Part shown: positions 1 through 36,286 of the stretch, one piece after another
Position numbering within the stretch: position 1 is the first letter of the stretch
Layout: every line of letters starts with the position of its first letter
Virus record (IMG/VR): IMGVR_UViG_2778261315_000002
Source: a virus
Lineage: Duplodnaviria > Heunggongvirae > Uroviricota > Caudoviricetes
Reading direction: 5' to 3' (one strand)
Length of the DNA stretch: 36,286 bases
Notes under the pieces: model-generated
Databases searched by the model: none
The model's input: only the letters and a program-made list of their open reading frames with translations
What the model was told of the DNA's origin: nothing
Made by a program: the position numbers and the translations under genes

Positions 1-258
1 ATGCAAACCGTTATTTTTGGTCGTCCGGGTTGCCCTTACTGTGTGCGTGCCAAAGATCTGGCCGAGAAATTGAGCAATGAGCGCGATGATTTCCAGTATC
101 AGTATGTAGATATTCGTGCGGAAGGGATCACTAAAGAAGATCTACAACAAAAGGCAGGTAAACCCGTAGAAACCGTGCCGCAGATTTTTGTCGATCAGCA
201 ACATATCGGCGGCTATACCGATTTTGCTGCATGGGTGAAAGAGAATCTGGACGCCTGA
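1..258 (+). CDS. grxA: Glutaredoxin 1
   Basis: 85-aa ORF starting at ATG at position 1; N-terminal CPYC active-site motif (GRPGCPYCVRAK); matches my recollection of E. coli GrxA length and sequence. Confidence 0.9.
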   Translation: MQTVIFGRPGCPYCVRAKDLAEKLSNERDDFQYQYVDIRAEGITKEDLQQKAGKPVETVPQIFVDQQHIGGYTDFAAWVKENLDA

Positions 259-269
259 TCGTCTGACAA

Positions 270-300
270 GCCCTCGCGTTGAGGGCTTTATTGATTTTTT
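270..300. terminator. Intrinsic terminator between convergent grxA and ybjM
   Basis: GC hairpin gccctc-gcgtt-gagggc (270-286) followed by T-rich run tttattgatttttt; sits between two convergent gene ends. Confidence 0.5.
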
Positions 301-665
301 CTGTGCTGTGGTTTAAACAAACTACTGATAAATAAGAAACACAATGCCCCCAGCGCACACCAGAACACCGCACTTAATAACCATGCCAGCTCTTGCCAGA
401 ATGAGCGCGTCGGTGAAAAAAACAGCCGCATAATGAGCATCGAACAGGGTGCCGCCAGCATTGCGCCAAACAGAGGTTTCAGGACTTCTCTACGATGTGA
501 AAAGAAGCTGGCAACTGCACCAGGAAGAATGAAAAATAGCAAACCGATTTCAGGATGCCCGGCAGCCCGAAAAGCGCCTTTCATGTGCGTCGCCAGAAAA
601 AGACACACCACAATGAAGAGGACAAAACAGCAGATTGCCCCCGCCCAACGTTGTTTATGTTTCAC
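288..665 (-). CDS. ybjM: Inner membrane protein YbjM
   Basis: 125-aa hydrophobic multi-TM protein; length and position (convergent with grxA, divergent from ybjL) match the E. coli grxA-ybjM-ybjL neighbourhood. Confidence 0.7.
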   Translation of the reverse strand: MKHKQRWAGAICCFVLFIVVCLFLATHMKGAFRAAGHPEIGLLFFILPGAVASFFSHRREVLKPLFGAMLAAPCSMLIMRLFFSPTRSFWQELAWLLSAVFWCALGALCFLFISSLFKPQHRKNQ

Positions 666-934
666 TCGTTCCTCCTGACACTGCGTCTATCGAACACATT
701 TTTCGCCAGTGTGGCGTTCAGTAAGATAAAGCCGCTTCGCATTCCATGCTAATATAGGCCAACGCAATTCATATAGCCGTTGATACCTAATGTGATTACA
801 CTAGTAAAATATATTGTTACTTTACTATCGTTTAGGTGCGCTGAATGAATCTGCGCCCTGAATTCTGGTAAAAAACATTATCGTAAATTACCATTTCTTT
901 CAACAGCTTACTAGTAAACAAGAAGTTAGCCTCC

Positions 935-2620
935 GTGAATATAAACGTCGCCGAATTGTTAAATGGGAATTACATTCTGTTATTATTTGTGGTCCTCGCG
1001 CTTGGGCTATGTCTCGGGAAATTACGACTTGGTTCGATCCAACTGGGTAATTCCATTGGCGTTTTAGTCGTATCGCTGTTATTAGGCCAACAACATTTCA
1101 GCATTAACACCGACGCGCTTAATCTTGGCTTTATGCTGTTTATTTTCTGCGTCGGGGTCGAAGCCGGACCGAACTTTTTTTCCATTTTTTTTCGCGATGG
1201 GAAAAATTACCTAATGTTAGCACTGGTGATGGTTGGCAGTGCGCTGGTGATCGCCTTAGGGTTAGGTAAGCTGTTTGGCTGGGATATTGGCCTGACGGCC
1301 GGTATGTTAGCTGGCTCTATGACGTCGACACCGGTTCTGGTCGGTGCTGGCGATACACTGCGTCATTCCGGCATGGAAAGCAGGCAGCTCTCACTGGCAC
1401 TGGATAATCTGAGCCTCGGGTATGCCTTAACCTATTTAATCGGTCTGGTGAGTTTGATTGTTGGTGCGCGTTACTTGCCGAAATTGCAGCATCAGGACTT
1501 ACAGACCAGCGCCCAGCAAATCGCCCGCGAACGTGGCCTGGACACTGATGCCAACCGTAAGGTTTATTTACCGGTGATCCGCGCCTACCGCGTCGGCCCG
1601 GAGCTGGTGGCCTGGACCGACGGCAAAAATCTGCGTGAACTGGGTATTTATCGACAAACTGGCTGCTACATTGAACGTATTCGACGTAACGGGATTCTGG
1701 CGAATCCAGACGGTGATGCTGTGCTACAAATGGGAGATGAAATAGCGTTGGTAGGCTATCCCGACGCCCACGCACGACTCGATCCCAGCTTCCGTAACGG
1801 CAAAGAAGTTTTCGATCGTGACCTTCTCGACATGCGTATCGTCACTGAAGAAGTGGTCGTTAAAAACCATAACGCCGTGGGCAAACGTCTCGCACAACTG
1901 AAGTTGACCGATCACGGTTGCTTCCTTAACCGCGTCATTCGTAGCCAGATTGAGATGCCGATAGATGACAACGTCGTGCTTAACAAAGGTGACGTTTTAC
2001 AAGTCAGCGGCGATGCCCGTCGCGTAAAAACCATCGCCGATCGCATCGGCTTTATCTCGATTCACAGCCAGGTCACTGACTTGCTGGCATTCTGCGCCTT
2101 CTTTGTTATTGGGCTGATGATCGGGATGATCACCTTCCAGTTCAGCACATTCAGTTTCGGCATGGGGAACGCTGCCGGGTTGTTATTCGCCGGAATTATG
2201 CTGGGATTTATGCGCGCTAACCACCCGACCTTCGGTTACATTCCGCAGGGTGCATTAAGCATGGTGAAAGAGTTCGGCTTAATGGTGTTTATGGCAGGCG
2301 TTGGTCTGAGCGCCGGTAGCGGTATTAATAACGGCCTGGGCGCGATTGGCGGTCAGATGTTGATTGCCGGATTGATTGTCAGTCTTGTGCCAGTGGTTAT
2401 CTGTTTCTTGTTCGGTGCTTATGTATTGCGAATGAACCGCGCACTGTTGTTCGGCGCAATGATGGGCGCACGCACCTGCGCGCCGGCAATGGAGATCATC
2501 AGTGATACAGCTCGCAGTAACATCCCGGCGCTGGGCTATGCGGGCACCTATGCAATCGCCAACGTCCTGCTGACGCTGGCAGGGACAATCATCGTCATGG
2601 TATGGCCAGGATTAGGATAA
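935..2620 (+). CDS. ybjL: Putative transporter YbjL (AAE-type permease with cytoplasmic regulatory domains)
   Basis: 561-aa ORF with GTG start ([24 protein letters not shown]...); two membrane halves flank a soluble central region; matches E. coli YbjL from memory. Confidence 0.85.
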
Positions 2621-2732
2621 AACTGAAGTTGCCCTGAAAATGAAATTTTTTTGCACAACCGCAGAACTTTTCCGCAGGGCATCAGTCTTAATTAGTGCCA
2701 CTGCTTTTCTTTGATGTCCCCATTTTGTGGAG

Positions 2733-2775
2733 CCCATCAACCCCGCCATTTCGGTTCAAGGTTGATGGGTTTTTT
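2733..2775 (+). terminator. Putative intrinsic terminator downstream of ybjL; host/prophage junction region
   Basis: Perfect 10-bp stem cccatcaacc (2733-2742) / ggttgatggg (2760-2769) followed by tttttt (2770-2775); the loop is long (17 nt). Confidence 0.45.
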
Positions 2776-2855
2776 GTTGCCTGAAATTTATGCTATTTAA
2801 AATCATGATGTTAGAAGCACTGTTTTTTAACGATGGCGACAAAATGGCGGCAGCG

Positions 2856-3074
2856 TCAAAGAGAGAGCGCCACCTGTCCTGATTTCATTGGATGCGGCTG
2901 AACCGGATTTGACTCTTTGGGCGTTGCAATCGAACGAACAAAAGTTTCATGGGTAACAAAAGTATGGCTGCAGTTAATATTCTGGCACTGGTTGTAACGC
3001 TCTTTGGTCAATGAAGATACCTGAAAACTGCTGCGAGTATGGGCGGCACTTCCACACAGTGGGCAAATCATCAT
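2856..3074 (-). CDS. ogr: Late-gene transcriptional activator, Ogr/Delta zinc-finger family (P2 Ogr / 186 B homologue)
   Basis: 72 aa from the ATG at 3074 (the track ORF extends upstream to 3107); CPLC...C..C zinc-finger pattern (MMICPLCGSAAHTRSS...ERYNQCQNINCSHTF) closely resembles P2 Ogr; GGGGAG Shine-Dalgarno upstream. Confidence 0.8.
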   Translation of the reverse strand: MMICPLCGSAAHTRSSFQVSSLTKERYNQCQNINCSHTFVTHETFVRSIATPKESNPVQPHPMKSGQVALSL

Positions 3075-3164
3075 TTTTCGAGTTCTCCCCATTTTTGCTA
3101 AATTCACAATAATGATACCGCATTATTCCATTTTGCAAACTTAAAAGTTCTCCATTGCGAAGAA

Positions 3165-4265
3165 TCATTCCATTTCGAAATCATCAATCCTCACTTCAAG
3201 CTCCAGACTGGTCGTAAAACCATTATCCGGGCTGACGGTATGTGTCAGAGTCGTAATGGTCCATTCCGCATCATCTATCGGCTGTTTAAAGCCACTGACT
3301 TTCACTGGCATTTCCGTGTAGAGATCTGCCCGCCCTTCCGCCAGTTGTAGCGAGAATGACGCAACGCCGCGTTGCAGGCGTTCCCACTGCATTTTTGCCG
3401 CTCGTTCGGCGTTGCTCCGGTTGGCATAAGTGCGATTAAGTACCAGCACGTTTTCATCCGTCCCCACCAGGTAATCGCCCTGCTTCGCTTCCGGCTCTTT
3501 CTTCTGCTTCTTGGTCCTGCGCTTACGCTTCACTGTAGTGCTTTCTTTCTTCGCAGGTTCGCGGGTATGCAACCAGCTGGCAATTACGCCCGTGTAGGCT
3601 CCGCGATCCGCCAGGGTAAAGCGGTGACTGTCGCCGTCCTTGCGTGTGATAGTGATCACCGGCAGTGGTTTACCGCTGGCACTTTTACCCTGTCCCTGCC
3701 GGATGAATAACAGATTGCCATTTTTCACCGACGCAATAGCACCGTACTGGCGCGCCAGCCGCATCAGAAAACTGCCGTCACTCTCATTAGTCTGGTCTAT
3801 ATGCTCCACGGGCTTATCCGACAGGTCTTTACCCAGTGCCATCTTCAGTTTGTGACGCGCAGCTATTTCCTTCACCACTTCCCCGACCGTGGTCTTGTGC
3901 CACGATTTTTCACGGCGGGTATTCAGCGTTTCCCGAAAATCAGCACTTCGCGCCCGGATGGTCAGGCGGTCCGGTGCGCCAGTGTGTTCAATCTCGTCCA
4001 CCGTGAATGCCCCTTTCGGGGAAAGCGGCTGCCCCTTCCAGCCCAGCGCCAGCGTAATGACCGCACCACGGCGCGGCAGCACGATTTTTCCGTCGGCGTC
4101 GTCCAGCTCCAGATCAAGCTGGTCAGCTTCAAAGCCCCGGTTATCCGTCAGCGTCAGCCCCATCAGGCGGTTGTCCAGCACAGTGGTGATATCCCTGCCT
4201 TCAATACTGATGCTGAATGCCGGAGTTTTGTTACCTTTGTTAAGCAGTTCAGAGCTGAAATTCAC
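3165..4265 (-). CDS. D: Tail protein D (late control D family)
   Basis: 366 aa; position and size match P2 gpD at the end of the tail operon; sequence resembles P2 gpD from memory. Confidence 0.8.
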   Translation of the reverse strand: MNFSSELLNKGNKTPAFSISIEGRDITTVLDNRLMGLTLTDNRGFEADQLDLELDDADGKIVLPRRGAVITLALGWKGQPLSPKGAFTVDEIEHTGAPDRLTIRARSADFRETLNTRREKSWHKTTVGEVVKEIAARHKLKMALGKDLSDKPVEHIDQTNESDGSFLMRLARQYGAIASVKNGNLLFIRQGQGKSASGKPLPVITITRKDGDSHRFTLADRGAYTGVIASWLHTREPAKKESTTVKRKRRTKKQKKEPEAKQGDYLVGTDENVLVLNRTYANRSNAERAAKMQWERLQRGVASFSLQLAEGRADLYTEMPVKVSGFKQPIDDAEWTITTLTHTVSPDNGFTTSLELEVRIDDFEME

Positions 4266-4747
4266 GACAGCAGCCCTCCCACCGTTTTACTGATATCGCT
4301 TAATGCAGACGTTGCCGTATCCTGCAGATTATTCAGTTGCGTACTGAGATCACCGAACATATCGGACAGGGATTCATCCACCCGTTTGAGCGACAGGGTG
4401 AACTCAATCCGGCGCGGCATACCGTCGCGGAAAAACTCCGTTTTAGTCAGATTCAGTCCCTCAATCACATACATGCCGTAAATCGTCCCACTGCCTTCAA
4501 TCAGGGGCCATGCTTTTCCCTGTTCTGCCATCTGCTCCAGAGCCAGCAACGACAGCCTGCCGCCCGTTATCTCCGGCATAAGAACACCAGAAAGCGTCAG
4601 CATGTCGTTGTCCGGTCCCAGAAACTGCGTGGACGGACGACGGTTTACCCGGCTGTTTGCCGCATGTCGCCAGCTGCGTTGATACTGCAGTTCCTGATAC
4701 GGAACGGTGCGCAGCATAAACACGTACAATCCCAGCACCATCATCAT
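4262..4747 (-). CDS. U: Tail protein U
   Basis: 161 aa, immediately downstream of T with a 4-nt overlap; P2 gpU size class. Confidence 0.75.
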   Translation of the reverse strand: MMMVLGLYVFMLRTVPYQELQYQRSWRHAANSRVNRRPSTQFLGPDNDMLTLSGVLMPEITGGRLSLLALEQMAEQGKAWPLIEGSGTIYGMYVIEGLNLTKTEFFRDGMPRRIEFTLSLKRVDESLSDMFGDLSTQLNNLQDTATSALSDISKTVGGLLS

Positions 4748-7700
4748 GCGTCGTAACCCCCCTGATCGCTGTAGTTACTCCTGGCTTTTGCCTTCAGCCT
4801 GCGTTCACGTTCATCAAGCTGGCGGGCCACCTCCCGCGCAATATCCTGCGCACTTTGTCCAGGCTGCGTCTGGATGATGATCTGCGTCGGTGCCTCAATC
4901 CTGTAAACGGGCGGCACAGTGGCTGCGCGACTCACCATCGCTTCTCCACCTTTCGCGGGAAGTGCCAAAGGGTGCAACGGTGGAAGCTCTGCTGGCGCGG
5001 CAGCAACGCCCATCATTCCGGCAACAACGGCAGCCAGTGCAGCTGTATTTCTCCGGCTGGTCACATTTGCCGGGCCATTAACAATTTCCGGCCCGTTTTC
5101 ACCGACGATGCCAAACTGCCCGCGCGGGATATACCCGCCGCTGTCATACATCCCCGCAAAGCCATATCCCCATGACGGAAAACCACCCGATGGCATCATC
5201 ACTTTACCGTCTGCATTCACCGTCGCAGTTTGCTGACGCGTCACGCTTTCCGGCAGTTTTGCCTTTGCGGCCTCTTTACTGACAATGCCGAGCTTCTCCA
5301 GCAACCAGGAAACGCCGGATTTCAGGGAGTCCAGCGGATGCATGACCATATTCAGCCCTTCCGCCAGTGCCTCCCCGAATCGTCGCCCCATTGCCGCTGC
5401 GCTCTGCAGTTCGGCAGAGGTCGACTTAACGGGCGTCAGCAGATCAGTAAACCAGCCCCACAGCGCCTGTACTTTGTCGCCAATCCACTGAAACACAGGC
5501 TTAAGTGGTTCGAATGCAGCACTGATGGGACCTGCCGCCGCTTTGAATCCTTCCACCACGCCACCGAGAAATGCGGTGATGGGTTGCCAGTATTTCCAGA
5601 CAACCAGCGCCACGCCCGCCAGTGCAGTAACCACAAGACCTATCGGACTGAGCAGAGCACCTAACAGACCAGATATGGCATACAGGGCAACGCGCAGCAT
5701 CACCAGCGGACCAGATGCAAGCACACGAAGCACCGCGCCTGCGGCAGCCAGTCCACCGCGCAGTACCGCCAGAGGATTCATAAACATCACAGCAACAGCA
5801 CGTAAAGCGGATAATCCAGACCGCAATAGTGCAACCGGCGCACCTGCTACAGTTTTCAGGACATTTCCCGTCAGTGATGCCGTACGGCGCAAAGACGACA
5901 ACGGCGCAGTAAGTAAACCCGCTGCATTACCCGCTGAAGCAAGCCCGTGTCGCAGCACTGCCAGTGGTGCGCCTGCCAGCCAGGACAACGCGTTGCTGGT
6001 TCGGGTTACTGCTGCCGTAACGGAAGGTAATGTTTTGATACCCAGCACAGAGAATCCCAGACGGATGACTGCCAGCGGCCCCAGCACTGCAGCCAGCGCC
6101 ACCGCTAAGGTGCCGAGGCCCACGGTAACGGCAGCCACCACAGCGGCTACTTTCATCAGAGTGCCCGTCAGTTCCGGGTTAGCTTCCACCCAGCGACGCA
6201 ACGCCCCCGTGACGCTTTTCACCGTGTACAGAATATCCATCAGCGGCTGGCGCAGCGTTTCGCCCAGGCTACTGAAGGTGTTCTGCGCTCCGGTTTTGAC
6301 CAGCAACCACTGAGCAGAAAGTGAGTCCTTATTGATGTCGGATTCTTTCTGCATGGAGCCGAGCGCATCATTGCCCGCTGTCAGTTTTAACTGACGCTGC
6401 AGTTCCGGCAGGTTGTTTGCCAGTTTCGCCGCGTCATCGCCAAACTCTTTACCAAACAACATGGTCATGGCAGACAGACGCTTATCCTGCGGCAGTGCGT
6501 TCACCTTCTCCAGCACACGCTGGATAGTTCCCATCGCATCCTTCGTCATCTGCTTTTCAATCACTTCAGGATTGAGTTTCAGCAGATTCATCCCTTCAAA
6601 GAAACTCTTGCTTTGCATGGTGGCAATGGACAATTCACGCACCATCGCGTTTGCTGCACTGGCTGCAACCTCTGGCGCAGCACCCAGTGTCAGGAAGGTG
6701 GAACCCAGCGCCGCCGCTTTACGATAATCCAGACGATCAGCCACACTGCCCAGGCGTTGCATGACATCAATGATGTCTGCCCCTTTCGACATGGCGTTAT
6801 CATCCAGATAGTTCAGCGCATCACCGACCTGTTCAATATTGCGGGTAGGGATTTTGTAGAGCTGGGCGATTTTCCCCAGACTTTCTGACAGTTCATCCGC
6901 TGGCAGCTCAAAGGCTGTTGCCGCCTTTGCTGCCGTGCTGGCGAAGGCCAGCAGGTCACGTTTCTGGTCTTCCCAGCTGTCGTCAGGGTTTGCGACGTTC
7001 ATGCGCGCACCACCTTCAACCAGTGCAGCGAAGTCTACCGCACCGTTTTCCATCGGCAACTGTTCACTGGCAGCCTTGATGGCATCCTGCATTTCATAAA
7101 AACGTGCAGTGCGGTTGCCATTATCGTCACGCAGACCATTGACCTGCTTTGCCACACCTTTCATGGCATCTTCCATGCTGGTATAGCTTTTTACTGCCGC
7201 CATCACTGGCGTCCCCATTGCCAGCCCTGCAGCCGTGGTGGTGGCTCCGGCTCCTGCGATGCGATCGCGCACCTCCAGCGAACGGGCATAACTGGCACGC
7301 GCTGCATTCATCCTGCGCTGAGCTTCCCCCAGTCGCTTCAGCCGCGCCTCCTGTTTCGACAGTTCCTGGTTATAACGTGATGTTTCACGGGCTAAACGGG
7401 CAGTTGCTCCCGCATCATCTTTCGCAGAAATTCCCGCCCGGTACAGTTCTGCACGCACAAGCGCCGTTTGCTTCTGCAAATATTTTTGTTGTTCTTCCAG
7501 ACGTTGGACTGCCAGCGTTTGCCGACCTAAAGCTACAAGGTGCCGTTGTGATGGTTGTTCCATCGACTCCAGCTCAGAGCTAAGCAAATTAGCTTTCTGT
7601 CTGGCATAGTTCAGCCTGTCGCCTAACTTCTTGTTATCGGCCTGCAGCTTGCGAAATTTTTCCAGGCTGTTACCCGCCTGATTGAGTTGCTTTAATGCGT

Positions 7701-7821
7701 CACGGGAGGTTCTGATTGCGCCAGCCAGCTCTTTCGAACTGGCCTGTGCAGCACGGAATGGGCGGGTGAGTTTGTCAACCGCATTAAGAATGACCTGCAG
7801 GCGCAGGTTATTATCACTCAT
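4744..7821 (-). CDS. T: Tail tape measure protein
   Basis: 1025-aa Ala/Leu-rich protein with N-terminal coiled-coil and a hydrophobic central region, located between E/E' and U as in P2; the start is overlapped by the E' frame. Confidence 0.85.
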   Translation of the reverse strand: MSDNNLRLQVILNAVDKLTRPFRAAQASSKELAGAIRTSRDALKQLNQAGNSLEKFRKLQADNKKLGDRLNYARQKANLLSSELESMEQPSQRHLVALGRQTLAVQRLEEQQKYLQKQTALVRAELYRAGISAKDDAGATARLARETSRYNQELSKQEARLKRLGEAQRRMNAARASYARSLEVRDRIAGAGATTTAAGLAMGTPVMAAVKSYTSMEDAMKGVAKQVNGLRDDNGNRTARFYEMQDAIKAASEQLPMENGAVDFAALVEGGARMNVANPDDSWEDQKRDLLAFASTAAKAATAFELPADELSESLGKIAQLYKIPTRNIEQVGDALNYLDDNAMSKGADIIDVMQRLGSVADRLDYRKAAALGSTFLTLGAAPEVAASAANAMVRELSIATMQSKSFFEGMNLLKLNPEVIEKQMTKDAMGTIQRVLEKVNALPQDKRLSAMTMLFGKEFGDDAAKLANNLPELQRQLKLTAGNDALGSMQKESDINKDSLSAQWLLVKTGAQNTFSSLGETLRQPLMDILYTVKSVTGALRRWVEANPELTGTLMKVAAVVAAVTVGLGTLAVALAAVLGPLAVIRLGFSVLGIKTLPSVTAAVTRTSNALSWLAGAPLAVLRHGLASAGNAAGLLTAPLSSLRRTASLTGNVLKTVAGAPVALLRSGLSALRAVAVMFMNPLAVLRGGLAAAGAVLRVLASGPLVMLRVALYAISGLLGALLSPIGLVVTALAGVALVVWKYWQPITAFLGGVVEGFKAAAGPISAAFEPLKPVFQWIGDKVQALWGWFTDLLTPVKSTSAELQSAAAMGRRFGEALAEGLNMVMHPLDSLKSGVSWLLEKLGIVSKEAAKAKLPESVTRQQTATVNADGKVMMPSGGFPSWGYGFAGMYDSGGYIPRGQFGIVGENGPEIVNGPANVTSRRNTAALAAVVAGMMGVAAAPAELPPLHPLALPAKGGEAMVSRAATVPPVYRIEAPTQIIIQTQPGQSAQDIAREVARQLDERERRLKAKARSNYSDQGGYDA

Positions 7822-8250
7822 CGTTGGCCCCGCTTCTCTGAATCGCTTTATACCGCCATTCCAGCACTTCGGTCAGCGGCATAACGTCAGTAACGGATGG
7901 CGGCCAGTGAAAGATGGTGGCGATATCAGCCACCAGATCGTCAACCGTCAGGCTGTCGGTAAACCGGCAAGCACCGACTTCTTCAACAAAAAAGTGACAA
8001 TCTCAACCGACATGGCAGTGAGATCTGCCGGGTCCATCTCTGCAATTTCCTGTGCAGTCAGTGCCGGACTGGAGATGCGGGGGATCACGGTCATCATCGC
8101 GTTCACATCCATATCCATAATGGCCTGCAGGCGTGTACCGCGCAGCGCACCGGACTGCGGTTTACGCAGCACAATTTCGGTGATTTCTGTTTTACCGCGC
8201 TTGATGGGGGTATCCAGTTGAATGGTCTTTTCAGTCTGCTTATCACTCAT
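7814..8250 (-). other. E+E' fusion made by programmed -1 ribosomal frameshift (slip site at 7987-7993, minus strand TTTTTTG)
   Basis: In-frame codons ACT-TTT-TTG form an X-XXY-YYZ heptamer. The -1 frame is open for 57 further codons (VEEVGACRFTDSLTVDDLVADIATIFHWPPSVTDVMPLTEVLEWRYKAIQRSGANDE) to a TGA at 7816-7814, overlapping the T start at 7821. Predicted product about 145 aa, close to the P2 E+E' arrangement. Confidence 0.7.
7948..8250 (-). CDS. E: Tail assembly chaperone E
   Basis: 100-aa ORF between FII and T; conserved position; contains the slippery heptamer T-TTT-TTG 13 codons before its stop. Confidence 0.8.
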   Translation of the reverse strand: MSDKQTEKTIQLDTPIKRGKTEITEIVLRKPQSGALRGTRLQAIMDMDVNAMMTVIPRISSPALTAQEIAEMDPADLTAMSVEIVTFLLKKSVLAGLPTA

Positions 8251-8304
8251 TTTGCTGTCCTGTAAATTGGGTTCTGGCGCGGTATCCCGCGCCGTTCAGA
8301 TATA

Positions 8305-8820
8305 TCAGAGGCCGAGGGCGTTGCGGTGCGCTTCCATCAGGTCCATACCGTCCACAATTTCCACCATGTTGATAAGGTCCACTTCATAGAGCACCTCACC
8401 ATTGATGGTCAGCTTCGCGTAGCTGTTGGTACTGGTCACTTTGGTGGTGTTGCTTTCGCCCGTCTTCCACTCGCCGGAATCCACTTCTTTGTGACGTCCA
8501 CGCACCACAAGCTCCACGGCCTGCACTTCTCCGGTATCGTCACGCTGGATAGAGCCGGTAAAGCGCAACTGGATGCCATCCACCGTGGCTTTACCCATCT
8601 GCTTAAACAGCAGCAGTTCAGTACCACCAATGGAAAATTCTGTGTCCAGCGCACTGTCATCAAGCCCCAGATCCACATCAACTGCACCAGGCATTCCGCC
8701 GCCGCGATACTTCTCATATTTGCGGGTGAATTTCGGCAGCGTCAGCGACTCTACGATCCCCTGCCAGTTGTTCCCGTCGTTAAACAGGTTCAGATGTTTT
8801 AATTTGCGTGGTAAAGCCAT
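8305..8820 (-). CDS. FII: Tail tube protein FII
   Basis: 171 aa; size and position match P2 gpFII. Confidence 0.85.
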   Translation of the reverse strand: MALPRKLKHLNLFNDGNNWQGIVESLTLPKFTRKYEKYRGGGMPGAVDVDLGLDDSALDTEFSIGGTELLLFKQMGKATVDGIQLRFTGSIQRDDTGEVQAVELVVRGRHKEVDSGEWKTGESNTTKVTSTNSYAKLTINGEVLYEVDLINMVEIVDGMDLMEAHRNALGL

Positions 8821-8829
8821 GTTGTCCCC

Positions 8830-10002
8830 TTACGCGCTGACCTGGCTGGCGAAATTCACCAGGTACTGATCGGTGATGCGCTGGCGCAGCATCAGATTTT
8901 CAAGTGGCGGCACTGGCGTGTAGTCATAGTCGATGGTGAGTTTTCCGGCTTTCAGCGTGTCTTTATCGTTCACCGACTCATCCAGCCAGCAATCACCACC
9001 AATGAGATAGCCCTGACTGACCAGGCTGCGCATTTTGGCGCGGATACCTTCGATAATGTCGCGCGCCAGCGACGGGTTCAGCGGTTTGTCCACCGCCCAC
9101 ATGTGCGCTTCTGCCATTGTGTCCATCAGTACCTGCGCTGTGCGGGTGTAGTTTTCGAAGGCAAAGAGCGGGTCATCACTCAGACAGCGGGAACCCCAGA
9201 AGCGGAAACCGTCCTTGCGCACAAGCGTGGTGACGTCGTTCTGGTTCAGCAGTCCCGCATCTGTTGCCGGGTCCTGCAGATCCCAGAACACATCAGCAGA
9301 AATTCCGGTGACACCGTTCACGCCCACGTTGGACAGGCTTTTGTGCCACCCAGTCTGCTCATCAATTTTGGCGCGCAGACCAAGCGCACGGGCGGTGGCA
9401 TATGCCATTGCTTCGGCGTTCAGCACCGTGTCCCAGCCAGTAAAGTCAGGCCAGATCAGCATCCCTTCGCGCTGGCTAAAGTTTTCACGGTAAGTGATCG
9501 CCTCCTGCACTGTCTTGCAGCCATACGCTGACAGGTAAGCAAACCCACGCAGGCTTTGCGCCACGCTCAGCAATTCAGTCGCAACGGCTTTGTTATCGTG
9601 GCCTGGCACGCCAAGAATGCGCGGTTTAACGCCGAGCTGTGACTGGGCAGATAACAGAGCTTTCATGCCTGTTTTTTTACCTTCAGCAGTCACTGCGCCG
9701 ATGATATTGGTCGTGGTTTCTTCTTCCGTTTCACCCTGCGGCACACGCACAACAACGGTCACGGGTTTTGCCTGGTCAGCGATGGCATCCAGCGAACGGG
9801 CCAGCGTGCCGGACTCACCCGCTTTACCGCTGGCAGTCAGCACATCAGTGATCAGAACAGGTTTGTTAAGAGGAAACATTTTTGCATCGGCATCATCGCC
9901 CGTGCAGACCATGCCCACGATGGCGGTGCTCACCGTGGTAATGGATCGGGTGCCTTCGTTGACTTCAACAACGCGCACCCCGTGGTGGTAATCCTGAGCC
10001 AT
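8830..10002 (-). CDS. FI: Contractile tail sheath protein FI
   Basis: 390 aa ([14 protein letters not shown]...); size and position match P2 gpFI. Confidence 0.85.
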
Positions 10003-10078
10003 AGTGGCGAACCTCCTGATTGGATTAGGCTTCGCCCTATGTTGAAGTGATTGTGCCTGACAAACAGCTAAGCGCAGT

Positions 10079-10096
10079 TGTACCGTTATTCACACA
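10079..10096. promoter_or_regulatory. Putative Ogr-binding dyad (TGT-N12-ACA) of the late promoter upstream of FI
   Basis: TGTACCGTTATTCACACA centred about 85 bp upstream of the FI ATG; flanks nearly identical to the dyad at 22821 (TTGTACCG...CACACAAA). P2 late promoters carry a TGT-N12-ACA element centred near -55. Confidence 0.5.
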
Positions 10097-10144
10097 AAAT
10101 GACGGTATTTGTCTACTTGCAGGGATAATCAAAATAATGCTGAT

Positions 10145-10711
10145 TCAGGGGGATTCATTGCTCTTATTTGCCGGAAATTTTCTATAAATTGTGGAAACAC
10201 CCACATCAAAAATCAGTGCAATACGCTGTCTTGATTCTCCGGCCTCGAGTAAACGCCCAATCTGTGCCCACTGTTCGGTGGTCAACTTAGGACGGCGTCC
10301 ACCTACTCTGCCTTTGGCACGAGCTGCAGCCAGCCCTGCCCTGGTACGTTCAACTATCAGTTCGCGTTCCATTTCAGCCAGGGCACCCATGACATGAAAA
10401 AAGAAACGGCCCATTGGGGTGCTGGTATCAATACTGTCAGTCAGGCTTCGGAAATTCACGCCTTGCTGACGCAACTCTTCTATCAGCGTAACAAGATGCC
10501 GCATACTGCGCCCCAACCTGTCCAGCTTCCAGACAACCAGCGTGTCTCCTGCCGATAGTGTCCTGAGCAGTTTTTTCAACCCTGGTCTGTCGGACTTAGT
10601 GCCACTGATTTTATCCTCAAAAATCCGCTCACATCCCGCGCAGTTCAGTGCATTACGTTGCAAATCGGTGTTCTGGTCATTTGTTGACACGCGTACATAG
10701 CCAATAAGCAT
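10145..10711 (-). CDS. Site-specific DNA invertase, serine recombinase (Hin/Gin/Cin/Pin family)
   Basis: 188 aa from the ATG at 10711 (MLIGYVRVSTNDQ...DRLGRS...C-terminal HTH); near colinear with Hin/Gin as I recall them; the track ORF extends 15 codons upstream to 10756. Confidence 0.9.
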   Translation of the reverse strand: MLIGYVRVSTNDQNTDLQRNALNCAGCERIFEDKISGTKSDRPGLKKLLRTLSAGDTLVVWKLDRLGRSMRHLVTLIEELRQQGVNFRSLTDSIDTSTPMGRFFFHVMGALAEMERELIVERTRAGLAAARAKGRVGGRRPKLTTEQWAQIGRLLEAGESRQRIALIFDVGVSTIYRKFPANKSNESP

Positions 10712-10766
10712 GAGCATCCCCCTGAATAAAAACCGGGGATGATGCCAGTTAACCATTATCTCTGCA

Positions 10767-10792
10767 TTTTCATAAACGTTGGTTTGGGAGAA
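10767..10792. repeat. Invertase crossover site, invertase-proximal (gix/hix-like, 26 bp)
   Basis: Reverse complement TTCTCCCAAACC-AA-CGTTTATGAAAA matches the site at 12453-12478 at 22 of 26 positions (first 14 identical) and fits the Hin-family site architecture of two imperfect inverted half-sites around a 2-bp core. Confidence 0.75.
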
Positions 10793-11365
10793 GGCTCTGC
10801 ATTACCTGTTGGTGTCCCTGTTCCGTGGCCTTCAGCCACTCCGCCAACAGGCTGGCTGAAATGCAATGGTGCGGCTTTTTCTGCTGAAGAATACCCGGAA
10901 CTGGCAAAGGCTTACCCGACAAATAAATTGCCAGATTTACGTGGTGAGTTTATTCGTGGCTGGGATGACGGGCGAGGGATTGATGAGGGGCGCATACTTC
11001 TCAGTTGTCAGAGTTTTGCTTTCCAGGACCATGCGCACGCTCTGCCAACCGGAGTGGGTAATCCGTCAGACCAGATGGAAAGCGATATCTATGCGGTTTT
11101 CAACGATGTACCAGAAATACCCAGTGCGGCCCTGAGTCCATCGTCGTCAGGAACATCATGGGACGCAACCAGTAGGGCAGACAAGGTAATCCTTTATCGC
11201 AAGGACCTTTCACCAACAGGTAATAACAACGCAATAGCGACCGGATTACCACCATTCAGGACTTACAGGGCATCGACCTCAGACGGTGTTACTCATCCGT
11301 CCGTGTACGCATCTGAAACCCGTCCGCGCAACATTGCATTTAACTACATCGTGAGGGCTGCATAA
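10781..11365 (+). CDS. Alternate tail-fibre C-terminal cassette (promoterless; fuses to the constant part of H after inversion); P2 gpH C-terminus-like
   Basis: Frame open from the crossover site; encodes GLGE-GSALPVGVPVPWPSATPPTGWLKCNGAAF...LPDLRGEFIRG...NIAFNYIVRAA, resembling the P2 gpH C-terminal region. The GLGE junction matches LGLGE in H at its crossover site. The ATG at 10739 in the track is probably not a real start. Confidence 0.7.
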   Translation, partial: GLGEGSALPVGVPVPWPSATPPTGWLKCNGAAFSAEEYPELAKAYPTNKLPDLRGEFIRGWDDGRGIDEGRILLSCQSFAFQDHAHALPTGVGNPSDQMESDIYAVFNDVPEIPSAALSPSSSGTSWDATSRADKVILYRKDLSPTGNNNAIATGLPPFRTYRASTSDGVTHPSVYASETRPRNIAFNYIVRAA

Positions 11366-11970
11366 TGGCGAAAGCAAAATTAAACAGTGCGTTTATTGCC
11401 ACCGTGGCAGGAGAAATCACTGTGTACAACTACCGGGGCGACACCCGCGAATACATATCCTCATCGGTTGAGTATCTGCCTGTGGGGGTGGGTATTCCTG
11501 CCAATTCCTGTACCGATGCGCCCGGCACACATAAGGCTGGTTATGCAATCTGCCGTTCTGCAGATTTTAACTCATGGGAATATGTGCCAGACCATCGCGG
11601 TGAAATTGTCTATGGCATCGAAACGGGGGAATCAAAAGAAATTACTGTGCCGGGGGATTACCCTGAAAATACGACCACTTTTGCCCCATTAACGCCATAC
11701 GATAAATGGGATGGTGAGAAATGGGTAACAGATACCGAGGCACAGCATAGCGCCGCAGTAGATGCAGCAGAAGTACAGCGCCAGTCTCTGATTGATGCTG
11801 CTATGGCTTCCATCAGTCTGATTCAGCTGAAATTGCAGGCCGGACGTAAACTGACGCAGGCAGAAACAACCCGCCTTAACGCTGTGCTGGATTACATTGA
11901 CGCGGTGACGGCAATAGATACCAGCACCGCGCCTGATATTATTTGGCCTGTATTCCCTGAGACTGATTAA
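11365..11970 (+). CDS. Tail fibre assembly chaperone (Tfa / Mu U' type), cognate to the alternate fibre cassette
   Basis: 201 aa, start overlapping the cassette stop (TAATG); C-terminal ...DTSTAPDIIWPVFPE typical of Tfa chaperones; opposite orientation to the tail operon, as expected inside an invertible segment. Confidence 0.7.
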   Translation: MAKAKLNSAFIATVAGEITVYNYRGDTREYISSSVEYLPVGVGIPANSCTDAPGTHKAGYAICRSADFNSWEYVPDHRGEIVYGIETGESKEITVPGDYPENTTTFAPLTPYDKWDGEKWVTDTEAQHSAAVDAAEVQRQSLIDAAMASISLIQLKLQAGRKLTQAETTRLNAVLDYIDAVTAIDTSTAPDIIWPVFPETD

Positions 11971-12199
11971 CCTCAATCAGTATTGGTTCGCCTTTCTCAT
12001 TAATTGTTAGCTCCATGCCCTGAGGAATTTCTGTCATAGTAAAAAACCAGTTGTCCTCCGGTAATTCAATAGCCCCGGTCACGTCATGAAGACCGGGGAT
12101 TACTTCAGTCAAAGTAACTGGATTAAACAGGCGCACAATAAACCCTCCATGAAAAAGCATTTGATGATGGTCTGCCGTCGTACATCTGGCAGCGGGCAT
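11939..12199 (-). CDS. Hypothetical small protein downstream of the current H variable end (possible chaperone for the expressed fibre variant)
   Basis: 86-aa ORF overlapping the 3' end of H, true start uncertain; no recognisable motif; assigned by position only. Confidence 0.3.
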   Translation of the reverse strand: MPAARCTTADHHQMLFHGGFIVRLFNPVTLTEVIPGLHDVTGAIELPEDNWFFTMTEIPQGMELTINEKGEPILIEVNQSQGIQAK

Positions 12200-13514
12200 A
12201 AAAGCCGGTATTTGTTACCTGATCATCCACGATCATTGAAACGTGAACATTATTAGGTGTGCTCTCGTAATCCGTTCTTATTCTTTCTGCGATACTGATA
12301 AAACGTGAAAGTTTAGGCAGTGCAATTGGGTAAACGACTTTAGCCAGTCCATTATCATTAGATCCACCGGTTCCAAATACTTCTATTGCACCATCTGACC
12401 AGCGTACCCATGCACCATTGGCATTAGCTCCTCGCTGAATGACATATCTGGCTTCTCCCAAACCAAGGTATGTGAGAAGACCAGCTACATCCTTTCCACT
12501 CAAATTAGTCAGCGTATTGTCCAGCGGTTGTTTACCTGCCAGTGCATTAAGCATTGTCGTGGCAAAGTTCGGGTCATTCCCCAGTGCCGCCGCCAGTTCG
12601 TTCAGTGTATCCAGTGCCGCAGGTGCAGAACCCACCATTCCTGCAATCGCCGATTTCACAAAAGCCGTAGTGGCAATCTGTGTATTATTGACCGACTGCG
12701 CCGCCGTGGGGGCTGTTGGCGTTCCGGTGAGTGCCGGACTCGACAGCGGCGCTTTCAGTGCCAGCGCATTGTTAATGGTGGTACTGAATTTCGGATCATT
12801 GTTAATGGCTACGGCTATTTCTTTCAGCGTGTCCAGCGTGGCTGGCGCACCATTAATAAGAGCCGTCAGTGCCGCCTGAACAAATGCGGTGGTCGCAAGC
12901 TGCGTGGTATTATTCCCCGCCGCTGGCGTTGGCGCTTTGGGGGTTCCGGTAAACGTTGGACTTTCTTTGGGTGCATACTGTGAATGCGGGTCCGGCGCGG
13001 CAAGATGTTTTGCCATCAGGTCATCCACGTACACCTTCAGCTCCAGTGCCTTGTCATCCACATACTTGCGGGTTGCCAGCACTACAGCAGGGTCGATTTT
13101 CAGGGTGATATTGTCCGTGCTGCTGGTAATCAGCACCATGCGCACGGTCTGGGTACGCCCGCTGCCTTCAGCCAGTTGCGGCTTATAGCTTTCCGGGCAG
13201 TTGCCCACGGCAATCAATGCCCCGGACTCATCAAACAGGCCCACTTCACGTATCCACCAACCGCCCTCGTTTTCAGGGATCACCTGTTCGGCAATAATCT
13301 GGCTGCTGTTCTGCGGGTCGATATAGAGCATATTCAGCGCAGCCCGGCGTTTCTCATTTACCAATGCTGTCTGCTTTGCGTCCGGCGTTGGCAATGTTCC
13401 GCCGCCATCGCCGACCGCCATATGGGTAATTTTTAAAGGCACACCGAGCGCGGCGGCGCTGGCAAGTTTCGCCGCGCCAATATCCGTCAGCAGGGTATAA
13501 AATTTTGTGCTCAT
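12123..13514 (-). CDS. H: Tail fibre protein H (constant N-terminal part plus the currently expressed variable C-terminus)
   Basis: 463 aa; N-terminus MSTKFYTLLTDIGAAKLA...MAVGDGGG resembles P2 gpH; two tandem ~55-aa ATTAFV...LDTL.E.A.A...DP.F.TT..NALA.K.PL repeats; the C-terminus after LGLGE differs from the P2-like cassette. Confidence 0.85.
   Translation of the reverse strand: MSTKFYTLLTDIGAAKLASAAALGVPLKITHMAVGDGGGTLPTPDAKQTALVNEKRRAALNMLYIDPQNSSQIIAEQVIPENEGGWWIREVGLFDESGALIAVGNCPESYKPQLAEGSGRTQTVRMVLITSSTDNITLKIDPAVVLATRKYVDDKALELKVYVDDLMAKHLAAPDPHSQYAPKESPTFTGTPKAPTPAAGNNTTQLATTAFVQAALTALINGAPATLDTLKEIAVAINNDPKFSTTINNALALKAPLSSPALTGTPTAPTAAQSVNNTQIATTAFVKSAIAGMVGSAPAALDTLNELAAALGNDPNFATTMLNALAGKQPLDNTLTNLSGKDVAGLLTYLGLGEARYVIQRGANANGAWVRWSDGAIEVFGTGGSNDNGLAKVVYPIALPKLSRFISIAERIRTDYESTPNNVHVSMIVDDQVTNTGFYARCQMYDGRPSSNAFSWRVYCAPV
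12453..12478. repeat. Invertase crossover site inside tail-fibre gene H (gix/hix-like, 26 bp)
   Basis: TTCTCCCAAACC-AA-GGTATGTGAGAA; inverted partner of 10767-10792; lies in the H reading frame at ...LTYLGLGE|ARYV..., about 110 codons before the H stop. Confidence 0.75.
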
Positions 13515-14116
13515 GGATTCACTCTCATTGTGTCAATAACATGGACCGCCCCGCCTTCATGCGCGGTGCCACCGGAAATAATTGTTTCGTTGATATACGG
13601 ATAGATCGTGATTTCTTCGCCAAGATAGCTTGCGGCTCCCACCCAATGCGGGCCGCTGGTCTGCAGATTGATGGACATGCCGATCATGTGACGGCTACAT
13701 GGTTTGGCATCGCTTATCAGTCGCTCAAGTTCCAGATAGGTATCTTCAGTGATGCCCTGGTCCTGCACGCCGATATCCAGGCGAAACGTGCCCGGTGCCT
13801 CTCCGGTCTGCCACCACTCAATAATGCGGATCAGAAAGCCGAACGGCTCCACCACCCGCCGCACGGCACTGGTGGTCCCTTTATGCTGATGAATATAAAA
13901 AGCATCCTTCACCACCTGGCGCTTGACACTTTCTGTCCAGCCCTCGTCCCAGCGATCCACAGAGAACGCCCAGGCGAGATAAGGCAGGAAACTGACCGGA
14001 CAGGTTGCCGGATTCCACAAGTCACGCAGCGGCACCTGCAGATCAGAAATCCCGCTGCAGGTTTGCGCCAGTCGTCGCTCCAGTGAAGTTGAACCCGGTG
14101 GCAGCAGACTATTCAT
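13511..14116 (-). CDS. I: Baseplate assembly protein I
   Basis: 201 aa between J and H; P2 gpI position. Confidence 0.75.
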   Translation of the reverse strand: MNSLLPPGSTSLERRLAQTCSGISDLQVPLRDLWNPATCPVSFLPYLAWAFSVDRWDEGWTESVKRQVVKDAFYIHQHKGTTSAVRRVVEPFGFLIRIIEWWQTGEAPGTFRLDIGVQDQGITEDTYLELERLISDAKPCSRHMIGMSINLQTSGPHWVGAASYLGEEITIYPYINETIISGGTAHEGGAVHVIDTMRVNP

Positions 14117-15017
14117 CCGTTCCTCCGTTGGTCACGCTCCACTGCGTACATGATGCCGCCTGCGTTTTGTTCAGAACCACATCCGCCAGCGGAGAAGCCA
14201 GTTCCACACGTTGAACACCCTCAACATGCAGCGCGGCAAAAATAGCACTACGGCGAATATCCCGACCAAGACGCGTCTGACTGGCGATGTACTTCTGCAG
14301 GCTGGCTTTTGCCGCTGCCATTACCGGCTCTGCTTCCGGTCCCGGATAGAGAAAAATGGTGGCTTCCACGCGATACGGGATGATTTCTGCGCTGCGAACC
14401 GTCAGACGGTCAGCCACCGGGCGGACGTTCTCACTGTTCAGAGCTTTTTCCACCACGTCCAGCAGATCTTTTTCTGCAGTTCCATCGCCTTCGCGGCTAA
14501 GGACAGTCAGCAACACTTCTGCAGGTGCCGGGCTGGTTGCACTGGCATCCGCCACCCGACCGTCGGCGCTTCGGGCATGAAATTCATAAGCTGCAGTTGG
14601 CCCCGCAACTGAAAGCCCTTCAAAGGCTGCAGGCACACGCAGGCGTAACGCTTCATCACTTTCCATCACAGCCGCAACGGGCGGTACAGCGTCATTATTA
14701 GCAGGCGTCACCGTCAGGCGTTTCACGTTGTAATTGGCAGCGAGCTGGTCCAGATCGCTCCCTATGGCATAAGCCACCATCACCGCCAGCGCGGCTTCGT
14801 TAATGCGCTGGCGCAGGAGCAACTCACGATAAGCGTTCTCCTGCAGCAATTTGGTAACGGGTTCAGATTCCAGTTCCAGCGTACGCATCACTGCTTCCTG
14901 CTCATCTTTCGGATGAAGCGCCACAAATTCTGCCTTGCGTTCGGCAAGCAGCGTCTCAAAGTCCGGCACATCCACAATCTGCGGCGCAGGTAACTGCGAA
15001 AGGTCAATCACTGCCAT
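14109..15017 (-). CDS. J: Baseplate assembly protein J
   Basis: 302 aa from the ATG at 15017 (MAVIDLSQLPAPQ...); matches the P2 gpJ length; the track ORF extends 13 codons upstream. Confidence 0.8.
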   Translation of the reverse strand: MAVIDLSQLPAPQIVDVPDFETLLAERKAEFVALHPKDEQEAVMRTLELESEPVTKLLQENAYRELLLRQRINEAALAVMVAYAIGSDLDQLAANYNVKRLTVTPANNDAVPPVAAVMESDEALRLRVPAAFEGLSVAGPTAAYEFHARSADGRVADASATSPAPAEVLLTVLSREGDGTAEKDLLDVVEKALNSENVRPVADRLTVRSAEIIPYRVEATIFLYPGPEAEPVMAAAKASLQKYIASQTRLGRDIRRSAIFAALHVEGVQRVELASPLADVVLNKTQAASCTQWSVTNGGTDE

Positions 15018-15363
15018 TCTCTGCTCCTGTTGATACGGAAAGGGAAACAGGCACACCGTTATTACGCCGCCCGGTCAGCTCCACCACCATAGAACCGTCA
15101 AAGTTGTTGTTGATGGTAATGGAATCCAGCGTCAGCCGTGGCTCCCAGCGACTCAGCGCCACATACACTGCCGACATGACCTGCAGTCGTAACGCCGGAT
15201 TTTGTGGCTGATCTATCAGTGCCGACAGCAGGGAACCATATTCCCGACGGGCAATGCGGCTACCCTGCGGCGTCAGCAGAATGTCCCGCACTGACTGGCG
15301 CAGATGGTCAATATCAGTAATGGCTTTACCGCTGGTATTGTTCATCCCGCTATAAAGCGTCAT
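15004..15363 (-). CDS. W: Baseplate protein W
   Basis: 119 aa; size and position match P2 gpW. Confidence 0.8.
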   Translation of the reverse strand: MTLYSGMNNTSGKAITDIDHLRQSVRDILLTPQGSRIARREYGSLLSALIDQPQNPALRLQVMSAVYVALSRWEPRLTLDSITINNNFDGSMVVELTGRRNNGVPVSLSVSTGAENGSD

Positions 15364-15938
15364 ACCGGGCCTCCGGTTGTGTCGCCGCCTTTCAGAACGC
15401 CAGTATGCTGATGCGCATCAACCACGATCCCGTTAGAACTCATCGCACCGCCGCCCTGGGTAACGCCACCATTGATCGCAACTTCGCTGTTAATGCGCGT
15501 GCGGTCAGCCTCCAGTACAAACTCACTGGTTTTCATGGTGATGTTGTCAGCGGCCTCAATGACCATTGATTTGATGCCCCTGACATACCAGCGCCCGGTG
15601 GCGGGTTCGTATTCAAACCAGCCACCGTCAGGATGTTCTGTCACGCAGACGTCCGCCGACGTTGACGGTGGAGCGAACTGATTCGAATAGATGGCGGGCA
15701 GCGCAAACGCGGTTTCCAGATTGCCTCCCAGACTCAGCAGCACTACCTGCTCACCTTCCGATGGTCGCCACCATGTCCGGGCATTCCCGGCACGCAGCGT
15801 CAGCCAGCTGATCCAGTTGGTTTCAAGCTCGCCCGTTTTCACCCGGCAAAGCCAATTCTCCCGGTCCACTTCGGTGACTACACCAGTGCGGATCAGGTTG
15901 GTGATAAGGCGCATGATTTCGGTTAATTGTGCGTTCAT
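15360..15938 (-). CDS. V: Baseplate spike / assembly protein V
   Basis: 192 aa; N-terminus MNAQLTEIMRLITNLIRTGVV resembles P2 gpV. Confidence 0.8.
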   Translation of the reverse strand: MNAQLTEIMRLITNLIRTGVVTEVDRENWLCRVKTGELETNWISWLTLRAGNARTWWRPSEGEQVVLLSLGGNLETAFALPAIYSNQFAPPSTSADVCVTEHPDGGWFEYEPATGRWYVRGIKSMVIEAADNITMKTSEFVLEADRTRINSEVAINGGVTQGGGAMSSNGIVVDAHQHTGVLKGGDTTGGPV

Positions 15939-15941
15939 AGG

Positions 15942-15971
15942 CTAATCCTGCACGAAAATGCACAGGATTAG
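15942..15971. repeat. Perfect 9-bp inverted repeat (ctaatcctg ... caggattag) between the TIR-like cargo gene and V
   Basis: Read directly from the sequence just upstream of the V start; no T-run follows on either strand, so it is not a classical intrinsic terminator. Confidence 0.4.
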
Positions 15972-16005
15972 TTAGCAAGGAAGATTGTGTTAACTACTAA
16001 ACAAT

Positions 16006-16821
16006 TCAGAGAGATGCTGTTTTGTTGAAGTAATCCTTCAATAACTCCATCTTAAAGATGACCTGGAGTTTACAACCGGGAAATGAATCATTTACAGTTA
16101 CAGTCATCCCCAGGAACTCAGACTGAACCTTTATCAAATCATTAGGTATTTTGTGAAGAATATCTCTAACTTCTTTCTCTACCGTTGTGGGAACCAAGTC
16201 AAAACTAACAATAAACTCACTTGACGAATTATGCTGAACTTTAGACTTTATTTCCTTTAAAGCTTTTTTAGACAAGTTGAGAATATCAAAAACTTTCTCA
16301 AGATTATCAAATAAAACATACCTGCGTTCAAAATCAACAACCTTAGCTGCTAATTCATTAAAATCAGTTCTGAGCCGCCCCCTAGCACCCACAGCTGATT
16401 GCAAAGACCTAAATGCAAACTCCAATTTAGATGCCATATTGGCCTCAATTGCATTCAGATTACAAATAGGTTGAGGCAACTCTTTAAAAACCATGCCCGA
16501 ATGGCAGAAAGGAAGTGTAGGAATATCTCCCAAACCAGCATTCTGATTTAGGGTATTTCTTATCCAGACAGCCCCTAATTCAAAGCTAATCCAACTTCTT
16601 TTCACAGAATTAGGACTGATTAAATATATAGCCGCAATACAATTAACAAGGCCATCTTCTATTACTTTTAGGAAATTTTGCCCAGCCTTAATCGTTTCTC
16701 CATCTGAAGATACAAAAACGCTGACAAATCCAGCAAACTCATCTTCGATTGCATCTTTAATGATTTTTGCCAATTCTTTTTCTTCAGTAATATGAGATAA
16801 AAAAATCAACTTCTCAGACAT
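16006..16821 (-). CDS. Cargo protein with N-terminal TIR-like domain and uncharacterised ~160-aa C-terminal domain (candidate anti-phage defence gene)
   Basis: 271 aa from the ATG at 16821 (AGAGAG Shine-Dalgarno; the track ORF starts at a TTG at 16839). N-terminus KLIFLSH...VSVFVSSDGETIKAGQNFL...IAAIYLISPNSVKRSWISFELG fits the TIR pattern. Region is markedly AT-rich and interrupts the S-V junction, which is contiguous in P2. Confidence 0.55.
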   Translation of the reverse strand: MSEKLIFLSHITEEKELAKIIKDAIEDEFAGFVSVFVSSDGETIKAGQNFLKVIEDGLVNCIAAIYLISPNSVKRSWISFELGAVWIRNTLNQNAGLGDIPTLPFCHSGMVFKELPQPICNLNAIEANMASKLEFAFRSLQSAVGARGRLRTDFNELAAKVVDFERRYVLFDNLEKVFDILNLSKKALKEIKSKVQHNSSSEFIVSFDLVPTTVEKEVRDILHKIPNDLIKVQSEFLGMTVTVNDSFPGCKLQVIFKMELLKDYFNKTASL

Positions 16822-16937
16822 CACATACTCTCTAACCAATTGATAGATTTACAATTTAGCAAGAAAGAAAATGTGATACTAAGAAGAAGATCATAAAATC
16901 AGTATCTTCCCCAAAGAATCTTTCTCTAATCAGCACC

Positions 16938-17381
16938 TTAAGAAAACCATCTAATCAATATATCGCGAGTTAAATTTTCAACATCATCATTAACGCCCAA
17001 CAAACGCCGCTCTGCGTAACGCACCTCCGGTCCCTTACGACTGACGCGATCTCGCAGGCCGTAATGGTGAACGCGGGCAATGCGCTGCACCTTGCCTTCA
17101 AACTGCACGCTGGCAGAGTCGGCGCTGGCGGCAGTTTTCAGGTATTTTGTGGTGCGCAGCTTTGTAAACATCTGACGTTTGATACGGCCTTTTTTACTGC
17201 GTGCTGTTACCCGTCGCGGTTCATAGCTGCTGCCGTCAGGGTTGCGCTGCATCCTGATATTCTGCTGCTGTGTCCGGCGCAGTTCCTGCGCCAGCTGGCG
17301 CATCATGCGGCTTCTTGCGGCTGGTTCCAGATTCGCCAGCAAAGCACTCAGCCAGTCGTCCACCTTCTGCAGTTCAGCCAC
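16938..17381 (-). CDS. S: Tail completion protein S
   Basis: 147 aa; size and position match P2 gpS. Confidence 0.8.
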   Translation of the reverse strand: MAELQKVDDWLSALLANLEPAARSRMMRQLAQELRRTQQQNIRMQRNPDGSSYEPRRVTARSKKGRIKRQMFTKLRTTKYLKTAASADSASVQFEGKVQRIARVHHYGLRDRVSRKGPEVRYAERRLLGVNDDVENLTRDILIRWFS

Positions 17382-17805
17382 GTTTCACCGTCCACATTTC
17401 TTCAGGTTCATCGGGTTCCGCTACAGCTTCAACACTCGACACACTGCCGTCAGTGCTGACCAGCACACGCTCCGTCAGTTGCAGGTTAAGGCTGATATCA
17501 CAGACATCGTTGCGCAAAATATCCACCTCAAAGGTGAATAGCTTTTCCCGCAACGCCGGGTTATTGATGACATCGGGCTGGTTATCCCGCAGCCACAGCA
17601 AAACCGGGGCCATCAGCAGATTCTGGTCGCCGCTGAAATCCTCAATCACCGCGTTCAGGGTGTAACGGTACTCCCACGACATGGAGCTGGCCCCCGTGGC
17701 AACCAGCGAACCGTTATCCACAAACAGATGCAGTTTGTCCGGGTTATTGCGGACATAAGGCACCGCTTTATTGAGGGCGTGGCGCAGGGATTGTGGTTTG
17801 TTCAC
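17374..17805 (-). CDS. R: Tail completion protein R
   Basis: Probable GTG start at 17805 with AGGAG Shine-Dalgarno (MNKPQSLRHAL..., like P2 gpR); the track ORF begins at a TTG at 17826. Confidence 0.75.
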   Translation of the reverse strand: MNKPQSLRHALNKAVPYVRNNPDKLHLFVDNGSLVATGASSMSWEYRYTLNAVIEDFSGDQNLLMAPVLLWLRDNQPDVINNPALREKLFTFEVDILRNDVCDISLNLQLTERVLVSTDGSVSSVEAVAEPDEPEEMWTVKRG

Positions 17806-18058
17806 TGTTTCGCTCCTGACACGCAATAATCATGTCCACTTTGTCTGCACAGACCGCCCAGGCGGCCTCCGTTTCATCCAGCAACGCGTTCAGATCACCG
17901 TTAGTGCGCGGCGTTGCCTGATCCAGCCGACACGGCGTCACTCGCGGACAACCACTGACGGTAAGCTGTACCTCCGGTGAGTGCCGGACGTTCCCGCAGC
18001 CGGATAATGTCAGCAGGCAAAGGAGTATCAGCCCAGCGGCGTAAATCCTCGTTCTCAC
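17768..18058 (-). CDS. lysC: Outer-membrane spanin lipoprotein (LysC / Rz1-like), overlapping lysB in another frame
   Basis: 96 aa with signal peptide and lipobox LLTLSGC; overlaps the 3' half of lysB and runs into R, as in P2. Confidence 0.7.
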   Translation of the reverse strand: MRTRIYAAGLILLCLLTLSGCGNVRHSPEVQLTVSGCPRVTPCRLDQATPRTNGDLNALLDETEAAWAVCADKVDMIIACQERNSEQTTIPAPRPQ

Positions 18059-18329
18059 GTTTCAGTTCCTCGATCCGGTGTTGTCGTTGTCTCAGCAGTG
18101 CACTGGTCTGTTCTGCTTCGGCATAGAGCCGCGCCTGCTCCCGGTTATTGGTTTCAGTCAGAATGGACAGGCTGATAAGCTGGCTGTTGCTCTTTGCCAG
18201 CGCCTGGCTTTTGCTCTGCAGCTCGTCTGCCTGCGTGCTGATGGTCTGGCTGGCATCAGCCAGCCGCCACGTCTGCCAGCCCAGCGCTACCAGTAATAAC
18301 GCCAGCACAACCAGCAGCAACCGGTTCAT
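17901..18329 (-). CDS. lysB: Inner-membrane spanin (LysB / Rz-like)
   Basis: 142 aa; N-terminal TM helix followed by a charged coiled-coil region. Confidence 0.7.
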   Translation of the reverse strand: MNRLLLVVLALLLVALGWQTWRLADASQTISTQADELQSKSQALAKSNSQLISLSILTETNNREQARLYAEAEQTSALLRQRQHRIEELKRENEDLRRWADTPLPADIIRLRERPALTGGTAYRQWLSASDAVSAGSGNAAH

Positions 18330-18703
18330 GCGGCTACCTGTTGCGCCATCTGGTTACGGGTGATCCAGAAGGCAATAACGGTCAGCAGATAAAAGACCAG
18401 GGTAATGGCCCACCCCGTCCAGGCGAGACTGACGACAATCAGCAATCGCATAACCCAGCTGATAAATACGTTTTCTTTTCGGGTAATGCTCTTCAGCAAA
18501 GATGCCCTCAACTCCTGCCAGAGCGGGCCGTTCTTAATTAACGCAGCCAGTGCTACCGGAATTGCCACCCATGTCAGCAGACAGGTTACCCAGACACCGG
18601 ACGCTGCCAGTACCGGAAAAACCCCCTGCGGATACACCATTGCTGCGATTAACAGCGCCATCCATAACATTAGAAACAGCCCGCTGATTAATTTCTTTTT
18701 CAT
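18326..18703 (-). CDS. lysA: Lysis-timing membrane protein (LysA-like)
   Basis: About 125 aa from the ATG at 18703 (GGGAG Shine-Dalgarno), four predicted TM helices; P2 lysA position. Confidence 0.6.
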   Translation of the reverse strand: MKKKLISGLFLMLWMALLIAAMVYPQGVFPVLAASGVWVTCLLTWVAIPVALAALIKNGPLWQELRASLLKSITRKENVFISWVMRLLIVVSLAWTGWAITLVFYLLTVIAFWITRNQMAQQVAA

Positions 18704-18704
18704 T

Positions 18705-19217
18705 TCAGTTTGCTCCCTGTAAACACCAGGCCATCTCCCGCGCACGGCGGTTATCCAGCCCCTGATTAAACACACCTTTTACATAAACCCAGCGCGGCAA
18801 CTGTCGGCATGCATCCGCCCAGCGCCGCTGATTGAGTAATTTCACCAGCGTGGAACTGCAGGCATTGCCCGTTCCCACGTTGAAGGCAAACGACACCGCA
18901 GCGTCATACACCTTCTGCGGCGGCTGTTGCTTCACACACCTTTCCAGCGCCCGCTCCACACGCAGCACGTTGGAGATCAGCCCTTCTGCTGCCTGTCGCT
19001 CCGTAATGGTTTTGCCGGGAATGACGCCCGACGTATTACCAATGCCGTCGGTCCAGACACCCGCGCTGCACTGATACGGCTGCAGACGACAGCCTTCGTA
19101 ATCGGCAATCAGTTTCAGCCCCTCCACGGAGGTGTGAAGCTGCTGAAAACCCGGCAGCGTGGCAGCAATAGCCAGCACGGTCCCGACAAGGCAGCGTTTA
19201 ACGATTGATGGATTCAT
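18705..19217 (-). CDS. K: Endolysin, lysozyme family with N-terminal signal-anchor-release (SAR) domain
   Basis: 170 aa; weakly hydrophobic Gly/Ala-rich N-terminal segment (VKRCLVGTVLAIAATLPGF) followed by a lysozyme-like domain; P2 gene K position. Confidence 0.8.
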   Translation of the reverse strand: MNPSIVKRCLVGTVLAIAATLPGFQQLHTSVEGLKLIADYEGCRLQPYQCSAGVWTDGIGNTSGVIPGKTITERQAAEGLISNVLRVERALERCVKQQPPQKVYDAAVSFAFNVGTGNACSSTLVKLLNQRRWADACRQLPRWVYVKGVFNQGLDNRRAREMAWCLQGAN

Positions 19218-19413
19218 AGTCCTCCCGCGTGATCTGCCCGTCGCGCAGAAGCTGGTAGGCTTTGTGTTTGTAGTACCAGTTGATAGCCAGCATCAGCACA
19301 CCGATCATCAGGCCTCCCAGCGTTGAGGCATCCTTGATGGACAAATCGCCCAGCCAGGCCAGCACGACGGCGATGCAATACGTGATAAAGGCGCTGATTC
19401 GCTCAAGCGTCAT
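19198..19413 (-). CDS. Holin (probable pinholin partner of the SAR endolysin)
   Basis: 71 aa, two predicted TM helices and a charged C-terminus, immediately upstream of the endolysin. Confidence 0.6.
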   Translation of the reverse strand: MTLERISAFITYCIAVVLAWLGDLSIKDASTLGGLMIGVLMLAINWYYKHKAYQLLRDGQITREDYESINR

Positions 19414-19416
19414 AAT

Positions 19417-19620
19417 TCAGTCCCATAGCTGGACGGTCTGCACGGTGGTGGTCGTCGGAATGTCCGGCAGCTCCACCTGCAGCCCGTGAGGTAAAAAGGG
19501 GCCGTATTCGGCAAGCCCCTGATTTGCCTTCAGTACCTGCTCCGTGACACCCTGCGTGCGCCCGTAATGACGCCAGCAAAGTGCATCCACCGTGTCATAC
19601 TGATGCGTTCGCACTTTCAT
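19417..19620 (-). CDS. X: Tail protein X
   Basis: 67 aa; same length and position as P2 gpX. Confidence 0.8.
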   Translation of the reverse strand: MKVRTHQYDTVDALCWRHYGRTQGVTEQVLKANQGLAEYGPFLPHGLQVELPDIPTTTTVQTVQLWD

Positions 19621-20084
19621 CAGATAAGCTCCACTGTGCAGTGCGGCGCGTCCTGCACCCGGCTGATAGCCCAGCGGGCGTCACGCCACAAATCACCGCT
19701 GGCTTCCGCCAGTTCCTCGCCCCGCTTCACACCGGATGCCGTGGCGTCATAGTCCTGGTAACGTTCGTTGAGCATGGCGCGTGCCCAGCAGTAAACCGCA
19801 TTGAAATAGTGCTGAATGCGCTCACTTTTCCCGTCCAGCTGTTCTGCAGGAACCTCTGCCAGCGAGACATACCCCAGCATCTGCTGGCGTCTGCGAAACT
19901 CATACAGCTCTGCGTTGACCTCCGAAATTGCCGACAGGGCAACCTGCTTTAAACGCGGCTGCGTCACCGTGCCGTCAGTGCGCATCACGCTGCGAAACTC
20001 CGACAGGTCCACATCAGGCCAGAACGGCGTATTTCTGATGATTTCCGCCTGTTCCGGTGCCTGTTCTGGTGCAACAAACTTCAT
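19620..20084 (-). CDS. L: Head completion / stabilisation protein L
   Basis: 154 aa from the ATG at 20084 (AGGAGA Shine-Dalgarno); P2 gpL position; the track ORF extends to a GTG at 20147. Confidence 0.7.
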   Translation of the reverse strand: MKFVAPEQAPEQAEIIRNTPFWPDVDLSEFRSVMRTDGTVTQPRLKQVALSAISEVNAELYEFRRRQQMLGYVSLAEVPAEQLDGKSERIQHYFNAVYCWARAMLNERYQDYDATASGVKRGEELAEASGDLWRDARWAISRVQDAPHCTVELI

Positions 20085-20179
20085 GCTGCTTTCTCCTGAA
20101 ATAGAGGGCGGTGGACGGGATTTTGATGTGGCTATGCCTTTCGCCACCCCGTGCCGCCCGTGCGCGGGGGCACGTTCTG

Positions 20180-20830
20180 TCAGCGGCTGTCATTGCGCAG
20201 TCTGCGCTCCAGCTGCTGTTTGTCTTTTTTCACGCCACAGCGGGGATCGAGCTGTAACGCATGGTTGAGATGGTTAAGGGCAGAAGCCGGATTGCTTTCA
20301 CTCAGGACAGCGCCAATCGCTTTATGCAGACGCGCCCGTGACTGGTCCGGCATATCCAGACCGTCTGTTAGTTCCAGTGTCTGCAGTAACAGATCGGCAT
20401 CAAAGCCGGTGGCGGCAAGCATTGCGCTCTGCGCTGCGTCTGCCATTTCCTCTGCCAGCACGGTCTGCACGTTGCGGTTACCCAGCGGCATCACCCAGCC
20501 ATGACGCAGGGCATGACGCCCGATCTCCAGCGCCCCGGCATAATCTCCGGCATCAATGCGCCACAGCATCACGTACATCAGCACGTCATCCTGTTGAGCG
20601 CCTCCGGCAGCCAGGACACCCTCTGCCCAGGCGGCGTACTTCGGCAGCAGCTCCACCTTGATTTCCGCTTTTTTGACCGTGGACTGAACGCCCTTGAGAC
20701 GGCGGCGGTCTTCCGCCAGTTGCAGCAGCATCAGGTCATAGCCCGACGCGTGGCGAACACTGCCGCCCTCGCGGGCGGCCTGTTCAGCCTGAACGCGCAG
20801 GCGATGCTGCCGTGCGGGACTCAGGCTCAT
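20180..20830 (-). CDS. M: Terminase endonuclease (small) subunit M
   Basis: 216 aa; P2 gpM position and similarity. Confidence 0.8.
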   Translation of the reverse strand: MSLSPARQHRLRVQAEQAAREGGSVRHASGYDLMLLQLAEDRRRLKGVQSTVKKAEIKVELLPKYAAWAEGVLAAGGAQQDDVLMYVMLWRIDAGDYAGALEIGRHALRHGWVMPLGNRNVQTVLAEEMADAAQSAMLAATGFDADLLLQTLELTDGLDMPDQSRARLHKAIGAVLSESNPASALNHLNHALQLDPRCGVKKDKQQLERRLRNDSR

Positions 20831-20833
20831 GGG

Positions 20834-21892
20834 TTACGCTCCGGCTTCTGCTGCAGTGGCGCTGAAATCGCCAATCTGGATGTTTTCCACCAGTGCGGCG
20901 CAGCGGTAGTCCTCAACCACATAGGCTTCATTAACGGATTCAAAGTTTTCAATCCGGTCACGTTTCGGGTTGTCGATAACTGAACGGCGGCGGGTGTCTT
21001 CCTGCCAGTAGATGGACAGGTTATCCAGACGGGTAATCAGCAGTGCATTCGGCGGGAAGAACGGCGCACGCACGGCCTGCAGGCCCCCCATGCGTTTCTG
21101 GCTGATGATCATATCGGCAGCCAGTTTTTCACTGTTTTCCTGCTCTTTGTTGACCAGCGGGAAATACTTGTCAGACAGCAGTTCACGACCGCAAATCACC
21201 ACCAGATCGTCATCGTCCTGGTAGACCACATCGATAAGCTCATTGACGGCATCCATCACCACGGCGTCCAGGTTGGCATATTCGCCCCCTTTCCCGACTT
21301 TCACCGCGCCCGGTGTGGTTTCACCGCCCGTGGTGGTGCTGCCCATGACGTGATCCGGTGCATCCTCACGGATTTTCTGCAGCCAGCCTTTGTTCACATC
21401 CTGCAGCAGCGGGTTTTCACTACGGTTGGAGGTTTTCACACGCTTCACGCCGTTAAAGCCGATCATGATGCGGTCCAGTGCCTGACGTTTCACGATGGCG
21501 TCACGGATACGCACCTGGAAATCCTGAAACTTCGCCCACAGGTCCAGCTTCGCGTAGGTCAGCACCGTGTCAAAGTTGGTCTGCTCGCATTTATATTCCA
21601 CATCGACCATCAGCGTCGGATCGACAGGTTCACGCTCTTTCGCGGTGGTGTCAGTGGTTCCGGCAATGGTGCTGCCAACACCCAGCCCCAGCAGCTGACC
21701 GGACTGCTCAGTCACTGGCGTGACGTTAATCAGCGTCAGGAAAGCAGCGGACTGCTGGATCTGGTCTTCCAGCGTCTGCTGCACAGACGGCTCCACAGTG
21801 AATTTGCTGGACAGTTCTTCAACTGCCACACCGTTCAGACGCGCCAGCTGCTGCAGGTAAGCGTTAAAAGCAAAGCGGGTATTCTTCTTCAT
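20834..21892 (-). CDS. N: Major capsid protein N
   Basis: 352 aa; P2 gpN size and position. Confidence 0.85.
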   Translation of the reverse strand: MKKNTRFAFNAYLQQLARLNGVAVEELSSKFTVEPSVQQTLEDQIQQSAAFLTLINVTPVTEQSGQLLGLGVGSTIAGTTDTTAKEREPVDPTLMVDVEYKCEQTNFDTVLTYAKLDLWAKFQDFQVRIRDAIVKRQALDRIMIGFNGVKRVKTSNRSENPLLQDVNKGWLQKIREDAPDHVMGSTTTGGETTPGAVKVGKGGEYANLDAVVMDAVNELIDVVYQDDDDLVVICGRELLSDKYFPLVNKEQENSEKLAADMIISQKRMGGLQAVRAPFFPPNALLITRLDNLSIYWQEDTRRRSVIDNPKRDRIENFESVNEAYVVEDYRCAALVENIQIGDFSATAAEAGA

Positions 21893-21908
21893 CGGGTTTT
21901 GTGCTCCA

Positions 21909-22742
21909 TCAGCAATTGGTCAGAGTGTCAGCGGGGGCGTTACCGCCTGTTGCACGCTGGCGGTAGTCCTGGCGGCTGTCTTCATGACTCAGCTTGTCCA
22001 CCAGTTCGTTAAAGGCGGTCAGCTGTGCCTGCAGGGCAGTCTCCAGCTCAGACAGGCGTTCTTCCTGCTCAGACAGGGATTTTTCGGTGCGTGCGCTCAG
22101 GTTCTGCTGCTCAGTGGCGACCAGCTCCACGGCCTTATGCACATCAGAGAACCGGGCGTCATCGGACTGCTCTTTTTTGGTAAACAGCGCCGTGACGCGG
22201 GCAAACAGGGACGGTTTGTCGTCCTGGATTTCTTCCAGTTCGATCACCGTTTCCTCTGCAGCGGTAAAGAGATTGGCAGGATTCTGCTTGCGGTTTGCCA
22301 GCGGGTTATGGGCTGCACTGGCGCTGAATGTCAGCATTTCCGTACCCAGACTGGCAGGGTCATCAGTGGCAGCCAGGCCGACCAGGTAGGCTTTGCCCGT
22401 ATCAGCGAACTTCGGGCTGACTTCCATAGAGGTGAATAATTTCTGGCCTTTTTTCACCAGTTCCACCAGGGACTCCGTTGGCTCAACGTCGGCATACAGC
22501 GCCATCTTGCCTGCCAGCGGACCTTCCGTGATTTCTTCAGCAAACAGCGCCGTCACCTTGCCGTAGCGGTTAAAGGTGCTGTCCGGCAGATAAGACTTGA
22601 TGTGCTCAAGGTTAATCAGCGCGGTATACACCGCCGGGTTGTAGCTGGCTGCCATCTGTTCCAGCCATTCACGCTGGATTTCGCGTCCGTCGGTGGTGGC
22701 ACCTTCCACCCCGATGCGAAAACGCTTTGCTTTCACTGTCAT
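21909..22742 (-). CDS. O: Capsid scaffolding protein O
   Basis: 277 aa; acidic coiled-coil C-terminal half; P2 gpO position. Confidence 0.8.
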   Translation of the reverse strand: MTVKAKRFRIGVEGATTDGREIQREWLEQMAASYNPAVYTALINLEHIKSYLPDSTFNRYGKVTALFAEEITEGPLAGKMALYADVEPTESLVELVKKGQKLFTSMEVSPKFADTGKAYLVGLAATDDPASLGTEMLTFSASAAHNPLANRKQNPANLFTAAEETVIELEEIQDDKPSLFARVTALFTKKEQSDDARFSDVHKAVELVATEQQNLSARTEKSLSEQEERLSELETALQAQLTAFNELVDKLSHEDSRQDYRQRATGGNAPADTLTNC

Positions 22743-22820
22743 GAGCCGTGCTCCGTTAGAAAAAACTTACTGGAGCCTTATGGTTGCGGTGATGGGGGCA
22801 GTGAAACAATGCGCGGTATT

Positions 22821-22838
22821 TGTACCGACAACCACACA
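22821..22838. promoter_or_regulatory. Putative Ogr-binding dyad (TGT-N12-ACA) in the divergent O/P late promoter region
   Basis: TGTACCGACAACCACACA; flanks nearly identical to the FI-upstream dyad; about 87 bp upstream of the O start and 55 bp upstream of the P ATG. Confidence 0.5.
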
Positions 22839-22884
22839 AACCGCAGGCGGGGAAAGCCTTCATTCAAGGCTGTAGGTTTGTGCC

Positions 22885-24651
22885 ATGAACACCACACTGA
22901 CACCCGCAGATCTCGATCCCCGTCGGCAGGCGATGCTGCTGTACTTTCAGGGATACCGCGTAGCCCGCATTGCTGAAATGCTGGGCGAGAAAGTTGCAAC
23001 CGTTCACAGCTGGAAAAAACGCGACAAGTGGGGTGACTATGGGCCGCTGGATCAGATGCAGCTCACCACCGCCGCACGCTACTGCCAGCTCATCATGAAG
23101 GAGCACAAAGAAGGGAAAGATTTCAAAGAGATTGACCTGCTGGCGCGCCAGTCTGAGCGCCACGCGCGGATCGGCAAGTTTAACAATGGCGGCAACGAAT
23201 CCGACTTAAACCCTAACGTCGCCAACCGCAACAAAGGCCCACGCCGTCAGCCGGAAAAGAATGTTTTCACCGATGAGCAGATTGAGAAGCTGGAAGAAAT
23301 CTTCCATTCCTCCATGTTCAACTACCAGCGCCACTGGTGGGAAGCCGGAAAAACCAACCGCATCCGCAACCTGCTGAAGTCACGCCAGATCGGCGCGACC
23401 TTTTACTTTGCCCGTGAAGCCCTGATTGACGCCCTGCTTACCGGACGTAACCAGATTTTCCTTTCCGCCAGTAAGGCACAGGCTCACGTCTTTAAGCAGT
23501 ACATCATAGACTTCGCCAAAGAAGTCGAGGTGGAGCTGAAAGGCGATCCGATGGTGCTTCCCAACGGGGCCACGCTTTACTTCCTCGGCACCAATGCCCG
23601 CACGGCCCAGAGTTACCACGGCAACCTTTATCTGGATGAATATTTCTGGATACCGAAATTCCAGGAGCTGCGCAAAGTGGCTTCCGGTATGGCTATTCAC
23701 AAAAAATGGCGACAAACCTATTTTTCCACGCCATCCAGCCTGACACACAGTGCTTATCCGTTCTGGTCCGGTGCGCTGTTCAACCGTGGGCGCAACAAAG
23801 CCGATAAGGTGGACATCGACCTGTCCCACAGCAATTTGGCCCCCGGCCTGCTGTGCGCAGACGGGCAATACCGCCAGATAGTCACCGTGGAAGATGCGGT
23901 GCGCGGCGGCTGTAACCTGTTCGACCTTGACCAGTTGCGCATGGAGTACAGCCCGGACGAATACCAGAACCTGCTGATGTGCGAATTTGTGGACGATCTC
24001 GCGTCCGTGTTTCCGCTCAGCGAGCTGCAGGCGTGCATGGTGGACAGTTGGGAAGTCTGGAGCGACTTTCATGCACTGGCTCTGCGCCCGTTTGGCTGGC
24101 GCGAAGTGTGGATCGGTTATGACCCGGCAAAAGGTACGCAGAACGGCGACAGCGCCGGATGCGTGGTGGTGGCACCGCCAGCCGTGCCGGGCGGTAAGTT
24201 CCGCATTCTTGAGCGTCACCAGTGGCGCGGGATGGACTTCCGCGCCCAGGCGGACGCCATCAAAAAACTGACCGAACAGTACAACGTGACATATATCGGC
24301 ATCGACTCGACGGGTGTCGGTCACGGGGTTTATGAGAACGTGAAAGCGTTTTTTCCAGCCGTCCGGGAGTTTGTCTACAACCCCAACGTTAAAAACGCCC
24401 TGGTACTCAAGGCCTACGACATTATCAGTCACCGTCGTCTGGAGTTTGACGCCGGACACACCGACATAGCGCAGTCATTTATGGCAATCCGTCGTGCCAC
24501 CACAGCCAGCGGCAACCGCCCGACCTATGAAGCCAGCCGCAGCGAAGAAGCCAGCCATGCCGATCTGGCCTGGGCAACAATGCACGCACTGTTTAACGAA
24601 CCGCTGCAGGGCGAGTCCGCCAATACCAGCAATATTGTGGAGATTTTTTGA
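22885..24651 (+). CDS. P: Terminase large (ATPase) subunit P
   Basis: 588 aa; divergent from O as in P2; an internal Met 16 codons in is an alternative start. Confidence 0.85.
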   Translation: MNTTLTPADLDPRRQAMLLYFQGYRVARIAEMLGEKVATVHSWKKRDKWGDYGPLDQMQLTTAARYCQLIMKEHKEGKDFKEIDLLARQSERHARIGKFNNGGNESDLNPNVANRNKGPRRQPEKNVFTDEQIEKLEEIFHSSMFNYQRHWWEAGKTNRIRNLLKSRQIGATFYFAREALIDALLTGRNQIFLSASKAQAHVFKQYIIDFAKEVEVELKGDPMVLPNGATLYFLGTNARTAQSYHGNLYLDEYFWIPKFQELRKVASGMAIHKKWRQTYFSTPSSLTHSAYPFWSGALFNRGRNKADKVDIDLSHSNLAPGLLCADGQYRQIVTVEDAVRGGCNLFDLDQLRMEYSPDEYQNLLMCEFVDDLASVFPLSELQACMVDSWEVWSDFHALALRPFGWREVWIGYDPAKGTQNGDSAGCVVVAPPAVPGGKFRILERHQWRGMDFRAQADAIKKLTEQYNVTYIGIDSTGVGHGVYENVKAFFPAVREFVYNPNVKNALVLKAYDIISHRRLEFDAGHTDIAQSFMAIRRATTASGNRPTYEASRSEEASHADLAWATMHALFNEPLQGESANTSNIVEIF

Positions 24652-25676
24652 TGGGAAAGAGTAAAAAGAACCGCGCTGCGTCGACGAACCAGATCCAGCA
24701 TAAAAGCCAGACTTCAGCCGAAGCATTCAGCTTTGGTGATCCCATTCCTGTACTGGACCGCCGCGAACTGCTGGACTATGTGGAATGCGTACAGACGGAT
24801 CGCTGGTATGAGCCACCCGTAAGTTTTGACGGACTGGCGCGCACCTTCCGCGCTGCCGTGCATCACAGTTCCCCGATTGCAGTAAAGTGCAACATTCTGA
24901 CCAGTACCTATATCCCTCATCCGCTGCTCAGCCAACAGGCTTTTTCGCGTTTTGTGCAGGACTATCTGGTATTTGGTAACGCCTACCTGGAGAAACGCAC
25001 GAACCGATTCGGTGAAGTTATCGCCCTTGAGCCTGCGCTGGCAAAATACACCCGACGTGGGTTAGACCTGGATACCTACTGGTTTGTGCAATACGGTATG
25101 ACAACCCAGCCGTATCAGTTCACGAAAGGCAGCATTTTTCATCTGATGGAACCGGACATCAACCAGGAGATCTACGGCCTGCCAGGCTATCTTTCTGCCA
25201 TTCCATCCGCCCTGCTCAACGAGTCTGCCACGCTGTTCCGCCGTAAGTATTACATCAACGGCAGCCATGCAGGCTTCATCATGTACATGACCGACGCCGC
25301 GCAGAATCAGGAGGATGTGAACAATCTCCGCAACGCGATGAAAAGCGCCAAAGGTCCAGGCAACTTCCGCAACCTGTTTATGTACTCGCCTAATGGCAAA
25401 AAGGACGGCCTTCAGATCATCCCTTTGTCAGAAGTTGCGGCGAAGGATGAGTTTCTGAATATCAAAAATGTCAGCCGCGATGACATGATGGCAGCACATC
25501 GCGTTCCGCCACAGATGATGGGGATAATGCCTAATAATGTTGGGGGTTTTGGGGATGTGGAGAAGGCAGCAAATGTGTTTGTGCGAAATGAGTTATTACC
25601 CCTGCAAAAGCGTTGTTTAGAATTAAATGAATGGAGTAAAAAAGAACTCATACGGTTTGAGAGATACAGTTTATAA
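24651..25676 (+). CDS. Q: Portal protein Q
   Basis: 341 aa from the ATG at 24651, overlapping the P stop (TGATG); P2 gpQ size and position. The last ~25 codons lie in AT-rich sequence. Confidence 0.85.
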   Translation: MGKSKKNRAASTNQIQHKSQTSAEAFSFGDPIPVLDRRELLDYVECVQTDRWYEPPVSFDGLARTFRAAVHHSSPIAVKCNILTSTYIPHPLLSQQAFSRFVQDYLVFGNAYLEKRTNRFGEVIALEPALAKYTRRGLDLDTYWFVQYGMTTQPYQFTKGSIFHLMEPDINQEIYGLPGYLSAIPSALLNESATLFRRKYYINGSHAGFIMYMTDAAQNQEDVNNLRNAMKSAKGPGNFRNLFMYSPNGKKDGLQIIPLSEVAAKDEFLNIKNVSRDDMMAAHRVPPQMMGIMPNNVGGFGDVEKAANVFVRNELLPLQKRCLELNEWSKKELIRFERYSL

Positions 25677-25695
25677 AATCCAAAAAAACATAAAA

Positions 25696-25715
25696 ATGGC
25701 CGCTTAAACGGCCAT
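25696..25715 (-). terminator. Intrinsic terminator of the cargo operon
   Basis: Hairpin atggccg-cttaaa-cggccat; on the minus strand it is followed by TTTTTATGTTTTTTT, directly after the stop of the membrane-protein gene. Confidence 0.55.
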
Positions 25716-25720
25716 CCTTA

Positions 25721-26404
25721 TTAATTTGAAGAATCTTTTTTGAAGGTATCCAAATACCCTCTCAAATCAAAATCTTTATTACCCCTAAATTTTTCAACAT
25801 CTTTCTTGTCTGCATCTCTTTGTTCTCTAATCTTCTTGTTTAGTTTTTCAATCAAAGATTGTCTTTCGGCCTCTATTTCTTTTATTTTTTCAAAATGGAG
25901 TTTCGCCTTTCGTGCTTCTTCAGTCTTTACAATTATTTCATAACAAACACACAAAAGAAAACAAACCGTGGAAACGGTCATCCCTGCATCCACAACTATG
26001 AAGTAACCAATATCAACATTTTCTTTTATCTTATCTAAAGGCACAATCAAACATCCAAGAACCATAAAAAGCCCCACCACAAGATAAATAAAATTAATAG
26101 AGTTACGATAACTCAATTTAAAATATTCATCTTTTTGAGCTTCAAATAATTCCACCACATTACTTGGAGCCTTACTGTTTAACTCAATATCTTTAATCTT
26201 ATCCTGATAATCCACAAATCTTTTTACCAGCAAACCAATTAAAATAGCACCAATTAAAGATAATGCTTTAGATATAAGAGAACCAATTTCTAACAATATA
26301 CCAGTCTGATTGTAAATCCCATAAAAAACAGAAGCGAAAAGTCCCCCTATCAAGATAGATAAGCTCAACTGTATAATAAAACGCTCTATTCTTTTATTAA
26401 TCAT
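25721..26404 (-). CDS. Cargo operon gene 2: small integral membrane protein (4 predicted TM helices, Lys/Glu-rich coiled-coil tail); candidate defence or abortive-infection effector
   Basis: 227 aa from the ATG at 26404, which overlaps the upstream stop (ATGA); hydrophobic stretches FIIQLSLSILIGGLFASVFYGIY, ILLEIGSLISKALSLIGAILIGLLV, FIYLVVGLFMVLGCLIVPL, GYFIVVDAGMTVSTVCFLLCVCYEIIV; AT-rich. Confidence 0.5.
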   Translation of the reverse strand: MINKRIERFIIQLSLSILIGGLFASVFYGIYNQTGILLEIGSLISKALSLIGAILIGLLVKRFVDYQDKIKDIELNSKAPSNVVELFEAQKDEYFKLSYRNSINFIYLVVGLFMVLGCLIVPLDKIKENVDIGYFIVVDAGMTVSTVCFLLCVCYEIIVKTEEARKAKLHFEKIKEIEAERQSLIEKLNKKIREQRDADKKDVEKFRGNKDFDLRGYLDTFKKDSSN

Positions 26405-27396
26405 GGATTTATCACCCCAGCATCCAACAACCTTAACAACCATTCAACCATTTCATCACAAACACTATCAACAACTGGTAAACCCTTACTATATTCAATG
26501 CTAACATTGTCTTTTATTTGAATCTCATCATTTTTCAAAATCCCTGCACCTTTTAACTCAATAGTCAACATTTCATCCCTGTTATCAATTAGCCCCTCGG
26601 TTATCTTCCGAAGTAAATCTTGCTCATTATCACTGGCTCGATATTTATAACCAATAGAAATATCAATTGTAAGGTGTTCCTTTATTTCTGTATCAGGGGT
26701 ACTGTTTTTACGCAATTCTTCAACACGATGCTCACCAATTAAAGAACGCAATAACTCACTAGCAGCATCGTCAACGCCATTACCATTATATGTCAACGGC
26801 AGTTTTAAACTAACATTTTTAATGTTATTTCTTCTCAAGAATTCATTACTAATGCTTAAATTATTTGCCTGCAAAACAATAAAGTTTTCAACATCTACTC
26901 GTAGATTTTCCTTTAAAATAAAATTAATGTAATTTTCAATGTCTTTTATTCTTATTGCTCTACTTTGTAAAATCACGACATGATTCTTAACAACACCAAT
27001 ATAGGCAAAACTATCCAAATATTCTTTAACATCGCCACCCGCAATTCTGAAAGCCTCATATTCCAATTTCGGATTTTTATATTCCGTAACATCAAATACT
27101 GGAATACTTCCGCCAGGCTCTATGTACACAATTTCTGCAAAGAACATTCCGTTACGTTCAAATGAATTTGACATAACCATATGAGCATGCGTTGCCACAT
27201 CAGGATCAGAGTCCTTCGTTTCTAGAAAATGAACTCTATCTTGAACAGTACGAAACTTATGAGTCACAATCTCAGATAATCTGCTTTGTAAGTCTGATGT
27301 TAAAAGTGCATCTTTTTTAGGAAGCATAACTGCATGTCTGTAATGCAGTGCCTTGATTTTGGTATTGTTAGCAGCCATATAATTTCCAGTTTCCAT
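26401..27396 (-). CDS. Cargo operon gene 1: soluble protein of unknown function (candidate defence sensor or enzyme)
   Basis: 331-aa ORF (alternative ATG 6 codons in); no motif I can assign; AT-rich; translationally coupled to the downstream membrane protein. Confidence 0.5.
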   Translation of the reverse strand: METGNYMAANNTKIKALHYRHAVMLPKKDALLTSDLQSRLSEIVTHKFRTVQDRVHFLETKDSDPDVATHAHMVMSNSFERNGMFFAEIVYIEPGGSIPVFDVTEYKNPKLEYEAFRIAGGDVKEYLDSFAYIGVVKNHVVILQSRAIRIKDIENYINFILKENLRVDVENFIVLQANNLSISNEFLRRNNIKNVSLKLPLTYNGNGVDDAASELLRSLIGEHRVEELRKNSTPDTEIKEHLTIDISIGYKYRASDNEQDLLRKITEGLIDNRDEMLTIELKGAGILKNDEIQIKDNVSIEYSKGLPVVDSVCDEMVEWLLRLLDAGVINP

Positions 27397-27483
27397 TCTA
27401 TATTATGCTTTTTTACATAATACCTGCATAACTCAAAAGCATCTACGATCTTAATCGCACATACTAAAGCCTACCTACGCGCG

Positions 27484-27502
27484 CTCGTATCCCCGCCACG
27501 CC
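27484..27502 (-). other. Candidate cos (cohesive-end) sequence
   Basis: Minus strand reads GGCGTGGCGGGGATACGAG; first 13 nt match the P2/186 cohesive-end sequence as I recall it (GGCG[A/T]GGCGGGGAAAGCA[C/T]), 15 of 19 against the 186 form; lies in a 310-bp non-coding stretch. Confidence 0.35.
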
Positions 27503-27705
27503 TGCCCGCTTTATGTAGTGGTTTTCATGCACCTGCATGATCTACGCAAAAGCCCGCCAGTTCTGGCAGGCCTTAGCAAAAACGATCCTCAAACGATCAT
27601 GCGATCTCATGCGGCATAGACATGCTCCACAGAGCTAACGCCTCGCACAGCTCGTTGTTCAACCTTGCTGACGCCAGAAGCAAGTTCAGACGCCAGCAAC
27701 GTTTC

Positions 27706-27939
27706 TTAATGCAGCCAGCTGTCGTCTTCCCACACCTTCTGCATAATTTTCATCACTTGTTTTCTTTCTTCGTCCAGTTGCAGTCCGGTCAGTTCCACAC
27801 CGTTAGAGCTACCTTTGCGGATACGAATTACCGTTTTGGGATACAGGGGGCGCAGATTGCGGTAAAGCTCGGATTCAAGGGCGTCCAGTGTAGACTGGCT
27901 AACCTTCTGCTCTTTATCGATCATTATTTCAATGCGCAT
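27706..27939 (-). CDS. DinI-family protein
   Basis: 77 aa from the ATG at 27939 (GAGGTGA Shine-Dalgarno): MRIEIMIDKEQKVSQSTLDALESELYRNLRPLYP...WEDDSWLH, colinear with E. coli DinI from memory. Confidence 0.75.
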   Translation of the reverse strand: MRIEIMIDKEQKVSQSTLDALESELYRNLRPLYPKTVIRIRKGSSNGVELTGLQLDEERKQVMKIMQKVWEDDSWLH

Positions 27940-27949
27940 AAAAGTCACC

Positions 27950-28138
27950 TCAGCTGATGACATCCATTGAGCGGTTGTATTCGTGGGTTCTGATTTTTGC
28001 CATGAGTTCATCTGTCAGTTCAGAAACCCACTGCAGGGCCAGCCCCTTCTCTTCATCACTACACTCACTAGCCGCTACAAGCTTAAGAAAAAAATCAATG
28101 CGCTGGAGCTTCAAAGACTCCAAAAAATAGTCCTGCAT
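27950..28138 (-). CDS. Small SOS-regulated protein, first gene of the LexA-controlled operon (possible Tum-type antirepressor)
   Basis: 62 aa, ATG at 28138 with AGGAGG Shine-Dalgarno, 43 bp downstream of a consensus LexA box; function inferred from context only. Confidence 0.4.
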   Translation of the reverse strand: MQDYFLESLKLQRIDFFLKLVAASECSDEEKGLALQWVSELTDELMAKIRTHEYNRSMDVIS

Positions 28139-28180
28139 CTTTCCTCCTATGACACCAAAGCAATACTGTATACATGACCA

Positions 28181-28196
28181 CTGTTTATATTTACAG
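28181..28196. promoter_or_regulatory. LexA (SOS) box
   Basis: CTGTTTATATTTACAG fits the CTGT-N8-ACAG consensus exactly and overlaps the probable -10 region of the minus-strand promoter for the small gene plus dinI-like gene. Confidence 0.7.
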
Positions 28197-28290
28197 TATA
28201 TAATAATCTTACTGATGTAAAACGTTTTTTTATGCTCATCAGCCTGATATGCCTGGTATTATTAAGAGCACGAATTGTTAACCCGCTTAA

Positions 28291-30663
28291 TTAATACAGG
28301 TTTCGCCACTTATCATCTTCCTGCAAACGCTGGTTCCGATAGAAGATACGCAGGCCTGCTCCTGATGGAATACTGCCGCCGCGAAGCAGTAAATCGACCT
28401 CTTTCTCGCTGCCATCAATTCCCCTGGACTTCAGTTCATACACGAGCTGCTGTCGCTGATGATCTGTAATTCGCTGTTTGTAGTCTTTAAGCCGTTTCGG
28501 TTTCACAAGGCGTAACCTTGCTGCCAGTTCCCGGCGCTCTTTTTTGCTCATACTGTGCAGGTAATCGTGCAACTCCTTGTCATCCATGCGAGTGATATCC
28601 GTTCTGGTATCTCCATCAGCTGATTTGTCTTTCCCTTGTTGGTACAAATTTTCAGCAAGGGGACAGTTATTGCCACGAGTCCAAGGGGCGCAAGCGCCCT
28701 GGTCGGCTGCCGCCTCCTGAACGTCAACGGCTTTACGAACCATTTTCCACTTCACTGCATGAGTGCAGATCTTGCCCTCTGCAATGGGTGACCAGATGCC
28801 ATAAATACGAATACCGTGATCGCCATAGGCGGTCGGCTCTTCGTTGATTTCATAAGCGGTTCTGATGAGGTGATATTTACGGGGAACCAGTACGCCGCCC
28901 TGCTTCATGATGTAGGTGGCAAAGCAACCAGCATCAGCTGCAGCCAGAATGGCATCAAGGCGCGGGTTATCCAGTACCGGCGCACCTGCTTTTTTGTCAC
29001 CCTGTTGCCTTGCCGCCTGACCAGCCAGCAATCGCAGTTCACGGTAAGCCTGACGCCCCGGAATGCCAAAGAAGCGGAATTGCTGAACACGATGCAGAGA
29101 CGCCCAGGCATTAACGTATTCAGCGTTATCACGCAGAGATTTACCCGTTTCCTTGCTGATCTCGCCAGCCAGACCACGCCCGTCAATGTTCTTACTGATG
29201 TATTTCGCGATGTAGCTTGTTGGCGTACCTTTGCGCGGGTTAATCAACTCAGACTTAAAGCGCGGCCCAGTGTTATTGCCCAGTTCCTCGCGGTCTTCAC
29301 GGATGGCAAACTTACGCAGTAATGCAGTGATGGCGCGGCGGTCTTTTTTGCGCATAAAACACAACAGGTGCCAGTGAACTGTACCGTCATGATGCGGCTC
29401 AGCCACCCGCACGCCATACCACCGCAATCCGGCTTTGTGCATCGCCTTACGAAATGCAGCAAACATGCCGACCAGATAATCACTGCTTTGTCTTACCGTC
29501 GCATTTGTCCAAGTTGGGTTGGGCCTGCCATTATTTAGCGTGGAATGGAAACGTGACGGACAGGTGATGGTGTAGAAAACGGCGCAGTCACCGCGCATTT
29601 CCGCGATAAGCTCCAGGCCTTTAACACAGGCCATCATCTCATTGCGGCGATGCGCAGGGTTGCTGCTGCTGGCGTTTACCACATCCTCCATGTCCAGCGT
29701 GTCGCCGTCTTCGTTCACCAGTTCATGAGAACGAAAAAACTCCAGCGACTTACGGCGCTGCTCACGTTTATGCATCACGGCTTCATAGCTGACATAGGGA
29801 GATGCTTTTTTGCTGACCAGGCAGACAGCACGCAACTGCTCTTCCCGCCATTCGCAACGCATCTTCCATAATTTCCGGTACCACCAGTCAGCGCACAACA
29901 TACGCGCCAGCGAACCCGGAATGAGTTCATAGGGCACGGGTTTACGGCGGTTTCTTTTCCGGCGGAGTTGCTCAAACGCAGGCGGGATGACATCCAGACG
30001 CAGGGTTTCCGCTGCCACCTTTTCCCATGTCTTGCGGATTTCTTCTGGCTTAACGTCATCGGTGACATACAAATCGCCACAAGCTGCATCAAGGCACATG
30101 CTCATATGCGCAGCTACCAGGGTGGACAGGCGTTTCACCTGATCCTGACTCATTTCAGGCAGGATCAGCAGGCCGTCCAGCCCTTCATGGCTTGCCATAA
30201 AGCGAAAAGAAGTGGATAGCTGACAGTCGCGTACATGCTCCAGCCGTTCCAGACATGGCTTAATCGTCTCACGCAAATAGCGGGAATAAGCCTTTGGCCT
30301 GCCCAGGCTGCTGATGTATTCAATACGTTGCATCAGCGGCTTGCTGATATGGGAAGGCTGGGCATTGACGTCCGCCAGAATGACCATATCTGGATTAAAA
30401 CGCTGCTGCTCATGCGCCAGCTTTGCCCGACTAATGAGCTTATCCTGCTCCATTTCGCGCTGGACAGGATCACGGGATTCATTAAAGAAATAACGCTCCC
30501 AGACCTGATCACTCAGTGCCTCGCGGCGCAGCTGTTCCTGCTCGTTATCGGCAGCGTACAGAGCGATCAGGTTTGAAAGCGCAGAAACTGAAGATTGCTC
30601 TTCTGTCTCTACGTAAGGATTGATTGCTTTTTTCTCAGCATTCCAGGAATAGCTGTAGTTCAT
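28291..30663 (-). CDS. A: Replication initiation endonuclease A (rolling-circle initiator, HUH motif)
   Basis: About 790 aa from the ATG at 30663 (the track ORF extends to a TTG at 30714); HUH-like VHWHLLCF motif and downstream Tyr-containing region (YIAKYISK); P2 gpA position and similarity. Confidence 0.85.
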
Positions 30664-31493
30664 TACGCAATCTCCAGTTCGAGCTGTGAAGGCTGCAAAC
30701 CATTCGACAGCCAATCAGAAACTGAAGGTGGGCGAACAGCTTCAATTGCACCTTTTAAAATTGCGCAACGGTTTTTCAGAATGACAGCTTTCAGCTCCTT
30801 TTCCGTCAGATTGCGCGAATACTCAGCCTCCTGAATAGCCCGCGTCAGCTCAGGATATTTGCTATTAAATTTGGGGACATTGCAGGCAAGATTTGTACTG
30901 TCGGCAGTCGCCAGTGGGTAATTTCCCAACACACGACCGTCAAGCATGCGCAAACCATGAACAGCTGTTTTGAAATTGTGTCGGCAATAAATTGCTTCAA
31001 AAGCGTCCTGCATACGACGATGCCAGTGCGCAGTTCTGATAGCCGCATATTCACCAGACGATCCAAAGCAGACACGAGGCCATTCACGACATAGCTCGAT
31101 AAGCCGATCGATTGACTCGTGCAGATGCCAGACCGGAGTTGCCTTCCCGTAGAACATTTTCGGAACTTCGTTTATCAGGGCATCATTGTCACGTTCACCT
31201 CCGTCCACAACATCAGGAATGACAAAAAAAGCGACCTTAGGATGGTGGTAATAGTTCAGGAGCCATTTATAAAAATCACTCCAGTTAATTTTTAGCCCAC
31301 GCACCCATGCAGAAAATGCGCCGTTATCAATGCCGACGACCTGAGCGTGCTGAATGGACGCCGCAATCTGATCTGGTCGTACATAGGATACGAAAGCGCC
31401 AGCTCCGCTCACCGCAATACGATGAACGTCGCCAGCACTTCCCCAGACAGGCGTCCCATGGAAATGATGAATTCCGTGGTGCATTTCTTTCAC
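30663..31493 (-). CDS. Hypothetical protein between dam and A; possible TIM-barrel transglycosylase-like (TGT/DpdA-like) DNA-modification enzyme, speculative
   Basis: 276-aa ORF overlapping both neighbours (GTGA with the dam stop, TAATG with the A start). Motifs [17 protein letters not shown] and LATADST loosely parallel the three Asp-containing motifs of tRNA-guanine transglycosylases; this is a weak, by-eye resemblance only. Confidence 0.3.
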
Positions 31494-32344
31494 ACTTGCA
31501 CCCCGAAAATAACAGTAGAGTCACGTCCCCTACTAAAATCGGCACTAAACCAATTAGCAGATTTAGTGGCAATCATCTCTGTTGCAAATTTTCCCTCCCC
31601 CGCTGCAACGCCGATGCTGCGTTTCGCCCTGATGTAGTGGTGAGTGAAATTACGATAAAGGGACCGGGTCAAAGACGTGTTACTGTTAGAAACAATGACC
31701 GGATGTCCTTCTGATGACCGATGTTCAAGAATGGATGCCAGGTGATACTGATCATCTTCAGTGAAACCATCAGTGCGATAGCCGGAAAACGTACCGTCAT
31801 AAGGCGGATCGCAATACACCACATCCCCCACCTTCAACATCGCCAGCGTTTCATCAAAGCTGGCGCAGATAAACGTTGCCCGCTGGGCTTTCTCTGCAAA
31901 TGCGCGAATTTCTTTTTCAGGGAAATACGGATTTTTATAATTACCGTAGGGAATGTTGAAATGCCTGCTCTTGTTATAGCGACATAAACCACGGTAACCG
32001 TGACGATTGAGATACAGGAAATATACCGCTTTCATGAAATCAGTAATTTCAGTGGAGTAATTAAACTCCTGCCTTATGTTGTAATAAGCCACCTCCCTGT
32101 TTGCTTCCTCAAATAAAGCTCTGGCACGAGATATAAACGCCTCACAATCAGCAGCAACCTTTTTATAGAGGTTGATTAAATCAGGATTAATATCCGCAAC
32201 AAGATAGCTGGGATAATCCGTCTCCATCATCACTGCACAGGAACCCGCGAAAGGTTCAACCAGTCGCGGGCCAGCAGGAAGATGCTTTTTCAGTTCGGAC
32301 ATTATGGCGGTTTTATTTCCTGCCCATTTCAGGATGGTGCTCAT
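31490..32344 (-). CDS. dam: DNA N6-adenine methyltransferase (Dam family)
   Basis: 284 aa from the ATG at 32344 (GGAGGTG Shine-Dalgarno; ATGA overlap with the upstream stop): KWAGNK, FAGS and DPPY motifs. Confidence 0.85.
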
Positions 32345-32568
32345 ACAGCACCTCCGTTGTAATGTTTGCCTTTCAGCTCTGCGATTTCCTGACAGGTAAT
32401 GCAAAGCTGCACACCCGGAATGGCACGGCGGCGTGCTGGCGGAATTGGCGCTTCACACTCAACGCAAAGCACGCGGGACACGCCCGGCGTTTTGGCACGG
32501 GCAGCACGGATATGGCGTTGGCGTTCTTCTTCAACGCGCTGCTGTACGAGATCCATTGCATCAGCCAT
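32341..32568 (-). CDS. TraR/DksA-family C4 zinc-finger protein
   Basis: 75 aa with CVEC...CITC pattern. Confidence 0.65.
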   Translation of the reverse strand: MADAMDLVQQRVEEERQRHIRAARAKTPGVSRVLCVECEAPIPPARRRAIPGVQLCITCQEIAELKGKHYNGGAV

Positions 32569-32801
32569 CAGTGGATCTCCTGCGCTTCGTTCTGGATTGC
32601 TTCAGCAGTCACACGCAGCAGTTCTGCCGCTTCGACGTGGTTTAGCTGGCGGGAGGTGATATGACACGCCAGGCTATCGAGGCGAGCAGCCATTGCTTCA
32701 GCCCTTGCCCGGCGTTCTTCCAGACGAGCCTCTGTCAGTAAAAGATTAAGACCTGCATCATCCGGTCCGGTTTTGGTCGTGAGGGTTTCAATATTACGCA
32801 T
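32568..32801 (-). CDS. Hypothetical early-region protein
   Basis: 77 aa from the ATG at 32801 (AGGAGA Shine-Dalgarno); position of the small orfs upstream of P2 gene A. Confidence 0.4.
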   Translation of the reverse strand: MRNIETLTTKTGPDDAGLNLLLTEARLEERRARAEAMAARLDSLACHITSRQLNHVEAAELLRVTAEAIQNEAQEIH

Positions 32802-32868
32802 AAGCAATTCTCCTGAATTTAGATAAAGGGATGCCCGGCGGGTTTACGCCATTAATTTCATTAGTTGG

Positions 32869-33210
32869 TTAATTCGGCATGGTTAGCCGTCTGGGAAATA
32901 AGCTCACCACTGCACGAAAATGATTCATTGCTTTAATCAACTCCCGCTTTTCGTCAGTGGTCAGCTCATTAATGCTGATGCTATGACGTTCAGCTGGAAT
33001 TTTTGCCATAAAGAATATGGCAGCCAGTGCCCGTTTATTTTGTTCATTATTGATATCCCGAGGATCACGCATATCTTTAATAAACCGCTCAAGCTCTGAC
33101 TCAATATTCAAACCAAAAACTTTCGCCCTTAACTCCGCAATATGATTAAGTCCATTCAGGCGTTCACCGGGTCTTAATGGAACAGTCGCCGCAGCGCCTT
33201 CAATAGCCAT
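32869..33210 (-). CDS. Hypothetical early-region protein
   Basis: 113 aa, ATG with GGGGGA Shine-Dalgarno; position corresponds to 186 fil/dhr-type early genes; no motif assigned. Confidence 0.4.
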   Translation of the reverse strand: MAIEGAAATVPLRPGERLNGLNHIAELRAKVFGLNIESELERFIKDMRDPRDINNEQNKRALAAIFFMAKIPAERHSISINELTTDEKRELIKAMNHFRAVVSLFPRRLTMPN

Positions 33211-33374
33211 TTGTTCCCCCGTTTTTTCGTAGATAGTTCTGCCAGCAATTCATCTTGTGAACGGCACGGATGCCAGCGTTTACCATCCTCACCCATGATC
33301 CAGCCGTGACCGTAGTGCATTGCCGGACTTTGTTTTACCAGCAGCGATGCAAATGATGGTTCTTTCGTCAGCAT
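33174..33374 (-). CDS. Hypothetical small early protein
   Basis: 66 aa from the ATG at 33374 (GAGGTG Shine-Dalgarno), 8 nt after the cII stop; the track ORF starts at a GTG at 33404. Confidence 0.4.
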   Translation of the reverse strand: MLTKEPSFASLLVKQSPAMHYGHGWIMGEDGKRWHPCRSQDELLAELSTKKRGNKWLLKALRRLFH

Positions 33375-33381
33375 AAGCACC

Positions 33382-33891
33382 TCACAGCAAACCGAATGAA
33401 GCACCGAGGCCAGTCACGGTATCAACTGCACTCGCCATCGCAGGATTAGCCTGTAAACGGGCCTGCAATGAAACAGCAGCCAGCGCCATCAGTCGTGTAA
33501 CAGAGTTAATGCTGCTGATCGCATCACGACGGCCTGCACTGGTTTTTACATCGCCAGAAACCGCACCTGCCGCGACACGCCCTATCTCTGCAGTTGCACT
33601 CATGACGTAATGCGGCAGTTTCTCTTTTGCCACCTCATTAATCGGTACACATGGCAGGCAGTGAATCTGTGCCAGAAAGCCATCTACCAGCGTTGAATCT
33701 TCAGTCAGATCGGTAAGCAACCAGATTTCTGGTGCGGTTAATAAATGAGGTTGAGCTGGGTTCAGCTTGTTCCGCAGAATCTGCACATTCATGCCTGCAC
33801 GTTCTGCCAGTTGCACTAGGTTGTGGCGCAATGCGAATGCACGACAGGCTTCATCAAAATGTGGATGTTTGGAAACTTGGTAATCAAACAT
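33382..33891 (-). CDS. cII: CII-type transcriptional activator (phage 186 CII-like)
   Basis: 169 aa from the ATG at 33891 ([20 protein letters not shown]...); matches my recollection of the 186 CII N-terminus and length; the track ORF begins two codons upstream at a TTG. Confidence 0.7.
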
Positions 33892-33923
33892 GGTCAATGC
33901 CTCTGATGTATTTCAGAATCGAA

Positions 33924-34145
33924 CTAATTAAGGTTTAGATTGCATTCTGAAAGCGCATCAACGGTCATGGCTGCTATGTTGATCATCACTTTTTCACGTT
34001 TTTTATCTTTGCGCAGACGGTGACGGATAAGGCGTCCGTCAGCCAACATGTCATTGATGGTATCGATGGACAGCCCTGTCAGCTCGCTATAGCGTTCAAT
34101 AGTCACATGAGGCGTGGTAAGAGTGATTGAAATGTTAGGTCTCAT
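33924..34145 (-). CDS. Apl/Cox-type excisionase and early regulator
   Basis: 73-aa basic protein; first gene of the early operon, divergent from cI, in the position of 186 apl and P2 cox. Confidence 0.55.
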
Positions 34146-34264
34146 GATGCAACATTCCTCGTTTAATGATGATTAATCAGGACGAATACGGATCGTTTGT
34201 ATTTTGTGAACACCATAAACATACGATCGCACATTGAAATCGTCAAGATAAAAGTTCACTTGGA
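34146..34264. promoter_or_regulatory. Lysis-lysogeny switch region (early and repressor promoters, operators)
   Basis: 119-bp intergenic region between divergently oriented apl-like and cI-like genes. In 186 and P2 the two promoters here are face-to-face; operators not mapped. Confidence 0.5.
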
Positions 34265-34270
34265 GTGACC

Positions 34271-34840
34271 ATGAATTTGGAGAAAGGCGGACGAGGCGCT
34301 ATAGAGCGCATGGTAGAAGCTTATGGATTCAAAACTCGACAGGCGTTGTGCGATCATTTAGGAATCTCTAAAAGTACACTCGCCACACGCTACATGCGTG
34401 ACTCATTCCCAGCAGAATGGGTAATCCAGTGCGCCCTTGAAACGGGCACCTCGCTTAATTGGCTCACAACCGGACATGGTTCAAAGCAAACTTCAGGTAA
34501 TACAAATACTATGGAAGTTGCTAAATATGTATTATCTGATGGTGCCTTGCGTGAAGACGGTTTTTATATTTTTGATAAGGGATTTCTACCCTCTACGTTT
34601 AAAAAACCTTTTGTCATCACAGATAACAATTCTGAATTTATTTGTGATAAAGAATTTGATGATATACGTGACGGTAAATGGGTAATAAGTATTGATGGCG
34701 AAATAACAATCCGCGACATTACTCGTTTACCCGGTGGAAGAATCTTCGTTGAAGGTGGAAACAGAGCCTTCGAGTGCAAGATAGAAGATGTTGAAATAAT
34801 TGGGAAAATTATAAGTTTAACAATTAAGTACGTTAGGTAA
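34271..34840 (+). CDS. cI: Immunity repressor CI (186 CI-like; N-terminal HTH)
   Basis: 189 aa from the ATG at 34271 (GGAG Shine-Dalgarno; the track starts at a GTG at 34265); HTH QALCDHLGISKSTLATRYMR; AT-rich C-terminal domain; position between the switch and int. Confidence 0.7.
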   Translation: MNLEKGGRGAIERMVEAYGFKTRQALCDHLGISKSTLATRYMRDSFPAEWVIQCALETGTSLNWLTTGHGSKQTSGNTNTMEVAKYVLSDGALREDGFYIFDKGFLPSTFKKPFVITDNNSEFICDKEFDDIRDGKWVISIDGEITIRDITRLPGGRIFVEGGNRAFECKIEDVEIIGKIISLTIKYVR

Positions 34841-34855
34841 TACCGGGAGGAAACT

Positions 34856-35047
34856 ATGCTTGGTAAGGTATTTTTTGTGGTTTTATCATGCTCTTTGTTA
34901 TTAAACCCACTAACTACCTATGCTAAAAATTATCCTTGTTCTGGGAAAAAGGGAGGTGTCTCTCACTGTACCTCCGATGGAAAGTTCGTTTGCAATGATG
35001 GAACTATTAGTAAATCAAAAAAAATCTGTACTAAAAACTCGCGATAA
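34856..35047 (+). CDS. Small secreted Cys-rich peptide (signal peptide plus ~40-aa mature part with four Cys)
   Basis: 63-aa ORF with strong GGGAGG Shine-Dalgarno 6 nt upstream; hydrophobic leader [23 protein letters not shown]; AT-rich; inserted between cI and int. Confidence 0.5.
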
Positions 35048-35233
35048 ATTTTGCTTTTATATCTGCGCCTAATATAACAATGAGCCGCAGGCTAACCGCA
35101 AAAGTCACATACTCACATAGCAAAAAATAGCCAACTTCATTATGGCTTCAGTGAGATGTATGGTCGCAGGATTTCATACATTGACACTGGTTATACATAC
35201 AGTAAAAATGCTCTCTATTGGAGGGCATTTTTT

Positions 35234-36286
35234 ATGGCAGTACGAAAACTCACCACAGGAAAATGGCTTTGCGAATGTTACCCCGCCGGACGTAGTGGGC
35301 GTCGTGTGCGTAAACAATTCGCCACCAAAGGCGAAGCTCTGGCTTTTGAGCGCCATACGATGGAAGAAACCGAAGCAAAGCCCTGGCTGGGAGAATCAGT
35401 GGATCGTCGAACACTGAAAGACGTGGTTGAGCTATGGTTCAAACTACATGGTAAATCTCTAACCGCTGGGCAGCATGTCTATGATAAATTGCTGTTGATT
35501 GTTGACGCTCTGGGCAATCCCCTAGCAACCGATCTCACCTCTAAAATGTTTGCCCACTATCGAGATAAACGCCTGACAGGTGAGATCTACTTCAGCGAGA
35601 AATGGAAGAAAGGAGCAAGCCCGGTCACCATTAACCTGGAGCAAAGCTATCTAAGTAGTGTTTTTAGCGAACTATCCCGCCTGGGCGAATGGTCGTATCC
35701 GAACCCACTGGAGAACATGCGAAAATTCACCATCGCAGAAAAAGAGATGGCATGGCTTACCCATGAGCAGATTGTTGAATTGCTGGCTGATTGTAAACGT
35801 CAGGACCCGATTCTGGCACTGGTAGTTAAGATATGCTTAAGCACAGGCGCACGCTGGCGTGAAGCCGTAAATCTTACCCGCTCACAGGTGACCAAATACC
35901 GAATTACCTTTGTCAGAACGAAGGGGAAGAAAAACAGAAGCATCCCTATCAGTAAAGAGCTTTACGAAGAGATCATGGCGCTTGATGGGTTCAATTTCTT
36001 TACAGACTGCTATTTTCAATTTTTATCCGTGATGGAAAAAACGTCTATCGTGCTCCCTCGCGGTCAACTCACACACGTTCTGCGCCATACATTTGCGGCG
36101 CACTTCATGATGTCGGGTGGAAACATTCTCGCCTTACAAAAAATTCTCGGACACCACGATATAAAAATGACTATGCGTTACGCACATCTGGCACCAGATC
36201 ATCTGGAAACGGCGCTCCGTTTCAATCCTCTGGCAACGCTGCCAAGTGGCGACAAAGTGGCGGCAGCGGTTGGCATTACCCCGTAA
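35234..36286 (+). CDS. int: Tyrosine integrase (P2/186 family)
   Basis: 350 aa from the ATG at 35234 (GGAGGG Shine-Dalgarno); C-terminal catalytic region ...VLRHTFAAHFMMSGGNILALQKILGHHDIKMTMRYAHL; the stop is the last codon of the window. Confidence 0.85.
   Translation: MAVRKLTTGKWLCECYPAGRSGRRVRKQFATKGEALAFERHTMEETEAKPWLGESVDRRTLKDVVELWFKLHGKSLTAGQHVYDKLLLIVDALGNPLATDLTSKMFAHYRDKRLTGEIYFSEKWKKGASPVTINLEQSYLSSVFSELSRLGEWSYPNPLENMRKFTIAEKEMAWLTHEQIVELLADCKRQDPILALVVKICLSTGARWREAVNLTRSQVTKYRITFVRTKGKKNRSIPISKELYEEIMALDGFNFFTDCYFQFLSVMEKTSIVLPRGQLTHVLRHTFAAHFMMSGGNILALQKILGHHDIKMTMRYAHLAPDHLETALRFNPLATLPSGDKVAAAVGITP

What the first reader, a model, noticed from the sequence alone, without database searches (positions are those of the whole stretch)
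7814..8250. Conserved programmed -1 frameshift producing the E+E' tail chaperone
The heptamer T-TTT-TTG sits 13 codons before the E stop, and the -1 frame stays open for 57 codons until a TGA that overlaps the start of the tape measure gene T. This reproduces the E/E' (and lambda G/GT-like) arrangement and yields a product that a plain six-frame ORF track does not show.
Basis: partly seen in the sequence, partly recalled or inferred. Interest (0 to 1): 0.35.

Follow-up and report, generated by a model that had tools for sequence, protein, structure and literature searches.

The report
P2-type tail chaperone E/E+E' frameshift
This is the well-known programmed -1 ribosomal frameshift that lets P2-like phages make two tail-assembly chaperones (E and the longer E+E') from one gene start, found here in a common E. 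coli prophage; it is real but ordinary, and standard genome annotation misses it.

Summary
On the minus strand, gene E (8250..7948, 100 aa) contains T_TTT_TTG (7993..7987) in the X_XXY_YYZ register. Twelve sense codons and then the E stop follow it. The -1 frame opens only 9 nt before the heptamer and runs 57 codons to TGA 7816..7814, overlapping the tape-measure ATG (7821) by 8 nt. E matches Pfam Phage_TAC_7 and the -1 segment matches Phage_P2_GpE. The fused 145-aa product aligns to P2 gpE+E' without gaps through the junction (48% identity, E 6e-51). In a 21-member panel from Escherichia to Burkholderia and Vibrio phages, E' is always in the -1 frame and an in-frame slippery heptamer sits at the same alignment column. 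All 81 close relatives keep the site and the open frame, and substitutions move from E-frame to -1-frame third positions after the E stop. I found no 3' RNA structure and no ribosome-binding site for an independent E' start. Verdict: a genuine, already known P2-type tail-chaperone frameshift in a Fels-2-like prophage carried by about 18% of complete E. coli genomes. RefSeq splits it into E plus a 39-aa "GpE family" CDS. One small correction: P2's deposited junction is ...F-L-V..., not ...F-F-V....

The parts
7948..8250 (-). Gene E, the zero-frame product (100 aa): tail assembly chaperone, short form
   Evidence: ORF listing. Pfam PF10109 Phage_TAC_7, E 3.8e-18, 65.7 bits against a cutoff of 25. 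PHROG 103 'tail protein', 8e-44. Among 81 close relatives, 25 of 27 variable sites fall on E codon position 3.
7987..7993 (-). Slippery heptamer T_TTT_TTG (X_XXY_YYZ in the E frame): the -1 shift site
   Evidence: Sequence and frame. Same heptamer as the annotated P2 site (PMC3091744). An in-frame X_XXY_YYZ sits at the same alignment column in 21 of 21 panel members. It is retained in all 81 close relatives, one of them as TTTTTTA.
7814..7987 (-). E' segment: the -1 frame read after the shift (57 codons plus TGA 7816..7814). G 7987 is read twice.
   Evidence: Translation. Pfam PF06528 Phage_P2_GpE, E 4e-19. PHROG 1756, 1.8e-22. 9 of 13 variable sites in the E'-only part fall on -1-frame codon position 3. 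Against RE2010 and ST11phi3.1, 9 and 11 codon changes are synonymous and 6 and 4 are not.
7814..8250 (-). E+E' fused product (145 aa: residues 1-88 from the E frame, 89-145 from the -1 frame)
   Evidence: Gapless BLASTP alignment to P2 gpE+E' across the junction: 67/139 identical, E 6e-51. tblastn of the fused product finds 419 phage records, nearly all in two pieces, that is, two frames.
8003..8005 (-). TGA that closes the -1 frame 9 nt 5' of the heptamer, so E' has no long upstream ORF of its own
   Evidence: P2, Arsenophonus and FSL SP-004 have the same 9-nt distance. In Shewanella M16-3 and SEN4 the -1 frame opens exactly at the heptamer.
7948..7950 (-). E stop codon (TGA), the 13th codon after the heptamer
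7931..7933 (-). Internal GTG that RefSeq/PGAP uses as the start of a separate 39-aa 'GpE family phage tail protein'. Probably not a real start.
   Evidence: Annotation of identical DNA and of CP019275. Anti-SD pairing is only -2.5 kcal/mol, which is background level: 62% of windows do as well. A start codon is present at this column in only 15 of 21 panel members.
4744..7821 (-). Gene T, tail tape measure protein (1025 aa). Its ATG overlaps the E' end by 8 nt.
   Evidence: Pfam PF10145 PhageMin_Tail, 8.7e-19. The 8-nt ATGAGTGA-type overlap is also found in P2, RE2010, ST11phi3.1, ENT90, Shewanella M16-3 and FSL SP-004.
8305..8820 (-). Gene FII, tail tube protein, immediately upstream of E
   Evidence: Pfam PF04985 Phage_tube, 3e-59.
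8830..10002 (-). Gene FI, tail sheath protein, first gene of the operon
   Evidence: Pfam PF04984, PF17482 and PF22671.
3165..4747 (-). Genes U (4262..4747) and D (3165..4265), which complete the FI-FII-E-T-U-D order
   Evidence: Pfam PF06995 Phage_P2_GpU, 9.5e-44, and PF05954 Phage_GPD, 3e-27.

Best explanation
A P2-like (Fels-2 / RE-2010-like) prophage in an E. coli chromosome encodes its tail assembly chaperone pair as P2 does. Most ribosomes translate E (8250..7948) to its TGA and release the 100-aa gpE. A minority slip back one nucleotide on T_TTT_TTG (7993..7987), with tRNA-Phe and tRNA-Leu re-pairing on UUU_UUU. They then read 57 more codons in the -1 frame and terminate at TGA 7816..7814, inside the start of the tape-measure gene, giving the 145-aa gpE+E' (...IVTFL|VEEVGAC...). 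The sequence features, the family membership of both halves, conservation and purifying selection on the -1 frame are shown here. Three points are inferred. First, that the shift is ribosomal: this rests on P2 experiments and on non-homopolymeric heptamers at the same site in relatives. Second, the efficiency: reviews put P2-type sites 2- to 3-fold above lambda's roughly 1:30 (PMC5009743), and my recollection of the primary paper is about 10%. Third, the function: by analogy with lambda gpG/gpGT, the shared E part would bind the tape measure T and the E' extension would recruit the tail tube protein FII, with neither protein present in the finished virion. No 3' RNA structure and no upstream SD-like stimulator appear to be involved in this copy. 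The heptamer alone seems to set the ratio.
For: Anatomy: the heptamer is in the X_XXY_YYZ register, and the -1 frame opens 9 nt before it and runs 57 codons to a stop overlapping the T ATG.

Families: E is PF10109 (3.8e-18) and the -1 segment is PF06528 (4e-19). The neighbours are FI, FII, T, U and D.

P2 precedent: the P2 record has a joined E+E' CDS and a '-1 translational frameshift' site next to the same heptamer. The window's fused product aligns to P2 gpE+E' without gaps over 139 aa across the junction, 48% identity, E 6e-51.

Panel of 21 spanning Escherichia, Salmonella, Klebsiella, Erwinia, Arsenophonus, Burkholderia, Ralstonia, Pseudomonas, Shewanella, Mannheimia and Vibrio phages:
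- E' is in the -1 frame in 21 of 21.
- An in-frame X_XXY_YYZ sits at the same alignment column in 21 of 21: 15 TTTTTTG, 2 TTTTTTC, 1 TTTTTTT, 1 GGGAAAG, 1 CCCTTTC, 1 AAATTTT.
- The codon that supplies heptamer base 1 encodes 8 different amino acids, yet its third base always equals X.
- The -1 frame never opens 3' of the heptamer. It has no stops after the heptamer, against 85 stops in total in the E bodies.

Close relatives: all 81 (41 distinct sequences) keep a slippery heptamer and an open E'. Variable sites are 25 of 27 at E codon position 3 before the heptamer (p = 2e-10) and 9 of 13 at -1-frame position 3 after the E stop (p = 0.009).

No independent start: the GTG at 7933 has background-level anti-SD pairing, -2.5 kcal/mol against -7 to -11 for FI, FII, T, U and D.

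Literature: P2 makes the 91-aa E and the 142-aa E+E' by a -1 shift at TTTTTTG, conserved in P2-like phages and without a downstream hairpin (PMC3091744). P2 E' lacks an RBS and overlaps T (PMC3931495). The lambda G/GT mechanism and the higher efficiency in P2 are reviewed in PMC5009743.
Against: Nothing here measures frameshifting in this prophage, so the product is inferred. The heptamer by itself is common: 20 copies in the window against 10.6 expected. A GTG or ATG lies at the 'PGAP start' column in 15 of 21 relatives, so some independent initiation cannot be formally excluded. A run of six T could also allow some transcriptional slippage, which would yield nearly the same protein. This copy lacks the GAGG(T) motif found 6-7 nt upstream of the heptamer in all 81 IMG/VR relatives, so its efficiency could differ from theirs. 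The single-sequence structure model was too poor (pLDDT 50) to support the two-domain picture.
Confidence: 0.9

Rival explanations
1. E' is a separate small gene. A 39-aa 'GpE family phage tail protein' is initiated independently at GTG 7933, as RefSeq/PGAP annotates, and no frameshift is needed.
For: RefSeq annotates exactly this on identical DNA and on CP019275. The 39-aa sequence is deposited on about 1,000 contigs. A Met or Val codon occupies this column in 15 of 21 panel members. Pfam PF06528 covers only this 37-aa stretch.
Against: There is no Shine-Dalgarno: -2.5 kcal/mol is background level. Six of 21 relatives have no start codon at that column (Glu, Ala, Ile, Trp, Glu, Tyr). The 18 codons between the heptamer and the GTG are open in the -1 frame in all 21. 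They are conserved as protein (FLVAExG...L(T/S)VDD) and align to P2 gpE+E' without gaps. PHROG 1756 matches E' from residue 3, upstream of the GTG. This model gives no reason for a slippery heptamer to be conserved at one column, or for the -1 frame to open at or just before it. Papers citing Christie 2002 report that P2 E' lacks an RBS and is made as an extension of E (PMC3931495, PMC3091744).
Confidence: 0.04
2. The same E+E' protein is produced mainly by transcriptional slippage. RNA polymerase adds one extra U in the T6 run, and ordinary translation of the U7 mRNA then gives ...VTFF-VEEV....
For: The site is a homopolymeric T6 run. A P2-type 142-aa protein with the F-F junction exists as a plain ORF in one E. 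coli assembly (QTN08932.1). That shows only that the fused frame tolerates it.
Against: At the homologous column, relatives use G_GGA_AAG, C_CCT_TTC and A_AAT_TTT. These fit tandem tRNA slippage but are poor substrates for polymerase slippage. What is conserved is the reading-frame register X_XXY_YYZ, including the wobble base of the preceding codon across 8 different amino acids. A polymerase mechanism would not require a register. From my own knowledge, efficient slippage by E. coli RNA polymerase generally needs runs longer than six. The P2 record and the reviews classify it as a translational frameshift (PMC5009743).
Confidence: 0.05
3. Coincidence: the heptamer and the open -1 frame are chance features and no extended product is made or needed.
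For: TTTTTTG occurs 20 times in the window, and other sites also have long -1 frames.
Against: The -1 segment matches a curated family at 4e-19. It is under purifying selection in the -1 frame. It is conserved with its heptamer in 21 of 21 diverse and 81 of 81 close relatives. It is homologous to the P2 product.
Confidence: 0.01

Closest known systems
Bacteriophage P2 gpE / gpE+E' (Christie et al. 2002, J Bacteriol 184:6522; GenBank AF063097, AAD03291/AAD03292; UniProt O64312)
   Same: Same heptamer, TTTTTTG, in the same register. Same gene order, FI-FII-E(E')-T-U-D. The E' extension is 57 codons in both. Both have the same 8-nt overlap of the E' stop with the T ATG. In both, the -1 frame opens 9 nt before the heptamer. 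The fused products are 48% identical over 139 aa with no gaps. Same Pfam families. No significant 3' structure in either (PMC3091744).
   Different: E is 100 aa here against 91 in P2. The zero-frame tail after the heptamer is 12 sense codons against 6, so the dual-coded overlap is 55 nt against 37. Sequence identity is only 48%. P2 has a GGTGG motif just upstream of the site, which this copy lacks.
Felsduovirus (Salmonella phage Fels-2 / RE-2010) and Klebsiella P2-like prophages
   Same: These are the closest phage relatives. The fused product is 86% identical to RE-2010 and 96-97% identical to Klebsiella phages Kp48xx. Lengths match RE-2010 exactly (100-aa E, 145-aa fusion), with the heptamer at the same position.
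   Different: These relatives carry GAGGT 6 nt upstream of the heptamer. The window has GAGAT (Ile84 in place of Val84). Their records also annotate two separate 'tail protein' CDSs rather than a join.
Phage lambda gpG / gpGT tail assembly chaperones (Levin et al. 1993; Xu, Hendrix and Duda 2004, 2013, 2014)
   Same: Same logic and position: two overlapping ORFs between the major tail (tube) gene and the tape-measure gene, a -1 shift on an X_XXY_YYZ heptamer near the end of the first ORF, and a fixed low ratio of long to short product (PMC5009743). Mannheimia phage 1127AP1, a homologue of this E/E' pair, even uses lambda's heptamer G_GGA_AAG.
   Different: There is no detectable sequence similarity: no Pfam hit to lambda-type chaperone families. 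The tail here is contractile, whereas lambda's is non-contractile. The efficiency is reported to be 2- to 3-fold higher in P2-type phages (PMC5009743).
E. coli dnaX -1 frameshift (A_AAA_AAG with an upstream SD-like element and a 3' hairpin)
   Same: A bacterial -1 tandem slip on an X_XXY_YYZ heptamer that yields two products in a fixed ratio.
   Different: This site has no significant 3' hairpin (z = -1.2 and -0.6) and no upstream SD-like element.

Membership tests
P2 gpE / gpE+E' tail assembly chaperone pair | The upstream ORF belongs to the E-type tail assembly chaperone family (Pfam PF10109 Phage_TAC_7) | tested here: met
   E 3.8e-18, 65.7 bits against a cutoff of 25, covering profile positions 1-78 of 79. 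PHROG 103, 8e-44.
P2 gpE / gpE+E' tail assembly chaperone pair | The -1 frame extension belongs to Pfam PF06528 Phage_P2_GpE | tested here: met
   E 4e-19, 68.2 bits against a cutoff of 23, covering the full profile, 1-37 of 37.
P2 gpE / gpE+E' tail assembly chaperone pair | Located between the tail tube gene (FII) and the tape-measure gene (T) in an FI-FII-E-T-U-D operon | tested here: met
   Pfam assignments for all six genes, all on the minus strand and in that order.
P2 gpE / gpE+E' tail assembly chaperone pair | A slippery heptamer (T_TTT_TTG in P2) in the zero-frame register near the 3' end of E | tested here: met
   AC[T TTT TTG] at 7993..7987, 13 codons before the E stop. Identical to the P2 site.
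P2 gpE / gpE+E' tail assembly chaperone pair | E' lacks its own ribosome-binding site, and its ORF reaches back only to the slip site | tested here: met
   The -1 frame opens 9 nt before the heptamer. The only candidate start, GTG 7933, has background-level anti-SD pairing of -2.5 kcal/mol.
P2 gpE / gpE+E' tail assembly chaperone pair | The conceptual fused product is homologous to P2 gpE+E' continuously across the junction | tested here: met
   BLASTP: 67/139 identical, 0 gaps, E 6e-51. The P2 sequence used is exactly AAD03292.1 / O64312.
P2 gpE / gpE+E' tail assembly chaperone pair | The frameshifted protein is actually made (about 10% in P2, from my recollection of the primary paper) and is essential for tail assembly | not testable with these tools
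   This needs mass spectrometry, a reporter assay and genetics. Indirect support comes from purifying selection on the -1 frame and universal conservation.
Conserved tail-assembly-chaperone frameshift of long-tailed dsDNA phages (lambda G/GT type, Xu et al. 2004) | Two overlapping ORFs between the major tail protein gene and the tape-measure gene, joined by a programmed shift near the end of the first | tested here: met
   Conserved in 21 of 21 panel genomes.
Conserved tail-assembly-chaperone frameshift of long-tailed dsDNA phages (lambda G/GT type, Xu et al. 2004) | Sequence homology to lambda gpG/gpT themselves | tested here: not met
   The only Pfam hits at E <= 0.01 are PF10109 and PF06528. 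The literature also states there is no sequence similarity (PMC3931495). So this is the same kind of system but a different protein family.
Stimulated bacterial -1 frameshift sites (dnaX / IS911 type) | A 3' stem-loop or pseudoknot 5-9 nt downstream of the heptamer | tested here: not met
   A hairpin 8 nt downstream is predicted (-13.5 kcal/mol) but is no better than shuffled sequence: z = -0.62 for 52 nt and -1.20 for 87 nt. The same absence is reported for P2, KS5, KS14 and KL3 (PMC3091744).
Stimulated bacterial -1 frameshift sites (dnaX / IS911 type) | An upstream Shine-Dalgarno-like element | tested here: not met
   No SD-like tetramer in the 24 nt upstream in the window. One is present in 11 of 21 panel members at variable spacing and in all 81 IMG/VR relatives.

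The most novel reading that the evidence does not exclude
The only non-textbook reading left open concerns frameshift efficiency. At this structure-less T_TTT_TTG site, efficiency might be tuned by an upstream SD-like GAGG(T) element 6-7 nt 5' of the heptamer. That element is present in all 81 IMG/VR relatives and in RE-2010, ST11phi3.1 and a Ralstonia phage. This window's allele (A at 8001, GAGGTT to GAGATT, Val84Ile) has lost it. If the element matters, this allele is a natural variant with an altered E : E+E' ratio. Independently, the junction residue (F-L or F-F) is unmeasured for this lineage.
Probability: 0.08. Interest if true: 0.3.

Novelty: already known. Interest (0 to 1): 0.08.

Why it matters
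Biologically it adds nothing new. The E/E+E' frameshift was demonstrated in P2 in 2002 and has repeatedly been described as conserved among P2-like phages and analogous to lambda G/GT.

Its practical value is for annotation. The identical DNA in RefSeq, and similar DNA in about 1,000 of 5,426 complete E. coli genomes, is annotated as E plus a free-standing 39-aa "GpE family" protein. That 39-aa protein probably does not exist as such. The real 145-aa product is absent from protein databases. Proteomics searches, pangenome gene counts and phage-engineering designs that rely on those annotations will therefore miss or misdescribe an essential tail-assembly protein.

Tried and rejected
1. Downstream stimulatory RNA structure: folding the 52 and 87 nt 3' of the heptamer gave z = -0.62 and -1.20. 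Rejected as a feature.

2. Upstream SD-like stimulator: absent in the window and inconsistent across the panel. Kept only as a side note.

3. Heptamer frequency as evidence: TTTTTTG is merely 2-fold enriched in the window (20 against 10.6 expected; 1 of 100 shuffles reaches 20). It is not informative by itself.

4. IMG/VR relatives for diversity: all 80 loci were 99% identical. They were useful only for the substitution-phase test, so diversity had to come from GenBank phages.

5. Primary paper (PMC135442): not held in the library. It is cited through PMC3091744, PMC3931495 and PMC5009743.

6. NCBIfam: no model matches E or the fusion.

7. PDB sequence search with the fused product: no hit at E <= 1.

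8. AlphaFold2 single-sequence model of E+E': mean pLDDT 50.1. It was too poor for a fold search, so none was run.

9. The large homologue searches (search for homologous proteins, the search of protein representatives) were deliberately not spent on an already well-explained feature.

10. Independent initiation at GTG 7933, transcriptional slippage and chance were considered and ranked low (see rivals).
Full report
**1. What is in the sequence**

The finding's coordinates, 7814..8250, lie on the minus strand. Reading that strand, an ATG at 8250 opens a 100-codon ORF ending at TGA 7950..7948.
- Inside it, TTTTTTG occupies 7993..7987, and the zero-frame codons are ACT TTT TTG. The heptamer is therefore in the X_XXY_YYZ register needed for tandem -1 slippage.
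- Twelve sense codons follow, and the stop is the thirteenth.
- Re-reading G 7987 in the -1 frame gives 57 sense codons (VEEVGACRFTDSLTVDDLVADIATIFHWPPSVTDVMPLTEVLEWRYKAIQRSGANDE) and then TGA 7816..7814.
- The next gene starts at ATG 7821, so the two overlap by 8 nt (ATGAGTGA).
- The -1 frame is closed by TGA 8005..8003, only 9 nt 5' of the heptamer. It has 6 stops in the 86 codons of the E body and none in the 57 codons after the heptamer.

**2. Is it more than chance?**

The heptamer alone is not. It occurs 20 times in the window against 10.6 expected. Among those 20 sites, only 7993 combines a long upstream zero frame (101 codons), a short zero-frame tail (12 codons) and a long -1 frame (57 codons). 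The stronger evidence is homology and conservation, set out below.

**3. What the pieces are**

- The 100-aa ORF matches Pfam PF10109 (Phage_TAC_7, "tail assembly chaperone proteins E, or 41 or 14") at 3.8e-18.
- The -1 segment matches PF06528 (Phage_P2_GpE) at 4e-19.
- The downstream 1025-aa ORF is a tape-measure protein (PF10145).
- Upstream lie the tail tube gene FII (PF04985, 3e-59) and the sheath gene FI.
- Downstream of T lie gpU (PF06995) and gpD (PF05954).

This is the P2 FI-FII-E-T-U-D late operon. The window as a whole is a P2-like prophage. It has replication gene A and an integrase, with the host genes ybjM and a ybjL-like permease at its left edge.

**4. Comparison with P2**

The P2 GenBank record (AF063097) annotates gene E, a two-piece joined CDS "E+E'" ([quoted passage not shown]), and a misc_feature "site of -1 translational frameshift" directly after the G of the same TTTTTTG.

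I built the conceptual fusion for the window: zero frame through TTG, then the G re-read. It aligns to P2 gpE+E' over 139 residues with no gap, 48% identity, E = 6e-51. The alignment runs straight through the junction (FLVEEVGA against FLVAELGA). An exact-sequence look-up confirmed that my P2 construct is the deposited protein AAD03292.1 / NP_046780.1 / UniProt O64312.

The two loci share finer details too: a 57-codon extension, the -1 frame opening 9 nt before the heptamer, and the 8-nt E'/T overlap. They also differ. E is 100 aa here against 91 in P2, and the zero-frame tail is 12 codons against 6.

**5. Conservation**

tblastn of the fused product against 50,697 phage records found 419 records, almost all as two pieces, that is, in two reading frames. 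I fetched 19 diverse examples plus P2.
- In 21 of 21, counting the window, E' lies in the -1 frame relative to E.
- In 21 of 21 an in-frame X_XXY_YYZ heptamer sits at the same alignment column: 15 TTTTTTG, 2 TTTTTTC, 1 TTTTTTT, G_GGA_AAG in a Mannheimia phage (lambda's heptamer), C_CCT_TTC in Klebsiella phage Kp4846-1 and A_AAT_TTT in Escherichia phage 503458.
- The codon that supplies heptamer base 1 encodes eight different amino acids across the panel, yet its third base always equals X. This is selection at the nucleotide level for the slippery pattern, not for the protein.
- The -1 frame never opens 3' of the heptamer. In the lower-GC genomes it opens 0-54 nt before it.
- The panel has 85 -1-frame stops in the E bodies and none after the heptamers.

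Among 81 close relatives (41 distinct sequences), all keep a slippery heptamer (one as TTTTTTA) and an intact E'. Their variable sites show the frame switch directly. In the E-only part, 25 of 27 fall on E codon position 3 (p = 2e-10). After the E stop, 9 of 13 fall on codon position 3 of the -1 frame (p = 0.009). Against RE-2010 and ST11phi3.1, 9 and 11 of the changed E' codons are synonymous and 6 and 4 are not.

**6. Mechanism**

The best-supported mechanism is ribosomal tandem -1 slippage with no accessory stimulator.
- The 52 and 87 nt downstream fold no better than shuffled sequence (z = -0.62 and -1.20). This matches the reported absence of hairpins in P2, KS5, KS14 and KL3 (PMC3091744).
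- The window has no upstream SD-like element.
- That the shift is ribosomal rather than transcriptional is inferred from the non-homopolymeric heptamers at the homologous site, from the conserved reading-frame register, and from the P2 literature (PMC5009743).
- The function is inferred by homology and from the lambda G/GT work summarised in PMC5009743: a chaperone pair in which the shared E part binds the tape measure and the E' part recruits the tube protein, with neither in the virion. It was not tested here.
- A single-sequence AlphaFold model was unusable (pLDDT 50), and no PDB relative exists by sequence.

**7. Rivals**

- **Independent initiation.** RefSeq/PGAP annotates the identical DNA (NZ_CP019243) as "phage tail assembly protein" plus a separate 39-aa "GpE family phage tail protein" starting at GTG 7933. 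That start has background-level anti-SD pairing: -2.5 kcal/mol, matched or beaten by 62% of windows, against -7 to -11 for FI, FII, T, U and D. A start codon is missing at that column in 6 of 21 relatives. The 18 codons upstream of it are open, conserved as protein and homologous to P2. PHROG 1756 matches E' from residue 3. I rate independent initiation as the sole route at about 0.04.
- **Transcriptional slippage** on T6 would give an F-F junction. I rate it at about 0.05 as the main route.
- **Chance** is excluded.

**8.

The proposed junction peptide ...VTFF-VEEVGAC... assumes Phe-Phe. The P2 deposited protein has Phe-Leu (...GFLVAELG...), and PMC3091744 states that the shift occurs after the terminal G. 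The equivalent here is ...VTFL-VEEVGAC.... Both are mechanistically possible (tandem slip, or P-site-only slip), and mass spectrometry would decide.

**9. Novelty and value**

The phenomenon is already known: P2 itself (Christie et al. 2002, cited in PMC3091744, PMC3931495 and PMC5009743), the general phage rule (Xu et al. 2004), and explicit statements that it is conserved among P2-like phages. This instance sits in a prophage whose 701-nt E region is found at 80% identity or more in 1,002 of 5,426 complete E. coli genomes. The only residual value is for annotation. The 145-aa product is absent, in both junction versions, from a collection of about 15 billion proteins, while its two halves are deposited separately on hundreds of contigs. 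The Pfam PF06528 model begins exactly at the probably false GTG start. Interest is low.

Noticed in passing
window 10145..13514 (invertase 10145..10756 minus; inverted repeats 10767-10793 and 12452-12478): This looks like a Gin/Cin/Hin-type invertible host-range segment. A serine DNA invertase (PF00239 plus HTH_7) lies next to 27-nt inverted repeats (85% complementary) that bracket 1.66 kb. The segment holds an alternative tail-fibre C-terminus (10739..11365 plus strand, Collar domain) and a fibre-assembly chaperone (11365..11970 plus strand, Caudo_TAP). The currently connected fibre gene is 12123..13514 on the minus strand. In the close relative CP019275 the invertase is annotated as frameshifted.
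   Followed up: partly
window 7814..7933 minus strand; L102 1968..2087: RefSeq/PGAP systematically annotates the E' segment as a free-standing 39-aa 'GpE family phage tail protein' from an internal GTG that has no Shine-Dalgarno. The Pfam PF06528 model (37 positions) starts exactly at that residue, so the family definition seems to have inherited the mis-annotation.
   Followed up: yes
window 8001 (minus strand; E nucleotide 250, codon 84): The window has A (ATT, Ile84) where all 81 IMG/VR close relatives have G (GTT, Val). The change turns GAGGTT into GAGATT and removes an SD-like GAGG(T) motif 6-7 nt 5' of the slippery heptamer. RE-2010, ST11phi3.1 and a Ralstonia phage also carry that motif. 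Any effect on frameshift efficiency is unknown.
   Followed up: partly
public protein QTN08932.1 (found; not in the window): A P2-type E+E' with a Phe-Phe junction exists as an ordinary 142-aa ORF in one E. coli chromosome assembly. This implies a T7 run there, either a real +1 insertion or a homopolymer sequencing error. If real, that prophage would make only the long form.
   Followed up: no
L095 (Mannheimia phage 1127AP1), L099 (Klebsiella phage Kp4846-1), L100 (Escherichia phage 503458): Homologues of the same E/E' pair use different heptamers at the same alignment column: G_GGA_AAG (identical to lambda G/GT), C_CCT_TTC and A_AAT_TTT. The slip site has been replaced repeatedly while the register was kept.
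   Followed up: partly
window 1..2620 and 35156..36286: The prophage borders show at the window edges. Host genes ybjM (288..665 minus) and a ybjL-like Asp-Al_Ex/TrkA_C permease (935..2620 plus) lie at the left. A tyrosine integrase ORF (35156..36286 plus) runs to the right end of the window. The attachment sites were not mapped.
   Followed up: no
window 20000..36286: 17 of the 20 TTTTTTG copies in the window lie in the 20.6-36.2 kb portion. This probably reflects a more AT-rich early/regulatory region. None of them has the anatomy of a frameshift site.
   Followed up: partly

What the first reader, a model, noticed from the sequence alone, without database searches (positions are those of the whole stretch)
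10145..12478. Invertase-driven tail-fibre switch: two C-terminal fibre cassettes flanked by inverted 26-bp crossover sites
A Hin/Gin-family invertase sits beside a 1.7-kb segment bounded by inverted sites (TTCTCCCAAACC-AA-GGTATGTGAGAA in H; TTCTCCCAAACC-AA-CGTTTATGAAAA reverse-complemented next to the invertase; 22 of 26 identical). The site in H falls in frame at ...LTYLGLGE|, and the opposite-strand cassette begins ...GLGE|GSALPVGVPVPWP, so inversion would swap the last ~110 aa of H for a ~190-aa P2-gpH-like receptor-binding end with its own Tfa chaperone. In the orientation captured here the P2-like end is silent and a different, shorter end is expressed, followed by an unusually small candidate chaperone ORF.
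Basis: partly seen in the sequence, partly recalled or inferred. Interest (0 to 1): 0.55.

Follow-up and report, generated by a model that had tools for sequence, protein, structure and literature searches.

The report
Invertible tail-fibre tip switch, P2-type prophage
A P2-type prophage of E. coli carries a classic Pin/Gin-type DNA invertase that flips a 1.7-kb segment to give its tail fibre one of two different receptor-binding tips; this is a well-known kind of switch, and its only unusual part is a 65-residue half-size helper protein that goes with the shorter tip.

Summary

**The switch.** Two 26-bp sites (10767-10792 and 12453-12478; 22/26 identical, inner half-site plus core 14/14) lie in inverted orientation around a 1,684-bp segment. 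An intact 188-aa serine invertase sits beside it, 86% identical to e14 PinE. The invertase-proximal site is identical to the e14 site next to pinE.

**The two fibres.** In silico inversion turns H (463 aa) into an in-frame 544-aa H'.

**Evidence of flipping.** Both orientations exist in complete E. coli genomes: 20 as in the window and 36 flipped. Two flipped copies are 100% identical to the window over 3.6 kb. Two pairs of strains (64/61, and W/HBUT-L) have loci that differ only by an exact inversion at these sites.

- The silent 190-aa end is a tail-collar-domain tip, not a P2-gpH-like one. Only the constant 354 aa resemble gpH.
- The expressed 109-aa tip has the gp53 / R-pyocin "foot" fold.
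- The 65-aa ORF is a conserved family homologous to the N-terminal, fibre-binding domain of Tfa chaperones. It lacks their conserved C-terminal domain.

**Verdict.** This is an ordinary member of the Mu G / P1 C / e14 P class, already seen to invert in P2-like prophages. Interest is low; the mini-Tfa is a modest lead.

The parts
10145..10711 (-). DNA invertase gene (188 aa, Pin/Gin/Cin/Hin type small serine recombinase; catalytic Ser9 in YVRVSTNDQ)
   Evidence: Pfam Resolvase E 3e-53 plus HTH_7 E 1e-15, and PHROG 125 'DNA invertase' E 2e-100. It is 86% identical to e14 PinE. It aligns end to end with Mu Gin structures 3UJ3/4M6F, E 3e-92.
10627..10690 (-). Candidate Fis-dependent recombinational enhancer inside the 5' end of the invertase gene. 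Two G-N13-C 15-mers (GTGTCAACAAATGAC and GCGCGGGATGTGAGC) lie 49 bp apart, with ATTTG and TAATG between them. INFERRED, not shown.
   Evidence: The first 15-mer lies about 96 bp from the centre of the proximal crossover site; Hin has about 100 bp and AT-rich ATTTA/TAATG between its Fis sites (PMC3798978). Codons 5-30 show more synonymous-site identity among pin/gin/cin than the rest of the gene (6/21 vs 9/91, Fisher p 0.035). The degenerate Fis motif alone is not discriminating.
10767..10792 (-). Invertase-proximal crossover site (read on - strand: TTCTCCCAAACC AA CGTTTATGAAAA)
   Evidence: It is identical over 26/26 bases to the site next to pinE in E. coli K-12 e14.
10781..12464 (.). Invertible segment (1,684 bp between the central dinucleotides)
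   Evidence: Flipping exactly this interval reproduces, at 100.0% over 3,601 nt, the locus in strains Combat2C1 and 23CRST001.
10781..11365 (+). Silent alternative C-terminal cassette of H. It gives 190 variable aa after ...GLGE and carries a tail-collar domain. The ATG at 10739 that makes a 208-aa ORF is an artefact of the silent orientation.
   Evidence: Pfam Collar PF07484 E 1.6e-15, and PHROG 523/3100 tail (collar) fibre protein. In-frame fusion gives a 544-aa H'. RefSeq annotates a 1,635-nt (544-aa) fibre gene in flipped genomes. It is not similar to P2 gpH.
11365..11970 (+). Tail fibre assembly protein (Tfa, 201 aa) belonging to the silent cassette. Its start overlaps the cassette stop (TAATG).
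   Evidence: Pfam Caudo_TAP E 2e-30 and PHROG 105 E 2e-96; sequence.
11939..12136 (-). 65-aa ORF downstream of the expressed tip: a 'mini-Tfa', homologous only to the N-terminal (fibre-binding) domain of Tfa proteins. It has a GTG start with GGAGG 7 nt upstream, overlaps the H stop by 14 nt, and overlaps the 3' end of the convergent Tfa gene by 32 nt.
   Evidence: Conserved family of about 57-73 aa in Escherichia, Enterobacter, Salmonella, Citrobacter, Hafnia, Xenorhabdus and Erwinia. hhalign gives probability 93.6%, E 2e-7 to the N-terminal half of short Caudo_TAP proteins. It is 34% identical (E 3e-13) to the N-terminus of Cronobacter phage JK004 gene_1 and 45% identical (E 1e-15) to P0168; both are Caudo_TAP proteins. 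It has no Pfam hit of its own.
12123..12452 (-). Expressed variable C-terminal tip of H (109 aa), an all-beta gp53 / R-pyocin 'foot'-like knob
12453..12478 (+). Crossover site inside H (TTCTCCCAAACC AA GGTATGTGAGAA), encoding ...LTYLGLGE
12453..13514 (-). Constant N-terminal part of tail fibre protein H (354 aa), P2 gpH-like
   Evidence: Pfam Phage_tail_fib E 2e-65. It is 50% identical to residues 1-364 of P2 gpH, E 4e-92.

Best explanation
This is a two-state, invertase-driven host-range switch in an apparently complete P2-family (Peduoviridae) prophage.

**Layout.** The tail-fibre gene H has a constant 354-aa part outside a 1,684-bp invertible segment. The 26-bp crossover site lies in frame at ...GLGE. 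The whole cassette sits where P2 has G and Z/fun, between H and the sheath gene FI.

**Mechanism.** A Pin/Gin-type small serine recombinase is encoded next to the segment. It binds the two inverted 26-bp sites. Most likely it is activated by a Fis-bound enhancer inside the 5' end of its own gene (inferred). It would cut at the central AA/TT dinucleotide, rotate one half of the tetramer by 180 degrees and religate. This step follows established Hin/Gin knowledge.

**Window orientation.** H ends in a 109-aa gp53 / R-pyocin-foot-like knob. A translationally coupled 65-aa protein follows. I read it as a minimal chaperone or tip partner that corresponds to the fibre-binding N-domain of Tfa proteins (inferred).

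**Flipped orientation.** H ends in a 190-aa tail-collar-domain tip followed by a full-length Tfa.

**Consequence.** Lysogen populations would therefore release virions with two receptor specificities. The different specificity is inferred from Mu, P1 and carotovoricin, not tested here.
For: **Sites**
- The inverted 26-bp sites are 22/26 identical, with an identical inner half-site and identical AA core.
- The proximal site is 26/26 identical to the e14 site next to pinE.
- The e14 P-segment repeats reported as TTGGTTTGGGAGAAGG / CCTTCTCCCAAACCAA (PMC12529663) match: the first is present exactly and the second at 15/16.

**Recombinase**
- Full length with the catalytic Ser; 86% identical to PinE and aligned end to end with Gin.

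**Coding consequence**
- The fusion is in frame in both states.

**Inversion in nature**
- 20 complete E. coli genomes hold the locus as in the window and 36 hold it flipped.
- The flipped form is 100.0% identical over 3,601 nt in two genomes.
- Strains 64 and 61 have 6,601-nt loci that are identical except for an exact flip with breakpoints inside the shared 16 bp.
- E. coli W and HBUT-L show the same thing, even with an IS3 inside the segment.

**Cassette identities**

**Precedent**
- Phase-variable inversions in P2-like prophages of EPEC were confirmed by sequencing (PMC4272514).
- An invertase is often seen at the P2 Z/fun hotspot (bioRxiv 10.1101/2024.10.15.618418).
Against: - No read-level data exist for the genome this window comes from, so ongoing switching in this particular host is inferred.
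- The enhancer is not demonstrated. The degenerate Fis motif hits many places, and the synonymous-site signal is weak (p 0.035).
- Promoter and terminator scans are at chance level.
- Receptor specificities of the two tips are unknown.
- The small ORF lacks the conserved Tfa C-terminal domain and fails Pfam Caudo_TAP, so its chaperone role is not established.
Confidence: 0.9

Rival explanations
1. The switch mainly serves the host, not the phage. Inversion would create chimeric fibre proteins that sit on the cell surface and block adsorption of other phages, as reported for the e14 P segment (StfE2 against T2).
For: PMC12529663 shows that PinQ/PinE inversion of the e14 P segment blocks T2 adsorption. 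That segment has the same core repeats as here. The silent cassettes here also form ORFs with their own ATG (208 aa at 10739-11365; 126-127-aa 'hypothetical proteins' in flipped genomes).
Against: Here the prophage looks complete: capsid, terminase, portal, tail, lysis, repressor and integrase genes are all present. The switch sits in frame in the structural fibre gene of the late operon. Each end has its own downstream partner gene, which is the arrangement of a working virion host-range switch. e14 is a defective remnant.
Confidence: 0.07
2. The arrangement is a frozen relic. The two orientations in databases reflect old events or RecA-mediated recombination between the repeats, and the invertase no longer acts.
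For: There is no read-level evidence from this genome. The enhancer is only inferred.
Against: The invertase ORF is intact and close to active PinE and Gin. Only 14-16 bp are identical between the sites, which is very short for RecA. Strain pairs that are identical over 5.3-6.6 kb differ solely by the flip, so the events are recent. The breakpoints fall exactly in canonical sites.
Confidence: 0.03
3. The 65-aa ORF is not a chaperone. It could be a non-functional leftover of a Tfa gene, or a small virion or tip accessory protein with another role.
For: It lacks the conserved C-terminal Tfa domain that is thought to drive fibre trimerisation (PMC9608196). It has no Pfam hit. The single-sequence model is unreliable (pLDDT 51). 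In E. coli W an IS3 separates it from the tip.
Against: The length and sequence are conserved across at least seven genera, with 16 invariant columns. It has a strong SD and translational coupling to H. It always travels with the tip: 106 E. coli genomes cover at least 80% of the tip+ORF query, and the pair also occurs in phage S164 and, by consecutive locus tags, in Enterobacter asburiae. Its N-domain homology to genuine Tfa proteins is significant.
Confidence: 0.35

Closest known systems
e14 P segment / PinE of E. coli K-12 (stfP-tfaP / tfaE-stfE'-pinE)
   Same: - Same gene layout: invertase, silent cassette, Tfa, convergent partner gene, expressed tip.
- The invertase is 86% identical.
- The invertase-proximal site is 26/26 identical, and the core repeats are the same.
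   Different: - e14 is a defective lambdoid remnant, while this is an apparently complete P2-family prophage.
- The cassettes differ. Here a gp53/pyocin-foot-like tip with a 65-aa partner replaces one of the Stf/Tfa pairs.
Phage Mu G segment / Gin (Sc + Sv-U / Sv'-U')
   Same: - A constant fibre N-terminus lies outside the segment and two alternative C-termini, each with a downstream partner gene, lie inside it.
- The invertase lies next to the segment.
- The recombinase aligns end to end with Gin (E 3e-92).
   Different: - The segment is 1.7 kb here against 3 kb in Mu.
- The tips are different.
- One partner gene is reduced to an N-domain-only protein.
- The host phage is of P2 type.
Invertible tail-fibre loci in P2-like prophages (EPEC E2348/69) and the invertase at the P2 Z/fun hotspot
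   Same: - Same phage family and same place in the genome.
- Phase variation by inversion was shown by sequencing in EPEC, including a simple two-variant locus (PMC4272514; bioRxiv 10.1101/2024.10.15.618418).
- Related isolated phages (Cartapus, 500465-1, pro483, S164) carry the same invertase module with other cassettes.
   Different: I did not establish whether the EPEC loci carry this cassette pair. Among 50,697 phage records the tip and small-ORF pair is found together only in S164, at about 36% and 66% identity.
Tfa tail-fibre assembly proteins (Pfam Caudo_TAP; Mu U, P2 G, lambda Tfa)
   Same: The 65-aa ORF is homologous to the N-terminal, fibre-binding domain of short Tfa proteins and occupies the same position just after the fibre gene.
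   Different: It lacks the conserved C-terminal helical domain altogether and fails the Pfam model.
AP22 gp53 and R-type pyocin tail-fibre 'foot' domains
   Different: Sequence identity is only 14-21%. The Pfam Gp53-like_C score is below the cut-off. The receptor is unknown.

Membership tests
Fis-dependent DNA invertase systems (Hin/Gin/Cin/Pin) | Small (about 180-195 aa) serine recombinase with an N-terminal catalytic domain carrying the Ser nucleophile and a C-terminal HTH | tested here: met
   188 aa; Resolvase plus HTH_7. YVRVS9TNDQ is conserved. 86% identical to PinE and aligned over residues 1-184 with Gin structures.
Fis-dependent DNA invertase systems (Hin/Gin/Cin/Pin) | Two 26-bp imperfectly palindromic crossover sites in inverted orientation with the same asymmetric central dinucleotide | tested here: met
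   TTCTCCCAAACC-AA-GGTATGTGAGAA and TTCTCCCAAACC-AA-CGTTTATGAAAA lie on opposite strands. One is identical to an e14 site.
Fis-dependent DNA invertase systems (Hin/Gin/Cin/Pin) | Recombinational enhancer in cis with two Fis sites about 48 bp apart, usually in the 5' part of the invertase gene | tested here: inconclusive
   Two G-N13-C 15-mers lie 49 bp apart at +28 and +77 of the gene, with ATTTG and TAATG between them, about 96 bp from the site centre (compare Hin in PMC3798978). Synonymous-site conservation is raised in codons 5-30 (p 0.035). The degenerate motif is not specific, and there are no binding data.
Fis-dependent DNA invertase systems (Hin/Gin/Cin/Pin) | Invertase-specific residues that contact Fis or the enhancer (Hin Gln151/Arg154/Leu155; basic residues at 47, 48 and 51) | tested here: met
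   By inspection of the translation and the Gin alignment, Q150, R153, L154 and K46, K47, R50 are present. The one-residue numbering offset from Hin comes from my own knowledge. The residue list is from PMC3798978.
Fis-dependent DNA invertase systems (Hin/Gin/Cin/Pin) | The segment is actually found in both orientations, with breakpoints at the sites | tested here: met
   20 genomes as in the window versus 36 flipped. Exact-flip pairs: strains 64/61 and W/HBUT-L. This is comparative evidence, not reads from this genome.
Phage tail-fibre C-terminal cassette switches (Mu G, P1 C, e14 P type) | Constant N-terminal fibre part outside the segment, with the crossover site inside the ORF and in frame with two alternative C-terminal cassettes | tested here: met
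   354 constant aa; 463-aa H versus 544-aa H'. RefSeq annotates a 1,392-nt fibre gene (463 aa) in window-orientation genomes and a 1,635-nt one (544 aa) in flipped genomes.
Phage tail-fibre C-terminal cassette switches (Mu G, P1 C, e14 P type) | Each cassette is followed by its own assembly/chaperone gene | tested here: inconclusive
   The long cassette has a genuine Caudo_TAP gene. The short cassette has only a 65-aa homologue of the Tfa N-domain, whose function is untested.
Phage tail-fibre C-terminal cassette switches (Mu G, P1 C, e14 P type) | The two orientations give different host ranges | not testable with these tools
   This needs phage locked in each orientation. The tips have unrelated folds and families, which makes different receptors likely.
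Tfa chaperones (Pfam PF02413 Caudo_TAP), for the 65-aa ORF | Match to the family model above the gathering score, including the conserved C-terminal helical domain | tested here: not met
   There is no Pfam hit. The protein ends where the conserved C-terminal half of short Tfa proteins begins.
Tfa chaperones (Pfam PF02413 Caudo_TAP), for the 65-aa ORF | N-terminal fibre-binding domain homologous to that of genuine Tfa proteins, with the gene directly downstream of the fibre gene | tested here: met
   hhalign probability 93.6%. BLASTP E 3e-13 to JK004 gene_1 and E 1e-15 to P0168, both of which carry Caudo_TAP. The ORF overlaps the H stop codon.
gp53-like / R-pyocin foot receptor-binding tips, for the expressed end | Pfam Gp53-like_C (PF21882) above its cut-off | tested here: not met
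   19.0 bits against a cut-off of 24.9.
gp53-like / R-pyocin foot receptor-binding tips, for the expressed end | The same fold as solved members | tested here: met

The most novel reading that the evidence does not exclude
The 65-aa protein would define a class of minimal, single-domain tail-fibre partners ('mini-Tfa'). It keeps only the fibre-binding N-domain of Tfa chaperones and has lost the conserved C-terminal oligomerisation domain. Even so, it would be needed for folding of gp53 / pyocin-foot-like tips, or stay bound to them. That would mean the conserved Tfa C-domain is dispensable for this tip class.
Probability: 0.4. Interest if true: 0.45.

Novelty: new member of a known kind. Interest (0 to 1): 0.25.

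Why it matters
The finding matters little as a discovery. Invertase-driven tail-fibre switching is textbook biology (Mu, P1, e14) and has already been seen in P2-like prophages.

It is useful for annotation. RefSeq labels the silent cassettes as free-standing 'phage tail protein' or 'hypothetical protein' genes. Assemblies of the same strain can differ by this flip, which should not be read as misassembly or divergence.

The tip and mini-Tfa pair occurs in about 2% of complete E. coli genomes. It is a compact module that could interest people engineering receptor-binding proteins for phages or tailocins. It also offers a simple test of which Tfa domain is really needed.

Tried and rejected
- **Third crossover site (shufflon or Min-like multi-inversion).** Half-site searches found only the two sites beside fibre genes. 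The other hits lack a second half-site. Rejected.
- **The 65-aa ORF as a recent truncation of a 130-147-aa Tfa at this locus.** Rejected, because homologues in many genera have the same length. It is not similar to the neighbouring-type Tfa proteins of Cartapus or 23CRST025 by BLASTP.
- **The silent end as P2-gpH-like.** Rejected. The Tfa is also not significantly similar to P2 G by BLASTP.
- **Structure of the 65-aa protein.**
  - The single-sequence model was unusable (pLDDT 51).
  - A profile search of PDB sequences gave only chance hits.
- **Genomic context of distant small-ORF homologues.** I used phage records and E. coli genomes instead.
- **Giant repetitive proteins matching the small ORF.** I judged these to be score inflation by repeats.
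- **Promoter and terminator consensus scans.** These were at chance level.
- **Xanthomonas phage DIBBI tip homologue.** It has no small ORF after it, so it is uninformative.
- **First literature search on the enhancer.** It returned irrelevant papers.

Full report
**1.

The best inverted repeat in 9900-13600 has arms at 10767-10793 and 12452-12478 (27 nt, 85% complementary, 1658 nt apart). Read as 26-mers, the sites are:
- TTCTCCCAAACC-AA-GGTATGTGAGAA on the + strand, inside H
- TTCTCCCAAACC-AA-CGTTTATGAAAA on the - strand, next to the invertase

They are 22/26 identical. The inner half-site and the central AA are fully identical. A 26-mer match with up to 3 mismatches is expected 0.00 times by chance. 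No third usable site exists in the window.

The ORFs are as described:
- an invertase at 10145-10711(-)
- a fibre gene H at 12123-13514(-), 463 aa
- an opposite-strand cassette ending at 11365
- a Tfa gene at 11365-11970(+)
- a small ORF after H

**2. What the parts are**

*Invertase.* The 188-aa protein has Resolvase plus HTH_7 domains and matches PHROG 'DNA invertase'. It is 86% identical to PinE of e14 and aligns over residues 1-184 with the Mu Gin crystal-structure sequences (E 3e-92). The catalytic serine is present. So are the residues that PMC3798978 lists as specific to Fis-dependent invertases (my inspection).

*Constant part of H.* The 354 constant aa have the tail-collar-fibre N-terminal domain and are 50% identical to residues 1-364 of P2 gpH.

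*Prophage.* The surrounding window is a complete-looking P2-family prophage inserted next to ybjL. It has tail, baseplate, lysis, capsid, terminase, replication, CI and integrase genes. The invertase module sits where P2 has G and Z/fun, between H and FI. This agrees with a preprint noting invertases at that hotspot.

**3. Inversion is in frame and has happened in nature**

Flipping 10781-12464 in silico turns H into an uninterrupted 544-aa protein...LTYLGLGE-GSALPVGVPVPWP.... I searched both versions against 5,426 complete E. coli genomes.
- 20 genomes hold at least 80% of the locus as in the window and 36 hold it flipped.
- The flipped construct is matched at 100.0% over all 3,601 nt in strains Combat2C1 and 23CRST001.
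- Strains 64 and 61 (same study, same coordinates) have 6,601-nt loci that are identical except for an exact inversion. Its breakpoints lie within the 16 bp shared by the two sites.
- E. coli W and strain HBUT-L share an IS3 insertion inside the segment and again differ only by an exact flip of the now 2.8-kb segment.
- Strain NCTC8623 carries two related copies, one in each state.

This is strong comparative evidence that the sites are used. It is not read-level evidence for the source genome of this window.

**4. Relation to known switches**

The invertase-proximal site is 26/26 identical to the site next to pinE in K-12 e14. The 16-bp repeats reported for the e14 P segment (PMC12529663) are present here, one exactly and one at 15/16. 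The layout mirrors e14 (stfP-tfaP / tfaE-stfE'-pinE) and Mu (Sc, Sv-U, U'-Sv', gin).

Phase variation by inversion in P2-like prophages was shown experimentally in EPEC (PMC4272514). Isolated Peduoviridae such as Cartapus, 500465-1, pro483 and S164 carry the same invertase with other cassettes. The kind is therefore known.

**5. The enhancer is only inferred**

In the first 90 nt of the gene there are two G-N13-C 15-mers 49 bp apart, at window 10676-10690 and 10627-10641. ATTTG and TAATG lie between them, and the first 15-mer is about 96 bp from the proximal site centre. This resembles the Hin arrangement described in PMC3798978.

Among pin, gin, cin and two P2-type invertase genes, codons 5-30 keep identical codons more often than the rest of the gene (6/21 vs 9/91, p 0.035). 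The degenerate Fis motif also hits elsewhere, so I rate this feature inconclusive.

**6. The two tips, and a correction**

The silent 190-aa end carries a tail-collar domain (PF07484) and matches collar-type fibre ends in many phages. It has no significant similarity to any part of P2 gpH, so 'P2-gpH-like end' is wrong.

**7. The small ORF**

*Gene structure.* Its real start is the GTG at 12136 (MRLFNP...). GGAGG lies 7 nt upstream, and the ORF overlaps the H stop by 14 nt.

*Family.* It belongs to a conserved family of about 57-73 aa in at least seven enterobacterial genera, with 16 invariant positions. The family is small: 26 clusters at 50% identity in 1.84 billion representatives.

*Homology.* It is homologous to the N-terminal part of genuine Tfa proteins:
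- 34% identity to Cronobacter phage JK004 gene_1 (E 3e-13)
- 45% identity to P0168 (E 1e-15); both proteins carry Caudo_TAP
- hhalign probability 93.6% against short Tfa proteins

According to work summarised in PMC9608196, the variable N-domain of Tfa binds the fibre and the conserved C-domain drives trimerisation. This protein has only the former.

*Linkage to the tip.* It travels with the tip as a unit. 117 of 5,426 E. coli genomes match the tip+ORF query, and 106 of them cover at least 80% of it. The pair also occurs as a silent cassette in phage S164 and, by consecutive locus tags, in Enterobacter asburiae.

I could not get a usable structure for it. I therefore read it as a minimal chaperone or tip partner, with moderate confidence.

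**8. Verdict**

This is a correct, well-read finding of an ordinary system: a new member of the Pin/Gin tail-fibre switch class in a P2-type prophage. The only mildly novel element is the N-domain-only Tfa relative paired with a gp53/pyocin-foot-like tip.

Noticed in passing
window 16006-16821 (-): A TIR-domain ORF (Pfam TIR_2 E 5e-8; PADLOC PDC-S66 E 3e-7) is inserted between baseplate gene V and the virion morphogenesis gene. It is probably an anti-phage cargo gene of the prophage. RefSeq calls the Combat2C1 counterpart a 'toll/interleukin-1 receptor domain-containing protein'.
   Followed up: partly
window 25721-26443 (-) and 26401-27396 (-): Two overlapping ORFs (240 and 331 aa) lie just after the portal gene and have no Pfam or PADLOC hit. 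This is the position of the classic P2 cargo hotspot (old/tin in P2, from my own knowledge), so they are candidate unknown defence genes.
   Followed up: partly
L012 2368-3545 (E. coli W, NC_017664.1) and L013 1443-2620 (HBUT-L): An IS3-family element is inserted inside the invertible segment, between the expressed tip and the small ORF. The enlarged 2.8-kb segment is still found in both orientations.
   Followed up: yes
window 10739-11365 (+); flipped genomes, e.g. L004 20743-21123: RefSeq annotates the silent cassettes as stand-alone genes ('phage tail protein', or 126-127-aa 'hypothetical protein'). These start at an ATG in the spacer between the invertase gene and the site. They are most likely annotation artefacts of the silent orientation.
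   Followed up: partly
window 11939-11970: The convergent Tfa gene and the small ORF overlap by 32 nt at their 3' ends, so the middle of the segment has no intergenic space.
   Followed up: no
window 10731-10750 (-): A terminator-like hairpin followed by TTTATT lies between the proximal crossover site and the invertase start. It could limit read-through from the fibre operon into the invertase gene. The scan as a whole is at chance level.
   Followed up: no
proteins P0153, P0160, P0171, P0172: Giant repetitive surface-type proteins (DUF285/Spiralin-domain, SpaA, Cna_B repeats) match the 65-aa ORF with up to 15 stretches and a summed E of 2e-32. Each repeat is only about 29% identical (E 0.002). 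I treat this as score inflation by repeats.
   Followed up: partly
NZ_LR134234.1 (NCTC8623) 13370-16922 and 4934115-4937667: One genome holds two related copies of this fibre-switch locus, one in each orientation. Invertases could therefore act in trans on each other's segments, as reported for PinE/PinQ/PinR on e14.
   Followed up: no

What the first reader, a model, noticed from the sequence alone, without database searches (positions are those of the whole stretch)
16006..16937. AT-rich single-gene insertion encoding a TIR-like protein between tail genes S and V
In P2-type genomes S is followed directly by V. Here a 0.9-kb AT-rich block carries one gene whose N-terminal ~110 aa fit the TIR pattern (KLIFLSH, VSVFVSSDG, IAAIYLISPNS, SWISFELG), followed by ~160 aa with no motif I recognise. 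Bacterial TIR domains are NAD+-consuming or signalling modules in several anti-phage systems (Thoeris ThsB, TIR-containing CBASS and retron effectors). No ThsA-like partner is visible in the window, so this may be a stand-alone TIR defence or abortive-infection gene carried at an S/V locus.
Basis: partly seen in the sequence, partly recalled or inferred. Interest (0 to 1): 0.8.

Follow-up and report, generated by a model that had tools for sequence, protein, structure and literature searches.

The report
Prophage TIR defence gene between S/V
A P2/186-like E. coli prophage carries, between tail genes S and V, a swappable AT-rich cassette encoding a 271-aa protein with a conserved TIR enzyme module and a hypervariable tail. 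It is most likely a one-protein anti-phage sensor-killer of a known general kind, from a family that is unnamed and, as far as I could find, untested.

Summary
A 271-aa ORF (16006-16821, minus strand) lies in a 35% GC block inside a ~55% GC tail-gene region. It passes Pfam's TIR_2 threshold. A confident AlphaFold model matches solved TIR domains, and the catalytic-type glutamate (E81, WxxxE motif) is invariant in 53 relatives.

The S/V junction is a variable cargo site. It is empty in about two thirds of sampled related E. coli prophages. Elsewhere it holds other alleles of this TIR gene, a SIR2 gene, DUF6216, DUF5677 or unknown ORFs. P2 itself carries Orf30 there, so "S is followed directly by V" is not generally true.

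The family spans several phyla and is often phage-borne. No partner gene recurs across the contexts examined. Residues 1-168 average 69% pairwise identity; residues 169-271 average 23% and show no recognisable fold.

Best reading: a stand-alone TIR sensor-effector. The variable C-terminus senses an invading phage, the TIR domains oligomerise, NAD+ is destroyed and infection aborts, as with SpbK and the single-protein E. coli TIR systems. No defence activity has been tested here. It is a new member of a known kind and of moderate interest.

The parts
16006..16821 (-). CDS of the 271-aa TIR-domain protein (stop TGA at 16008..16006)
   Evidence: ORF list and sequence. Same CDS annotated in RefSeq as a TIR domain-containing protein. 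Pfam TIR_2 above gathering threshold.
16318..16821 (-). Codons 1-168: conserved TIR module. The TIR fold covers aa 4-145 and is followed by the start of a long helix. Includes FLSH (aa 7-10), SSDG (38-41), the W77-x3-E81 catalytic-type motif and an invariant C106-H107-S108.
   Evidence: Mean pairwise identity 69% over 53 family members; 47 invariant columns. Foldseek probability 1.0 to BtTir, AbTir, SpbK and SPARTA TIR. dN/dS about 0.06-0.09 where computable.
16009..16317 (-). Codons 169-271: hypervariable C-terminal domain, predicted helix-helix-beta-alpha-beta-beta-alpha. Proposed specificity/sensor module.
16852..16861 (-). TGCTAAATTG: candidate extended -10 promoter element for the TIR gene, about 30 nt upstream of the ATG
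   Evidence: TG(C/A)TAAATTG is conserved in four cassettes representing three divergent TIR alleles, although the spacer is otherwise about 74% identical. The generic promoter scan did not report it, so this is inference only.
16879..16894 (-). Conserved upstream box ATGATCTTCTTCTTAG in the S-TIR spacer (possible -35 or regulatory region)
   Evidence: ATGATC..CTCTTA is conserved across the alleles in alignment A4; position. Function not tested.
16938..16960 (-). AT-rich recoded 3' end of gene S (last ~7 codons plus stop); S-proximal boundary of the cassette
   Evidence: Alignment to the empty-site phage 500465-1 loses homology here. The S tails differ between cassettes.
15985..16004 (-). TTGT-N12-ACAA dyad: late-gene activator (Ogr/B/delta-type) binding site of the V-operon promoter, starting 1 nt after the TIR stop codon
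   Evidence: Conserved at the same register in the window, two other TIR alleles, a SIR2 cassette, an empty site and P2. P2's record annotates an activator-binding site for pV at the equivalent place; centre-to-V-start distance is 55.5 nt in P2 against 56.5 nt here.
15942..15971 (-). 12-bp hairpin between the dyad and the V start codon; probable terminator or insulator for TIR transcripts. It lacks a U-run in this allele.
   Evidence: dG -17.2 kcal/mol, z -5.5. Equivalent hairpins followed by U-runs occur in the other TIR cassettes (z -6.8 and -3.7). None at the empty site (z 0.13).
16938..17381 (-). Gene S (virion morphogenesis / tail completion); upstream flank, not part of the cargo except its last codons
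   Evidence: Pfam Phage_tail_S in the syntenic gene
15360..15938 (-). Gene V (baseplate assembly / spike); downstream flank
   Evidence: Pfam Phage_base_V in the syntenic gene

Best explanation
The block is a mobile single-gene cargo cassette in the S/V junction of a P2/186-like prophage. This junction is a recombination-prone accessory-gene site lying between the end of the upstream late (S-containing) operon and the activator site of the V-operon promoter.

The gene encodes a one-polypeptide anti-phage immune protein. The proposed mechanism has four steps.
1. In the lysogen the gene is transcribed from its own AT-rich promoter (inferred).
2. The protein sits idle until its hypervariable ~100-aa C-terminal domain binds a component of a superinfecting phage, probably an abundant oligomeric structural protein (inferred by analogy).
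3. Binding brings the conserved N-terminal TIR modules together, completing the composite NAD+-cleaving site around E81 (inferred from TIR enzymology).
4. NAD+ is destroyed and the infected cell stops supporting phage growth, protecting the clonal lysogen population and the prophage.

Shown here: the TIR fold, the invariant catalytic-type Glu, the single-gene architecture, the cassette-like swapping, the hotspot context and the conservation split between the two halves. Inferred: expression in the lysogen, the trigger, oligomerisation, NADase activity and the abortive outcome.
For: **TIR identity**
- Pfam TIR_2 above threshold.
- Sequence hits to solved NADase TIRs BtTir and AbTir, with E81 aligned to their WxxxE glutamate region.
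- Confident model matching TIR structures at probability 1.0, including SpbK and SPARTA TIR-APAZ.
- E81, W77, S9 and H10 invariant in 53 relatives.

**Single-gene system**
- No neighbour recurs across Salmonella, E. coli, Enterobacter, Klebsiella, Aeromonas, Pseudomonas, Methylobacterium, Kordia, Vibrio and Streptococcus phage contexts.

**Mobile, host-beneficial cargo**
- Related phages have an empty site.
- Of 50 sampled E. coli S/V junctions, 32 are empty and 18 occupied: TIR x3, DUF6216 x5, SIR2 x1, DUF5677 x1, unknown x8. The SIR2 cargo resembles defence sirtuins: PADLOC LmuA 8e-22, ThsA 1e-19.
- Backbone flanks are 93-99% identical at nucleotide level between prophages whose TIR alleles are saturated at synonymous sites. 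This indicates swapping, not in-situ divergence.
- In K. aerogenes the TIR gene is intact while S is truncated and V is reduced to 46 codons. It sits beside Mrr and GmrSD genes and is indexed in 61 blocks of the sequence collection.
- 15 IMG/VR viral contigs carry the family; six have R-S-TIR-V-W.

**Sensor/effector split**
- N-module 69% against C-domain 23% mean identity.
- The exhaustive profile search finds 228 cluster representatives at E<=1e-30. Many match only positions 1-~170 and are fused to other, unannotated C-termini of 250-490 aa total length.

**Own transcription signals**
- Conserved TGnTAAATT upstream and a hairpin downstream.

**Precedents**
- SpbK's non-TIR domain binds the phage portal and activates its TIR NADase; E192Q abolishes this (PMC11984713).
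Against: - No experiment on this family was found. PADLOC-DB 2023 and NCBIfam 2026 hold no full-length model for it; hits are partial and cover the TIR only. PHROG 29177 is 'unknown function'.
- The gene is co-oriented with the late operons, and the generic sigma-70 scan found no promoter in the spacer. Expression in the lysogen is therefore unproven.
- This allele's hairpin lacks a U-tract.
- The C-domain's variability could reflect relaxed constraint rather than an arms race. dS is saturated, so positive selection could not be shown.
- Many bacterial TIRs make signalling nucleotides rather than depleting NAD+. Sequence alone cannot tell which applies here.
Confidence: 0.6

Rival explanations
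1. A signal-generating TIR, like ThsB of Thoeris. On sensing phage it converts NAD+ into a cyclic or modified ADPR messenger. The messenger activates an effector encoded elsewhere in the host or prophage, rather than the TIR killing by NAD+ depletion itself.
For: - Weak PADLOC ThsB hits, E 0.003-0.03.
- Some longer relatives touch Pfam ThsB_TIR at about threshold.
- ThsB proteins are also small TIR proteins that sense phage structural proteins (PMC11312562 abstract).
Against: - No ThsA/SLOG/Macro-type or any other recurrent neighbour in the 13 contexts examined.
- The two other cargo ORFs in the window (old/tin hotspot) have no Pfam or PADLOC domain, and the family occurs without them.
- A messenger without a linked effector would not travel as a functional unit on a phage.
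Confidence: 0.13
2. A phage-benefit function in the lytic cycle or in counter-defence. The gene would be read through from the late operon and would manipulate NAD+ metabolism, or interfere with host TIR immunity by hetero-oligomerising with host TIR proteins. It might also act against satellites such as P4.
For: - Same strand as S and V, with no canonical terminator after S and a U-less hairpin in this allele.
- The cassette sits inside the late gene cluster.
Against: - Absent from most closely related, evidently viable phages.
- Kept intact in a decayed prophage remnant and in plain chromosomal sites with no phage.
- The invariant catalytic-type Glu argues for an active enzyme, not a decoy.
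- The shared site also holds a SIR2 defence-like gene.
Confidence: 0.08
3. A Tcp-like virulence factor, comparable to TcpC, BtpA/TcpB or PumA. This would be a bacterial TIR protein delivered to animal cells to blunt Toll-like receptor signalling, carried as a lysogenic-conversion gene.
For: - Sequence and fold similarity to BtpA/TcpB and to TLR-adaptor TIR domains.
- The two E. coli carriers of this allele are human isolates.
Against: - The family is found in marine Flavobacteria, Vibrio, Methylobacterium, Pseudomonas and soil or animal E. coli, and in metagenomic viral contigs.
- No secretion signal or delivery partner was evident from the sequence and domain scans (not specifically tested).
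- Similarity to the NADase TIRs BtTir and AbTir is stronger than to BtpA.
- A hypervariable C-terminus fits phage sensing better than a conserved eukaryotic target.
Confidence: 0.04
4. Functionless or selfish passenger: an AT-rich moron kept only because the S/V junction tolerates insertions.
For: Rare in E. coli, 22 of 5426 complete genomes. The site also holds many ORFs of unknown function.
Against: - Strong purifying selection on the N-module, dN/dS about 0.07 with saturated dS.
- 47 invariant residues across phyla.
- No truncated or frameshifted copy among the 10 P2-type loci read through.
- Retained after the prophage decays.
Confidence: 0.03

Closest known systems
SpbK of Bacillus subtilis ICEBs1 (single-protein TIR abortive-infection system)
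   Same: Carried by a mobile element, single gene, about 270 aa. One TIR NADase domain plus one small non-TIR domain that binds a phage structural protein (portal YonE). Catalytic Glu required (PMC11984713). The solved SpbK TIR filament (9phb) matches the model.
   Different: Domain order is reversed: sensor at the N-terminus and TIR at the C-terminus in SpbK. Sequence similarity is confined to about 85 TIR residues (PADLOC spbK E=5e-4, PDB 9phb E=0.1). The non-TIR domains are unrelated. Host phylum and carrier element differ.
Single-protein E. coli TIR systems TIR-V, TIR-VI, TIR-IX (Wang et al. 2024, Nat Commun, PMC11350192)
   Same: E. coli proteins in which only a short TIR domain is recognisable. 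They act alone, need the TIR active site, behave as abortive infection at high MOI, and are triggered by portal or tail-fibre proteins.
   Different: Identity with the present family could not be checked. Accession numbers are in Supplementary Data 2, which is not held. The paper does not discuss prophage location or an S/V locus ('prophage' occurs 0 times).
ThsB of Thoeris
   Same: Small bacterial TIR protein with a catalytic Glu that senses phage proteins (PMC11312562).
   Different: Thoeris is defined by an adjacent ThsA effector, and none is present. PADLOC ThsB models score only E 0.003-0.03.
P2 accessory-gene sites: old/tin, Z/fun and the Orf30 site between S and V
   Same: Same physical site as P2 Orf30, between the terminator that P2's record annotates after S and the pV activator site. 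Other P2-like phages carry different ORFs there (R18C, PMC6823313; Cartapus). A 2026 preprint reports defence systems 'within the late genes' and 'downstream of GpL' of P2-like prophages (10.64898/2026.02.27.708500).
   Different: Orf30 is unrelated in sequence and sits on the opposite strand. The published hotspot work concentrates on the A/Q (old/tin) and Z/fun sites. 'TIR', 'SIR2' and 'GpV' occur 0 times in the main text of the 2026 preprint, and 'orf30', 'tail genes' and 'gpS' occur 0 times in Rousset 2022.
Rst_2TM-1TM-TIR of P2-like phage AC1 and TIR-NLR of P4 satellites (Rousset et al. 2022)
   Same: TIR-based defence carried by P2/P4-type elements in E. coli (PMC9122126).
   Different: Those are a three-gene system with membrane proteins at the old/tin hotspot and a large STAND-NTPase/TPR protein in P4. 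Here there is a single 271-aa soluble protein at S/V.
PADLOC candidate PDC-S66
   Same: Best PADLOC hit, E=3e-7.
   Different: Only aa 6-90 align, to positions 151-231 of a 282-position model. That model has its TIR at the other end, so this is not the same family.

Membership tests
TIR domain superfamily (Pfam PF13676 TIR_2) | Profile score above the curated gathering threshold | tested here: met
   33.9 bits against cut-off 28, E=5e-8. All listed homologues but two carry PF13676.
TIR domain superfamily (Pfam PF13676 TIR_2) | Flavodoxin-like TIR fold | tested here: met
   AF2 pLDDT 87.7. Foldseek probability 1.0 to BtTir, AbTir, SpbK, TLR2, MAL, TRAM and SPARTA TIR.
Enzymatic (NADase-type) TIR domains | Catalytic glutamate in the alpha-C WxxxE motif | tested here: met
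   W77-I-S-F-E81 aligns with the W-T-x-Y-E motif of AbTir and BtTir. E81 and W77 are invariant in 53 of 53 sequences. That this motif holds the catalytic Glu is established knowledge, not tested here.
Enzymatic (NADase-type) TIR domains | NAD+ cleavage activity | not testable with these tools
   Needs a biochemical or in-cell NAD+ assay.
Thoeris (ThsA + ThsB) | TIR gene adjacent to a ThsA effector (SIR2/SLOG or Macro/TM) | tested here: not met
   The neighbours are tail genes S and V. No recurrent neighbour in the 13 contexts examined.
Thoeris (ThsA + ThsB) | Significant match to ThsB profiles | tested here: not met
   Best PADLOC ThsB E=0.003. Pfam ThsB_TIR not reported.
SpbK family | Full-length match: N-terminal portal-binding domain plus C-terminal TIR | tested here: not met
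   PADLOC spbK E=4.7e-4, only aa 3-90 against model positions 148-236. Domain order reversed (PMC11984713).
CBASS/Pycsar TIR effectors (CAP12/PycTIR) | TIR fused to a nucleotide-sensing domain (SAVED, STING, cNMP-binding), with a cyclase gene nearby | tested here: not met
   PF10137 E=0.087, 13.3 bits against cut-off 24.7. No sensor domain found. No cyclase neighbour.
Retron-TIR (NCBIfam NF042941) | Reverse transcriptase fused to TIR; score >= 600 bits | tested here: not met
   29.1 bits, TIR part only.
P2-type S/V accessory-gene site (Orf30 site) | Cargo lies between the stop of S and the TGT-N12-ACA activator site of the V promoter, and is absent from close relatives | tested here: met
   Boundaries. 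Dyad conserved in six junction types. P2 annotation. 32 empty against 18 occupied in a sample of E. coli relatives.
Anti-phage defence system (functional class) | Reduces phage plating when expressed in a naive host | not testable with these tools
   No experimental data found for this family.

The most novel reading that the evidence does not exclude
This is the prototype of an unnamed, phylum-spanning family of single-chain bacterial and phage TIR immune receptors. A ~170-aa extended TIR module, carrying an invariant C-H-S triad besides the catalytic Glu, is a fixed effector. A ~100-aa C-terminal domain of unrecognised fold is a rapidly exchanged specificity module, with each allele tuned to a different phage protein. 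On the same reading, the S/V junction of P2-like phages is a further dedicated defence hotspot that trades NAD+-targeting cargo (TIR alleles, SIR2) by cassette exchange while preserving the V-operon promoter.
Probability: 0.4. Interest if true: 0.6.

Novelty: new member of a known kind. Interest (0 to 1): 0.45.

Why it matters
If confirmed, it would add a compact (816-nt) sensor-effector to the list of prophage-borne immune genes. It would also give a natural series of alleles with nearly the same TIR module but unrelated C-terminal domains. That series is a ready-made system for asking how a minimal TIR receptor recognises phage proteins and how specificity is swapped.

It would also establish the S/V junction as a defence-cargo site in P2-like phages, alongside old/tin and Z/fun. 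Several unknown ORFs already sit there (DUF6216, which is present in E. coli B/BL21, DUF5677, P2 Orf30 and others), and these would become candidates for new defence genes.

It does not change the general picture. TIR-based abortive infection and P2 hotspots are both established.

Full report
**1. What is in the sequence**

The finding's coordinates enclose one minus-strand ORF, 16006..16821 (ATG, 271 aa), plus a 116-nt spacer up to the stop of the S-like gene at 16938. GC is 35.3% over 16006-16937. The rest of the window is 51.5% and the flanking tail genes are 54-60%. The window is a P2/186-like E. coli prophage. An identical cassette in the same prophage occurs in two complete E. coli genomes, where RefSeq calls the gene "toll/interleukin-1 receptor domain-containing protein". 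S (16938..17381) and V (15360..15938) lie on the same strand.

**2. Is it a TIR protein?**

Yes.
- Pfam TIR_2 scores 33.9 bits against a gathering cut-off of 28.
- phmmer against PDB sequences finds the bacterial NADase TIRs BtTir (4.5e-5) and AbTir. The segment SWISFELG aligns to their W-T-x-Y-E-L motif. By established knowledge of TIR enzymes, this motif carries the catalytic glutamate.
- An AlphaFold2 model built on 53 homologues is confident (pLDDT 87.7, pTM 0.80). Foldseek matches it at probability 1.0 to solved TIR domains from BtTir, AbTir, SpbK, SPARTA TIR-APAZ, TLR2, MAL and TRAM.
- E81 and W77, the FLSH strand and the SSDG loop are invariant in all 53 aligned relatives. So is an unexpected C106-H107-S108 triad.

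**3. Architecture of the family**

The word-index search found 515 relatives. They are almost all 265-275 aa and come from Enterobacteria, Vibrio, Aeromonas, Pseudomonas, Methylobacterium and Flavobacteriia.

An exhaustive profile search of 1.84 billion cluster representatives gave 228 hits at E<=1e-30 and 1487 at E<=1e-10. Many match only profile positions 1-~170 and have other C-termini, with totals of 250-490 aa. Those C-termini have no Pfam domain.

Within the 53-sequence alignment, residues 1-168 average 69% pairwise identity and residues 169-271 only 23%. Alleles that sit at the same S/V site in other prophages are 77-83% identical to the window protein in the N-module but only 10-19% in the C-domain.

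**4. The locus**

- **Boundaries.** Alignment with the empty-site relative Escherichia phage 500465-1 shows that the foreign DNA replaces the last ~7 codons of S and the entire S-V spacer. It runs from about 16960 to about 15942.
- **Promoter dyad kept.** One base after the TIR stop codon lies a TTGT-N12-ACAA dyad (16004..15985). The same dyad sits at the same distance from the V start codon in two other TIR cassettes, a SIR2 cassette, the empty site and P2 itself, where the record annotates it as the activator-binding site of the V promoter. Cargo is therefore inserted precisely between the end of the upstream late (S-containing) operon and the V promoter, leaving the latter intact.
- **Hairpin.** A strong hairpin (15971..15942, -17.2 kcal/mol, z -5.5) lies between the dyad and V. 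The other TIR cassettes have equivalent hairpins followed by U-runs, and the empty site has none.
- **Candidate promoter.** Upstream of the gene, TG(C/A)TAAATTG and an ATGATC..CTCTTA box are conserved across four cassettes representing three divergent alleles. I read the first as an extended -10 element. This is inference, since the generic scan did not flag it.

**5. The S/V junction is a variable cargo site**

P2 has the nonessential Orf30 there on the opposite strand. Phage Cartapus has another unrelated ORF. The R18C paper noted yet another (PMC6823313).

In an even-step sample of the 1057 E. coli records that share this backbone, 50 rows had both flanks joined. Of these:

| State of the junction | Rows |
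|---|---|
| Empty (1273-nt span) | 32 |
| TIR (two allele types) | 3 |
| DUF6216 (including BL21 and ATCC 11303) | 5 |
| SIR2 | 1 |
| DUF5677 | 1 |
| Hypothetical proteins | 8 |

The SIR2 protein resembles defence sirtuins (PADLOC LmuA 8e-22, ThsA 1e-19). Only 22 of 5426 complete E. coli genomes carry any allele of the TIR family.

Backbone DNA flanking the site is 93-99% identical between prophages whose TIR alleles are only 73-83% identical in the 5' half, unalignable in the 3' half, and saturated at synonymous sites. The alleles were therefore exchanged as cassettes rather than diverging in place. A 2026 preprint on about 1500 P2-like prophages reports defence systems "within the late genes" and "downstream of GpL". 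Its main text does not contain the terms TIR, SIR2 or GpV.

**6. Where else the gene lives**

- The same S-TIR-V arrangement is found in Salmonella, E. coli and Enterobacter.
- Six of 15 IMG/VR viral contigs show the same arrangement, including one with a much more divergent backbone (S 61%, V 63%).
- One P2-like contig carries the gene next to the tail-fibre genes instead.
- It also lies in a different Aeromonas prophage (Mu-like head genes and a tape-measure gene nearby), in a Methylobacterium locus with a phage-lysozyme gene (possibly a prophage), and in Streptococcus phage Javan47 between the late activator and terS.
- It stands alone in Pseudomonas, Kordia and Vibrio chromosomes.
- In Klebsiella aerogenes it survives intact between a truncated S and a 46-codon stump of V, beside Mrr and GmrSD genes. 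This copy is indexed in 61 blocks of the sequence collection.

No neighbouring gene recurs, so the unit of function is the single gene.

**7. Mechanism proposed**

The N-module is under strong purifying selection (dN/dS about 0.07 where computable) and keeps the catalytic-type Glu. The C-domain is free to vary or is replaced outright. This is the pattern of a fixed effector joined to an evolving recognition module.

The closest worked example is SpbK. It is a mobile-element-borne ~270-aa protein whose non-TIR domain binds the phage portal, after which TIR NADase activity depletes NAD+ and aborts infection; E192Q abolishes this (PMC11984713). Wang et al. 2024 found single-protein E. coli TIR systems (TIR-V, -VI, -IX) that need the TIR active site and are triggered by portal or tail-fibre proteins (PMC11350192).

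I therefore propose a sequence of events. The gene is expressed at a low constitutive level in the lysogen. The C-domain recognises an oligomeric phage protein. The TIR modules cluster, NAD+ is cleaved and infection is aborted. Only the anatomy is shown here; expression, trigger, oligomerisation and chemistry are inferred.

Rivals, in order of likelihood:
1. A ThsB-like signal generator working with an unlinked effector.
2. A lytic-cycle or counter-defence role.
3. A Tcp-like virulence factor.
4. A functionless passenger.

Details are given under the rival explanations.

**8. Comparison and novelty**

The protein is a bona fide TIR-domain protein. It occupies the known P2 Orf30-type accessory site. 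It fails the membership tests for Thoeris, SpbK, CBASS/Pycsar TIR effectors, retron-TIR and PADLOC PDC-S66. It works most like SpbK and the single-protein E. coli TIR systems. Whether it is one of the latter could not be checked, because the accession table is not held.

The finding is a new, unnamed and apparently uncharacterised member of a well-established kind.

**9. Verdict**

Novelty is modest, and interest is moderate (0.45). The most useful outputs are three: the clean effector/sensor split across a natural allele series, the precise cassette anatomy that preserves the V promoter, and the evidence that S/V is a further defence-type hotspot holding several unknown candidate genes.

Noticed in passing
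window 25721-27396 (minus strand; AT-rich island about 25.1-27.8 kb, about 31% GC): Two overlapping ORFs (240 and 331 aa) lie between the portal gene and the replication gene, which is the classical old/tin defence hotspot of P2-like phages. Neither has a Pfam or PADLOC hit. The larger matches PHROG 3482 'unknown function'. This is a candidate uncharacterised two-gene defence system.
   Followed up: partly
L014 918-2123 (E. coli LR-45, NZ_AP027532): A 401-aa SIR2-family protein occupies the same S/V junction in the same orientation. It resembles Lamassu LmuA-SIR2 and ThsA SIR2 domains (PADLOC 8e-22 and 1e-19). It is a second NAD+-targeting cargo at this site.
   Followed up: partly
L016 943-1749 (E. 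coli BL21, NZ_CP060121); also ATCC 11303 and others: The P2-like prophage of E. coli B/BL21 carries a 268-aa DUF6216 protein at S/V on the opposite strand. This was the commonest named cargo in the sample (5 of 18 occupied sites). It has no PADLOC, Pfam or PHROG hit, and its function is unknown in a workhorse strain.
   Followed up: partly
L015 918-1937 (E. coli MINF_1D): A 339-aa DUF5677 protein (PHROG 27456, unknown function) is another S/V cargo, on the opposite strand.
   Followed up: no
L020/L022 2426-4013 (Klebsiella aerogenes and a metagenome): A prophage remnant consists only of a truncated S, an intact 266-aa TIR gene and 46 codons of V. It sits next to Mrr_cat and GmrSD genes and is indexed in 61 blocks of the sequence collection. 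It looks like a domesticated defence gene in a small defence island.
   Followed up: partly
window 16498-16506 (codons C106-H107-S108 of the TIR gene): An invariant Cys-His-Ser triad at the end of the predicted beta-D strand (PFCHSG) is conserved in all 53 relatives. I am not aware of it as part of the canonical TIR motif set (this was not checked), and its role is unexplained.
   Followed up: no
window 15942-15971 versus L007 7847-7875 and L004: The hairpin after the TIR gene lacks the U-run that follows the equivalent hairpins in the other alleles. It also overlaps the core region of the V promoter. It could affect both TIR termination and V-operon expression.
   Followed up: partly
L001 32342-36052 (E. 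coli 23CRST001, NZ_AP045758): In the otherwise near-identical prophage of strain 23CRST001 the replication endonuclease gene is split by an IS4-like ISVsa5 element. In the window the corresponding ORF (28291-30714, 807 aa) is intact. The TIR cassette therefore persists in a prophage that can probably no longer replicate.
   Followed up: no
L017 4001-4753 (Streptococcus phage Javan47, MK448768): A 250-aa homologue (32% identity over aa 1-191) sits between the late transcriptional activator and terS of a Streptococcus agalactiae temperate phage. The family is therefore also phage cargo in Firmicutes.
   Followed up: no

Follow-up and report, generated by a model that had tools for sequence, protein, structure and literature searches.

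Two AT-rich genes beside the cos-like site of a P2-like prophage most likely form a divergent RexAB-type module

The locus analyzed here raises the question of what two AT-rich genes do between the portal gene and the candidate cos site of a P2-like prophage. The window (the whole stretch of viral DNA that was analyzed, 36,286 nucleotides, IMG/VR record IMGVR_UViG_2778261315_000002) had received a first-pass annotation from its letters alone, in which the two genes were described as a soluble protein followed by a small multi-pass membrane protein, a layout regarded as common among abortive-infection systems. The cassette is most likely a divergent RexAB-type module that was previously unannotated, and the block as a whole probably acts as a prophage-borne, two-component phage exclusion module of that type. 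No phage exclusion system has been known for longer than RexAB.

The block consists of two open reading frames on the minus strand, one at 26401-27396 (331 aa from its first ATG) and one at 25721-26443 (240 aa from its first ATG), which are called A and B here (table 1). The longest frame of A starts at 27396 and encodes the 331-aa protein that was reported first; the reading frame stands, but the length is more likely 325 aa, judged by alignment, as the second ATG (27378) is the start in all 17 aligned homologues. For B, the ATG at 26404 is shared by all 8 homologues, which gives the 227 aa originally proposed. The ATGA overlap between the two genes that had been noted from the sequence is present and is identical in 12 out of 12 close relatives. 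In RefSeq, where both proteins are hypothetical, this coupling is hidden because B is annotated from the upstream ATG with 240 aa. The clean intrinsic terminator described earlier was recovered immediately behind B, in a region with 6 terminator-like sites compared with 1.7 expected from shuffled sequences. The core hairpin at 25696-25715 also forms a stem on the plus strand, where it follows the portal gene. Between positions 25600 and 27400 the GC content is 0.28-0.38, compared with 0.51-0.60 for the genes of the terminase and the portal protein, in line with the low-GC block seen at the outset; summarized for the block and its flanks, the values are about 0.30-0.37 and about 0.54. A simple promoter scan of the leader found no sigma-70 consensus promoter upstream of A, and transcription of the pair in the prophage from further upstream, across cos, would be possible.

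Table 1. Coordinates of the A/B block and its flanks in the window.
Feature	Coordinates	Strand	Description
Portal gene (P2 Q / 186 W homologue)	24648..25676	+	ORF; left boundary of the variable block
Intrinsic terminator	25690..25721	-	directly after the B stop codon; 14-pair stem, loop of 4, then the T run GTTTTTTTGG
Gene B	25721..26404	-	227-aa inner-membrane protein (predicted), 4 TM segments; start common to 8 homologues
ATGA overlap, A stop codon/B start codon	26401..26404	-	read from the sequence; translational coupling
Gene A	26401..27378	-	325 aa (more likely length), soluble, acidic (pI 5.4), predicted RexA-like fold
Leader, cos-like site to A start	27379..27483	-	about 105 nt; only room for a dedicated promoter
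Cos-like site	27484..27502	-	right boundary of the variable block
DinI-like gene	27706..27936	-	Pfam DinI, E 6.5e-23; conserved flank beyond cos

The right boundary of the block is set by the sequence GGCGTGGCGGGGA at 27502-27490, which occurs once in the window (0.01 occurrences expected) and is identical to nucleotides 1-13 of the phage 186 cos end (15 out of 19 nucleotides match overall, by manual count). The left boundary is the portal stop codon at 25676; identical E. coli records label the product of this gene phage portal protein. At most 200 nt separate the end of the portal gene from cos in P2 and 186, whereas 1.8 kb of foreign DNA is inserted there in the window, and similarity to other prophages resumes at about 27462-27478. 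The CI repressor of the window is located at 34265-34840, away from the A/B pair.

Among 5426 complete E. coli genomes, only 4 contain the A/B block whereas 1276 contain the adjacent DinI/cos flank. The interval between gpQ and gpA was compared across related prophages, a check that the first-pass annotation had proposed, and in three prophages that share the backbone this position is taken by unrelated cargo, namely a STAS-like set of three genes, a PIN-domain protein, and three hypothetical proteins. The alternative cargo in these three prophages is all on the same strand. The block is thus variable cargo, located beside cos in the gpA-gpQ interval and exchanged for other genes in sister prophages, and the supposed variable region of P2-like phages corresponds to the cos-proximal hotspot that Rousset et al. 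2022 (PMC9122126) defined between gpA and gpQ.

Proteins A and B were compared with collections of sequence families. Pfam, NCBIfam, and PADLOC (version 2.0.0, 2023) gave no meaningful match for either A or B, consistent with the earlier failure to place the proteins in a named family, and Pfam gave no match for A, B, or 141 family members. DUF3908, TerB_C, and ZorB1 (E 0.0036, over one TM helix) appeared in the scans of A and B as chance-level matches. The sole real match of A was phrog_3482 in PHROGs, to which no function is assigned. At 90% identity, the close relatives of A group into ~25 clusters, with members in E. coli, Enterobacter, Aeromonas, Vibrio, Aliivibrio, and Pseudomonas, and an exhaustive profile search extended this close family to a broad family of at least 510 clusters at 50% identity (E<=1e-3), 296 of which were found at E<=1e-10. 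Nearly all of the proteins among the matches listed are 300-380 aa long, and cluster look-ups for ten distant relatives returned "hypothetical protein" only. Across 141 aligned sequences, the near-invariant residues are Y13, R48, E148, and W313 only, and this alignment contains no conserved nuclease or other catalytic signature.

The structure of A was modeled with AlphaFold2 from 23 sequences (pLDDT 71, pTM 0.71), which resulted in confident N- and C-terminal thirds and a weaker middle, the would-be dimerization domain, at low confidence (pLDDT ~50-69). A structure search, likewise among the checks proposed earlier, was informative: two RexA chains were the only PDB matches of Foldseek at E<=1e-3 (E 5e-5, probability 1.00). 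The alignment covers the full length (~330 columns), and its low TM-score is expected because the fold consists of two hinged domains; the model agrees with the RexA plan in 165 aligned residues and in the order of its secondary-structure elements. This plan, the RdgC-related RexA fold, consists of a split globular domain and an inserted dimerization domain, and A is predicted to be a soluble protein with the same two-domain fold. In BFVD, the Foldseek matches were four uncharacterized proteins of siphoviruses, at E-values between 1e-10 and 7e-6, and RdgC at a weak level, with no named function among them. Profiles of A built from 23 and 141 sequences gave no match against the PDB sequences.

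Protein B contains four hydrophobic segments (about 9-27, 36-60, 105-123, and 135-159). Its N-terminus carries positive charge, TM2 and TM3 are linked by a charged loop of 44 aa, and the 68 residues of the tail, 20 K/R and 16 D/E among them, are modeled as a single long helix, in agreement with the four TM helices and charged tail originally predicted. The overall model is all-helical and of low confidence (pLDDT 60). The best-conserved parts are the cytoplasmic loop (61-104) and the proximal tail (160-200), and the least-conserved part is the second periplasmic loop. The conserved loop and tail would suit a cytoplasmic interface with A. Overall, B evolves faster than A: relatives with 90-92% identity in A have 58-69% identity in B, and 65% identity in A is accompanied by 29% in B.

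The likeness of the A/B pair to RexAB is one of fold, architecture, gene order, and context. In both systems the soluble gene comes first and the membrane gene second, and B, a predicted four-TM inner-membrane protein encoded directly downstream of A, shares with lambda RexB the four TM segments, the positive-inside topology, and the arrangement of TM1-TM2, a charged cytoplasmic loop, and TM3-TM4, along with ends that are positively charged. The differences are considerable. A (325 aa) is acidic with a pI of 5.4 whereas lambda RexA (279 aa) is basic with a pI of 8.6, and DNA binding by A is therefore not to be assumed. B has 227 aa with the 44-aa conserved loop and the 68-aa charged tail, whereas lambda RexB has 144 aa and short loops, with no counterpart to these large conserved cytoplasmic parts. 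A and B overlap by ATGA while lambda rexA and rexB are separated by a 15-nt gap, and the pair is located at the P2 cos-proximal hotspot while lambda rexAB is part of the immunity operon.

Sequence membership in the RexAB family was examined with a comparison set consisting of lambda RexA and RexB, a four-member RexA alignment, and two P4-hotspot RexA proteins from the tables of Rousset et al. The PADLOC RexA and RexB models recognized lambda RexA (9e-110) and lambda RexB (8.6e-61) as controls and gave no match to A or B. Comparisons of A with lambda-type and P4-type RexA proteins by hhalign and hmmsearch remained at E>0.1, and hhalign of the B alignment with RexB gave a probability of 0.2%. 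The pair is accordingly left outside the RexAB sequence family because none of the profile methods applied links A or B to RexA or RexB.

The two genes were followed through their relatives. The order of A, ATGA overlap, and B is retained in 12 out of 12 close relatives, and a membrane partner is encoded downstream of the A homologue in all three distant phages considered (an Stx2 phage, SfIV, and an Acinetobacter phage), so that the partner is retained in 15 out of 15 loci. The SfIV copy is interrupted by IS1. In 52 of 54 distinct IMG/VR relatives, the neighboring ORF on the same strand encodes 139-208 aa (~170 aa) and contains 3-5 hydrophobic segments (exactly four in 44 cases); the A gene is disrupted in the two that lack the partner. 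Members of the close family occupy the gpA-gpQ site in P2-like prophages of E. coli and, in a P2-like prophage of Pseudomonas, the stretch from gpD to the repressor; others follow the primase of an Aeromonas P4-like satellite or are located in a Klebsiella satellite-like island and in Vibrio prophage regions. The pair has a lower GC content than its surroundings in every close relative (0.41 compared with 0.57 in Pseudomonas). Overall, the two genes travel together as low-GC cargo of defense hotspots.

In the broad family, a repressor with HTH_3 and Peptidase_S24 domains is located directly upstream on the same strand in at least 8 out of 32 diverse loci, and the Acinetobacter phage phi1_092021 displays the same layout with the repressor directly upstream of the A homologue. 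The depositors of phi1_092021 labeled this A homologue "DefenseFinder protein." While the pair in the window is not preceded by a repressor, the layout of the distant members, which follow the repressor in an immunity operon, is that of lambda cI-rexA-rexB. The genomic context of the A/B pair points to an exclusion module that is expressed in the lysogen. With the match between the A model and RexA and the strict conservation of the pair, the initial reading as an abortive-infection layout of a soluble and a small multi-pass membrane protein gains support, and a protective function would fit both.

The same contexts bear on a different role for the pair, as a housekeeping or lifestyle module of the prophage that tunes the lysis-lysogeny switch or induction, or that excludes only close P2-like phages at DNA entry. 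Lambda RexA is reported to bias the bistable switch without a need for RexB (PMC11077077), many distant relatives of the pair occupy the immunity operon directly after the repressor, and the pair in the window adjoins cos. Against this, the rarity of the block relative to its flank in E. coli genomes, its replacement by unrelated cargo, and its occurrence in satellites and unrelated Vibrio prophages argue against a role that is tied to the regulation of one phage, and a housekeeping function is considered distinctly improbable.

If the pair is a RexAB-type exclusion module, as is judged probable here, its mechanism can be modeled on those of lambda RexAB, P. putida RexABpp, and V. cholerae Sucellos. 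A would be made in the lysogen and would serve in the cytoplasm as the sensor for infecting phages. On activation, A would engage the conserved cytoplasmic loop and tail of B, and B would then permeabilize or depolarize the inner membrane, so that growth stops, the infection aborts, and the clonal hosts of the prophage are protected. Given its acidic pI, A may respond to a phage protein or to a complex of protein and DNA and not to naked DNA; a protein trigger is reported for the CarolAnn and Sbash systems (PMC12894663).

The main rival to this mechanism consists of the same parts with the roles swapped, as in Butters gp30/gp31 or Kiwa: A would be the effector against the phage and might, for example, bind its DNA or replication forks, while B would only anchor, sequester, or sense at the membrane. 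RexA and RdgC, to which the RexA fold is related, are DNA-binding proteins (PMC11077077), the RexA-like protein of mycobacteriophage Butters is the effector and is restrained by its membrane protein (PMC12894663), the four-TM protein of Kiwa senses while its soluble dimer binds DNA, and the conserved loop and tail of B are equally suited to docking. However, A is acidic and lacks a conserved catalytic signature among the 141 sequences, and the membrane protein is the effector in most of the characterized Rex-type systems (PMC12894663). Swapped roles are thus rather unlikely, and the reading of A as sensor and B as effector is preferred.

Two recent studies have reported that fold-level relatives of RexA do defend. 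RexABpp of Pseudomonas putida is encoded by PP_5643 and PP_5644, and HHpred links PP_5643 to RexA with 98% probability while no profile-level link between A and RexA was found with hhalign or hmmsearch. RexABpp, which is set beside the A/B pair by its description only, is located near a prophage repressor, unlike the pair in the window. The second system, Sucellos of Vibrio cholerae (SclA/SclB), has a Rex-like fold, escapes the Pfam model of RexA, depends on both of its genes, and is predicted to form a membrane pore (10.1101/2024.07.02.601686); its genes are probably VCA0367-0368, to judge from primer names. Sucellos is an integron cassette, whereas the Vibrio relatives of A that were examined are located in prophage-like regions and not in integrons; outside Vibrio, Sucellos is reported mostly from prophages (10.1101/2024.07.02.601686). 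No V. cholerae protein is among the close homologues of A, and Sucellos is likened to the A/B pair by its published description and not by sequence.

These two systems also bear on the idea of a toxin-antitoxin or addiction cassette that stabilizes the mobile element, with B as membrane toxin and A as antidote. The small size and translational coupling of the two genes, their location on mobile elements, and the potential toxicity of the membrane protein would fit such a cassette. However, a 325-aa protein with a predicted RexA fold is unlike known antitoxins, and no such family was matched in Pfam, NCBIfam, or PADLOC. Furthermore, single-gene deletions or single-gene constructs of RexABpp and Sucellos lost defense, and the RexB effector of RexABpp is described as normally muted (PMC12894663). 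The addiction cassette is for these reasons regarded as very improbable.

Kiwa had been named in the first-pass annotation as a system with similar components and the opposite gene order. On paper the parts of KwaA/KwaB do resemble those of the A/B pair, a four-TM protein (~200 aa) and a soluble protein (~320 aa), and a Kiwa system with swapped gene order was considered. The four-TM gene kwaA is located upstream in Kiwa, opposite to the A/B order, and KwaB consists of a Rossmann-like domain and DUF4868, a fold different from that of A. PADLOC and Pfam gave no match of A or B to DUF4868, KwaA, or KwaB, and an HMM profile of A did not match the KwaB sequence. KwaB was also absent from the fold searches with A, in libraries for which the presence of KwaB is unconfirmed, as the KwaB sequence itself found no match among the PDB sequences. 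The comparison with Kiwa does not hold at the level of sequence or fold, and the probability of such a relationship is close to negligible. The defense-profile scan that had been proposed as a check gave no meaningful PADLOC match to A or B, in agreement with the unplaced family of the initial description.

The RexAB-type reading places A in a large Rex-type family (at least 510 clusters at 50% identity) that is missed by Pfam, NCBIfam, and PADLOC and that occurs in two settings, lambdoid immunity operons after the repressor and swappable cargo of P2/P4 hotspots. The value of the result is the exposure of this large unannotated family rather than a new principle. To our knowledge, it is still open after 70 years how a lambda RexA-like sensor talks to its membrane effector. 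If the family protects, its natural variation (90% identity in A alongside 58% in B, and the long conserved tail of B) would be available to study the dialogue between sensor and effector, and sensitive profiles for defense annotation would become possible. Rex-type defense would then be common rather than rare; only five Rex-like systems had been described by the count of a 2026 paper (PMC12894663). A more far-reaching reading is doubtful: the A/B family might be an independent Rex-type branch, unlike lambda Rex, in which the acidic A would sense a phage protein and not DNA, signal via parts of B that are absent in lambda RexB, the large conserved cytoplasmic loop and the coiled-coil tail, and gate a membrane pore. 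With its at least 510 clusters, such a branch and not canonical RexAB would then supply most of the Rex-type modules in temperate phages of the Proteobacteria, and current defense-annotation tools would miss it.

A pair of the A/B type has already been catalogued, unannotated, by Rousset et al. 2022. System no. 72 in their Table S5B is located in the P2 hotspot with 58 occurrences, no domains, and the note "4 TM in protein 1," and the entry holds no domain, Rex link, or test result. It pairs a homologue with 65% identity to A, the same protein as P0007, with a four-TM protein of 228 aa. Rousset et al. also cloned three other two-gene cassettes from the P4 hotspot, each with a RexA-like or hypothetical protein and a four-TM protein (PMC9122126); these three were presumably not reported as protective, because the main text makes no mention of Rex. 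The system 72 pair was seen in a 186-like prophage at the same site as the A/B pair. The variant in the window, with its 4 complete genomes, is the rarer of the two, and its B protein shares only 29% identity with that of the 65%-identical relative.

The two genes of the cassette have diverged at very different rates. Compared with the copies in the window, B (the four-TM membrane partner) in three other loci has diverged far faster than A (the soluble protein with a predicted RexA-like fold), showing 58–69% identity where A shows 90–92%, and 29% where A shows 65%. Because identity drops faster in B than in A, the sequence comparison suggests either that partners have been swapped or that B evolves quickly. 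The B gene is annotated in RefSeq as encoding 240 aa from an upstream ATG, a start that makes the two genes overlap by 43 nt and masks the conserved ATGA coupling (A stop codon/B start codon); the homologous sequences support the 227-aa start instead. The first ATG of A is closely preceded by a short inverted repeat, a possible operator or RNA element.

In many distant relatives, an A-like gene and a 4-TM partner are located directly 3' of a CI-type repressor gene (HTH + Peptidase_S24) on the same strand, a layout identical to lambda cI-rexA-rexB. In Shigella phage SfIV, an IS1 insertion has shortened the homologue's membrane partner to 108 aa, and this copy of the module is therefore probably inactive. 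The Stx2-converting phage Stx2a_1447 carries a distant A-like and 4-TM pair, transcribed against the late operon, with the Q antiterminator on one side and, on the other, the Shiga-toxin phage genes for DNA methylase and tRNA along with stx2.

The portal-cos site of sister prophages is occupied by different unannotated cargo, which represents candidate further defence systems. The window itself contains a second low-GC island (GC 0.35 vs about 0.55) within the tail and baseplate gene block; the 277-aa product encoded there carries a TIR_2 domain (Pfam E 5e-8), and its gene is probably a second defence cargo of the same prophage. Elsewhere in the window, tail-collar and tail-fibre-assembly genes adjoin a serine invertase gene on the opposite strand, an arrangement suggestive of an invertible switch for tail-fibre host range, and the early region encodes a methyltransferase.

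Locations of the features in the window and in the compared loci (L numbers)
Feature	Location	Strand
A and B as compared	window 25721-27378; L009 6001-7661; L010 7027-8687; L023 7001-8667	
B, RefSeq start	window 25721-26443; L109 1622-2344	
Inverted repeat ATTATG-N8-CATAAT	window 27397-27440	-
Repressor, then A-like + 4-TM pair	L001 3061-5517	same strand
Repressor, then A-like + 4-TM pair	L045, L048, L056, L066, L067, L086, L096, L098, about 2600-5100 in each	same strand
SfIV homologue	L003 2405-4324	
Stx2a_1447 pair	L002 2356-5570	
Hypothetical/STAS-like/hypothetical trio	L024 3988-5866	
381-aa PIN-domain protein	L025 4691-5836	
Three hypothetical proteins	L026 3644-5862	
TIR_2 gene, second low-GC island	window 16006-16839	-
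Serine invertase (Resolvase + HTH_7 domains)	window 10145-10756	-
Invertase and tail-fibre genes	window 10145-11970	
D12-class (Dam-type) N6-adenine DNA methyltransferase	window 31490-32404	-

What the first reader, a model, noticed from the sequence alone, without database searches (positions are those of the whole stretch)
27397..27705. Candidate cos site and packaging region
Within a 310-bp non-coding interval the minus strand reads GGCGTGGCGGGGATACGAG, whose first 13 nt match the cohesive-end sequence of P2/186 as I recall it. Its orientation is consistent with the P2 map (cos followed by Q read towards cos). If correct, the two-gene cargo operon sits between cos and Q, where P2 has only ~0.2 kb of non-coding DNA. 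An imperfect hairpin (gcccgccag ttct ctggcaggc) lies nearby.
Basis: partly seen in the sequence, partly recalled or inferred. Interest (0 to 1): 0.35.

Follow-up and report, generated by a model that had tools for sequence, protein, structure and literature searches.

The report
Packaging (cos) site of a P2-like prophage

Summary
Confirmed and ordinary. On the minus strand at 27484-27502 the window reads GGCGTGGCGGGGATACGAG. This matches the annotated cos of phage 186 at 13/13 leading bases (15/19 overall) and P2 at 14/19. It is identical to the 19-mer of Fels-2 and to the published putative cos of Salmonella phage SEN8. The 55-bp P2-family cos core is 41-44/55 identical to P2, P4, 186 and PSP3, and 54/55 to Fels-2. 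In 120 IMG/VR loci with the same 19-mer, wherever flanking genes are recognisable the site lies between gpA/DinI and a portal gene read towards it. Conservation is about 90% from -126 to +25 (window 27478-27628) and random outside. That module holds GCAT boxes at -123, -110, -100 and -28, at the same offsets (within 1 nt) in all seven cos regions compared, plus a GC-rich hairpin (27552-27571). The terminase genes gpM and gpP and the portal gene are intact. Cargo between cos and Q is the rule in this lineage (72 of 86 loci) and lies in the known gpA-gpQ defence hotspot. Physical ends were not mapped. Side lead: the two-gene cargo (a RexA/RdgC-like fold plus a 4-TM protein) also lies just beyond cos in a P4-like satellite.

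The parts
27484..27502 (-). 19-nt cohesive-end sequence GGCGTGGCGGGGATACGAG. The inferred nicks are on the minus strand between 27503 and 27502, and on the plus strand between 27484 and 27483. These would give 5'-protruding 19-nt ends.
   Evidence: Aligns base for base with the annotated cos of P2, 186 and PSP3. Identical to Fels-2 and to the published or annotated putative cos of SEN8. The SEN8 record ends at the base that aligns to window 27503. The nick positions are inferred by homology.
27478..27628 (-). Conserved cos module: 126 bp on the right-arm (DinI/gpA) side, the 19-mer, and CGCGCG on the left-arm (Q) side. It contains the 55-bp family core (27477-27531).
   Evidence: Among 103 loci with distinct flanks, ungapped conservation is about 0.9 from -126 to +25 and about 0.3 outside. 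BLAST homology to related phages stops at 27478. Core identity is 41-44/55 to P2, P4, 186 and PSP3, and 54/55 to Fels-2.
27599..27625 (-). Distal cluster of three GCAT boxes (27622-27625, 27609-27612, 27599-27602; offsets -123, -110, -100) plus an inverted copy at 27614-27617. Candidate terminase (gpM) binding sites, analogous to lambda cosB.
   Evidence: Same offsets, within 1 nt, in P2, P4, 186, PSP3, Fels-2, the window and an Enterobacter P4-like satellite. Frequencies are 0.93-0.96 in Fels-2-type blocks and 0.48-0.78 in 112 P2/186/P4-type blocks that were not selected on this region. Six GCAT/ATGC in 126 nt against 1.25 expected, Poisson P = 0.002. The binding role is inferred.
27527..27538 (-). 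Proximal box pair CATGCAGGTGCATG: an inverted box at -36 and a direct GCAT box at -28.
   Evidence: GCAT at -28 occurs in 0.99 of both cos classes. ATGC at -36 occurs in 0.96 and 0.60.
27548..27571 (-). GC-rich hairpin GCCUGCCAG-AA-CUGGCGGGC followed by UUUU (as read on the minus strand). Possibly an intrinsic terminator of the DinI/Tum transcript that shields cos, or a protein-binding palindrome.
   Evidence: RNA fold -22.6 kcal/mol, z = -3.4, 0 of 200 shuffles as stable. Conserved at -69 to -50 in Fels-2-type loci; analogous palindromes lie at the same distance in 186, PSP3 and P4 but not in P2. The simple terminator scan did not call it because it has only 4 T. G.U versus A.C counts of 23 versus 16 give no strand evidence.
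20180..20830 (-). gpM, small terminase subunit; presumed cos-recognition subunit.
   Evidence: Pfam Phage_term_smal, 2e-40. 100% identical to Klebsiella phages that share this cos block, 95% to SEN8, about 49% to P2-type gpM.
22885..24651 (+). gpP, large terminase subunit (ATPase/nuclease).
   Evidence: Pfam Terminase_5, Terminase_6N and Terminase_6C.
24648..25676 (+). gpQ portal protein, read towards cos.
   Evidence: Pfam Phage_portal. Same relative position and orientation in the 120 related loci wherever Q is present.
25721..27378 (-). Two-gene cargo operon between cos and Q: a 325-aa soluble protein (27378-26401; an upstream ATG at 27396 is also possible) and a 227-aa protein with four hydrophobic segments (26404-25721). 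The genes overlap by ATGA.
   Evidence: GC 0.28-0.38 against about 0.52 in the backbone. No Pfam, NCBIfam or PADLOC family; matches phrog_3482, function unknown. Found in only 4 of 5426 complete E. coli genomes.
25690..25721 (.). Bidirectional terminator-like hairpin between the converging Q and cargo genes. It is the positional equivalent of P2 tQ.
   Evidence: Called on both strands by the terminator scan, with 14 and 7 pairs. P2 tQ is annotated at 160-181.
27706..28011 (-). DinI/Tum-like gene. It is the last right-arm gene before cos; RefSeq uses the shorter start, 27706-27939.
   Evidence: Pfam DinI, 1e-22. Its counterpart is 186 tum/PSP3 tumB at the right end. RefSeq annotation.

Best explanation
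The interval holds the cos site of an apparently complete Fels-2/186-like P2-family (Peduoviridae) prophage, inserted next to ybjL in E. coli.

Inferred mechanism: after induction and replication, the phage terminase recognises a module of about 150 bp at 27478-27628. The terminase is gpM (20180-20830) plus gpP (22885-24651). Recognition most likely uses the positionally invariant GCAT boxes on the right-arm side. Terminase then nicks the two strands 19 nt apart, at the borders of GGCGTGGCGGGGATACGAG. This gives linear virion DNA with 5'-protruding complementary 19-nt ends that re-anneal after injection.

Almost nothing beyond 6 bp (CGCGCG) is conserved on the left-arm side. That leaves the DNA between cos and the portal gene free to carry exchangeable cargo, here a low-GC two-gene operon.

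Shown: sequence homology, position, the conservation boundaries and the presence of terminase genes.
Inferred: the exact nick positions, the terminase-binding role of the GCAT boxes, and the role of the hairpin.
For: 1. The 19-mer is unique in the window and absent from shuffles. It matches the annotated cos of 186 at 15/19 and P2 at 14/19, with the first 13 nt identical to 186.
2. The same 19-mer is published as the cos of the plaque-forming Fels-2-like phage SEN8 (PMC5427200). The SEN8 record starts with it and ends at the base aligning to window 27503. Fels-2 has the same 19-mer and flanks.
3. The 55-bp core defined for the P2 family (Ziermann & Calendar 1990, as cited in PMC5694545, PMC3931495 and PMC9594776) is 41-44/55 identical to P2, P4, 186 and PSP3, and 54/55 to Fels-2.
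4. In 120 IMG/VR loci with this 19-mer, whatever flanking genes are present follow one arrangement: gpA/DinI upstream and a convergent Q-P downstream. A few short loci showed no flanking gene at all.
5. There is a sharp conserved block from -126 to +25 with unrelated flanks.
6. GCAT boxes lie at -123 (-122 in P2), -110, -100 and -28 in seven cos regions. These include P4 and a P4-like satellite, which share nothing else with the phage.
7. Intact gpM, gpP, Q, O and N are present. gpM identity tracks cos type.
8. No Rfam family matches the interval.
Against: - No physical ends were mapped for this prophage. I also found no experimental end mapping for the ...ATACGAG variant: SEN8 annotates it only as a 'putative cos site'.
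- The last 6 nt of the cohesive end differ from P2/186, so the position of the right-hand nick rests on alignment only.
- A near-identical copy in strain 23CRST001 has gpA disrupted by an IS, so some copies of this prophage are defective.
- The GCAT boxes and the hairpin have no experimental assignment that I could retrieve.
Confidence: 0.93

Rival explanations
1. The sequence is a genuine cos by descent but is no longer used: a relic in a prophage that can no longer excise, replicate or package.
For: A 100%-identical copy of this region in E. coli 23CRST001 sits in a prophage whose gpA is split by an IS4-family element. No induction data exist for the source strain.
Against: In the window itself gpA is a full-length 807-aa ORF with a Phage_GPA domain. 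M, N, O, P, Q, the tail genes, the CI repressor and int all have full-length family matches. The cos block is 54/55 identical to Fels-2 over the core and carries the same 19-mer as the plaque-forming SEN8.
Confidence: 0.05
2. The site is cos, but the cohesive ends are not exactly these 19 nt. For example, the nick on the variable ATACGAG side could be shifted, giving an overhang of a different length.
For: Positions 14-19 differ from P2/186 at 4 of 6 bases. The SEN8 annotation is 'putative'.
Against: The bases flanking both inferred nicks are conserved across all types: GGGC(A/G)|GGCG on one side and |(T/C)GCGCG on the other. The spacing of all upstream elements relative to the 19-mer is invariant.
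Confidence: 0.05
3. The interval is only an intergenic regulatory region (terminator of the DinI operon plus cargo promoter). On this view the resemblance to cos is coincidental.
For: The interval does contain a stable GC-rich hairpin followed by UUUU, downstream of DinI, and it must hold the cargo promoter.
Against: A 13-mer match by chance is expected about 0.001 times (0 of 100 shuffles). Homology extends over about 150 bp to annotated cos regions. No sigma-70-like promoter was found between cos and the cargo start.
Confidence: 0.01

Closest known systems
cos of Fels-2 / SEN8 / RE-2010-type Peduoviridae (Felsduovirus and relatives)
   Same: Identical 19-mer GGCGTGGCGGGGATACGAG. Core 54/55 identical to Fels-2. 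Same hairpin, GCAT boxes and CGCGCG. Cargo genes between cos and Q (a 565-aa hypothetical protein in Fels-2; a hypothetical protein plus an HNH endonuclease in SEN8). gpM is 95% identical to SEN8.
   Different: Only the cargo differs. The host is E. coli rather than Salmonella, and this variant of the hairpin has one U.G pair.
cos of coliphage 186 / PSP3 (Eganvirus)
   Same: First 13 nt of the cohesive end are identical. CATAAAG(C/T)GGGCA lies immediately upstream. GCAT boxes lie at -123/-110/-100/-36/-28. A GCCAG..CTGGC palindrome sits at the same distance. A Tum/DinI gene lies on the right arm and a CI-type repressor is present.
   Different: The last 6 nt are AAGCAT rather than TACGAG. 186 and PSP3 have only about 0.18 kb of non-coding DNA between cos and the portal gene. 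gpM and P/Q identity to P2/186-type phages is only about 49% and 60-65%.
cos of P2 and satellite P4 (Ziermann & Calendar 1990: 19-nt 5' cohesive ends, 55-bp shared core)
   Same: Same map position, the same 55-bp core (41-42/55) and the same box offsets. Terminase is of the gpM + gpP type.
   Different: P2 and P4 have A at position 5 and AAGCAC at the 3' end. P2 keeps its cargo (old, tin) on the right-arm side of cos and has no clear hairpin at -69 to -50. No P4-like satellite with the Fels-2-type 19-mer was seen among the first 120 hits.
[quoted passage not shown] 2022, PMC9122126; PMC13586616)
   Same: Variable, low-GC cargo sits directly next to cos, between gpA and gpQ. A homologous cassette sits just beyond cos in a P4-like satellite.
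   Different: This cassette matches no PADLOC model. Its accession numbers are not in the supplementary tables of Rousset et al. that are held as text.
lambda cos (cosN + cosB)
   Same: Works alike: staggered nicks give 5' cohesive ends, and there is an asymmetric array of short repeated boxes on one side of the nick site.
   Different: No sequence homology. 12-nt versus 19-nt ends. The box array lies on the opposite arm relative to the head genes. From general knowledge, not tested here: P2-type terminase uses circular monomers rather than concatemers.

Membership tests
P2-family (Peduoviridae) cos site | 19-nt GC-rich cohesive-end sequence homologous to GGCG(A/T)GGCGGGGA... | tested here: met
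   15/19 to 186 and 14/19 to P2. 19/19 to Fels-2 and to the published SEN8 cos.
P2-family (Peduoviridae) cos site | 55-bp conserved core around the cleavage sites (Ziermann & Calendar 1990) | tested here: met
   41/55 to P2, 42 to P4, 43 to 186, 44 to PSP3 and 54 to Fels-2. For comparison, P2 versus 186 is 48/55.
P2-family (Peduoviridae) cos site | Map position between the right-arm replication/accessory genes and the portal gene Q, with Q transcribed towards cos | tested here: met
   Window gene order is P-Q-(cargo)-cos-DinI-A. The same order holds in the 120 loci with the same 19-mer wherever flanking genes are present.
P2-family (Peduoviridae) cos site | Cognate gpM/gpP terminase encoded by the same element | tested here: met
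   Phage_term_smal 2e-40; Terminase_5/6N/6C.
P2-family (Peduoviridae) cos site | Virion DNA ends are 5'-protruding 19-nt single strands at this sequence | not testable with these tools
   Needs virion DNA. SEN8 annotates the site only as 'putative cos site'.
P2-family (Peduoviridae) cos site | The fragment is sufficient for packaging/transduction of a plasmid by the helper phage | not testable with these tools
   Natural-variation boundaries (-126 to +25) predict the sufficient fragment.
cos-proximal defence hotspot of P2-like phages (Rousset 2022) | Locus between gpA and gpQ, adjacent to cos, with highly variable gene content among related phages | tested here: met
   103 distinct left flanks among 115 loci. 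The cos-to-Q distance ranges from 157 to 3535 bp. Cargo is a TIR protein, Hypoth_Ymh or other genes in relatives. Definition taken.
cos-proximal defence hotspot of P2-like phages (Rousset 2022) | The cargo confers anti-phage activity | not testable with these tools
   No PADLOC model matches except a marginal ZorB/MotB hit, E = 0.004.
RexAB-type abortive-infection system (cargo genes) | RexA-like two-domain fold in the soluble component | tested here: inconclusive
   Foldseek best PDB hit is lambda RexA 8twq_B, E = 1.3e-6, probability 1.00. However the TM-score is only 0.36/0.40 and the model's mean pLDDT is 67. RdgC appears among the viral hits, in line with the reported RexA-RdgC homology.
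RexAB-type abortive-infection system (cargo genes) | Sequence homology to RexA/RexB | tested here: not met
   hhalign probability 0.2 against lambda RexA. BLASTP E = 0.33 against RexB. No PDB sequence hit. Known RexAB-type systems also lack sequence similarity to lambda RexAB, to judge from the abstract of PMC12894663.
RexAB-type abortive-infection system (cargo genes) | Adjacent small membrane partner with four transmembrane segments | tested here: met
   Four hydrophobic 19-mers with Kyte-Doolittle score above 2 at about 9-27, 42-60, 105-123 and 135-153. Lambda RexB shows four by the same measure. The genes overlap by ATGA, and the pair is conserved as a unit in Enterobacter and Aeromonas.
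Intrinsic (rho-independent) terminator (hairpin 27548-27571) | GC-rich stem-loop followed directly by a U-run on the transcribed strand | tested here: inconclusive
   Stable stem (-22.6 kcal/mol, z = -3.4) followed by UUUU. It falls below the scan's requirement of 5 T in 8. The 186, PSP3 and P4 counterparts lack the T-run.

The most novel reading that the evidence does not exclude
The low-GC two-gene operon just beyond cos on the Q side is an undescribed RexAB-type abortive-infection system. It would pair a RexA/RdgC-fold sensor with a 4-TM effector. [quoted passage not shown] The cos site itself offers no novel reading that the evidence leaves open.
Probability: 0.3. Interest if true: 0.45.

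Novelty: already known. Interest (0 to 1): 0.12.

Why it matters
Locating cos fixes the ends of the virion genome. The mature DNA would run from 27502 leftwards through the cargo, Q and P, and it would end with the DinI-A arm. This tells an annotator that the two low-GC genes lie in the known cos-proximal cargo hotspot and are not part of the head module.

The comparison also gives a usable prediction. A fragment of about 150 bp (27478-27628) should be a sufficient packaging signal for Fels-2-type helpers, with positionally fixed GCAT boxes as candidate terminase contacts. That could help the design of cosmids or transducing particles for this lineage.

None of this changes what is known about P2-family packaging.

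Tried and rejected
- The 2-mismatch search for the 13-mer gave two extra hits (5151, 17545). These are at chance level (expected 1.1) and were discarded.
- I looked for strand-specific selection on the hairpin, comparing G.U with A.C variants among 56 distinct sequences. The counts were 23 and 16, so this gives no evidence that it acts as RNA on one strand. Compensatory double changes are few, so terminator versus protein-binding palindrome stays open.
- The sigma-70 promoter scan found no site between cos and the cargo start, so the cargo promoter is unidentified.
- Rfam gave nothing in 27300-27800.
- I looked for P4-like satellites carrying the Fels-2-type 19-mer.
- I searched the literature for experimental end mapping of the ...ATACGAG variant. 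Only SEN8's annotation-based 'cos site' turned up.
- The Christie & Calendar review (PMC4836473) is not held. The Ziermann & Calendar paper itself was not looked up. The '55-bp core' is therefore cited second-hand, and I make no claim about packaging direction or a minimal fragment length from memory.
- Sequence-level tests of the cargo against lambda RexA and RexB were negative.
- The cargo accession numbers are absent from the held supplements of Rousset et al..

Full report
**What is in the sequence.** The interval 27397-27705 lies between the ATG of a 331-aa minus-strand ORF and the stop codon of a DinI-family gene. On the minus strand, 27502 to 27484 reads GGCGTGGCGGGGATACGAG. The leading 13-mer occurs once in the 36-kb window and in none of 100 dinucleotide-preserving shuffles. 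Looser matches elsewhere are at chance level.

- The annotated cos of 186 (NC_001317 1-19) is ggcgtggcggggaaagcat.
- The annotated cos of P2 (NC_001895 1-19) is ggcgaggcggggaaagcac.
- The window therefore matches 186 at 13/13 leading bases and 15/19 overall, and P2 at 14/19.

It is GCCCGCCAG-TT-CTGGCAGGC at 27552-27571.

**Context.** The window holds the host genes ybjM and ybjL (288-2620), followed by an apparently complete P2-family prophage. The prophage carries D, tape measure, sheath, fibres, L, gpM small terminase (20180-20830), capsid N, scaffold O, gpP large terminase (22885-24651) and portal Q (24648-25676). Next come two low-GC cargo ORFs, the cos candidate, DinI/Tum, gpA, Dam, a CI-type repressor and integrase. 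Q is read towards the candidate site, as in P2. The region is 100% identical to a chromosomal prophage of E. coli 23CRST001, in which gpA is interrupted by an IS. The cos block itself recurs in 1276 of 5426 complete E. coli genomes.

**Homology to known cos sites.** I joined the right and left ends of the P2, P4, 186 and PSP3 records and compared them with the window and with Fels-2.
- The window is identical to Fels-2 over the 19-mer and its flanks. Over the 55 bp from -29 to +26 it is 54/55 identical.
- Over the same 55 bp it is 41-44/55 identical to P2, P4, 186 and PSP3. P2 versus 186 is 48/55.
- These 55 bp are the span I took, from the P2-P4 alignment, to correspond to the '55-bp core' of P2-family cos regions. 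That core is attributed to Ziermann & Calendar 1990 in PMC5694545, PMC3931495 and PMC9594776.
- The exact 19-mer ggcgtggcggggatacgag is published as the cos site of the Fels-2-like, plaque-forming Salmonella phage SEN8 (PMC5427200).
- The SEN8 record begins with the 19-mer, annotated 'putative cos site'. Its last base aligns to window 27503.

- Wherever flanking genes are recognisable, gpA/DinI lie upstream and a convergent Q-P pair lies downstream. No P4-type genes except distant integrase matches were found.
- I anchored 115 extracts on the 19-mer and kept one per distinct left flank, giving 103. Majority-base conservation is about 0.9 from -126 to +25 and falls abruptly to about 0.3 on both sides.
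- BLAST homology to related phages likewise stops at window 27478, which is 6 nt past the 19-mer.
- The conserved module is therefore window 27478-27628: 126 bp on the right-arm side, the 19-mer, and CGCGCG.

**Internal anatomy.** GCAT motifs lie at -123 (-122 in P2), -110, -100 and -28 in P2, P4, 186, PSP3, Fels-2, the window and an Enterobacter P4-like satellite. An inverted copy lies at -36 in all of these except P2 and P4. The sequence between the boxes is not conserved across types.
- In 112 distinct P2/186/P4-type blocks, retrieved with a pattern covering only -9 to +17, the boxes are still present. Their frequencies are 0.99, 0.78, 0.65 and 0.48, and ungapped counting underestimates these.
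- Six boxes in 126 nt compare with 1.25 expected from the window-wide rate, P = 0.002.
- I read these boxes as terminase (gpM) contact sites, analogous to the lambda cosB repeats. This is an inference.
- In line with this, gpM tracks cos type. It is 100% identical to Klebsiella phages that share the block, 95% to SEN8, and about 49% to P2-type gpM.

**The hairpin.** On the minus strand the hairpin reads GCCUGCCAG-AA-CUGGCGGGC followed by UUUU.
- It folds at -22.6 kcal/mol with z = -3.4.
- It is conserved at -69 to -50 in the Fels-2-type loci.
- Analogous palindromes sit at the same distance in 186, PSP3 and P4, without a T-run. P2 has none.
- It may terminate the DinI/Tum transcript before cos, or it may bind a protein.
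- Counts of G.U versus A.C variants (23 versus 16) and the scarcity of compensatory changes do not decide between these. The simple terminator scan did not call it.

**Cargo position.** P2 has 167 bp between cos and Q; the window has 1807 bp.
- This contrast with P2 is real, but it is not unusual for the lineage. Among loci with the window's 19-mer, 72 of 86 have more than 600 bp between cos and Q (median 1673). Among P2/186-type loci, 80 of 95 have 250 bp or less.
- Relatives carry a TIR protein, a Hypoth_Ymh protein, a 565-aa hypothetical protein, or a hypothetical protein plus an HNH endonuclease at the same place.
- The gpA-gpQ region next to cos is the defence hotspot described by Rousset et al. 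2022 (PMC9122126; also PMC13586616).
- Insertions between cosL and Q were noted earlier (Dodd & Egan 1996 and Nakayama 1999, as cited in PMC5694545).

**Mechanism.** By homology, gpM/gpP terminase binds the right-arm side of the module. It nicks the minus strand between 27503 and 27502, and the plus strand between 27484 and 27483. This gives 19-nt 5' cohesive ends; the 5'-protruding 19-nt ends of P2 are described in PMC3931495. Because only 6 bp are conserved on the left-arm side, DNA between cos and Q can be replaced freely. That explains the hotspot. The exact nick positions, the role of the boxes and the role of the hairpin are inferred. No physical ends are available, and I found no experimental mapping for the ATACGAG variant.

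**Side observation on the cargo.** The cargo is a 325-aa protein and a 227-aa protein whose genes overlap by ATGA. GC is 0.28-0.38 against about 0.52 in the backbone.
- Neither protein has a Pfam, NCBIfam or PADLOC family. The first belongs to phrog_3482, function unknown, and has only 17 homologue clusters.
- The pair is conserved as a unit in an Enterobacter P4-like satellite. The order there is psu, a cos with GGCGTGGCGGGGAAAGCAC, the pair about 0.4 kb further on, then int.
- The pair is also conserved in an Aeromonas satellite-like element.
- An AlphaFold model built on a 16-sequence alignment has mean pLDDT 67. Its best PDB match is lambda RexA (8twq, E = 1.3e-6, TM 0.36-0.40). RdgC appears among the viral hits, which fits the reported RexA-RdgC fold relationship.
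- Sequence-level comparisons with RexA and RexB are negative.
- The partner has four hydrophobic segments, like RexB.
- A RexAB-type abortive-infection cassette is a reasonable but unproven lead. RexAB-type systems without sequence similarity to lambda are known (PMC12894663).

**Verdict.** The feature is an already-known kind of element. It is in fact an already-published cos sequence variant, found in a well-described hotspot context. Interest in the cos site itself is low. The only part of the locus with some potential for novelty is the cargo operon next to it.

Noticed in passing
window 25721-27378 (minus strand); L256 6001-7643; L254 6001-7661: The two-gene cargo next to cos has no family assignment beyond phrog_3482. 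Its 325-aa protein models as a RexA/RdgC-like fold (Foldseek E = 1e-6 to lambda RexA, low TM-score, pLDDT 67), and the 227-aa partner has four hydrophobic segments. The pair recurs as a unit just beyond cos in an Enterobacter P4-like satellite and in an Aeromonas satellite-like element. It is a possible RexAB-type defence cassette shuttling between phage and satellite hotspots.
   Followed up: partly
window 27599-27625 and 27527-27538; same offsets in L001/L002 (P2), L008/L009 (P4), L003/L004 (186), L010/L011 (PSP3), L006 (Fels-2), L256: GCAT boxes sit at the same distances (-123, or -122 in P2; -110; -100; -28) from the cos cleavage site in phages and satellites whose intervening sequence has diverged. 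An inverted copy lies at -36 in most of them. They are likely terminase contact points. I could not retrieve a paper that assigns them.
   Followed up: partly
IMG/VR loci L012-L131 versus L134-L253: All 18 P4-like satellites recovered carried the P2-type 19-mer (…AAAGCAC). None of the first 120 loci with the Fels-2-type 19-mer was a satellite. Both scans were truncated at 120 rows, so this may only reflect sampling.
   Followed up: partly
L133 (E. coli 23CRST001, NZ_AP045758) 1-2430: In the genome with a 100%-identical cos-cargo region, gpA is split by an IS4-like ISVsa5 transposase. The window's gpA (28291-30714) is intact. The window therefore comes from a different, apparently non-degraded copy of the prophage.
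   Followed up: no
window 25690-25721: A 14-bp-stem hairpin with T-runs on both strands lies between the converging Q and cargo genes. It is a bidirectional terminator candidate and replaces P2 tQ in position.
   Followed up: no
window 27397-27483: No sigma-70-like promoter was detected between cos and the cargo start codon. There is an inverted repeat TTATGC-N17-GCATAA just upstream of the start. How the cargo is transcribed is unresolved: a weak AT-rich promoter, or read-through across cos.
   Followed up: no
window 10145-11970: ORFs on opposite strands lie in the tail-fibre region: 10145-10756 on the minus strand, and 10739-11365 and 11365-11970 on the plus strand, one with a Collar domain. 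This could be alternative or invertible tail-fibre cassettes.
   Followed up: no

What the first reader, a model, noticed from the sequence alone, without database searches (positions are those of the whole stretch)
27706..28200. SOS-controlled operon (consensus LexA box, small protein, DinI-like gene) in an otherwise P2-like prophage
A perfect CTGT-N8-ACAG LexA box (CTGTTTATATTTACAG, 28181-28196) overlaps the likely promoter of a two-gene minus-strand operon: a 62-aa protein with strong Shine-Dalgarno and a DinI-family protein. In phage 186 the LexA-repressed tum gene encodes an antirepressor whose C-terminal part is DinI-like. Here the equivalent appears as two separate cistrons, which suggests the prophage is SOS-inducible like 186 rather than non-inducible like P2, with the antirepressor and DinI functions split.
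Basis: partly seen in the sequence, partly recalled or inferred. Interest (0 to 1): 0.5.

Follow-up and report, generated by a model that had tools for sequence, protein, structure and literature searches.

The report
LexA-controlled tumA–tumB prophage induction operon
This is the DNA-damage switch of a Fels-2/186-type E. coli prophage: a LexA-repressed promoter drives a 62-aa antirepressor (TumA) and a DinI-like protein (TumB). The same module, one residue different, has already been shown genetically to be needed for induction, so it is real but ordinary.

Summary
A strong LexA box (20-mer 28179-28198) lies on the -10 of a promoter. That promoter drives two minus-strand genes: a 62-aa ORF (27950-28138) and a 77-aa DinI-family gene (27706-27939, not the 101-aa ORF).

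The 62-aa protein is a remote homologue of the N-terminal part of phage 186 Tum. The second protein is 40% identical to the Tum C-terminal part. The prophage carries a 186-type CI/Apl/CII/Fil switch.

None of this is new:
- PSP3 has the same split annotated as tumA/tumB, and the split has been described for Fels-2 and PSP3.
- The window module is about 97-98% identical in DNA to that of Fels-2.
- Its TumA is 61/62 identical to ECHS_RS04495 of prophage DuoHS in E. coli HS. Deleting that gene, or using lexA(Ind-), abolishes mitomycin C induction (Nat Microbiol 2025).
- The module is present in about 20% of complete E. coli genomes.

Two small additions came out of the work. Databases still call TumA "hypothetical". 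Also, phages with an identical TumA carry at least 13 CI types that keep a conserved N-terminal DNA-binding domain but have very different C-terminal domains.

The parts
28216..28221 (-). -35 hexamer TTTACA of the SOS promoter (equivalent of 186 p95)
   Evidence: Read from the sequence. TT(T/C)ACA, a 17-18 nt spacer and TACTGT are conserved in all 10 phages compared although the spacers differ. 186 p95 is annotated the same way. Not found by the consensus scan at its thresholds.
28193..28198 (-). -10 hexamer TACTGT, forming the left arm of the LexA box
   Evidence: Same hexamer and same relation to the LexA site as in the annotated 186 p95 promoter.
28179..28198 (.). LexA box (SOS box), 20-mer TACTGTAAATATAAACAGTG on the minus strand
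   Evidence: Only site in the window within 3 mismatches of the 20-mer consensus; 0 of 100 shuffles gave one. A TACTG-N10-CAGT box lies 38-68 nt before the start codon in all 10 related phages. Identical in Fels-2 and DuoHS.
28164..28183 (.). Second, imperfect LexA-like site (CAGTGGTCATGTATACAGTA). Its right half-site is perfect and its left half has GTG instead of CTG. It overlaps box 1 by 5 nt.
   Evidence: GTG-N10-CAGT(A/T) is kept at this spacing in every phage of the Fels-2-type group (window, Fels-2, 813R9, SopEPhi, MLG42, phi4.1, DuoHS). It is absent from 186, PSP3, ev015 and ESSI-2. Function untested.
28143..28148 (-). Shine-Dalgarno AGGAGG of tumA
   Evidence: Sequence; invariant in the relatives.
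27950..28138 (-). tumA: 62-aa antirepressor, homologue of the N-terminal part of 186 Tum
   Evidence: phrog_698 at 3.6e-38, with PHROG hits shared with the Tum N-terminus. hhalign E 4e-5, residues 4-43 with 4-43. 98% identical to Fels-2 STM2728. 61/62 identical to DuoHS ECHS_RS04495, whose deletion abolishes induction. dN/dS 0.07-0.12. Predicted helical hairpin, pLDDT 89.
27945..27951 (-). Shine-Dalgarno GAGGTGA of tumB, overlapping the tumA stop codon (TGA 27950-27952)
   Evidence: Sequence. The tumA-tumB spacer is 10, 11 or 12 nt in the window, SopEPhi and MLG42. No reading-frame relation is conserved, so these are separate cistrons.
27706..27939 (-). tumB: 77-aa DinI-family protein, homologue of the C-terminal part of 186 Tum
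   Evidence: Pfam DinI 6.6e-23. 40% identical to Tum 71-145. 77% identical to PSP3 TumB. Matches E. coli DinI (PDB 1GHH) over its full length, including the acidic C-terminal W-E-D-D-S-W.
27661..27703 (-). Strong RNA hairpin 2 nt after the tumB stop, without a U-tract
   Evidence: Present in both the MFE and centroid folds. Role unknown; a transcript-end stabiliser or weak terminator is possible.
27548..27571 (-). Terminator-like GC hairpin followed by UUUU; probable end of the operon
   Evidence: Sequence and centroid fold. Below the threshold of the terminator scan, which requires 5 T. An exact copy is present in only 2 of 69 related loci.
34271..34840 (+). cI: 186-type immunity repressor, the inferred target of TumA
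   Evidence: Pfam Phage_CI_repr + Phage_CI_C. 32% identical to 186 CI. PDB 2FJR E 3e-31. 181/189 identical to DuoHS CI. The start is taken from the RefSeq annotation of a 99.9% identical genome.

Best explanation
This is the SOS induction module of a Fels-2/186-type temperate phage (family Peduoviridae) integrated next to ybjL in E. coli.

Proposed mechanism:
1. In the lysogen, host LexA binds the box that covers the -10 hexamer of a promoter just downstream of replication gene A. This keeps a two-gene operon silent.
2. DNA damage activates RecA, LexA cleaves itself, and the operon is transcribed.
3. The first product, TumA (62 aa, predicted helical hairpin), binds the 186-type CI repressor stoichiometrically and reversibly and stops it binding its operators. 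The early lytic promoter then fires and the prophage enters lytic growth.
4. The second product, TumB, is a DinI paralogue. It most likely acts on RecA filaments to tune the strength or duration of the SOS signal and is not itself the inducer.

Status of each step:
- Shown by sequence here: the box, the promoter, the two cistrons, the homologies and the 186-type CI.
- Shown by published genetics in a nearly identical prophage: both tumA and cleavable LexA are required for mitomycin C induction.
- Inferred from 186 Tum biochemistry: direct TumA-CI binding.
- Inferred from comparative data here: contact is with the CI N-terminal DNA-binding domain, and TumB has only a modulatory role.
For: LexA box and promoter.

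Homology of TumA to the Tum N-terminus. Homology of TumB to the Tum C-terminus and to DinI.

Near identity to characterised phages:
- DNA about 97-98% identical to the Fels-2 module; TumA 98.4% identical to the Fels-2 protein.
- 61/62 (TumA), 76/77 (TumB) and 181/189 (CI) identical to DuoHS of E. coli HS, with an identical box and promoter and the same integration site beside ybjL.

Published genetics and literature:
- Deleting tum in SopEPhi (TumA 89% identical) blocks phage transfer (Diard 2017, as cited in PMC8710666).
- PSP3 tumA is annotated 'UV induction of prophage' and tumB as DinI-like.
- Lemire et al. 2011 state that Fels-2 and PSP3 have tum split in two and that the upstream PSP3 gene carries the antirepressor activity (PMC3121763).

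Evidence that TumA is the phage-specific part and TumB the generic part:
- TumB is 77% identical between the window and PSP3, whereas TumA is only 20% identical.
- ESSI-2 and ev015 carry a LexA-boxed tumA homologue with no dinI gene.

CI is of the 186 type and gives no S24 peptidase match above threshold.
Against: - No experiment was done on this particular prophage. Its inducibility is inferred from relatives.
- TumA-CI binding has been shown biochemically only for fused 186 Tum (Shearwin 1998, as cited). That protein is only about 23% identical to TumA in its N-terminal part, and pairwise BLASTP finds no alignment.
- The PSP3 assignment of antirepressor activity to the upstream gene rests on a personal communication.
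- TumB's role is untested. In Gifsy prophages, dinI deletions had no detectable effect on induction.
- The phage record most similar at DNA level in E. coli strain 23CRST001 has an IS element in gene A. Members of this lineage can therefore be defective. Gene A looks intact in the window.
Confidence: 0.9

Rival explanations
1. The DinI-like TumB, not the 62-aa protein, is the inducer. It might act by changing RecA activity toward CI, with the 62-aa ORF as an accessory or regulatory peptide.
For: In 186 the DinI-like half is part of the Tum polypeptide, and shorter Tum products are annotated as modulating induction. TumB is strongly conserved.
Against: Deleting only the 62-aa ORF (start fused to stop) abolishes induction in DuoHS, although a polar or coupling effect on tumB was not excluded there. 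ESSI-2 and ev015 have the LexA-boxed tumA homologue without any dinI gene. TumB hardly varies between phages with different TumA and CI types. The 186-type CI is inactivated by an antirepressor, not by cleavage.
Confidence: 0.04
2. The module is a lysogenic-conversion ('moron') cassette that serves the host. It would supply an extra SOS-regulated DinI to damp RecA, and the prophage itself would be non-inducible or defective.
For: DinI paralogues are common prophage cargo next to LexA boxes. The module is very widespread, in 1083 of 5426 E. coli genomes, and some carriers are degraded.
Against: The module always sits at the same place in the phage backbone, directly after gene A and together with a 186-type CI. 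Genetics in DuoHS and SopEPhi link it to induction. The window prophage has intact cI, apl, cII, A, terminase, portal and capsid ORFs.
Confidence: 0.04
3. TumA and TumB are joined by programmed frameshifting or stop-codon readthrough into one Tum-like protein. On this view the split is only apparent.
For: The tumB reading frame is open upstream as far as 28011 and overlaps the end of tumA. In PSP3 and MLG42 the two genes are in frame and separated only by a stop codon and a few codons.
Against: The spacer is 10, 11 or 12 nt in close relatives, so the frame relation is not conserved. tumB has its own Shine-Dalgarno and ATG. No slippery motif suited to a +1 shift was seen in the overlap. The junction hairpin is neither significant nor conserved. 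TumA-only phages exist.
Confidence: 0.02

Closest known systems
tum (ECHS_RS04495) and the adjacent DinI-like gene of prophage DuoHS, E. coli HS (Ortiz de Ora et al., Nat Microbiol 2025, PMC12055606)
   Same: TumA 61/62, TumB 76/77, CI 181/189 and Apl 73/73 residues identical. The LexA box, -35, -10 and Shine-Dalgarno are identical. Integration is at the same site beside ybjL. The requirement for tum and cleavable LexA in mitomycin C induction has been shown there.
   Different: One residue differs in each of TumA and TumB. A few bases differ between the box and the Shine-Dalgarno. The cargo genes downstream of tumB are unrelated.
Fels-2 STM2728 / STM2726.1 (Salmonella LT2), and the SopEPhi orf10 / orf11 pair
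   Same: Same promoter, box and two-cistron layout. Fels-2 TumA is 98% identical and its DNA about 97-98% identical. SopEPhi TumA is 89% identical. Fels-2 is reported to make lexA null mutations lethal (title of Bunny 2002, in the reference list seen). SopEPhi tum is reported to be needed for transfer.
   Different: The CI repressors are only 42-46% identical to the window CI (N-terminal domain 69-77%, C-terminal domain 26-29%). The cargo downstream differs.
PSP3 tumA / tumB
   Same: Explicitly annotated split tum: a LexA-boxed promoter after gene A, a small upstream antirepressor gene and a DinI-like downstream gene. TumB is 77% identical.
   Different: TumA is only about 20% identical and belongs to the 186-like sequence type. 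In PSP3 the two genes are in frame and separated by one stop codon; here there is a 10-nt spacer and a frame change. PSP3 CI is 286 aa with a duplicated N-terminal domain.
Tum of coliphage 186 (p95 SOS operon)
   Same: LexA box on the -10 TACTGT of a promoter downstream of gene A. An N-terminal antirepressor part is followed by a C-terminal DinI-like part. It acts on a 186-type CI.
   Different: In 186 the two parts form one 146-aa polypeptide with internal starts. The N-terminal part is only remotely similar (no BLASTP alignment). 186 has a single box 38 nt from the start and carries orf97 downstream.
Gifsy-1/2/3 dinI-gfoA/gftA LexA-controlled antirepressor operons
   Same: The logic is the same: a LexA-repressed operon encodes a small antirepressor plus a DinI paralogue, and the repressor is not cleaved.
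   Different: The gene order is reversed (dinI first). The phages are lambdoid with a different repressor family. Sequence relatedness of the antirepressors was not tested here.
Host DinI (E. coli, PDB 1GHH)
   Same: TumB aligns over the full length and keeps the acidic C-terminal helix motif.
   Different: It scores 42 bits against the 111-bit cutoff of the NCBIfam DinI equivalog model, so it is a phage paralogue and not the host protein.

Membership tests
186/Fels-2/PSP3-type LexA-controlled Tum antirepressor module (tumA-tumB form) | LexA box overlapping the promoter of the operon | tested here: met
   The 20-mer at 28179-28198 has 3 mismatches to the consensus and 0 of 100 shuffles matched. 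It covers the -10 TACTGT as at 186 p95. It is conserved in 10 of 10 relatives.
186/Fels-2/PSP3-type LexA-controlled Tum antirepressor module (tumA-tumB form) | Position directly downstream of replication gene A, on the same strand, before the variable region and the portal gene | tested here: met
   Gene A is at 28291-30714 (Pfam Phage_GPA). The order matches 186, PSP3, Fels-2, SopEPhi, MLG42, 813R9 and DuoHS.
186/Fels-2/PSP3-type LexA-controlled Tum antirepressor module (tumA-tumB form) | First product homologous to the N-terminal (antirepressor) part of Tum / TumA | tested here: met
   Shared PHROG hits. hhalign E 4.3e-5, probability 69%, residues 4-43 with 4-43. tblastn with full-length Tum is collinear across tumA-tumB in MLG42. 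Pairwise BLASTP alone finds nothing. 98% identical to Fels-2 and 61/62 to DuoHS tum.
186/Fels-2/PSP3-type LexA-controlled Tum antirepressor module (tumA-tumB form) | Second product (or C-terminal domain) of the DinI family | tested here: met
   Pfam PF06183, 81.3 bits against a cutoff of 24.2. 40% identical to Tum 71-145.
186/Fels-2/PSP3-type LexA-controlled Tum antirepressor module (tumA-tumB form) | Cognate 186-type CI repressor (HTH N-domain plus oligomerising C-domain) in the same phage | tested here: met
   PF07022 + PF16452. PDB 2FJR E 3.3e-31. Apl, CII and Fil are also present.
186/Fels-2/PSP3-type LexA-controlled Tum antirepressor module (tumA-tumB form) | Derepression on DNA damage, and a requirement of the gene for prophage induction | not testable with these tools
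   Shown in the near-identical DuoHS prophage with a tum deletion and with lexA(Ind-). Not shown for this strain.
186/Fels-2/PSP3-type LexA-controlled Tum antirepressor module (tumA-tumB form) | Direct, reversible binding of the antirepressor to CI that blocks operator binding | not testable with these tools
   Known for 186 Tum only (cited). Complex prediction was not possible with the tools available.
DinI family (RecA-filament binding proteins) | DinI fold and sequence, including the acidic C-terminal helix | tested here: met
   Pfam. Full-length alignment to 1GHH with the W-E-D-D-S-W C-terminus. Below the NCBIfam equivalog cutoff (42 against 111 bits), so it is a paralogue. RecA binding itself is not testable here.
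P2-type non-inducible immunity system (C repressor / Cox) | Small P2 C-type repressor and no SOS-controlled antirepressor | tested here: not met
   The repressor is 186-type CI, CII and Fil are present, and a LexA-boxed tum operon is present. The structural genes are P2-family, the regulation is not.
LexA/lambda-CI-type self-cleaving repressors | S24 peptidase domain in the phage repressor | tested here: not met
   Peptidase_S24 scores 16.7 bits, below the 23.3-bit cutoff, with no matched stretch passing on its own.

The most novel reading that the evidence does not exclude
One nearly invariant TumA may serve a whole family of CI repressors by contacting their conserved N-terminal DNA-binding domain.

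Supporting data: 70 of the 80 public viral contigs that encode a TumA 100% identical to the window's had a recognisable CI. These fall into at least 13 CI clusters (below 80% identity). Their N-terminal domains stay 60-98% identical (median 74%), while their C-terminal oligomerisation domains are only 21-99% identical (median 30%).

If true, SOS induction of one such prophage could cross-induce co-resident relatives with different CI C-terminal domains.

A second strand of the same reading: the SOS operon may read through its weak terminator into the hypervariable cargo region that starts right after tumB. That region is co-oriented with the operon in 51 of 69 loci. This would make defence-like cargo damage-inducible, as orf97 is in 186.
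Probability: 0.3. Interest if true: 0.4.

Novelty: already known. Interest (0 to 1): 0.12.

Why it matters
It tells us that this prophage should respond to DNA-damaging agents, including quinolones, mitomycin C and inflammation-derived oxidants. It would do so through LexA and a small antirepressor rather than through repressor cleavage. That mechanism is already established for Fels-2, SopEPhi, PSP3, 186 and DuoHS.

The practical value is in annotation. The 62-aa gene is labelled "hypothetical protein" in more than a thousand complete E. coli genomes. It has no Pfam or NCBIfam family and sits in a PHROG of "unknown function". It can be named TumA with good support.

The comparative observation that one TumA sequence goes with many CI C-terminal types gives a cheap, testable lead on where the antirepressor binds and on possible cross-induction between related prophages.

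Tried and rejected
- Pairwise BLASTP of the 62-aa protein against 186 Tum gave no alignment. Profile methods were needed.
- The sigma-70 consensus scan found no promoter in 27300-28400, because the -10 TACTGT has only 3 of 6 matches. The promoter call therefore rests on comparison with the annotated 186 p95 and on conservation.
- The scan flagged a 'terminator' at the tumA/tumB junction (27944-27961). Folding showed it is neither significant (z -1.15) nor conserved in SopEPhi, phi4.1 or PSP3, so I dropped it as a coupling element.
- TumA has no relative among solved structures by sequence. The AlphaFold model is a two-helix hairpin with pLDDT 89, and Foldseek against the PDB gave only generic helical hairpins, none at E <= 0.001. 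This was uninformative.
- PADLOC gave no defence-system match for the two cargo proteins or for TumA/TumB. Pfam gave nothing above threshold for the cargo.
- The cargo proteins are unrelated to 186 Orf97, Fels-2 STM2726 or PSP3 gp37/gp38.
- Bunny et al. 2002, the primary source for the Fels-2 tum split, is not in the library. I rely on how Lemire et al. 2011 cite it.
- A literature search for 'tumA/tumB' returned only unrelated papers.
- Recoding (frameshift or readthrough) was considered and rejected because the spacer length is not conserved.

Full report
**What is there.** Read on the minus strand, the region downstream of the replication gene A (28291-30714; Pfam Phage_GPA) contains these elements in order:
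- a -35 hexamer TTTACA (28221-28216), a 17-nt spacer and a -10 hexamer TACTGT (28198-28193);
- a LexA box TACTGTAAATATAAACAGTG (28198-28179) whose left arm is that -10 hexamer;
- a Shine-Dalgarno AGGAGG, then a 62-codon ORF (28138-27950);
- a 10-nt spacer in which GAGGTGA overlaps the stop codon;
- a 77-codon DinI-family ORF (27939-27706).

As a bare CTGT-N8-ACAG pattern it is not significant: 0.47 are expected in the window. The full 20-mer is. It is the only site in the window within three mismatches of TACTGTATATATATACAGTA, and none of 100 shuffles produced one. It also falls in a 152-nt intergenic gap at the right distance from a start codon.

**The promoter.** The consensus scan found no promoter, because TACTGT matches TATAAT at only three positions. 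The annotated p95 promoter of phage 186 uses exactly this hexamer inside its LexA site. The arrangement TT(T/C)ACA, 17-18 nt, TACTGT-within-box is kept in all ten phages I compared, while the spacer sequences have diverged.

**What the two genes are.**
- The second protein is a DinI-family member (Pfam 81 bits against a cutoff of 24). It is 40% identical to residues 71-145 of 186 Tum (E 6e-24). It aligns end to end with E. coli DinI, including the acidic C-terminal W-E-D-D-S-W. Its start is the ATG at 27939, not the upstream ATG of the 101-aa ORF; Fels-2, PSP3 and RefSeq annotate it the same way.
- The 62-aa protein has no Pfam or NCBIfam family and gives no BLASTP alignment with Tum. Three other lines link it to the Tum N-terminus. 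It belongs to phrog_698 (3.6e-38) and also hits phrog_8554 and phrog_1993; the N-terminal 61 residues of 186 Tum hit the same three families. A profile of its family aligns with a profile of the Tum N-terminal family at E 4e-5, residues 4-43 with 4-43, sharing a conserved Cys26. In phage MLG42, where the two cistrons happen to be in frame, tblastn with full-length Tum runs collinearly across both.
- The ORF is a real gene: dN/dS is 0.07-0.12 at dS of about 1.
- AlphaFold predicts a two-helix hairpin with pLDDT 89. It has no informative structural neighbour.

**Context.** The prophage has P2-family structural genes, but its regulation is of the 186 type:
- CI with the Phage_CI_repr and Phage_CI_C domains, 32% identical to 186 CI, matching PDB 2FJR at 3e-31;
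- no S24 peptidase match above threshold;
- Apl/Cox, CII and Fil.

So "otherwise P2-like" applies to the virion genes only.

**It is already known.**
- The PSP3 GenBank record annotates this very arrangement as tumA ("similar to 5' end 186 tum; UV induction of prophage") and tumB ("similar to dinI and 3' end of 186 tum").
- Lemire et al. [quoted passage not shown]
- The window module, from promoter through tumB, is about 97-98% identical in DNA to that of Fels-2. Its TumA is 98.4% identical to Fels-2 STM2728.
- The closest characterised relative is prophage DuoHS of E. coli HS. It is integrated beside ybjL, as the window prophage is. It has the same box and promoter, TumA 61/62, TumB 76/77, CI 181/189 and Apl 73/73 identical.
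- Ortiz de Ora et al. [quoted passage not shown] Both abolish mitomycin C-induced lytic replication.
- A tum deletion in SopEPhi (TumA 89% identical) is reported to block phage transfer in the inflamed gut (Diard 2017, as cited in PMC8710666 and PMC9827884).
- The module is present over at least 80% of its length in 1083 of 5426 complete E. coli genomes, mostly at 95-99% identity. It is also present in many Klebsiella, Salmonella and Yersinia phages.

**How it most likely works.** LexA occludes the -10 hexamer. After DNA damage, RecA-stimulated LexA cleavage frees the promoter. TumA then binds CI and prevents operator binding, as shown biochemically for 186 Tum (cited). TumB probably modulates RecA filaments.

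Comparative data support this division of labour:
- TumB is 77% identical between the window and PSP3, while TumA is only 20% identical.
- ESSI-2 and ESSI2_ev015 carry a LexA-boxed tumA homologue with no dinI gene.
- The tumA-tumB spacer is 10, 11 or 12 nt in close relatives, so no frame relation is conserved. Recoding into a single Tum-like protein is therefore unlikely.

**What may go slightly beyond the literature.**
1. The 80 IMG/VR loci retrieved all encode a TumA 100% identical to the window's. In 70 of them I found a CI gene, and these fall into at least 13 clusters below 80% identity. Their N-terminal HTH domains remain 60-98% identical (median 74%), with SKST, RD.FP..W.I.C.LETG and WL..G.G invariant. 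Their C-terminal domains are only 21-99% identical (median 30%). Across the ten reference phages, TumA type tracks the CI N-terminal domain, not the C-terminal domain. This suggests, but does not show, that TumA contacts the DNA-binding domain and could act across prophages that differ in the CI C-terminal domain.
2. All Fels-2-type loci keep a second, imperfect LexA-like site (GTG-N10-CAGTA, 28183-28164) that overlaps the first by 5 nt. The 186, PSP3 and ESSI-2 types lack it.
3. The region right after tumB is hypervariable: 47 distinct first ORFs in 69 loci, 51 of them co-oriented with the operon. Here it holds a rare gene pair with no family assignment. Only a hairpin without a U-tract and a weak terminator-like hairpin lie in between. 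In 186 the SOS transcript partly reads through into orf97.

**Verdict.** The feature is a textbook-type, experimentally characterised induction module, so interest is low. The useful by-products are a confident name (TumA) for a gene that databases still call hypothetical, and a testable lead on where TumA binds CI.

Noticed in passing
window 25721-27396 (minus strand): Two overlapping cargo genes (331 aa at 26401-27396; 240 aa at 25721-26443) fill the variable slot between tumB and the portal gene, co-oriented with the SOS operon. They have no Pfam or PADLOC family; the 331-aa protein matches phrog_3482 (unknown function). The pair occurs in only 4 of 5426 complete E. coli genomes and 1 of 80 related viral contigs. 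It is a candidate accessory or defence system at a known variable position of P2-family phages.
   Followed up: partly
window 16006-16839 (minus strand): A 277-aa TIR-domain protein (Pfam TIR_2, 5e-8) is inserted among the tail and morphogenesis genes. RefSeq annotates it as a TIR protein in a 99.9% identical genome. It is probably an anti-phage or NAD-degrading moron.
   Followed up: no
window 28164-28183: A second, imperfect LexA-like site overlaps the main box by 5 nt. Its right half-site ATACAGTA is perfect, and its left half has GTG in place of CTG. It is conserved in all Fels-2-type relatives and absent from the 186, PSP3 and ESSI-2 types. It could allow tandem LexA binding and later derepression.
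   Followed up: partly
L012-L091 (IMG/VR loci) and window 34271-34840: Phages with an identical TumA carry at least 13 CI clusters. The CI N-terminal HTH domain, including the presumed recognition helix SKST.A.R, is conserved, while the C-terminal oligomerisation domain is nearly unrelated in sequence (median 30% identity). This raises the question of whether immunity specificity in this group lies in the C-terminal domain.
   Followed up: partly
L007 8501-8713 and L008 7971-8192: Phages ESSI2_ev015 and ESSI-2 have a LexA-boxed tumA homologue (41-49% identical, with a longer Gly/Ser-rich tail) but no DinI-like gene after it. The antirepressor therefore occurs on its own.
   Followed up: partly
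L003 1219-2079: PSP3 CI is 286 aa and contains two copies of the N-terminal HTH domain (two W-L-x-x-G motifs). All the other CI proteins compared are about 190-210 aa.
   Followed up: no
window 35187-35202: CTGGTTATACATACAG, one base away from CTGT-N8-ACAG, lies just inside the 5' end of the integrase ORF. It is probably a chance match. Its conservation was not checked.
   Followed up: no
window 935-2620 and L093 23434-25119: The prophage abuts ybjL (aspartate:alanine antiporter family), the same chromosomal site as prophage DuoHS in E. coli HS. A 99.9% identical copy of window 25600-28300 in E. coli 23CRST001 lies in a prophage with an ISVsa5 insertion in gene A.
   Followed up: partly
window 30663-31493 (minus strand): A 276-aa ORF between the Dam methylase gene and gene A has no Pfam family. 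It is annotated as hypothetical in RefSeq and is absent from Fels-2, SopEPhi and DuoHS at this position.
   Followed up: no
window 27661-27703 (minus strand): A very stable 11-bp-plus hairpin starts 2 nt after the tumB stop codon and lacks a U-tract. It is shared with phage 813R9 but not with Fels-2, where similarity ends at the stop codon.
   Followed up: partly

Follow-up and report, generated by a model that had tools for sequence, protein, structure and literature searches.

A phage DpdA-family protein is encoded between dam and replication gene A of an Escherichia coli P2-like prophage

What is encoded by the 276-residue open reading frame (ORF) that separates a dam-type methylase gene from replication gene A in a P2-like prophage? 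The window analysed here, a 36,286-nucleotide stretch of viral DNA (IMGVR_UViG_2778261315_000002), carries four genes in this order on the minus strand: a TraR/DksA-type C4 zinc-finger gene (75 residues, 32341–32568; PF01258 at 4.4e-11, TIGR02419 at 1.5e-18, phrog_54), a Dam-family N6-adenine DNA methyltransferase gene (284 residues, 31490–32344), the ORF itself (30663–31493) and gene A, a P2-type replication endonuclease (790 residues, 28291–30663; 'replication endonuclease' in NZ_CP019243.1). RefSeq, UniProt and other named sources annotate the ORF protein as "hypothetical". The first-pass annotation had remarked on a loose resemblance to tRNA-guanine transglycosylases (TGTs) and their DNA-modifying DpdA relatives, and had suggested that the ORF and dam might form a two-enzyme DNA-modification module. 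Our analysis places the protein in the TGT superfamily as a phage singleton DpdA, a putative DNA guanine transglycosylase, and we refer to its gene as dpdA.

The ORF is a real gene, given the number of its relatives and how often it recurs: 1929 cluster representatives are homologous to it at E ≤ 1e-5, 882 representatives at 50% identity match it at E ≤ 0.001, an identical protein is encoded on at least 1000 contigs, and 103 of 5426 complete E. coli genomes carry the gene at ≥95% DNA identity, 102 at ≥99%. A scan of genome contigs located only 10 loci. Two starts are available. The GTG at 31493 gives 276 residues and a GTGA overlap with the dam stop codon, with GGGGTG lying 5 nt upstream; the ATG 9 nt downstream (31484), chosen by RefSeq/PGAP, gives 273 residues (WP_001420002.1) and a 5-nt gap after dam. 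Homologue starts are called both ways, with sequence conservation beginning only at about residue 8–10, so the dam–dpdA junction is either overlapping or nearly so. Of the overlaps on which translational coupling had been proposed, two stand as described, namely ATGA (32341–32344), where the zinc-finger TGA is overlapped by the dam ATG, and TAATG, where the dpdA TAA and the gene A ATG share one base; the GTGA overlap holds with the GTG start.

The identity of the upstream gene as a Dam-family methylase is well founded. KWAGNK is located at residue 6 and DPPY at 179, and the protein scores far above the cut-offs of PF02086 (3.8e-75; 253 bits against 22) and TIGR00571 (313 bits against 114.85), with a PADLOC orphan methyltransferase match at 3.5e-108. 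It falls below the cut-off of the E. coli Dam equivalog model (280 versus 441 bits), and we assume GATC specificity from family membership. In Klebsiella phage 4LV2017, dam and A are adjacent genes. Comparison by blastn finds homology to this phage only at 31569–32700 (95%) and 30300–30588 (98%), the two homologous blocks being separated by a 195-bp stretch in 4LV2017. The 980-bp segment between them in the window (30589–31568), which has no counterpart in such dam–A phages, covers the final ~26 codons of dam, dpdA in full and the initial ~25 of A, and marks the limits of an inserted or exchanged cassette.

Sequence comparison confirms the ORF protein as a member of the phage DpdA family (PHROG 887, the DpdA1/singleton clade). 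It matches phrog_887 at E = 2.4e-96, akin to the verified DpdA of phage CAjan (8.2e-96), and the DpdAs of phages 7-11 and MED16 match the same PHROG. Aligned by hhalign, a profile of 81 family sequences matches CAjan DpdA with 98.85% probability (E = 3.9e-17, 172 columns). The resemblance first judged by eye is thus borne out by a PHROG common to a verified DpdA, by this profile match and by the invariance of all three Asp residues picked out. Structural examination likewise found the anticipated TIM barrel, a TGT-like (β/α)8 fold common to TGTs, with the conserved Asp residues at strand ends.

The Pfam search suggested as a check against TGTs returned nothing. Scans of Pfam (including PF01702), NCBIfam and PADLOC gave no match for the ORF protein, and the 81 diverse family members gave none to PF01702 at E ≤ 1; verified phage DpdAs also have no PF01702 match. 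Against PDB sequences, phmmer and two profile hmmsearches retrieved only chance matches such as GCN4 coiled coils and a coat protein. The family profile did not align significantly by hhalign with E. coli TGT alone or with an eight-sequence TGT profile, built from TGT genes in 'phage' records, and adding CAjan-like sequences brought no gain (probability <1%). A further large-scale search, seeded with CAjan DpdA, yielded nothing but proteins of ~70% identity and gave no gain in depth. In Foldseek comparisons with the PDB, TGTs were indistinguishable from generic TIM barrels (best E 1.3e-3, to CitE). Because these profile attempts were not significant, it is structure, together with the published HHpred match of MED16 DpdA to 2ASH (99.18%), that links the family to cellular TGTs.

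The three Asp-containing motifs are GIDNGAF (54–60), a segment at 90–99 and LATADST (194–200), in 276-residue numbering. An alignment of the 81 family sequences, reaching down to 27% identity, has invariant columns only at D53, D91, H120, H176, D195 and S196 (273-residue numbering), all six lying at the C-terminal ends of strands 3, 4, 5, 7 and 8 or no more than three residues beyond them. Asp94 (Asp91; codon 31212–31214, minus strand), in IPDVVDGG just after strand 4, is a candidate base-recognition Asp, a putative equivalent of TGT D156 (Z. mobilis numbering). Its column holds Ser in CAjan DpdA, whose Asp comes three residues later, which makes the equivalence tentative, whereas the first and third Asp residues align directly. 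The S. Montevideo DpdA counterpart of the TGT base-recognition Asp is D130.

Asp56 (Asp53; codon 31326–31328, minus strand) ends strand 3, with a Phe four residues later, and is the predicted general acid/base; its aligned counterpart in CAjan DpdA is the LDSGAFS Asp, and the pattern D-x-G-[GA]-F recurs at D89 of E. coli TGT (TDSGGFQ). Asp198 (Asp195; codon 30900–30902, minus strand), in the TADST motif at the end of strand 8, belongs to an invariant Asp-Ser pair, aligns with the CDSS Asp of CAjan and is the predicted nucleophile. Both roles are transferred from mutagenesis of TGT and S. Montevideo DpdA, in which the nucleophile Asp256 likewise precedes a strand-8 insertion (PMC10164549). A low-confidence alignment had offered Asp182 (LRMLD) as nucleophile; this was rejected, as the residue is conserved in 38% of sequences versus 100% for Asp195. 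The structural CxCxxC...H zinc site, which TGTs have in the insertion after strand 8 and which is seen in E. coli TGT as CDCYTC at 302–307, is absent from the ORF protein; not one of its five Cys residues belongs to a motif of this kind or exceeds 46% conservation.

Could the barrel be catalytically different or decayed cargo, such as a DNA glycosylase that removes a base without insertion, or play no part in modifying DNA? The weak and generic Foldseek matches would suit this, as would the fact that no curated family claims the protein. We nevertheless think it very unlikely, since six strictly invariant strand-end residues and a family of 882 representatives point to a selected enzyme, and the similarity to verified DpdA is highly significant.

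Another TGT-fold assignment would be a Cap10-like protein directed at protein rather than DNA, binding or processing a deazaguanine-conjugated protein or sequestering a deazaguanine metabolite, for example as a counter-measure against host systems with QueC or TGT homologues (type IV CBASS, QatABCD, Dpd). The difference in Z, 16.0 versus 14.8, is too small to discriminate. The prophage has no CD-NTase, Cap9/QueC-like or other partner gene, no PADLOC model matches the ORF, by sequence it groups with verified DNA-modifying phage DpdAs, and dADG is present in the DNA of related singleton phages; we regard this function as highly improbable. The bacterial DpdA of the S. Montevideo Dpd island (PDB 7UI4) differs more plainly, having 413 residues, a 128-residue insertion after strand 8, a CXCX2CX22H zinc site and a need for the ATPase DpdB within a dpdA–K island, none of which is found in the prophage; the ORF protein has 273–276 residues, no PADLOC match and phage early genes as neighbours.

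Least plausible is a tRNA-guanine transglycosylase modifying tRNA of the host or the phage in a takeover of the queuosine pathway: the shared fold and the label 'queuine tRNA-ribosyltransferase' in PHROG and RefSeq phage annotations speak for it, but the label is inherited by homology, the protein is ~100 residues shorter than E. coli TGT (273–276 versus 375) and unlike TGTs (bacterial TGT, archaeal ArcTGT, eukaryotic QTRT1/2) has neither a PF01702 match nor the zinc subdomain, the host already has tgt, and every tested phage family member acts on DNA (PMC6884629, PMC10516641). Cap10, bacterial Dpd and tRNA-TGT assignments were accordingly rejected on the absence of partner genes and zinc site.

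We consider it probable that the gene encodes a DpdA-only (singleton) phage DpdA of the γ-proteobacterial clade, exchanging guanine in phage DNA for a host-made 7-deazaguanine. Its closest described relatives are in Salmonella P2-like phages: SEN1 gp38 (YP_009217891) and SW9 gp39 are ~75% identical over 97% of the length and occupy the same slot in the same kind of phage (Peduoviridae), their stop overlapping the gene A start, with a DUF5405 gene rather than Dam upstream. SEN1 is in the published list of DpdA-only phages (Hutinet 2019, Supplementary Data 1). The DpdA of Pantoea phage MED16 (gp38), from the same PHROG, is 55% identical over 265 residues, and this phage also lacks a preQ0 pathway and encodes an N6-adenine methyltransferase ~1.2 kb upstream of DpdA; MED16 differs in being a lytic siphovirus, in the family and non-adjacent position of its methyltransferase and in a shorter DpdA C terminus. 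Its virion DNA contains 354 dADG (~0.13% of G) and 633 m6dA per 10^6 nt (PMC8306585). More distant is the singleton of Salmonella phage 7-11 (34–36% identity, γ-proteobacterial cluster), a large lytic phage whose DpdA, 234 residues as annotated, is without the C-terminal ~70 residues and whose DNA holds 50 dADG per 10^6 nt, ~0.02% of G (PMC6884629).

The DpdA1 proteins of CAjan and 9g share PHROG 887 and the absence of a CxCxxC zinc motif with the ORF protein and act alone, with no DpdB partner. The profile match covers strands 2–8, placing the DxGAF Asp, two His residues and the DS(S/T) Asp of CAjan in register with the ORF family. Identity is ~22%, however, and these phages carry their own folE, queD, queE and queC (seen in CAjan) and replace 25–32% of G, the singleton clade being roughly thousand-fold lower. 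Deletion of CAjan dpdA abolishes dPreQ0 (PMC6884629).

Is dpdA tied to dam, as a two-enzyme module would imply? Dam- and DpdA-family genes do stand side by side in the window, yet the pairing is not obligate. Among complete E. coli genomes this dam is found in ~23% and dpdA in 1.9%, and dpdA is missing from most dam-bearing E. coli P2-like prophages. In the 84 sampled P2-like carriers of dpdA, dam lies upstream in 51, the remainder having DUF5405 or nothing. The two genes are separable, and an obligate Dam–DpdA module was rejected because these contexts vary. The position relative to gene A is fixed, dpdA overlapping or directly abutting it in 84 of 89 sampled loci. Homologues in lambdoid prophages lie in the nin region (two loci, L021 and L106) or, in L015 and in a similar arrangement in L016, between a Peptidase_M15_4 (endolysin-type) gene and one whose Pfam match to holins is weak; such regions, too, are expected to be expressed only in lytic growth.

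Taken together with the enzymology of its relatives, the locus suggests how such a DpdA might work. In this P2/186-like prophage dpdA belongs to the early lytic operon, a position from which we infer that its expression, together with that of Dam and the replication initiator A, is confined to lytic growth. If it works as TGT and DpdA enzymes do, the protein would flip guanine out of duplex phage DNA, and a 7-deazaguanine base would take its place. Annotation of the whole prophage (NZ_CP019243.1) includes no folE, queD, queE, queC or amidotransferase genes; with no means of making preQ0 itself, the prophage would have to rely on queuosine biosynthesis in the host (FolE, QueD, QueE, QueC) for the base, for which preQ0 and its amide ADG are both candidates. 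E. coli makes preQ0. Such dependence on a host precursor is that of DpdA-only phages ('group 3', Hutinet 2019), and 9g DpdA alone in E. coli puts host-made preQ0 into plasmid DNA (PMC6884629). Orion, a singleton-carrying phage whose host does not synthesize preQ0, has no modification (PMC6884629).

The expected product, judged from the two measured clade members, would be sparse (~0.02–0.13% of G, a few tens of sites per genome), probably dADG and site-specific. Dam would separately methylate GATC adenines, and virion DNA would thus carry two marks. We infer modification of the prophage's own DNA, its chemical species and its target motif by such analogies, and an anti-restriction or protective benefit would likewise be an extrapolation; the sparse dADG of MED16 blocked none of the restriction enzymes tested (PMC8306585).

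A dpdA at this locus is not new biology: the SEN1 homologue was catalogued in 2019, the enzyme class is known, and nothing changes in existing knowledge of the enzyme family. What changes is the annotation: an ORF carried by ~2% of complete E. coli genomes can be given the name of a DpdA-family DNA transglycosylase. The two DpdA-only phages measured have only ~10–30 modified guanines per genome, and their dADG arises with no amide-forming enzyme known. Because host glycosylases directed at deazaguanine-modified DNA have been described, a deazaguanine mark may also carry a cost. It is possible, though unlikely, that the sparse mark of singleton DpdAs is a site-specific signal rather than a general anti-restriction shield. 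Were it such a signal, the mark might lie beside or within Dam sites, since the motifs targeted by characterized DpdAs contain GA and Dam acts on the adenine in GATC, or it might lie at replication or packaging sites, and ADG might be used directly in place of preQ0. The signal could then serve to evade one particular defence or to regulate DNA transactions of the phage itself, either of which would fit the fixed position of dpdA at gene A. With the queuosine pathway of its host fully mapped, a temperate, inducible P2-like prophage of E. coli is convenient for questions about DpdA-only enzymes, and would offer the first genetically convenient system in which a signalling role for the mark can be tested.

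The 276-aa protein encoded between dam and gene A (here, dpdA) is labelled hypothetical in every named source examined and has no match in Pfam, NCBIfam or PADLOC. It matches PHROG 887 ("queuine tRNA-ribosyltransferase") at 2.4e-96, as does the DpdA of phage CAjan (8.2e-96, likewise without a Pfam match), whose gene deletion abolishes the 7-deazaguanine mark dPreQ0 in virion DNA (PMC6884629); DpdA from phage 7-11 and from MED16 likewise matches PHROG 887 and has no Pfam match. When a family profile of 81 members, the most distant at 27% identity, was compared with CAjan DpdA, the two aligned over 172 columns with 98.85% probability (E 3.9e-17), whereas the Pfam TGT model matches 0 of 81 diverse family members and profile–profile comparison with a small TGT alignment was not significant. 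HMM searches of PDB sequences, including those with the 81-sequence profile, gave chance matches only. The AlphaFold2 model (45 homologues) is of high confidence (pLDDT 89.1, pTM 0.87) and is composed of eight alternating strands and helices. Searching viral predicted structures returned 31 matches at E≤1e-3, one of them a Vibrio phage nt-1 protein; every named match is a queuine/queuosine tRNA-ribosyltransferase, the remainder being unnamed or uncharacterised. The TGT/DpdA resemblance that the first-pass annotation had judged by eye is thus supported by PHROG 887, the CAjan alignment and the predicted fold, with the profile link running to DpdA and not to TGT.

The active site agrees with this assignment. 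In the 276-aa form, the Asp-containing motifs originally singled out (the last being LATADST) start at residues 54, 90 and 194. Only D53, D91, H120, H176, D195 and S196 are invariant across the 81-sequence alignment (numbered for a 273-aa form; add 3 for the 276-aa form), so the three Asp picked by eye are the three invariant ones. In the AlphaFold2 model each invariant residue lies at the C-terminal end of one of strands 3, 4, 5, 7 and 8 or no more than three residues beyond it, on what is in a TIM barrel the catalytic face. D53 opens a D-N-G-A-F pattern mirrored by LDSGAFS in CAjan DpdA and by TDSGGFQ around D89 of Escherichia coli TGT. Salmonella Montevideo DpdA has its general acid, Asp95, ahead of the strand-3 loop, followed four residues on by the base-stacking Phe99, and its nucleophile, Asp256, at the end of strand 8 (PMC10164549). 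D53/F57 and D195 are found at the matching positions here, and the general acid/base and nucleophile roles are predicted for D53 and D195. CAjan DpdA has CDSS where D195–S196 align. Equivalence of the middle Asp is less certain, the CAjan residue falling three positions after D91 in the profile alignment.

The prophage is P2/186-like, inserted between rcdA and ybjL of E. coli, and its 831-bp dpdA segment is 100% identical to that of strain Combat2C1 (NZ_CP019243.1). The latter is annotated as integrase, CI, CII, Fil, DUF5347, DUF2732, TraR/DksA zinc finger, Dam, "hypothetical protein", replication endonuclease A, DinI-like and P2-type structural genes. Gene A (28291–30663, minus strand) encodes 790 aa in the window versus 778 aa annotated in Combat2C1; with dpdA identical, an indel within A therefore separates the two prophages. 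The zinc-finger gene, dam, dpdA and A all lie on the minus strand. The product of dam (31490–32344, minus strand, 284 aa; KWAGNK at residue 6, DPPY at residue 179) is, from family models, a clear Dam-family enzyme (PF02086 3.8e-75; TIGR00571 313 bits, cut-off 114.85; PADLOC orphan-methyltransferase 3.5e-108). The tightly coupled layout described earlier is borne out: the zinc-finger TGA and dam ATG overlap as ATGA, the dam TGA and dpdA GTG as GTGA (with GGGGTG 5 nt upstream of the GTG), and the dpdA TAA shares one base with the A ATG (TAATG). The dam–dpdA overlap holds only for the GTG start of the ORF (30663–31493, minus strand, 276 aa); PGAP places an ATG 9 nt downstream (31484, 273 aa), leaving a 5-nt gap after dam. 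The start is not settled from sequence because conservation among homologues begins only near residue 8–10.

Clustered at 90% identity, the dpdA family counts 1929 representatives (E≤1e-5); clustered at 50% identity, it counts 882 (E≤0.001). Its core spans residues ~6–205, the C-terminal ~70 residues being particular to an enterobacterial subgroup. We examined 89 loci, 80 of them the best among 268 viral contigs and 9 from genome contigs, so the sample is a biased one. Gene A directly follows dpdA in 84 of the 89. Upstream, Dam is the neighbour in 51 loci and DUF5405 in 24 (A lies downstream in 23 of these); in 10 the neighbour is the zinc-finger gene. Complete E. coli genomes carry P2-type dam in 1238 of 5426 cases and dpdA in 103, and in Klebsiella P2-like phages dam directly adjoins A. 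Homology between the window and these Klebsiella phages stops inside dam (31569) and inside A (30588), delimiting a 980-bp exchanged segment that holds the dam 3′ end, dpdA and the A 5′ end. The distribution and neighbour counts therefore mark dpdA as a mobile accessory gene that favours one slot. The proposed two-enzyme unit with Dam survives as a common pairing, not an obligatory one.

Lambdoid prophages carry dpdA homologues at 63–75% identity, some in the nin region. In one E. coli lambdoid locus (L015, 5001–5810) the homologue lies between a gene with a weak holin Pfam match and a Peptidase_M15_4 (endolysin-type) gene; a second (L016, 5001–5804) is similarly arranged. In two others (L021 and L106) a presumably NinB-like ORF precedes it, in an apparent nin region. 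Several lytic-cycle operons have therefore acquired this one cargo gene. One 421-aa homologue from a single Logan contig (P0011) joins the first ~190 Dam residues to DpdA from residue 46, and another locus (L078, 5777–5986) retains only a short Dam remnant before dpdA. At 90% identity the 276-aa form is grouped in a cluster whose other members are 284-aa Dam proteins, which looks like a clustering artefact.

Other parts of the window hold further genes of note. A 277-aa TIR-domain protein (16006–16839, minus strand; Pfam TIR_2 5.4e-8; weak PADLOC PDC-S66, SpbK and ThsB matches; phrog_29177, of unknown function) is encoded between virion-morphogenesis genes and baseplate gene V, where P2-like phages do not usually carry cargo, and is possibly a prophage-borne anti-phage defence gene. 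Between the portal and DinI-like genes, a stretch of P2-like genomes known as a hotspot for variable cargo, are overlapping ORFs of 240 aa (25721–26443, minus strand) and 331 aa (26401–27396, minus strand). Neither has a Pfam match; the 331-aa product matches phrog_3482 (unknown function, 4.1e-29), and the pair's sole PADLOC match is marginal, to ZorB. A recombinase-family gene (10145–10756, minus strand) adjoins opposite-strand tail-fibre assembly ORFs. The arrangement, at 10145–11970, hints that tail fibres (and so host range) are switched by inversion, as in P2/Mu-type systems.

DpdA most likely performs post-replicative exchange of guanine for deazaguanine on phage DNA during lytic growth. 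Host queuosine precursors would supply the deazaguanine, and the expected product would be dADG (or dPreQ0) at sparse positions, probably sequence-specific, beside Dam methylation; substrate, product, target motif and benefit are all drawn by analogy with characterized phages. Phage 9g DpdA alone in E. coli puts host-made preQ0 into plasmids, and phage 7-11 DNA, whose DpdA is 34–36% identical to ours, holds 50 dADG per 10^6 nt (PMC6884629). MED16 DpdA is closer (55% identity); it matches Thermotoga maritima TGT at 99.18% by HHpred, its closest viral relatives are SEN1 gp38 and SW9 gp39, and MED16 virion DNA contains 354 dADG and 633 m6dA per 10^6 nt, of which the dADG impaired no restriction enzyme tested (PMC8306585). 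Three other readings are disfavoured on grounds of gene context, absent domains or the strong similarity to DpdAs verified to modify DNA. Against a Cap10-like, protein-directed role, the prophage annotation shows no Cap9 or CD-NTase neighbour; it has no DpdB-like neighbour either. Against a tRNA-directed TGT, the protein lacks the CxCxxC zinc motif of cellular enzymes and any conserved cysteine (CAjan DpdA likewise lacks the motif), and it falls ~100 residues short of E. coli TGT; bacterial DpdA exceeds it by about 140. The third reading, a barrel enzyme that is unrelated or does no exchange, is likewise disfavoured.

The window DpdA also belongs to a described group. DpdA-encoding phages have been sorted into groups, the largest (76 phages) having DpdA only, without preQ0-synthesis genes, and including a distinct cluster in gamma-proteobacterial phages; Supplementary Data 1 of that study includes Salmonella phage SEN1 YP_009217891 (Hutinet et al. 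2019). The SEN1 protein is ~75% identical to the window DpdA and occupies the same slot in a P2-like phage, overlapping the gene A start. In this DpdA-only clade the amide form dADG would have to arise without a known DpdC- or QueC-like enzyme. The first-pass observation is confirmed and its interpretation supported, and the window dpdA joins a class that was already catalogued and does not amount to a new kind of system. What it offers is a corrected annotation gap and a tractable E. coli model for the function of DpdA-only phages.
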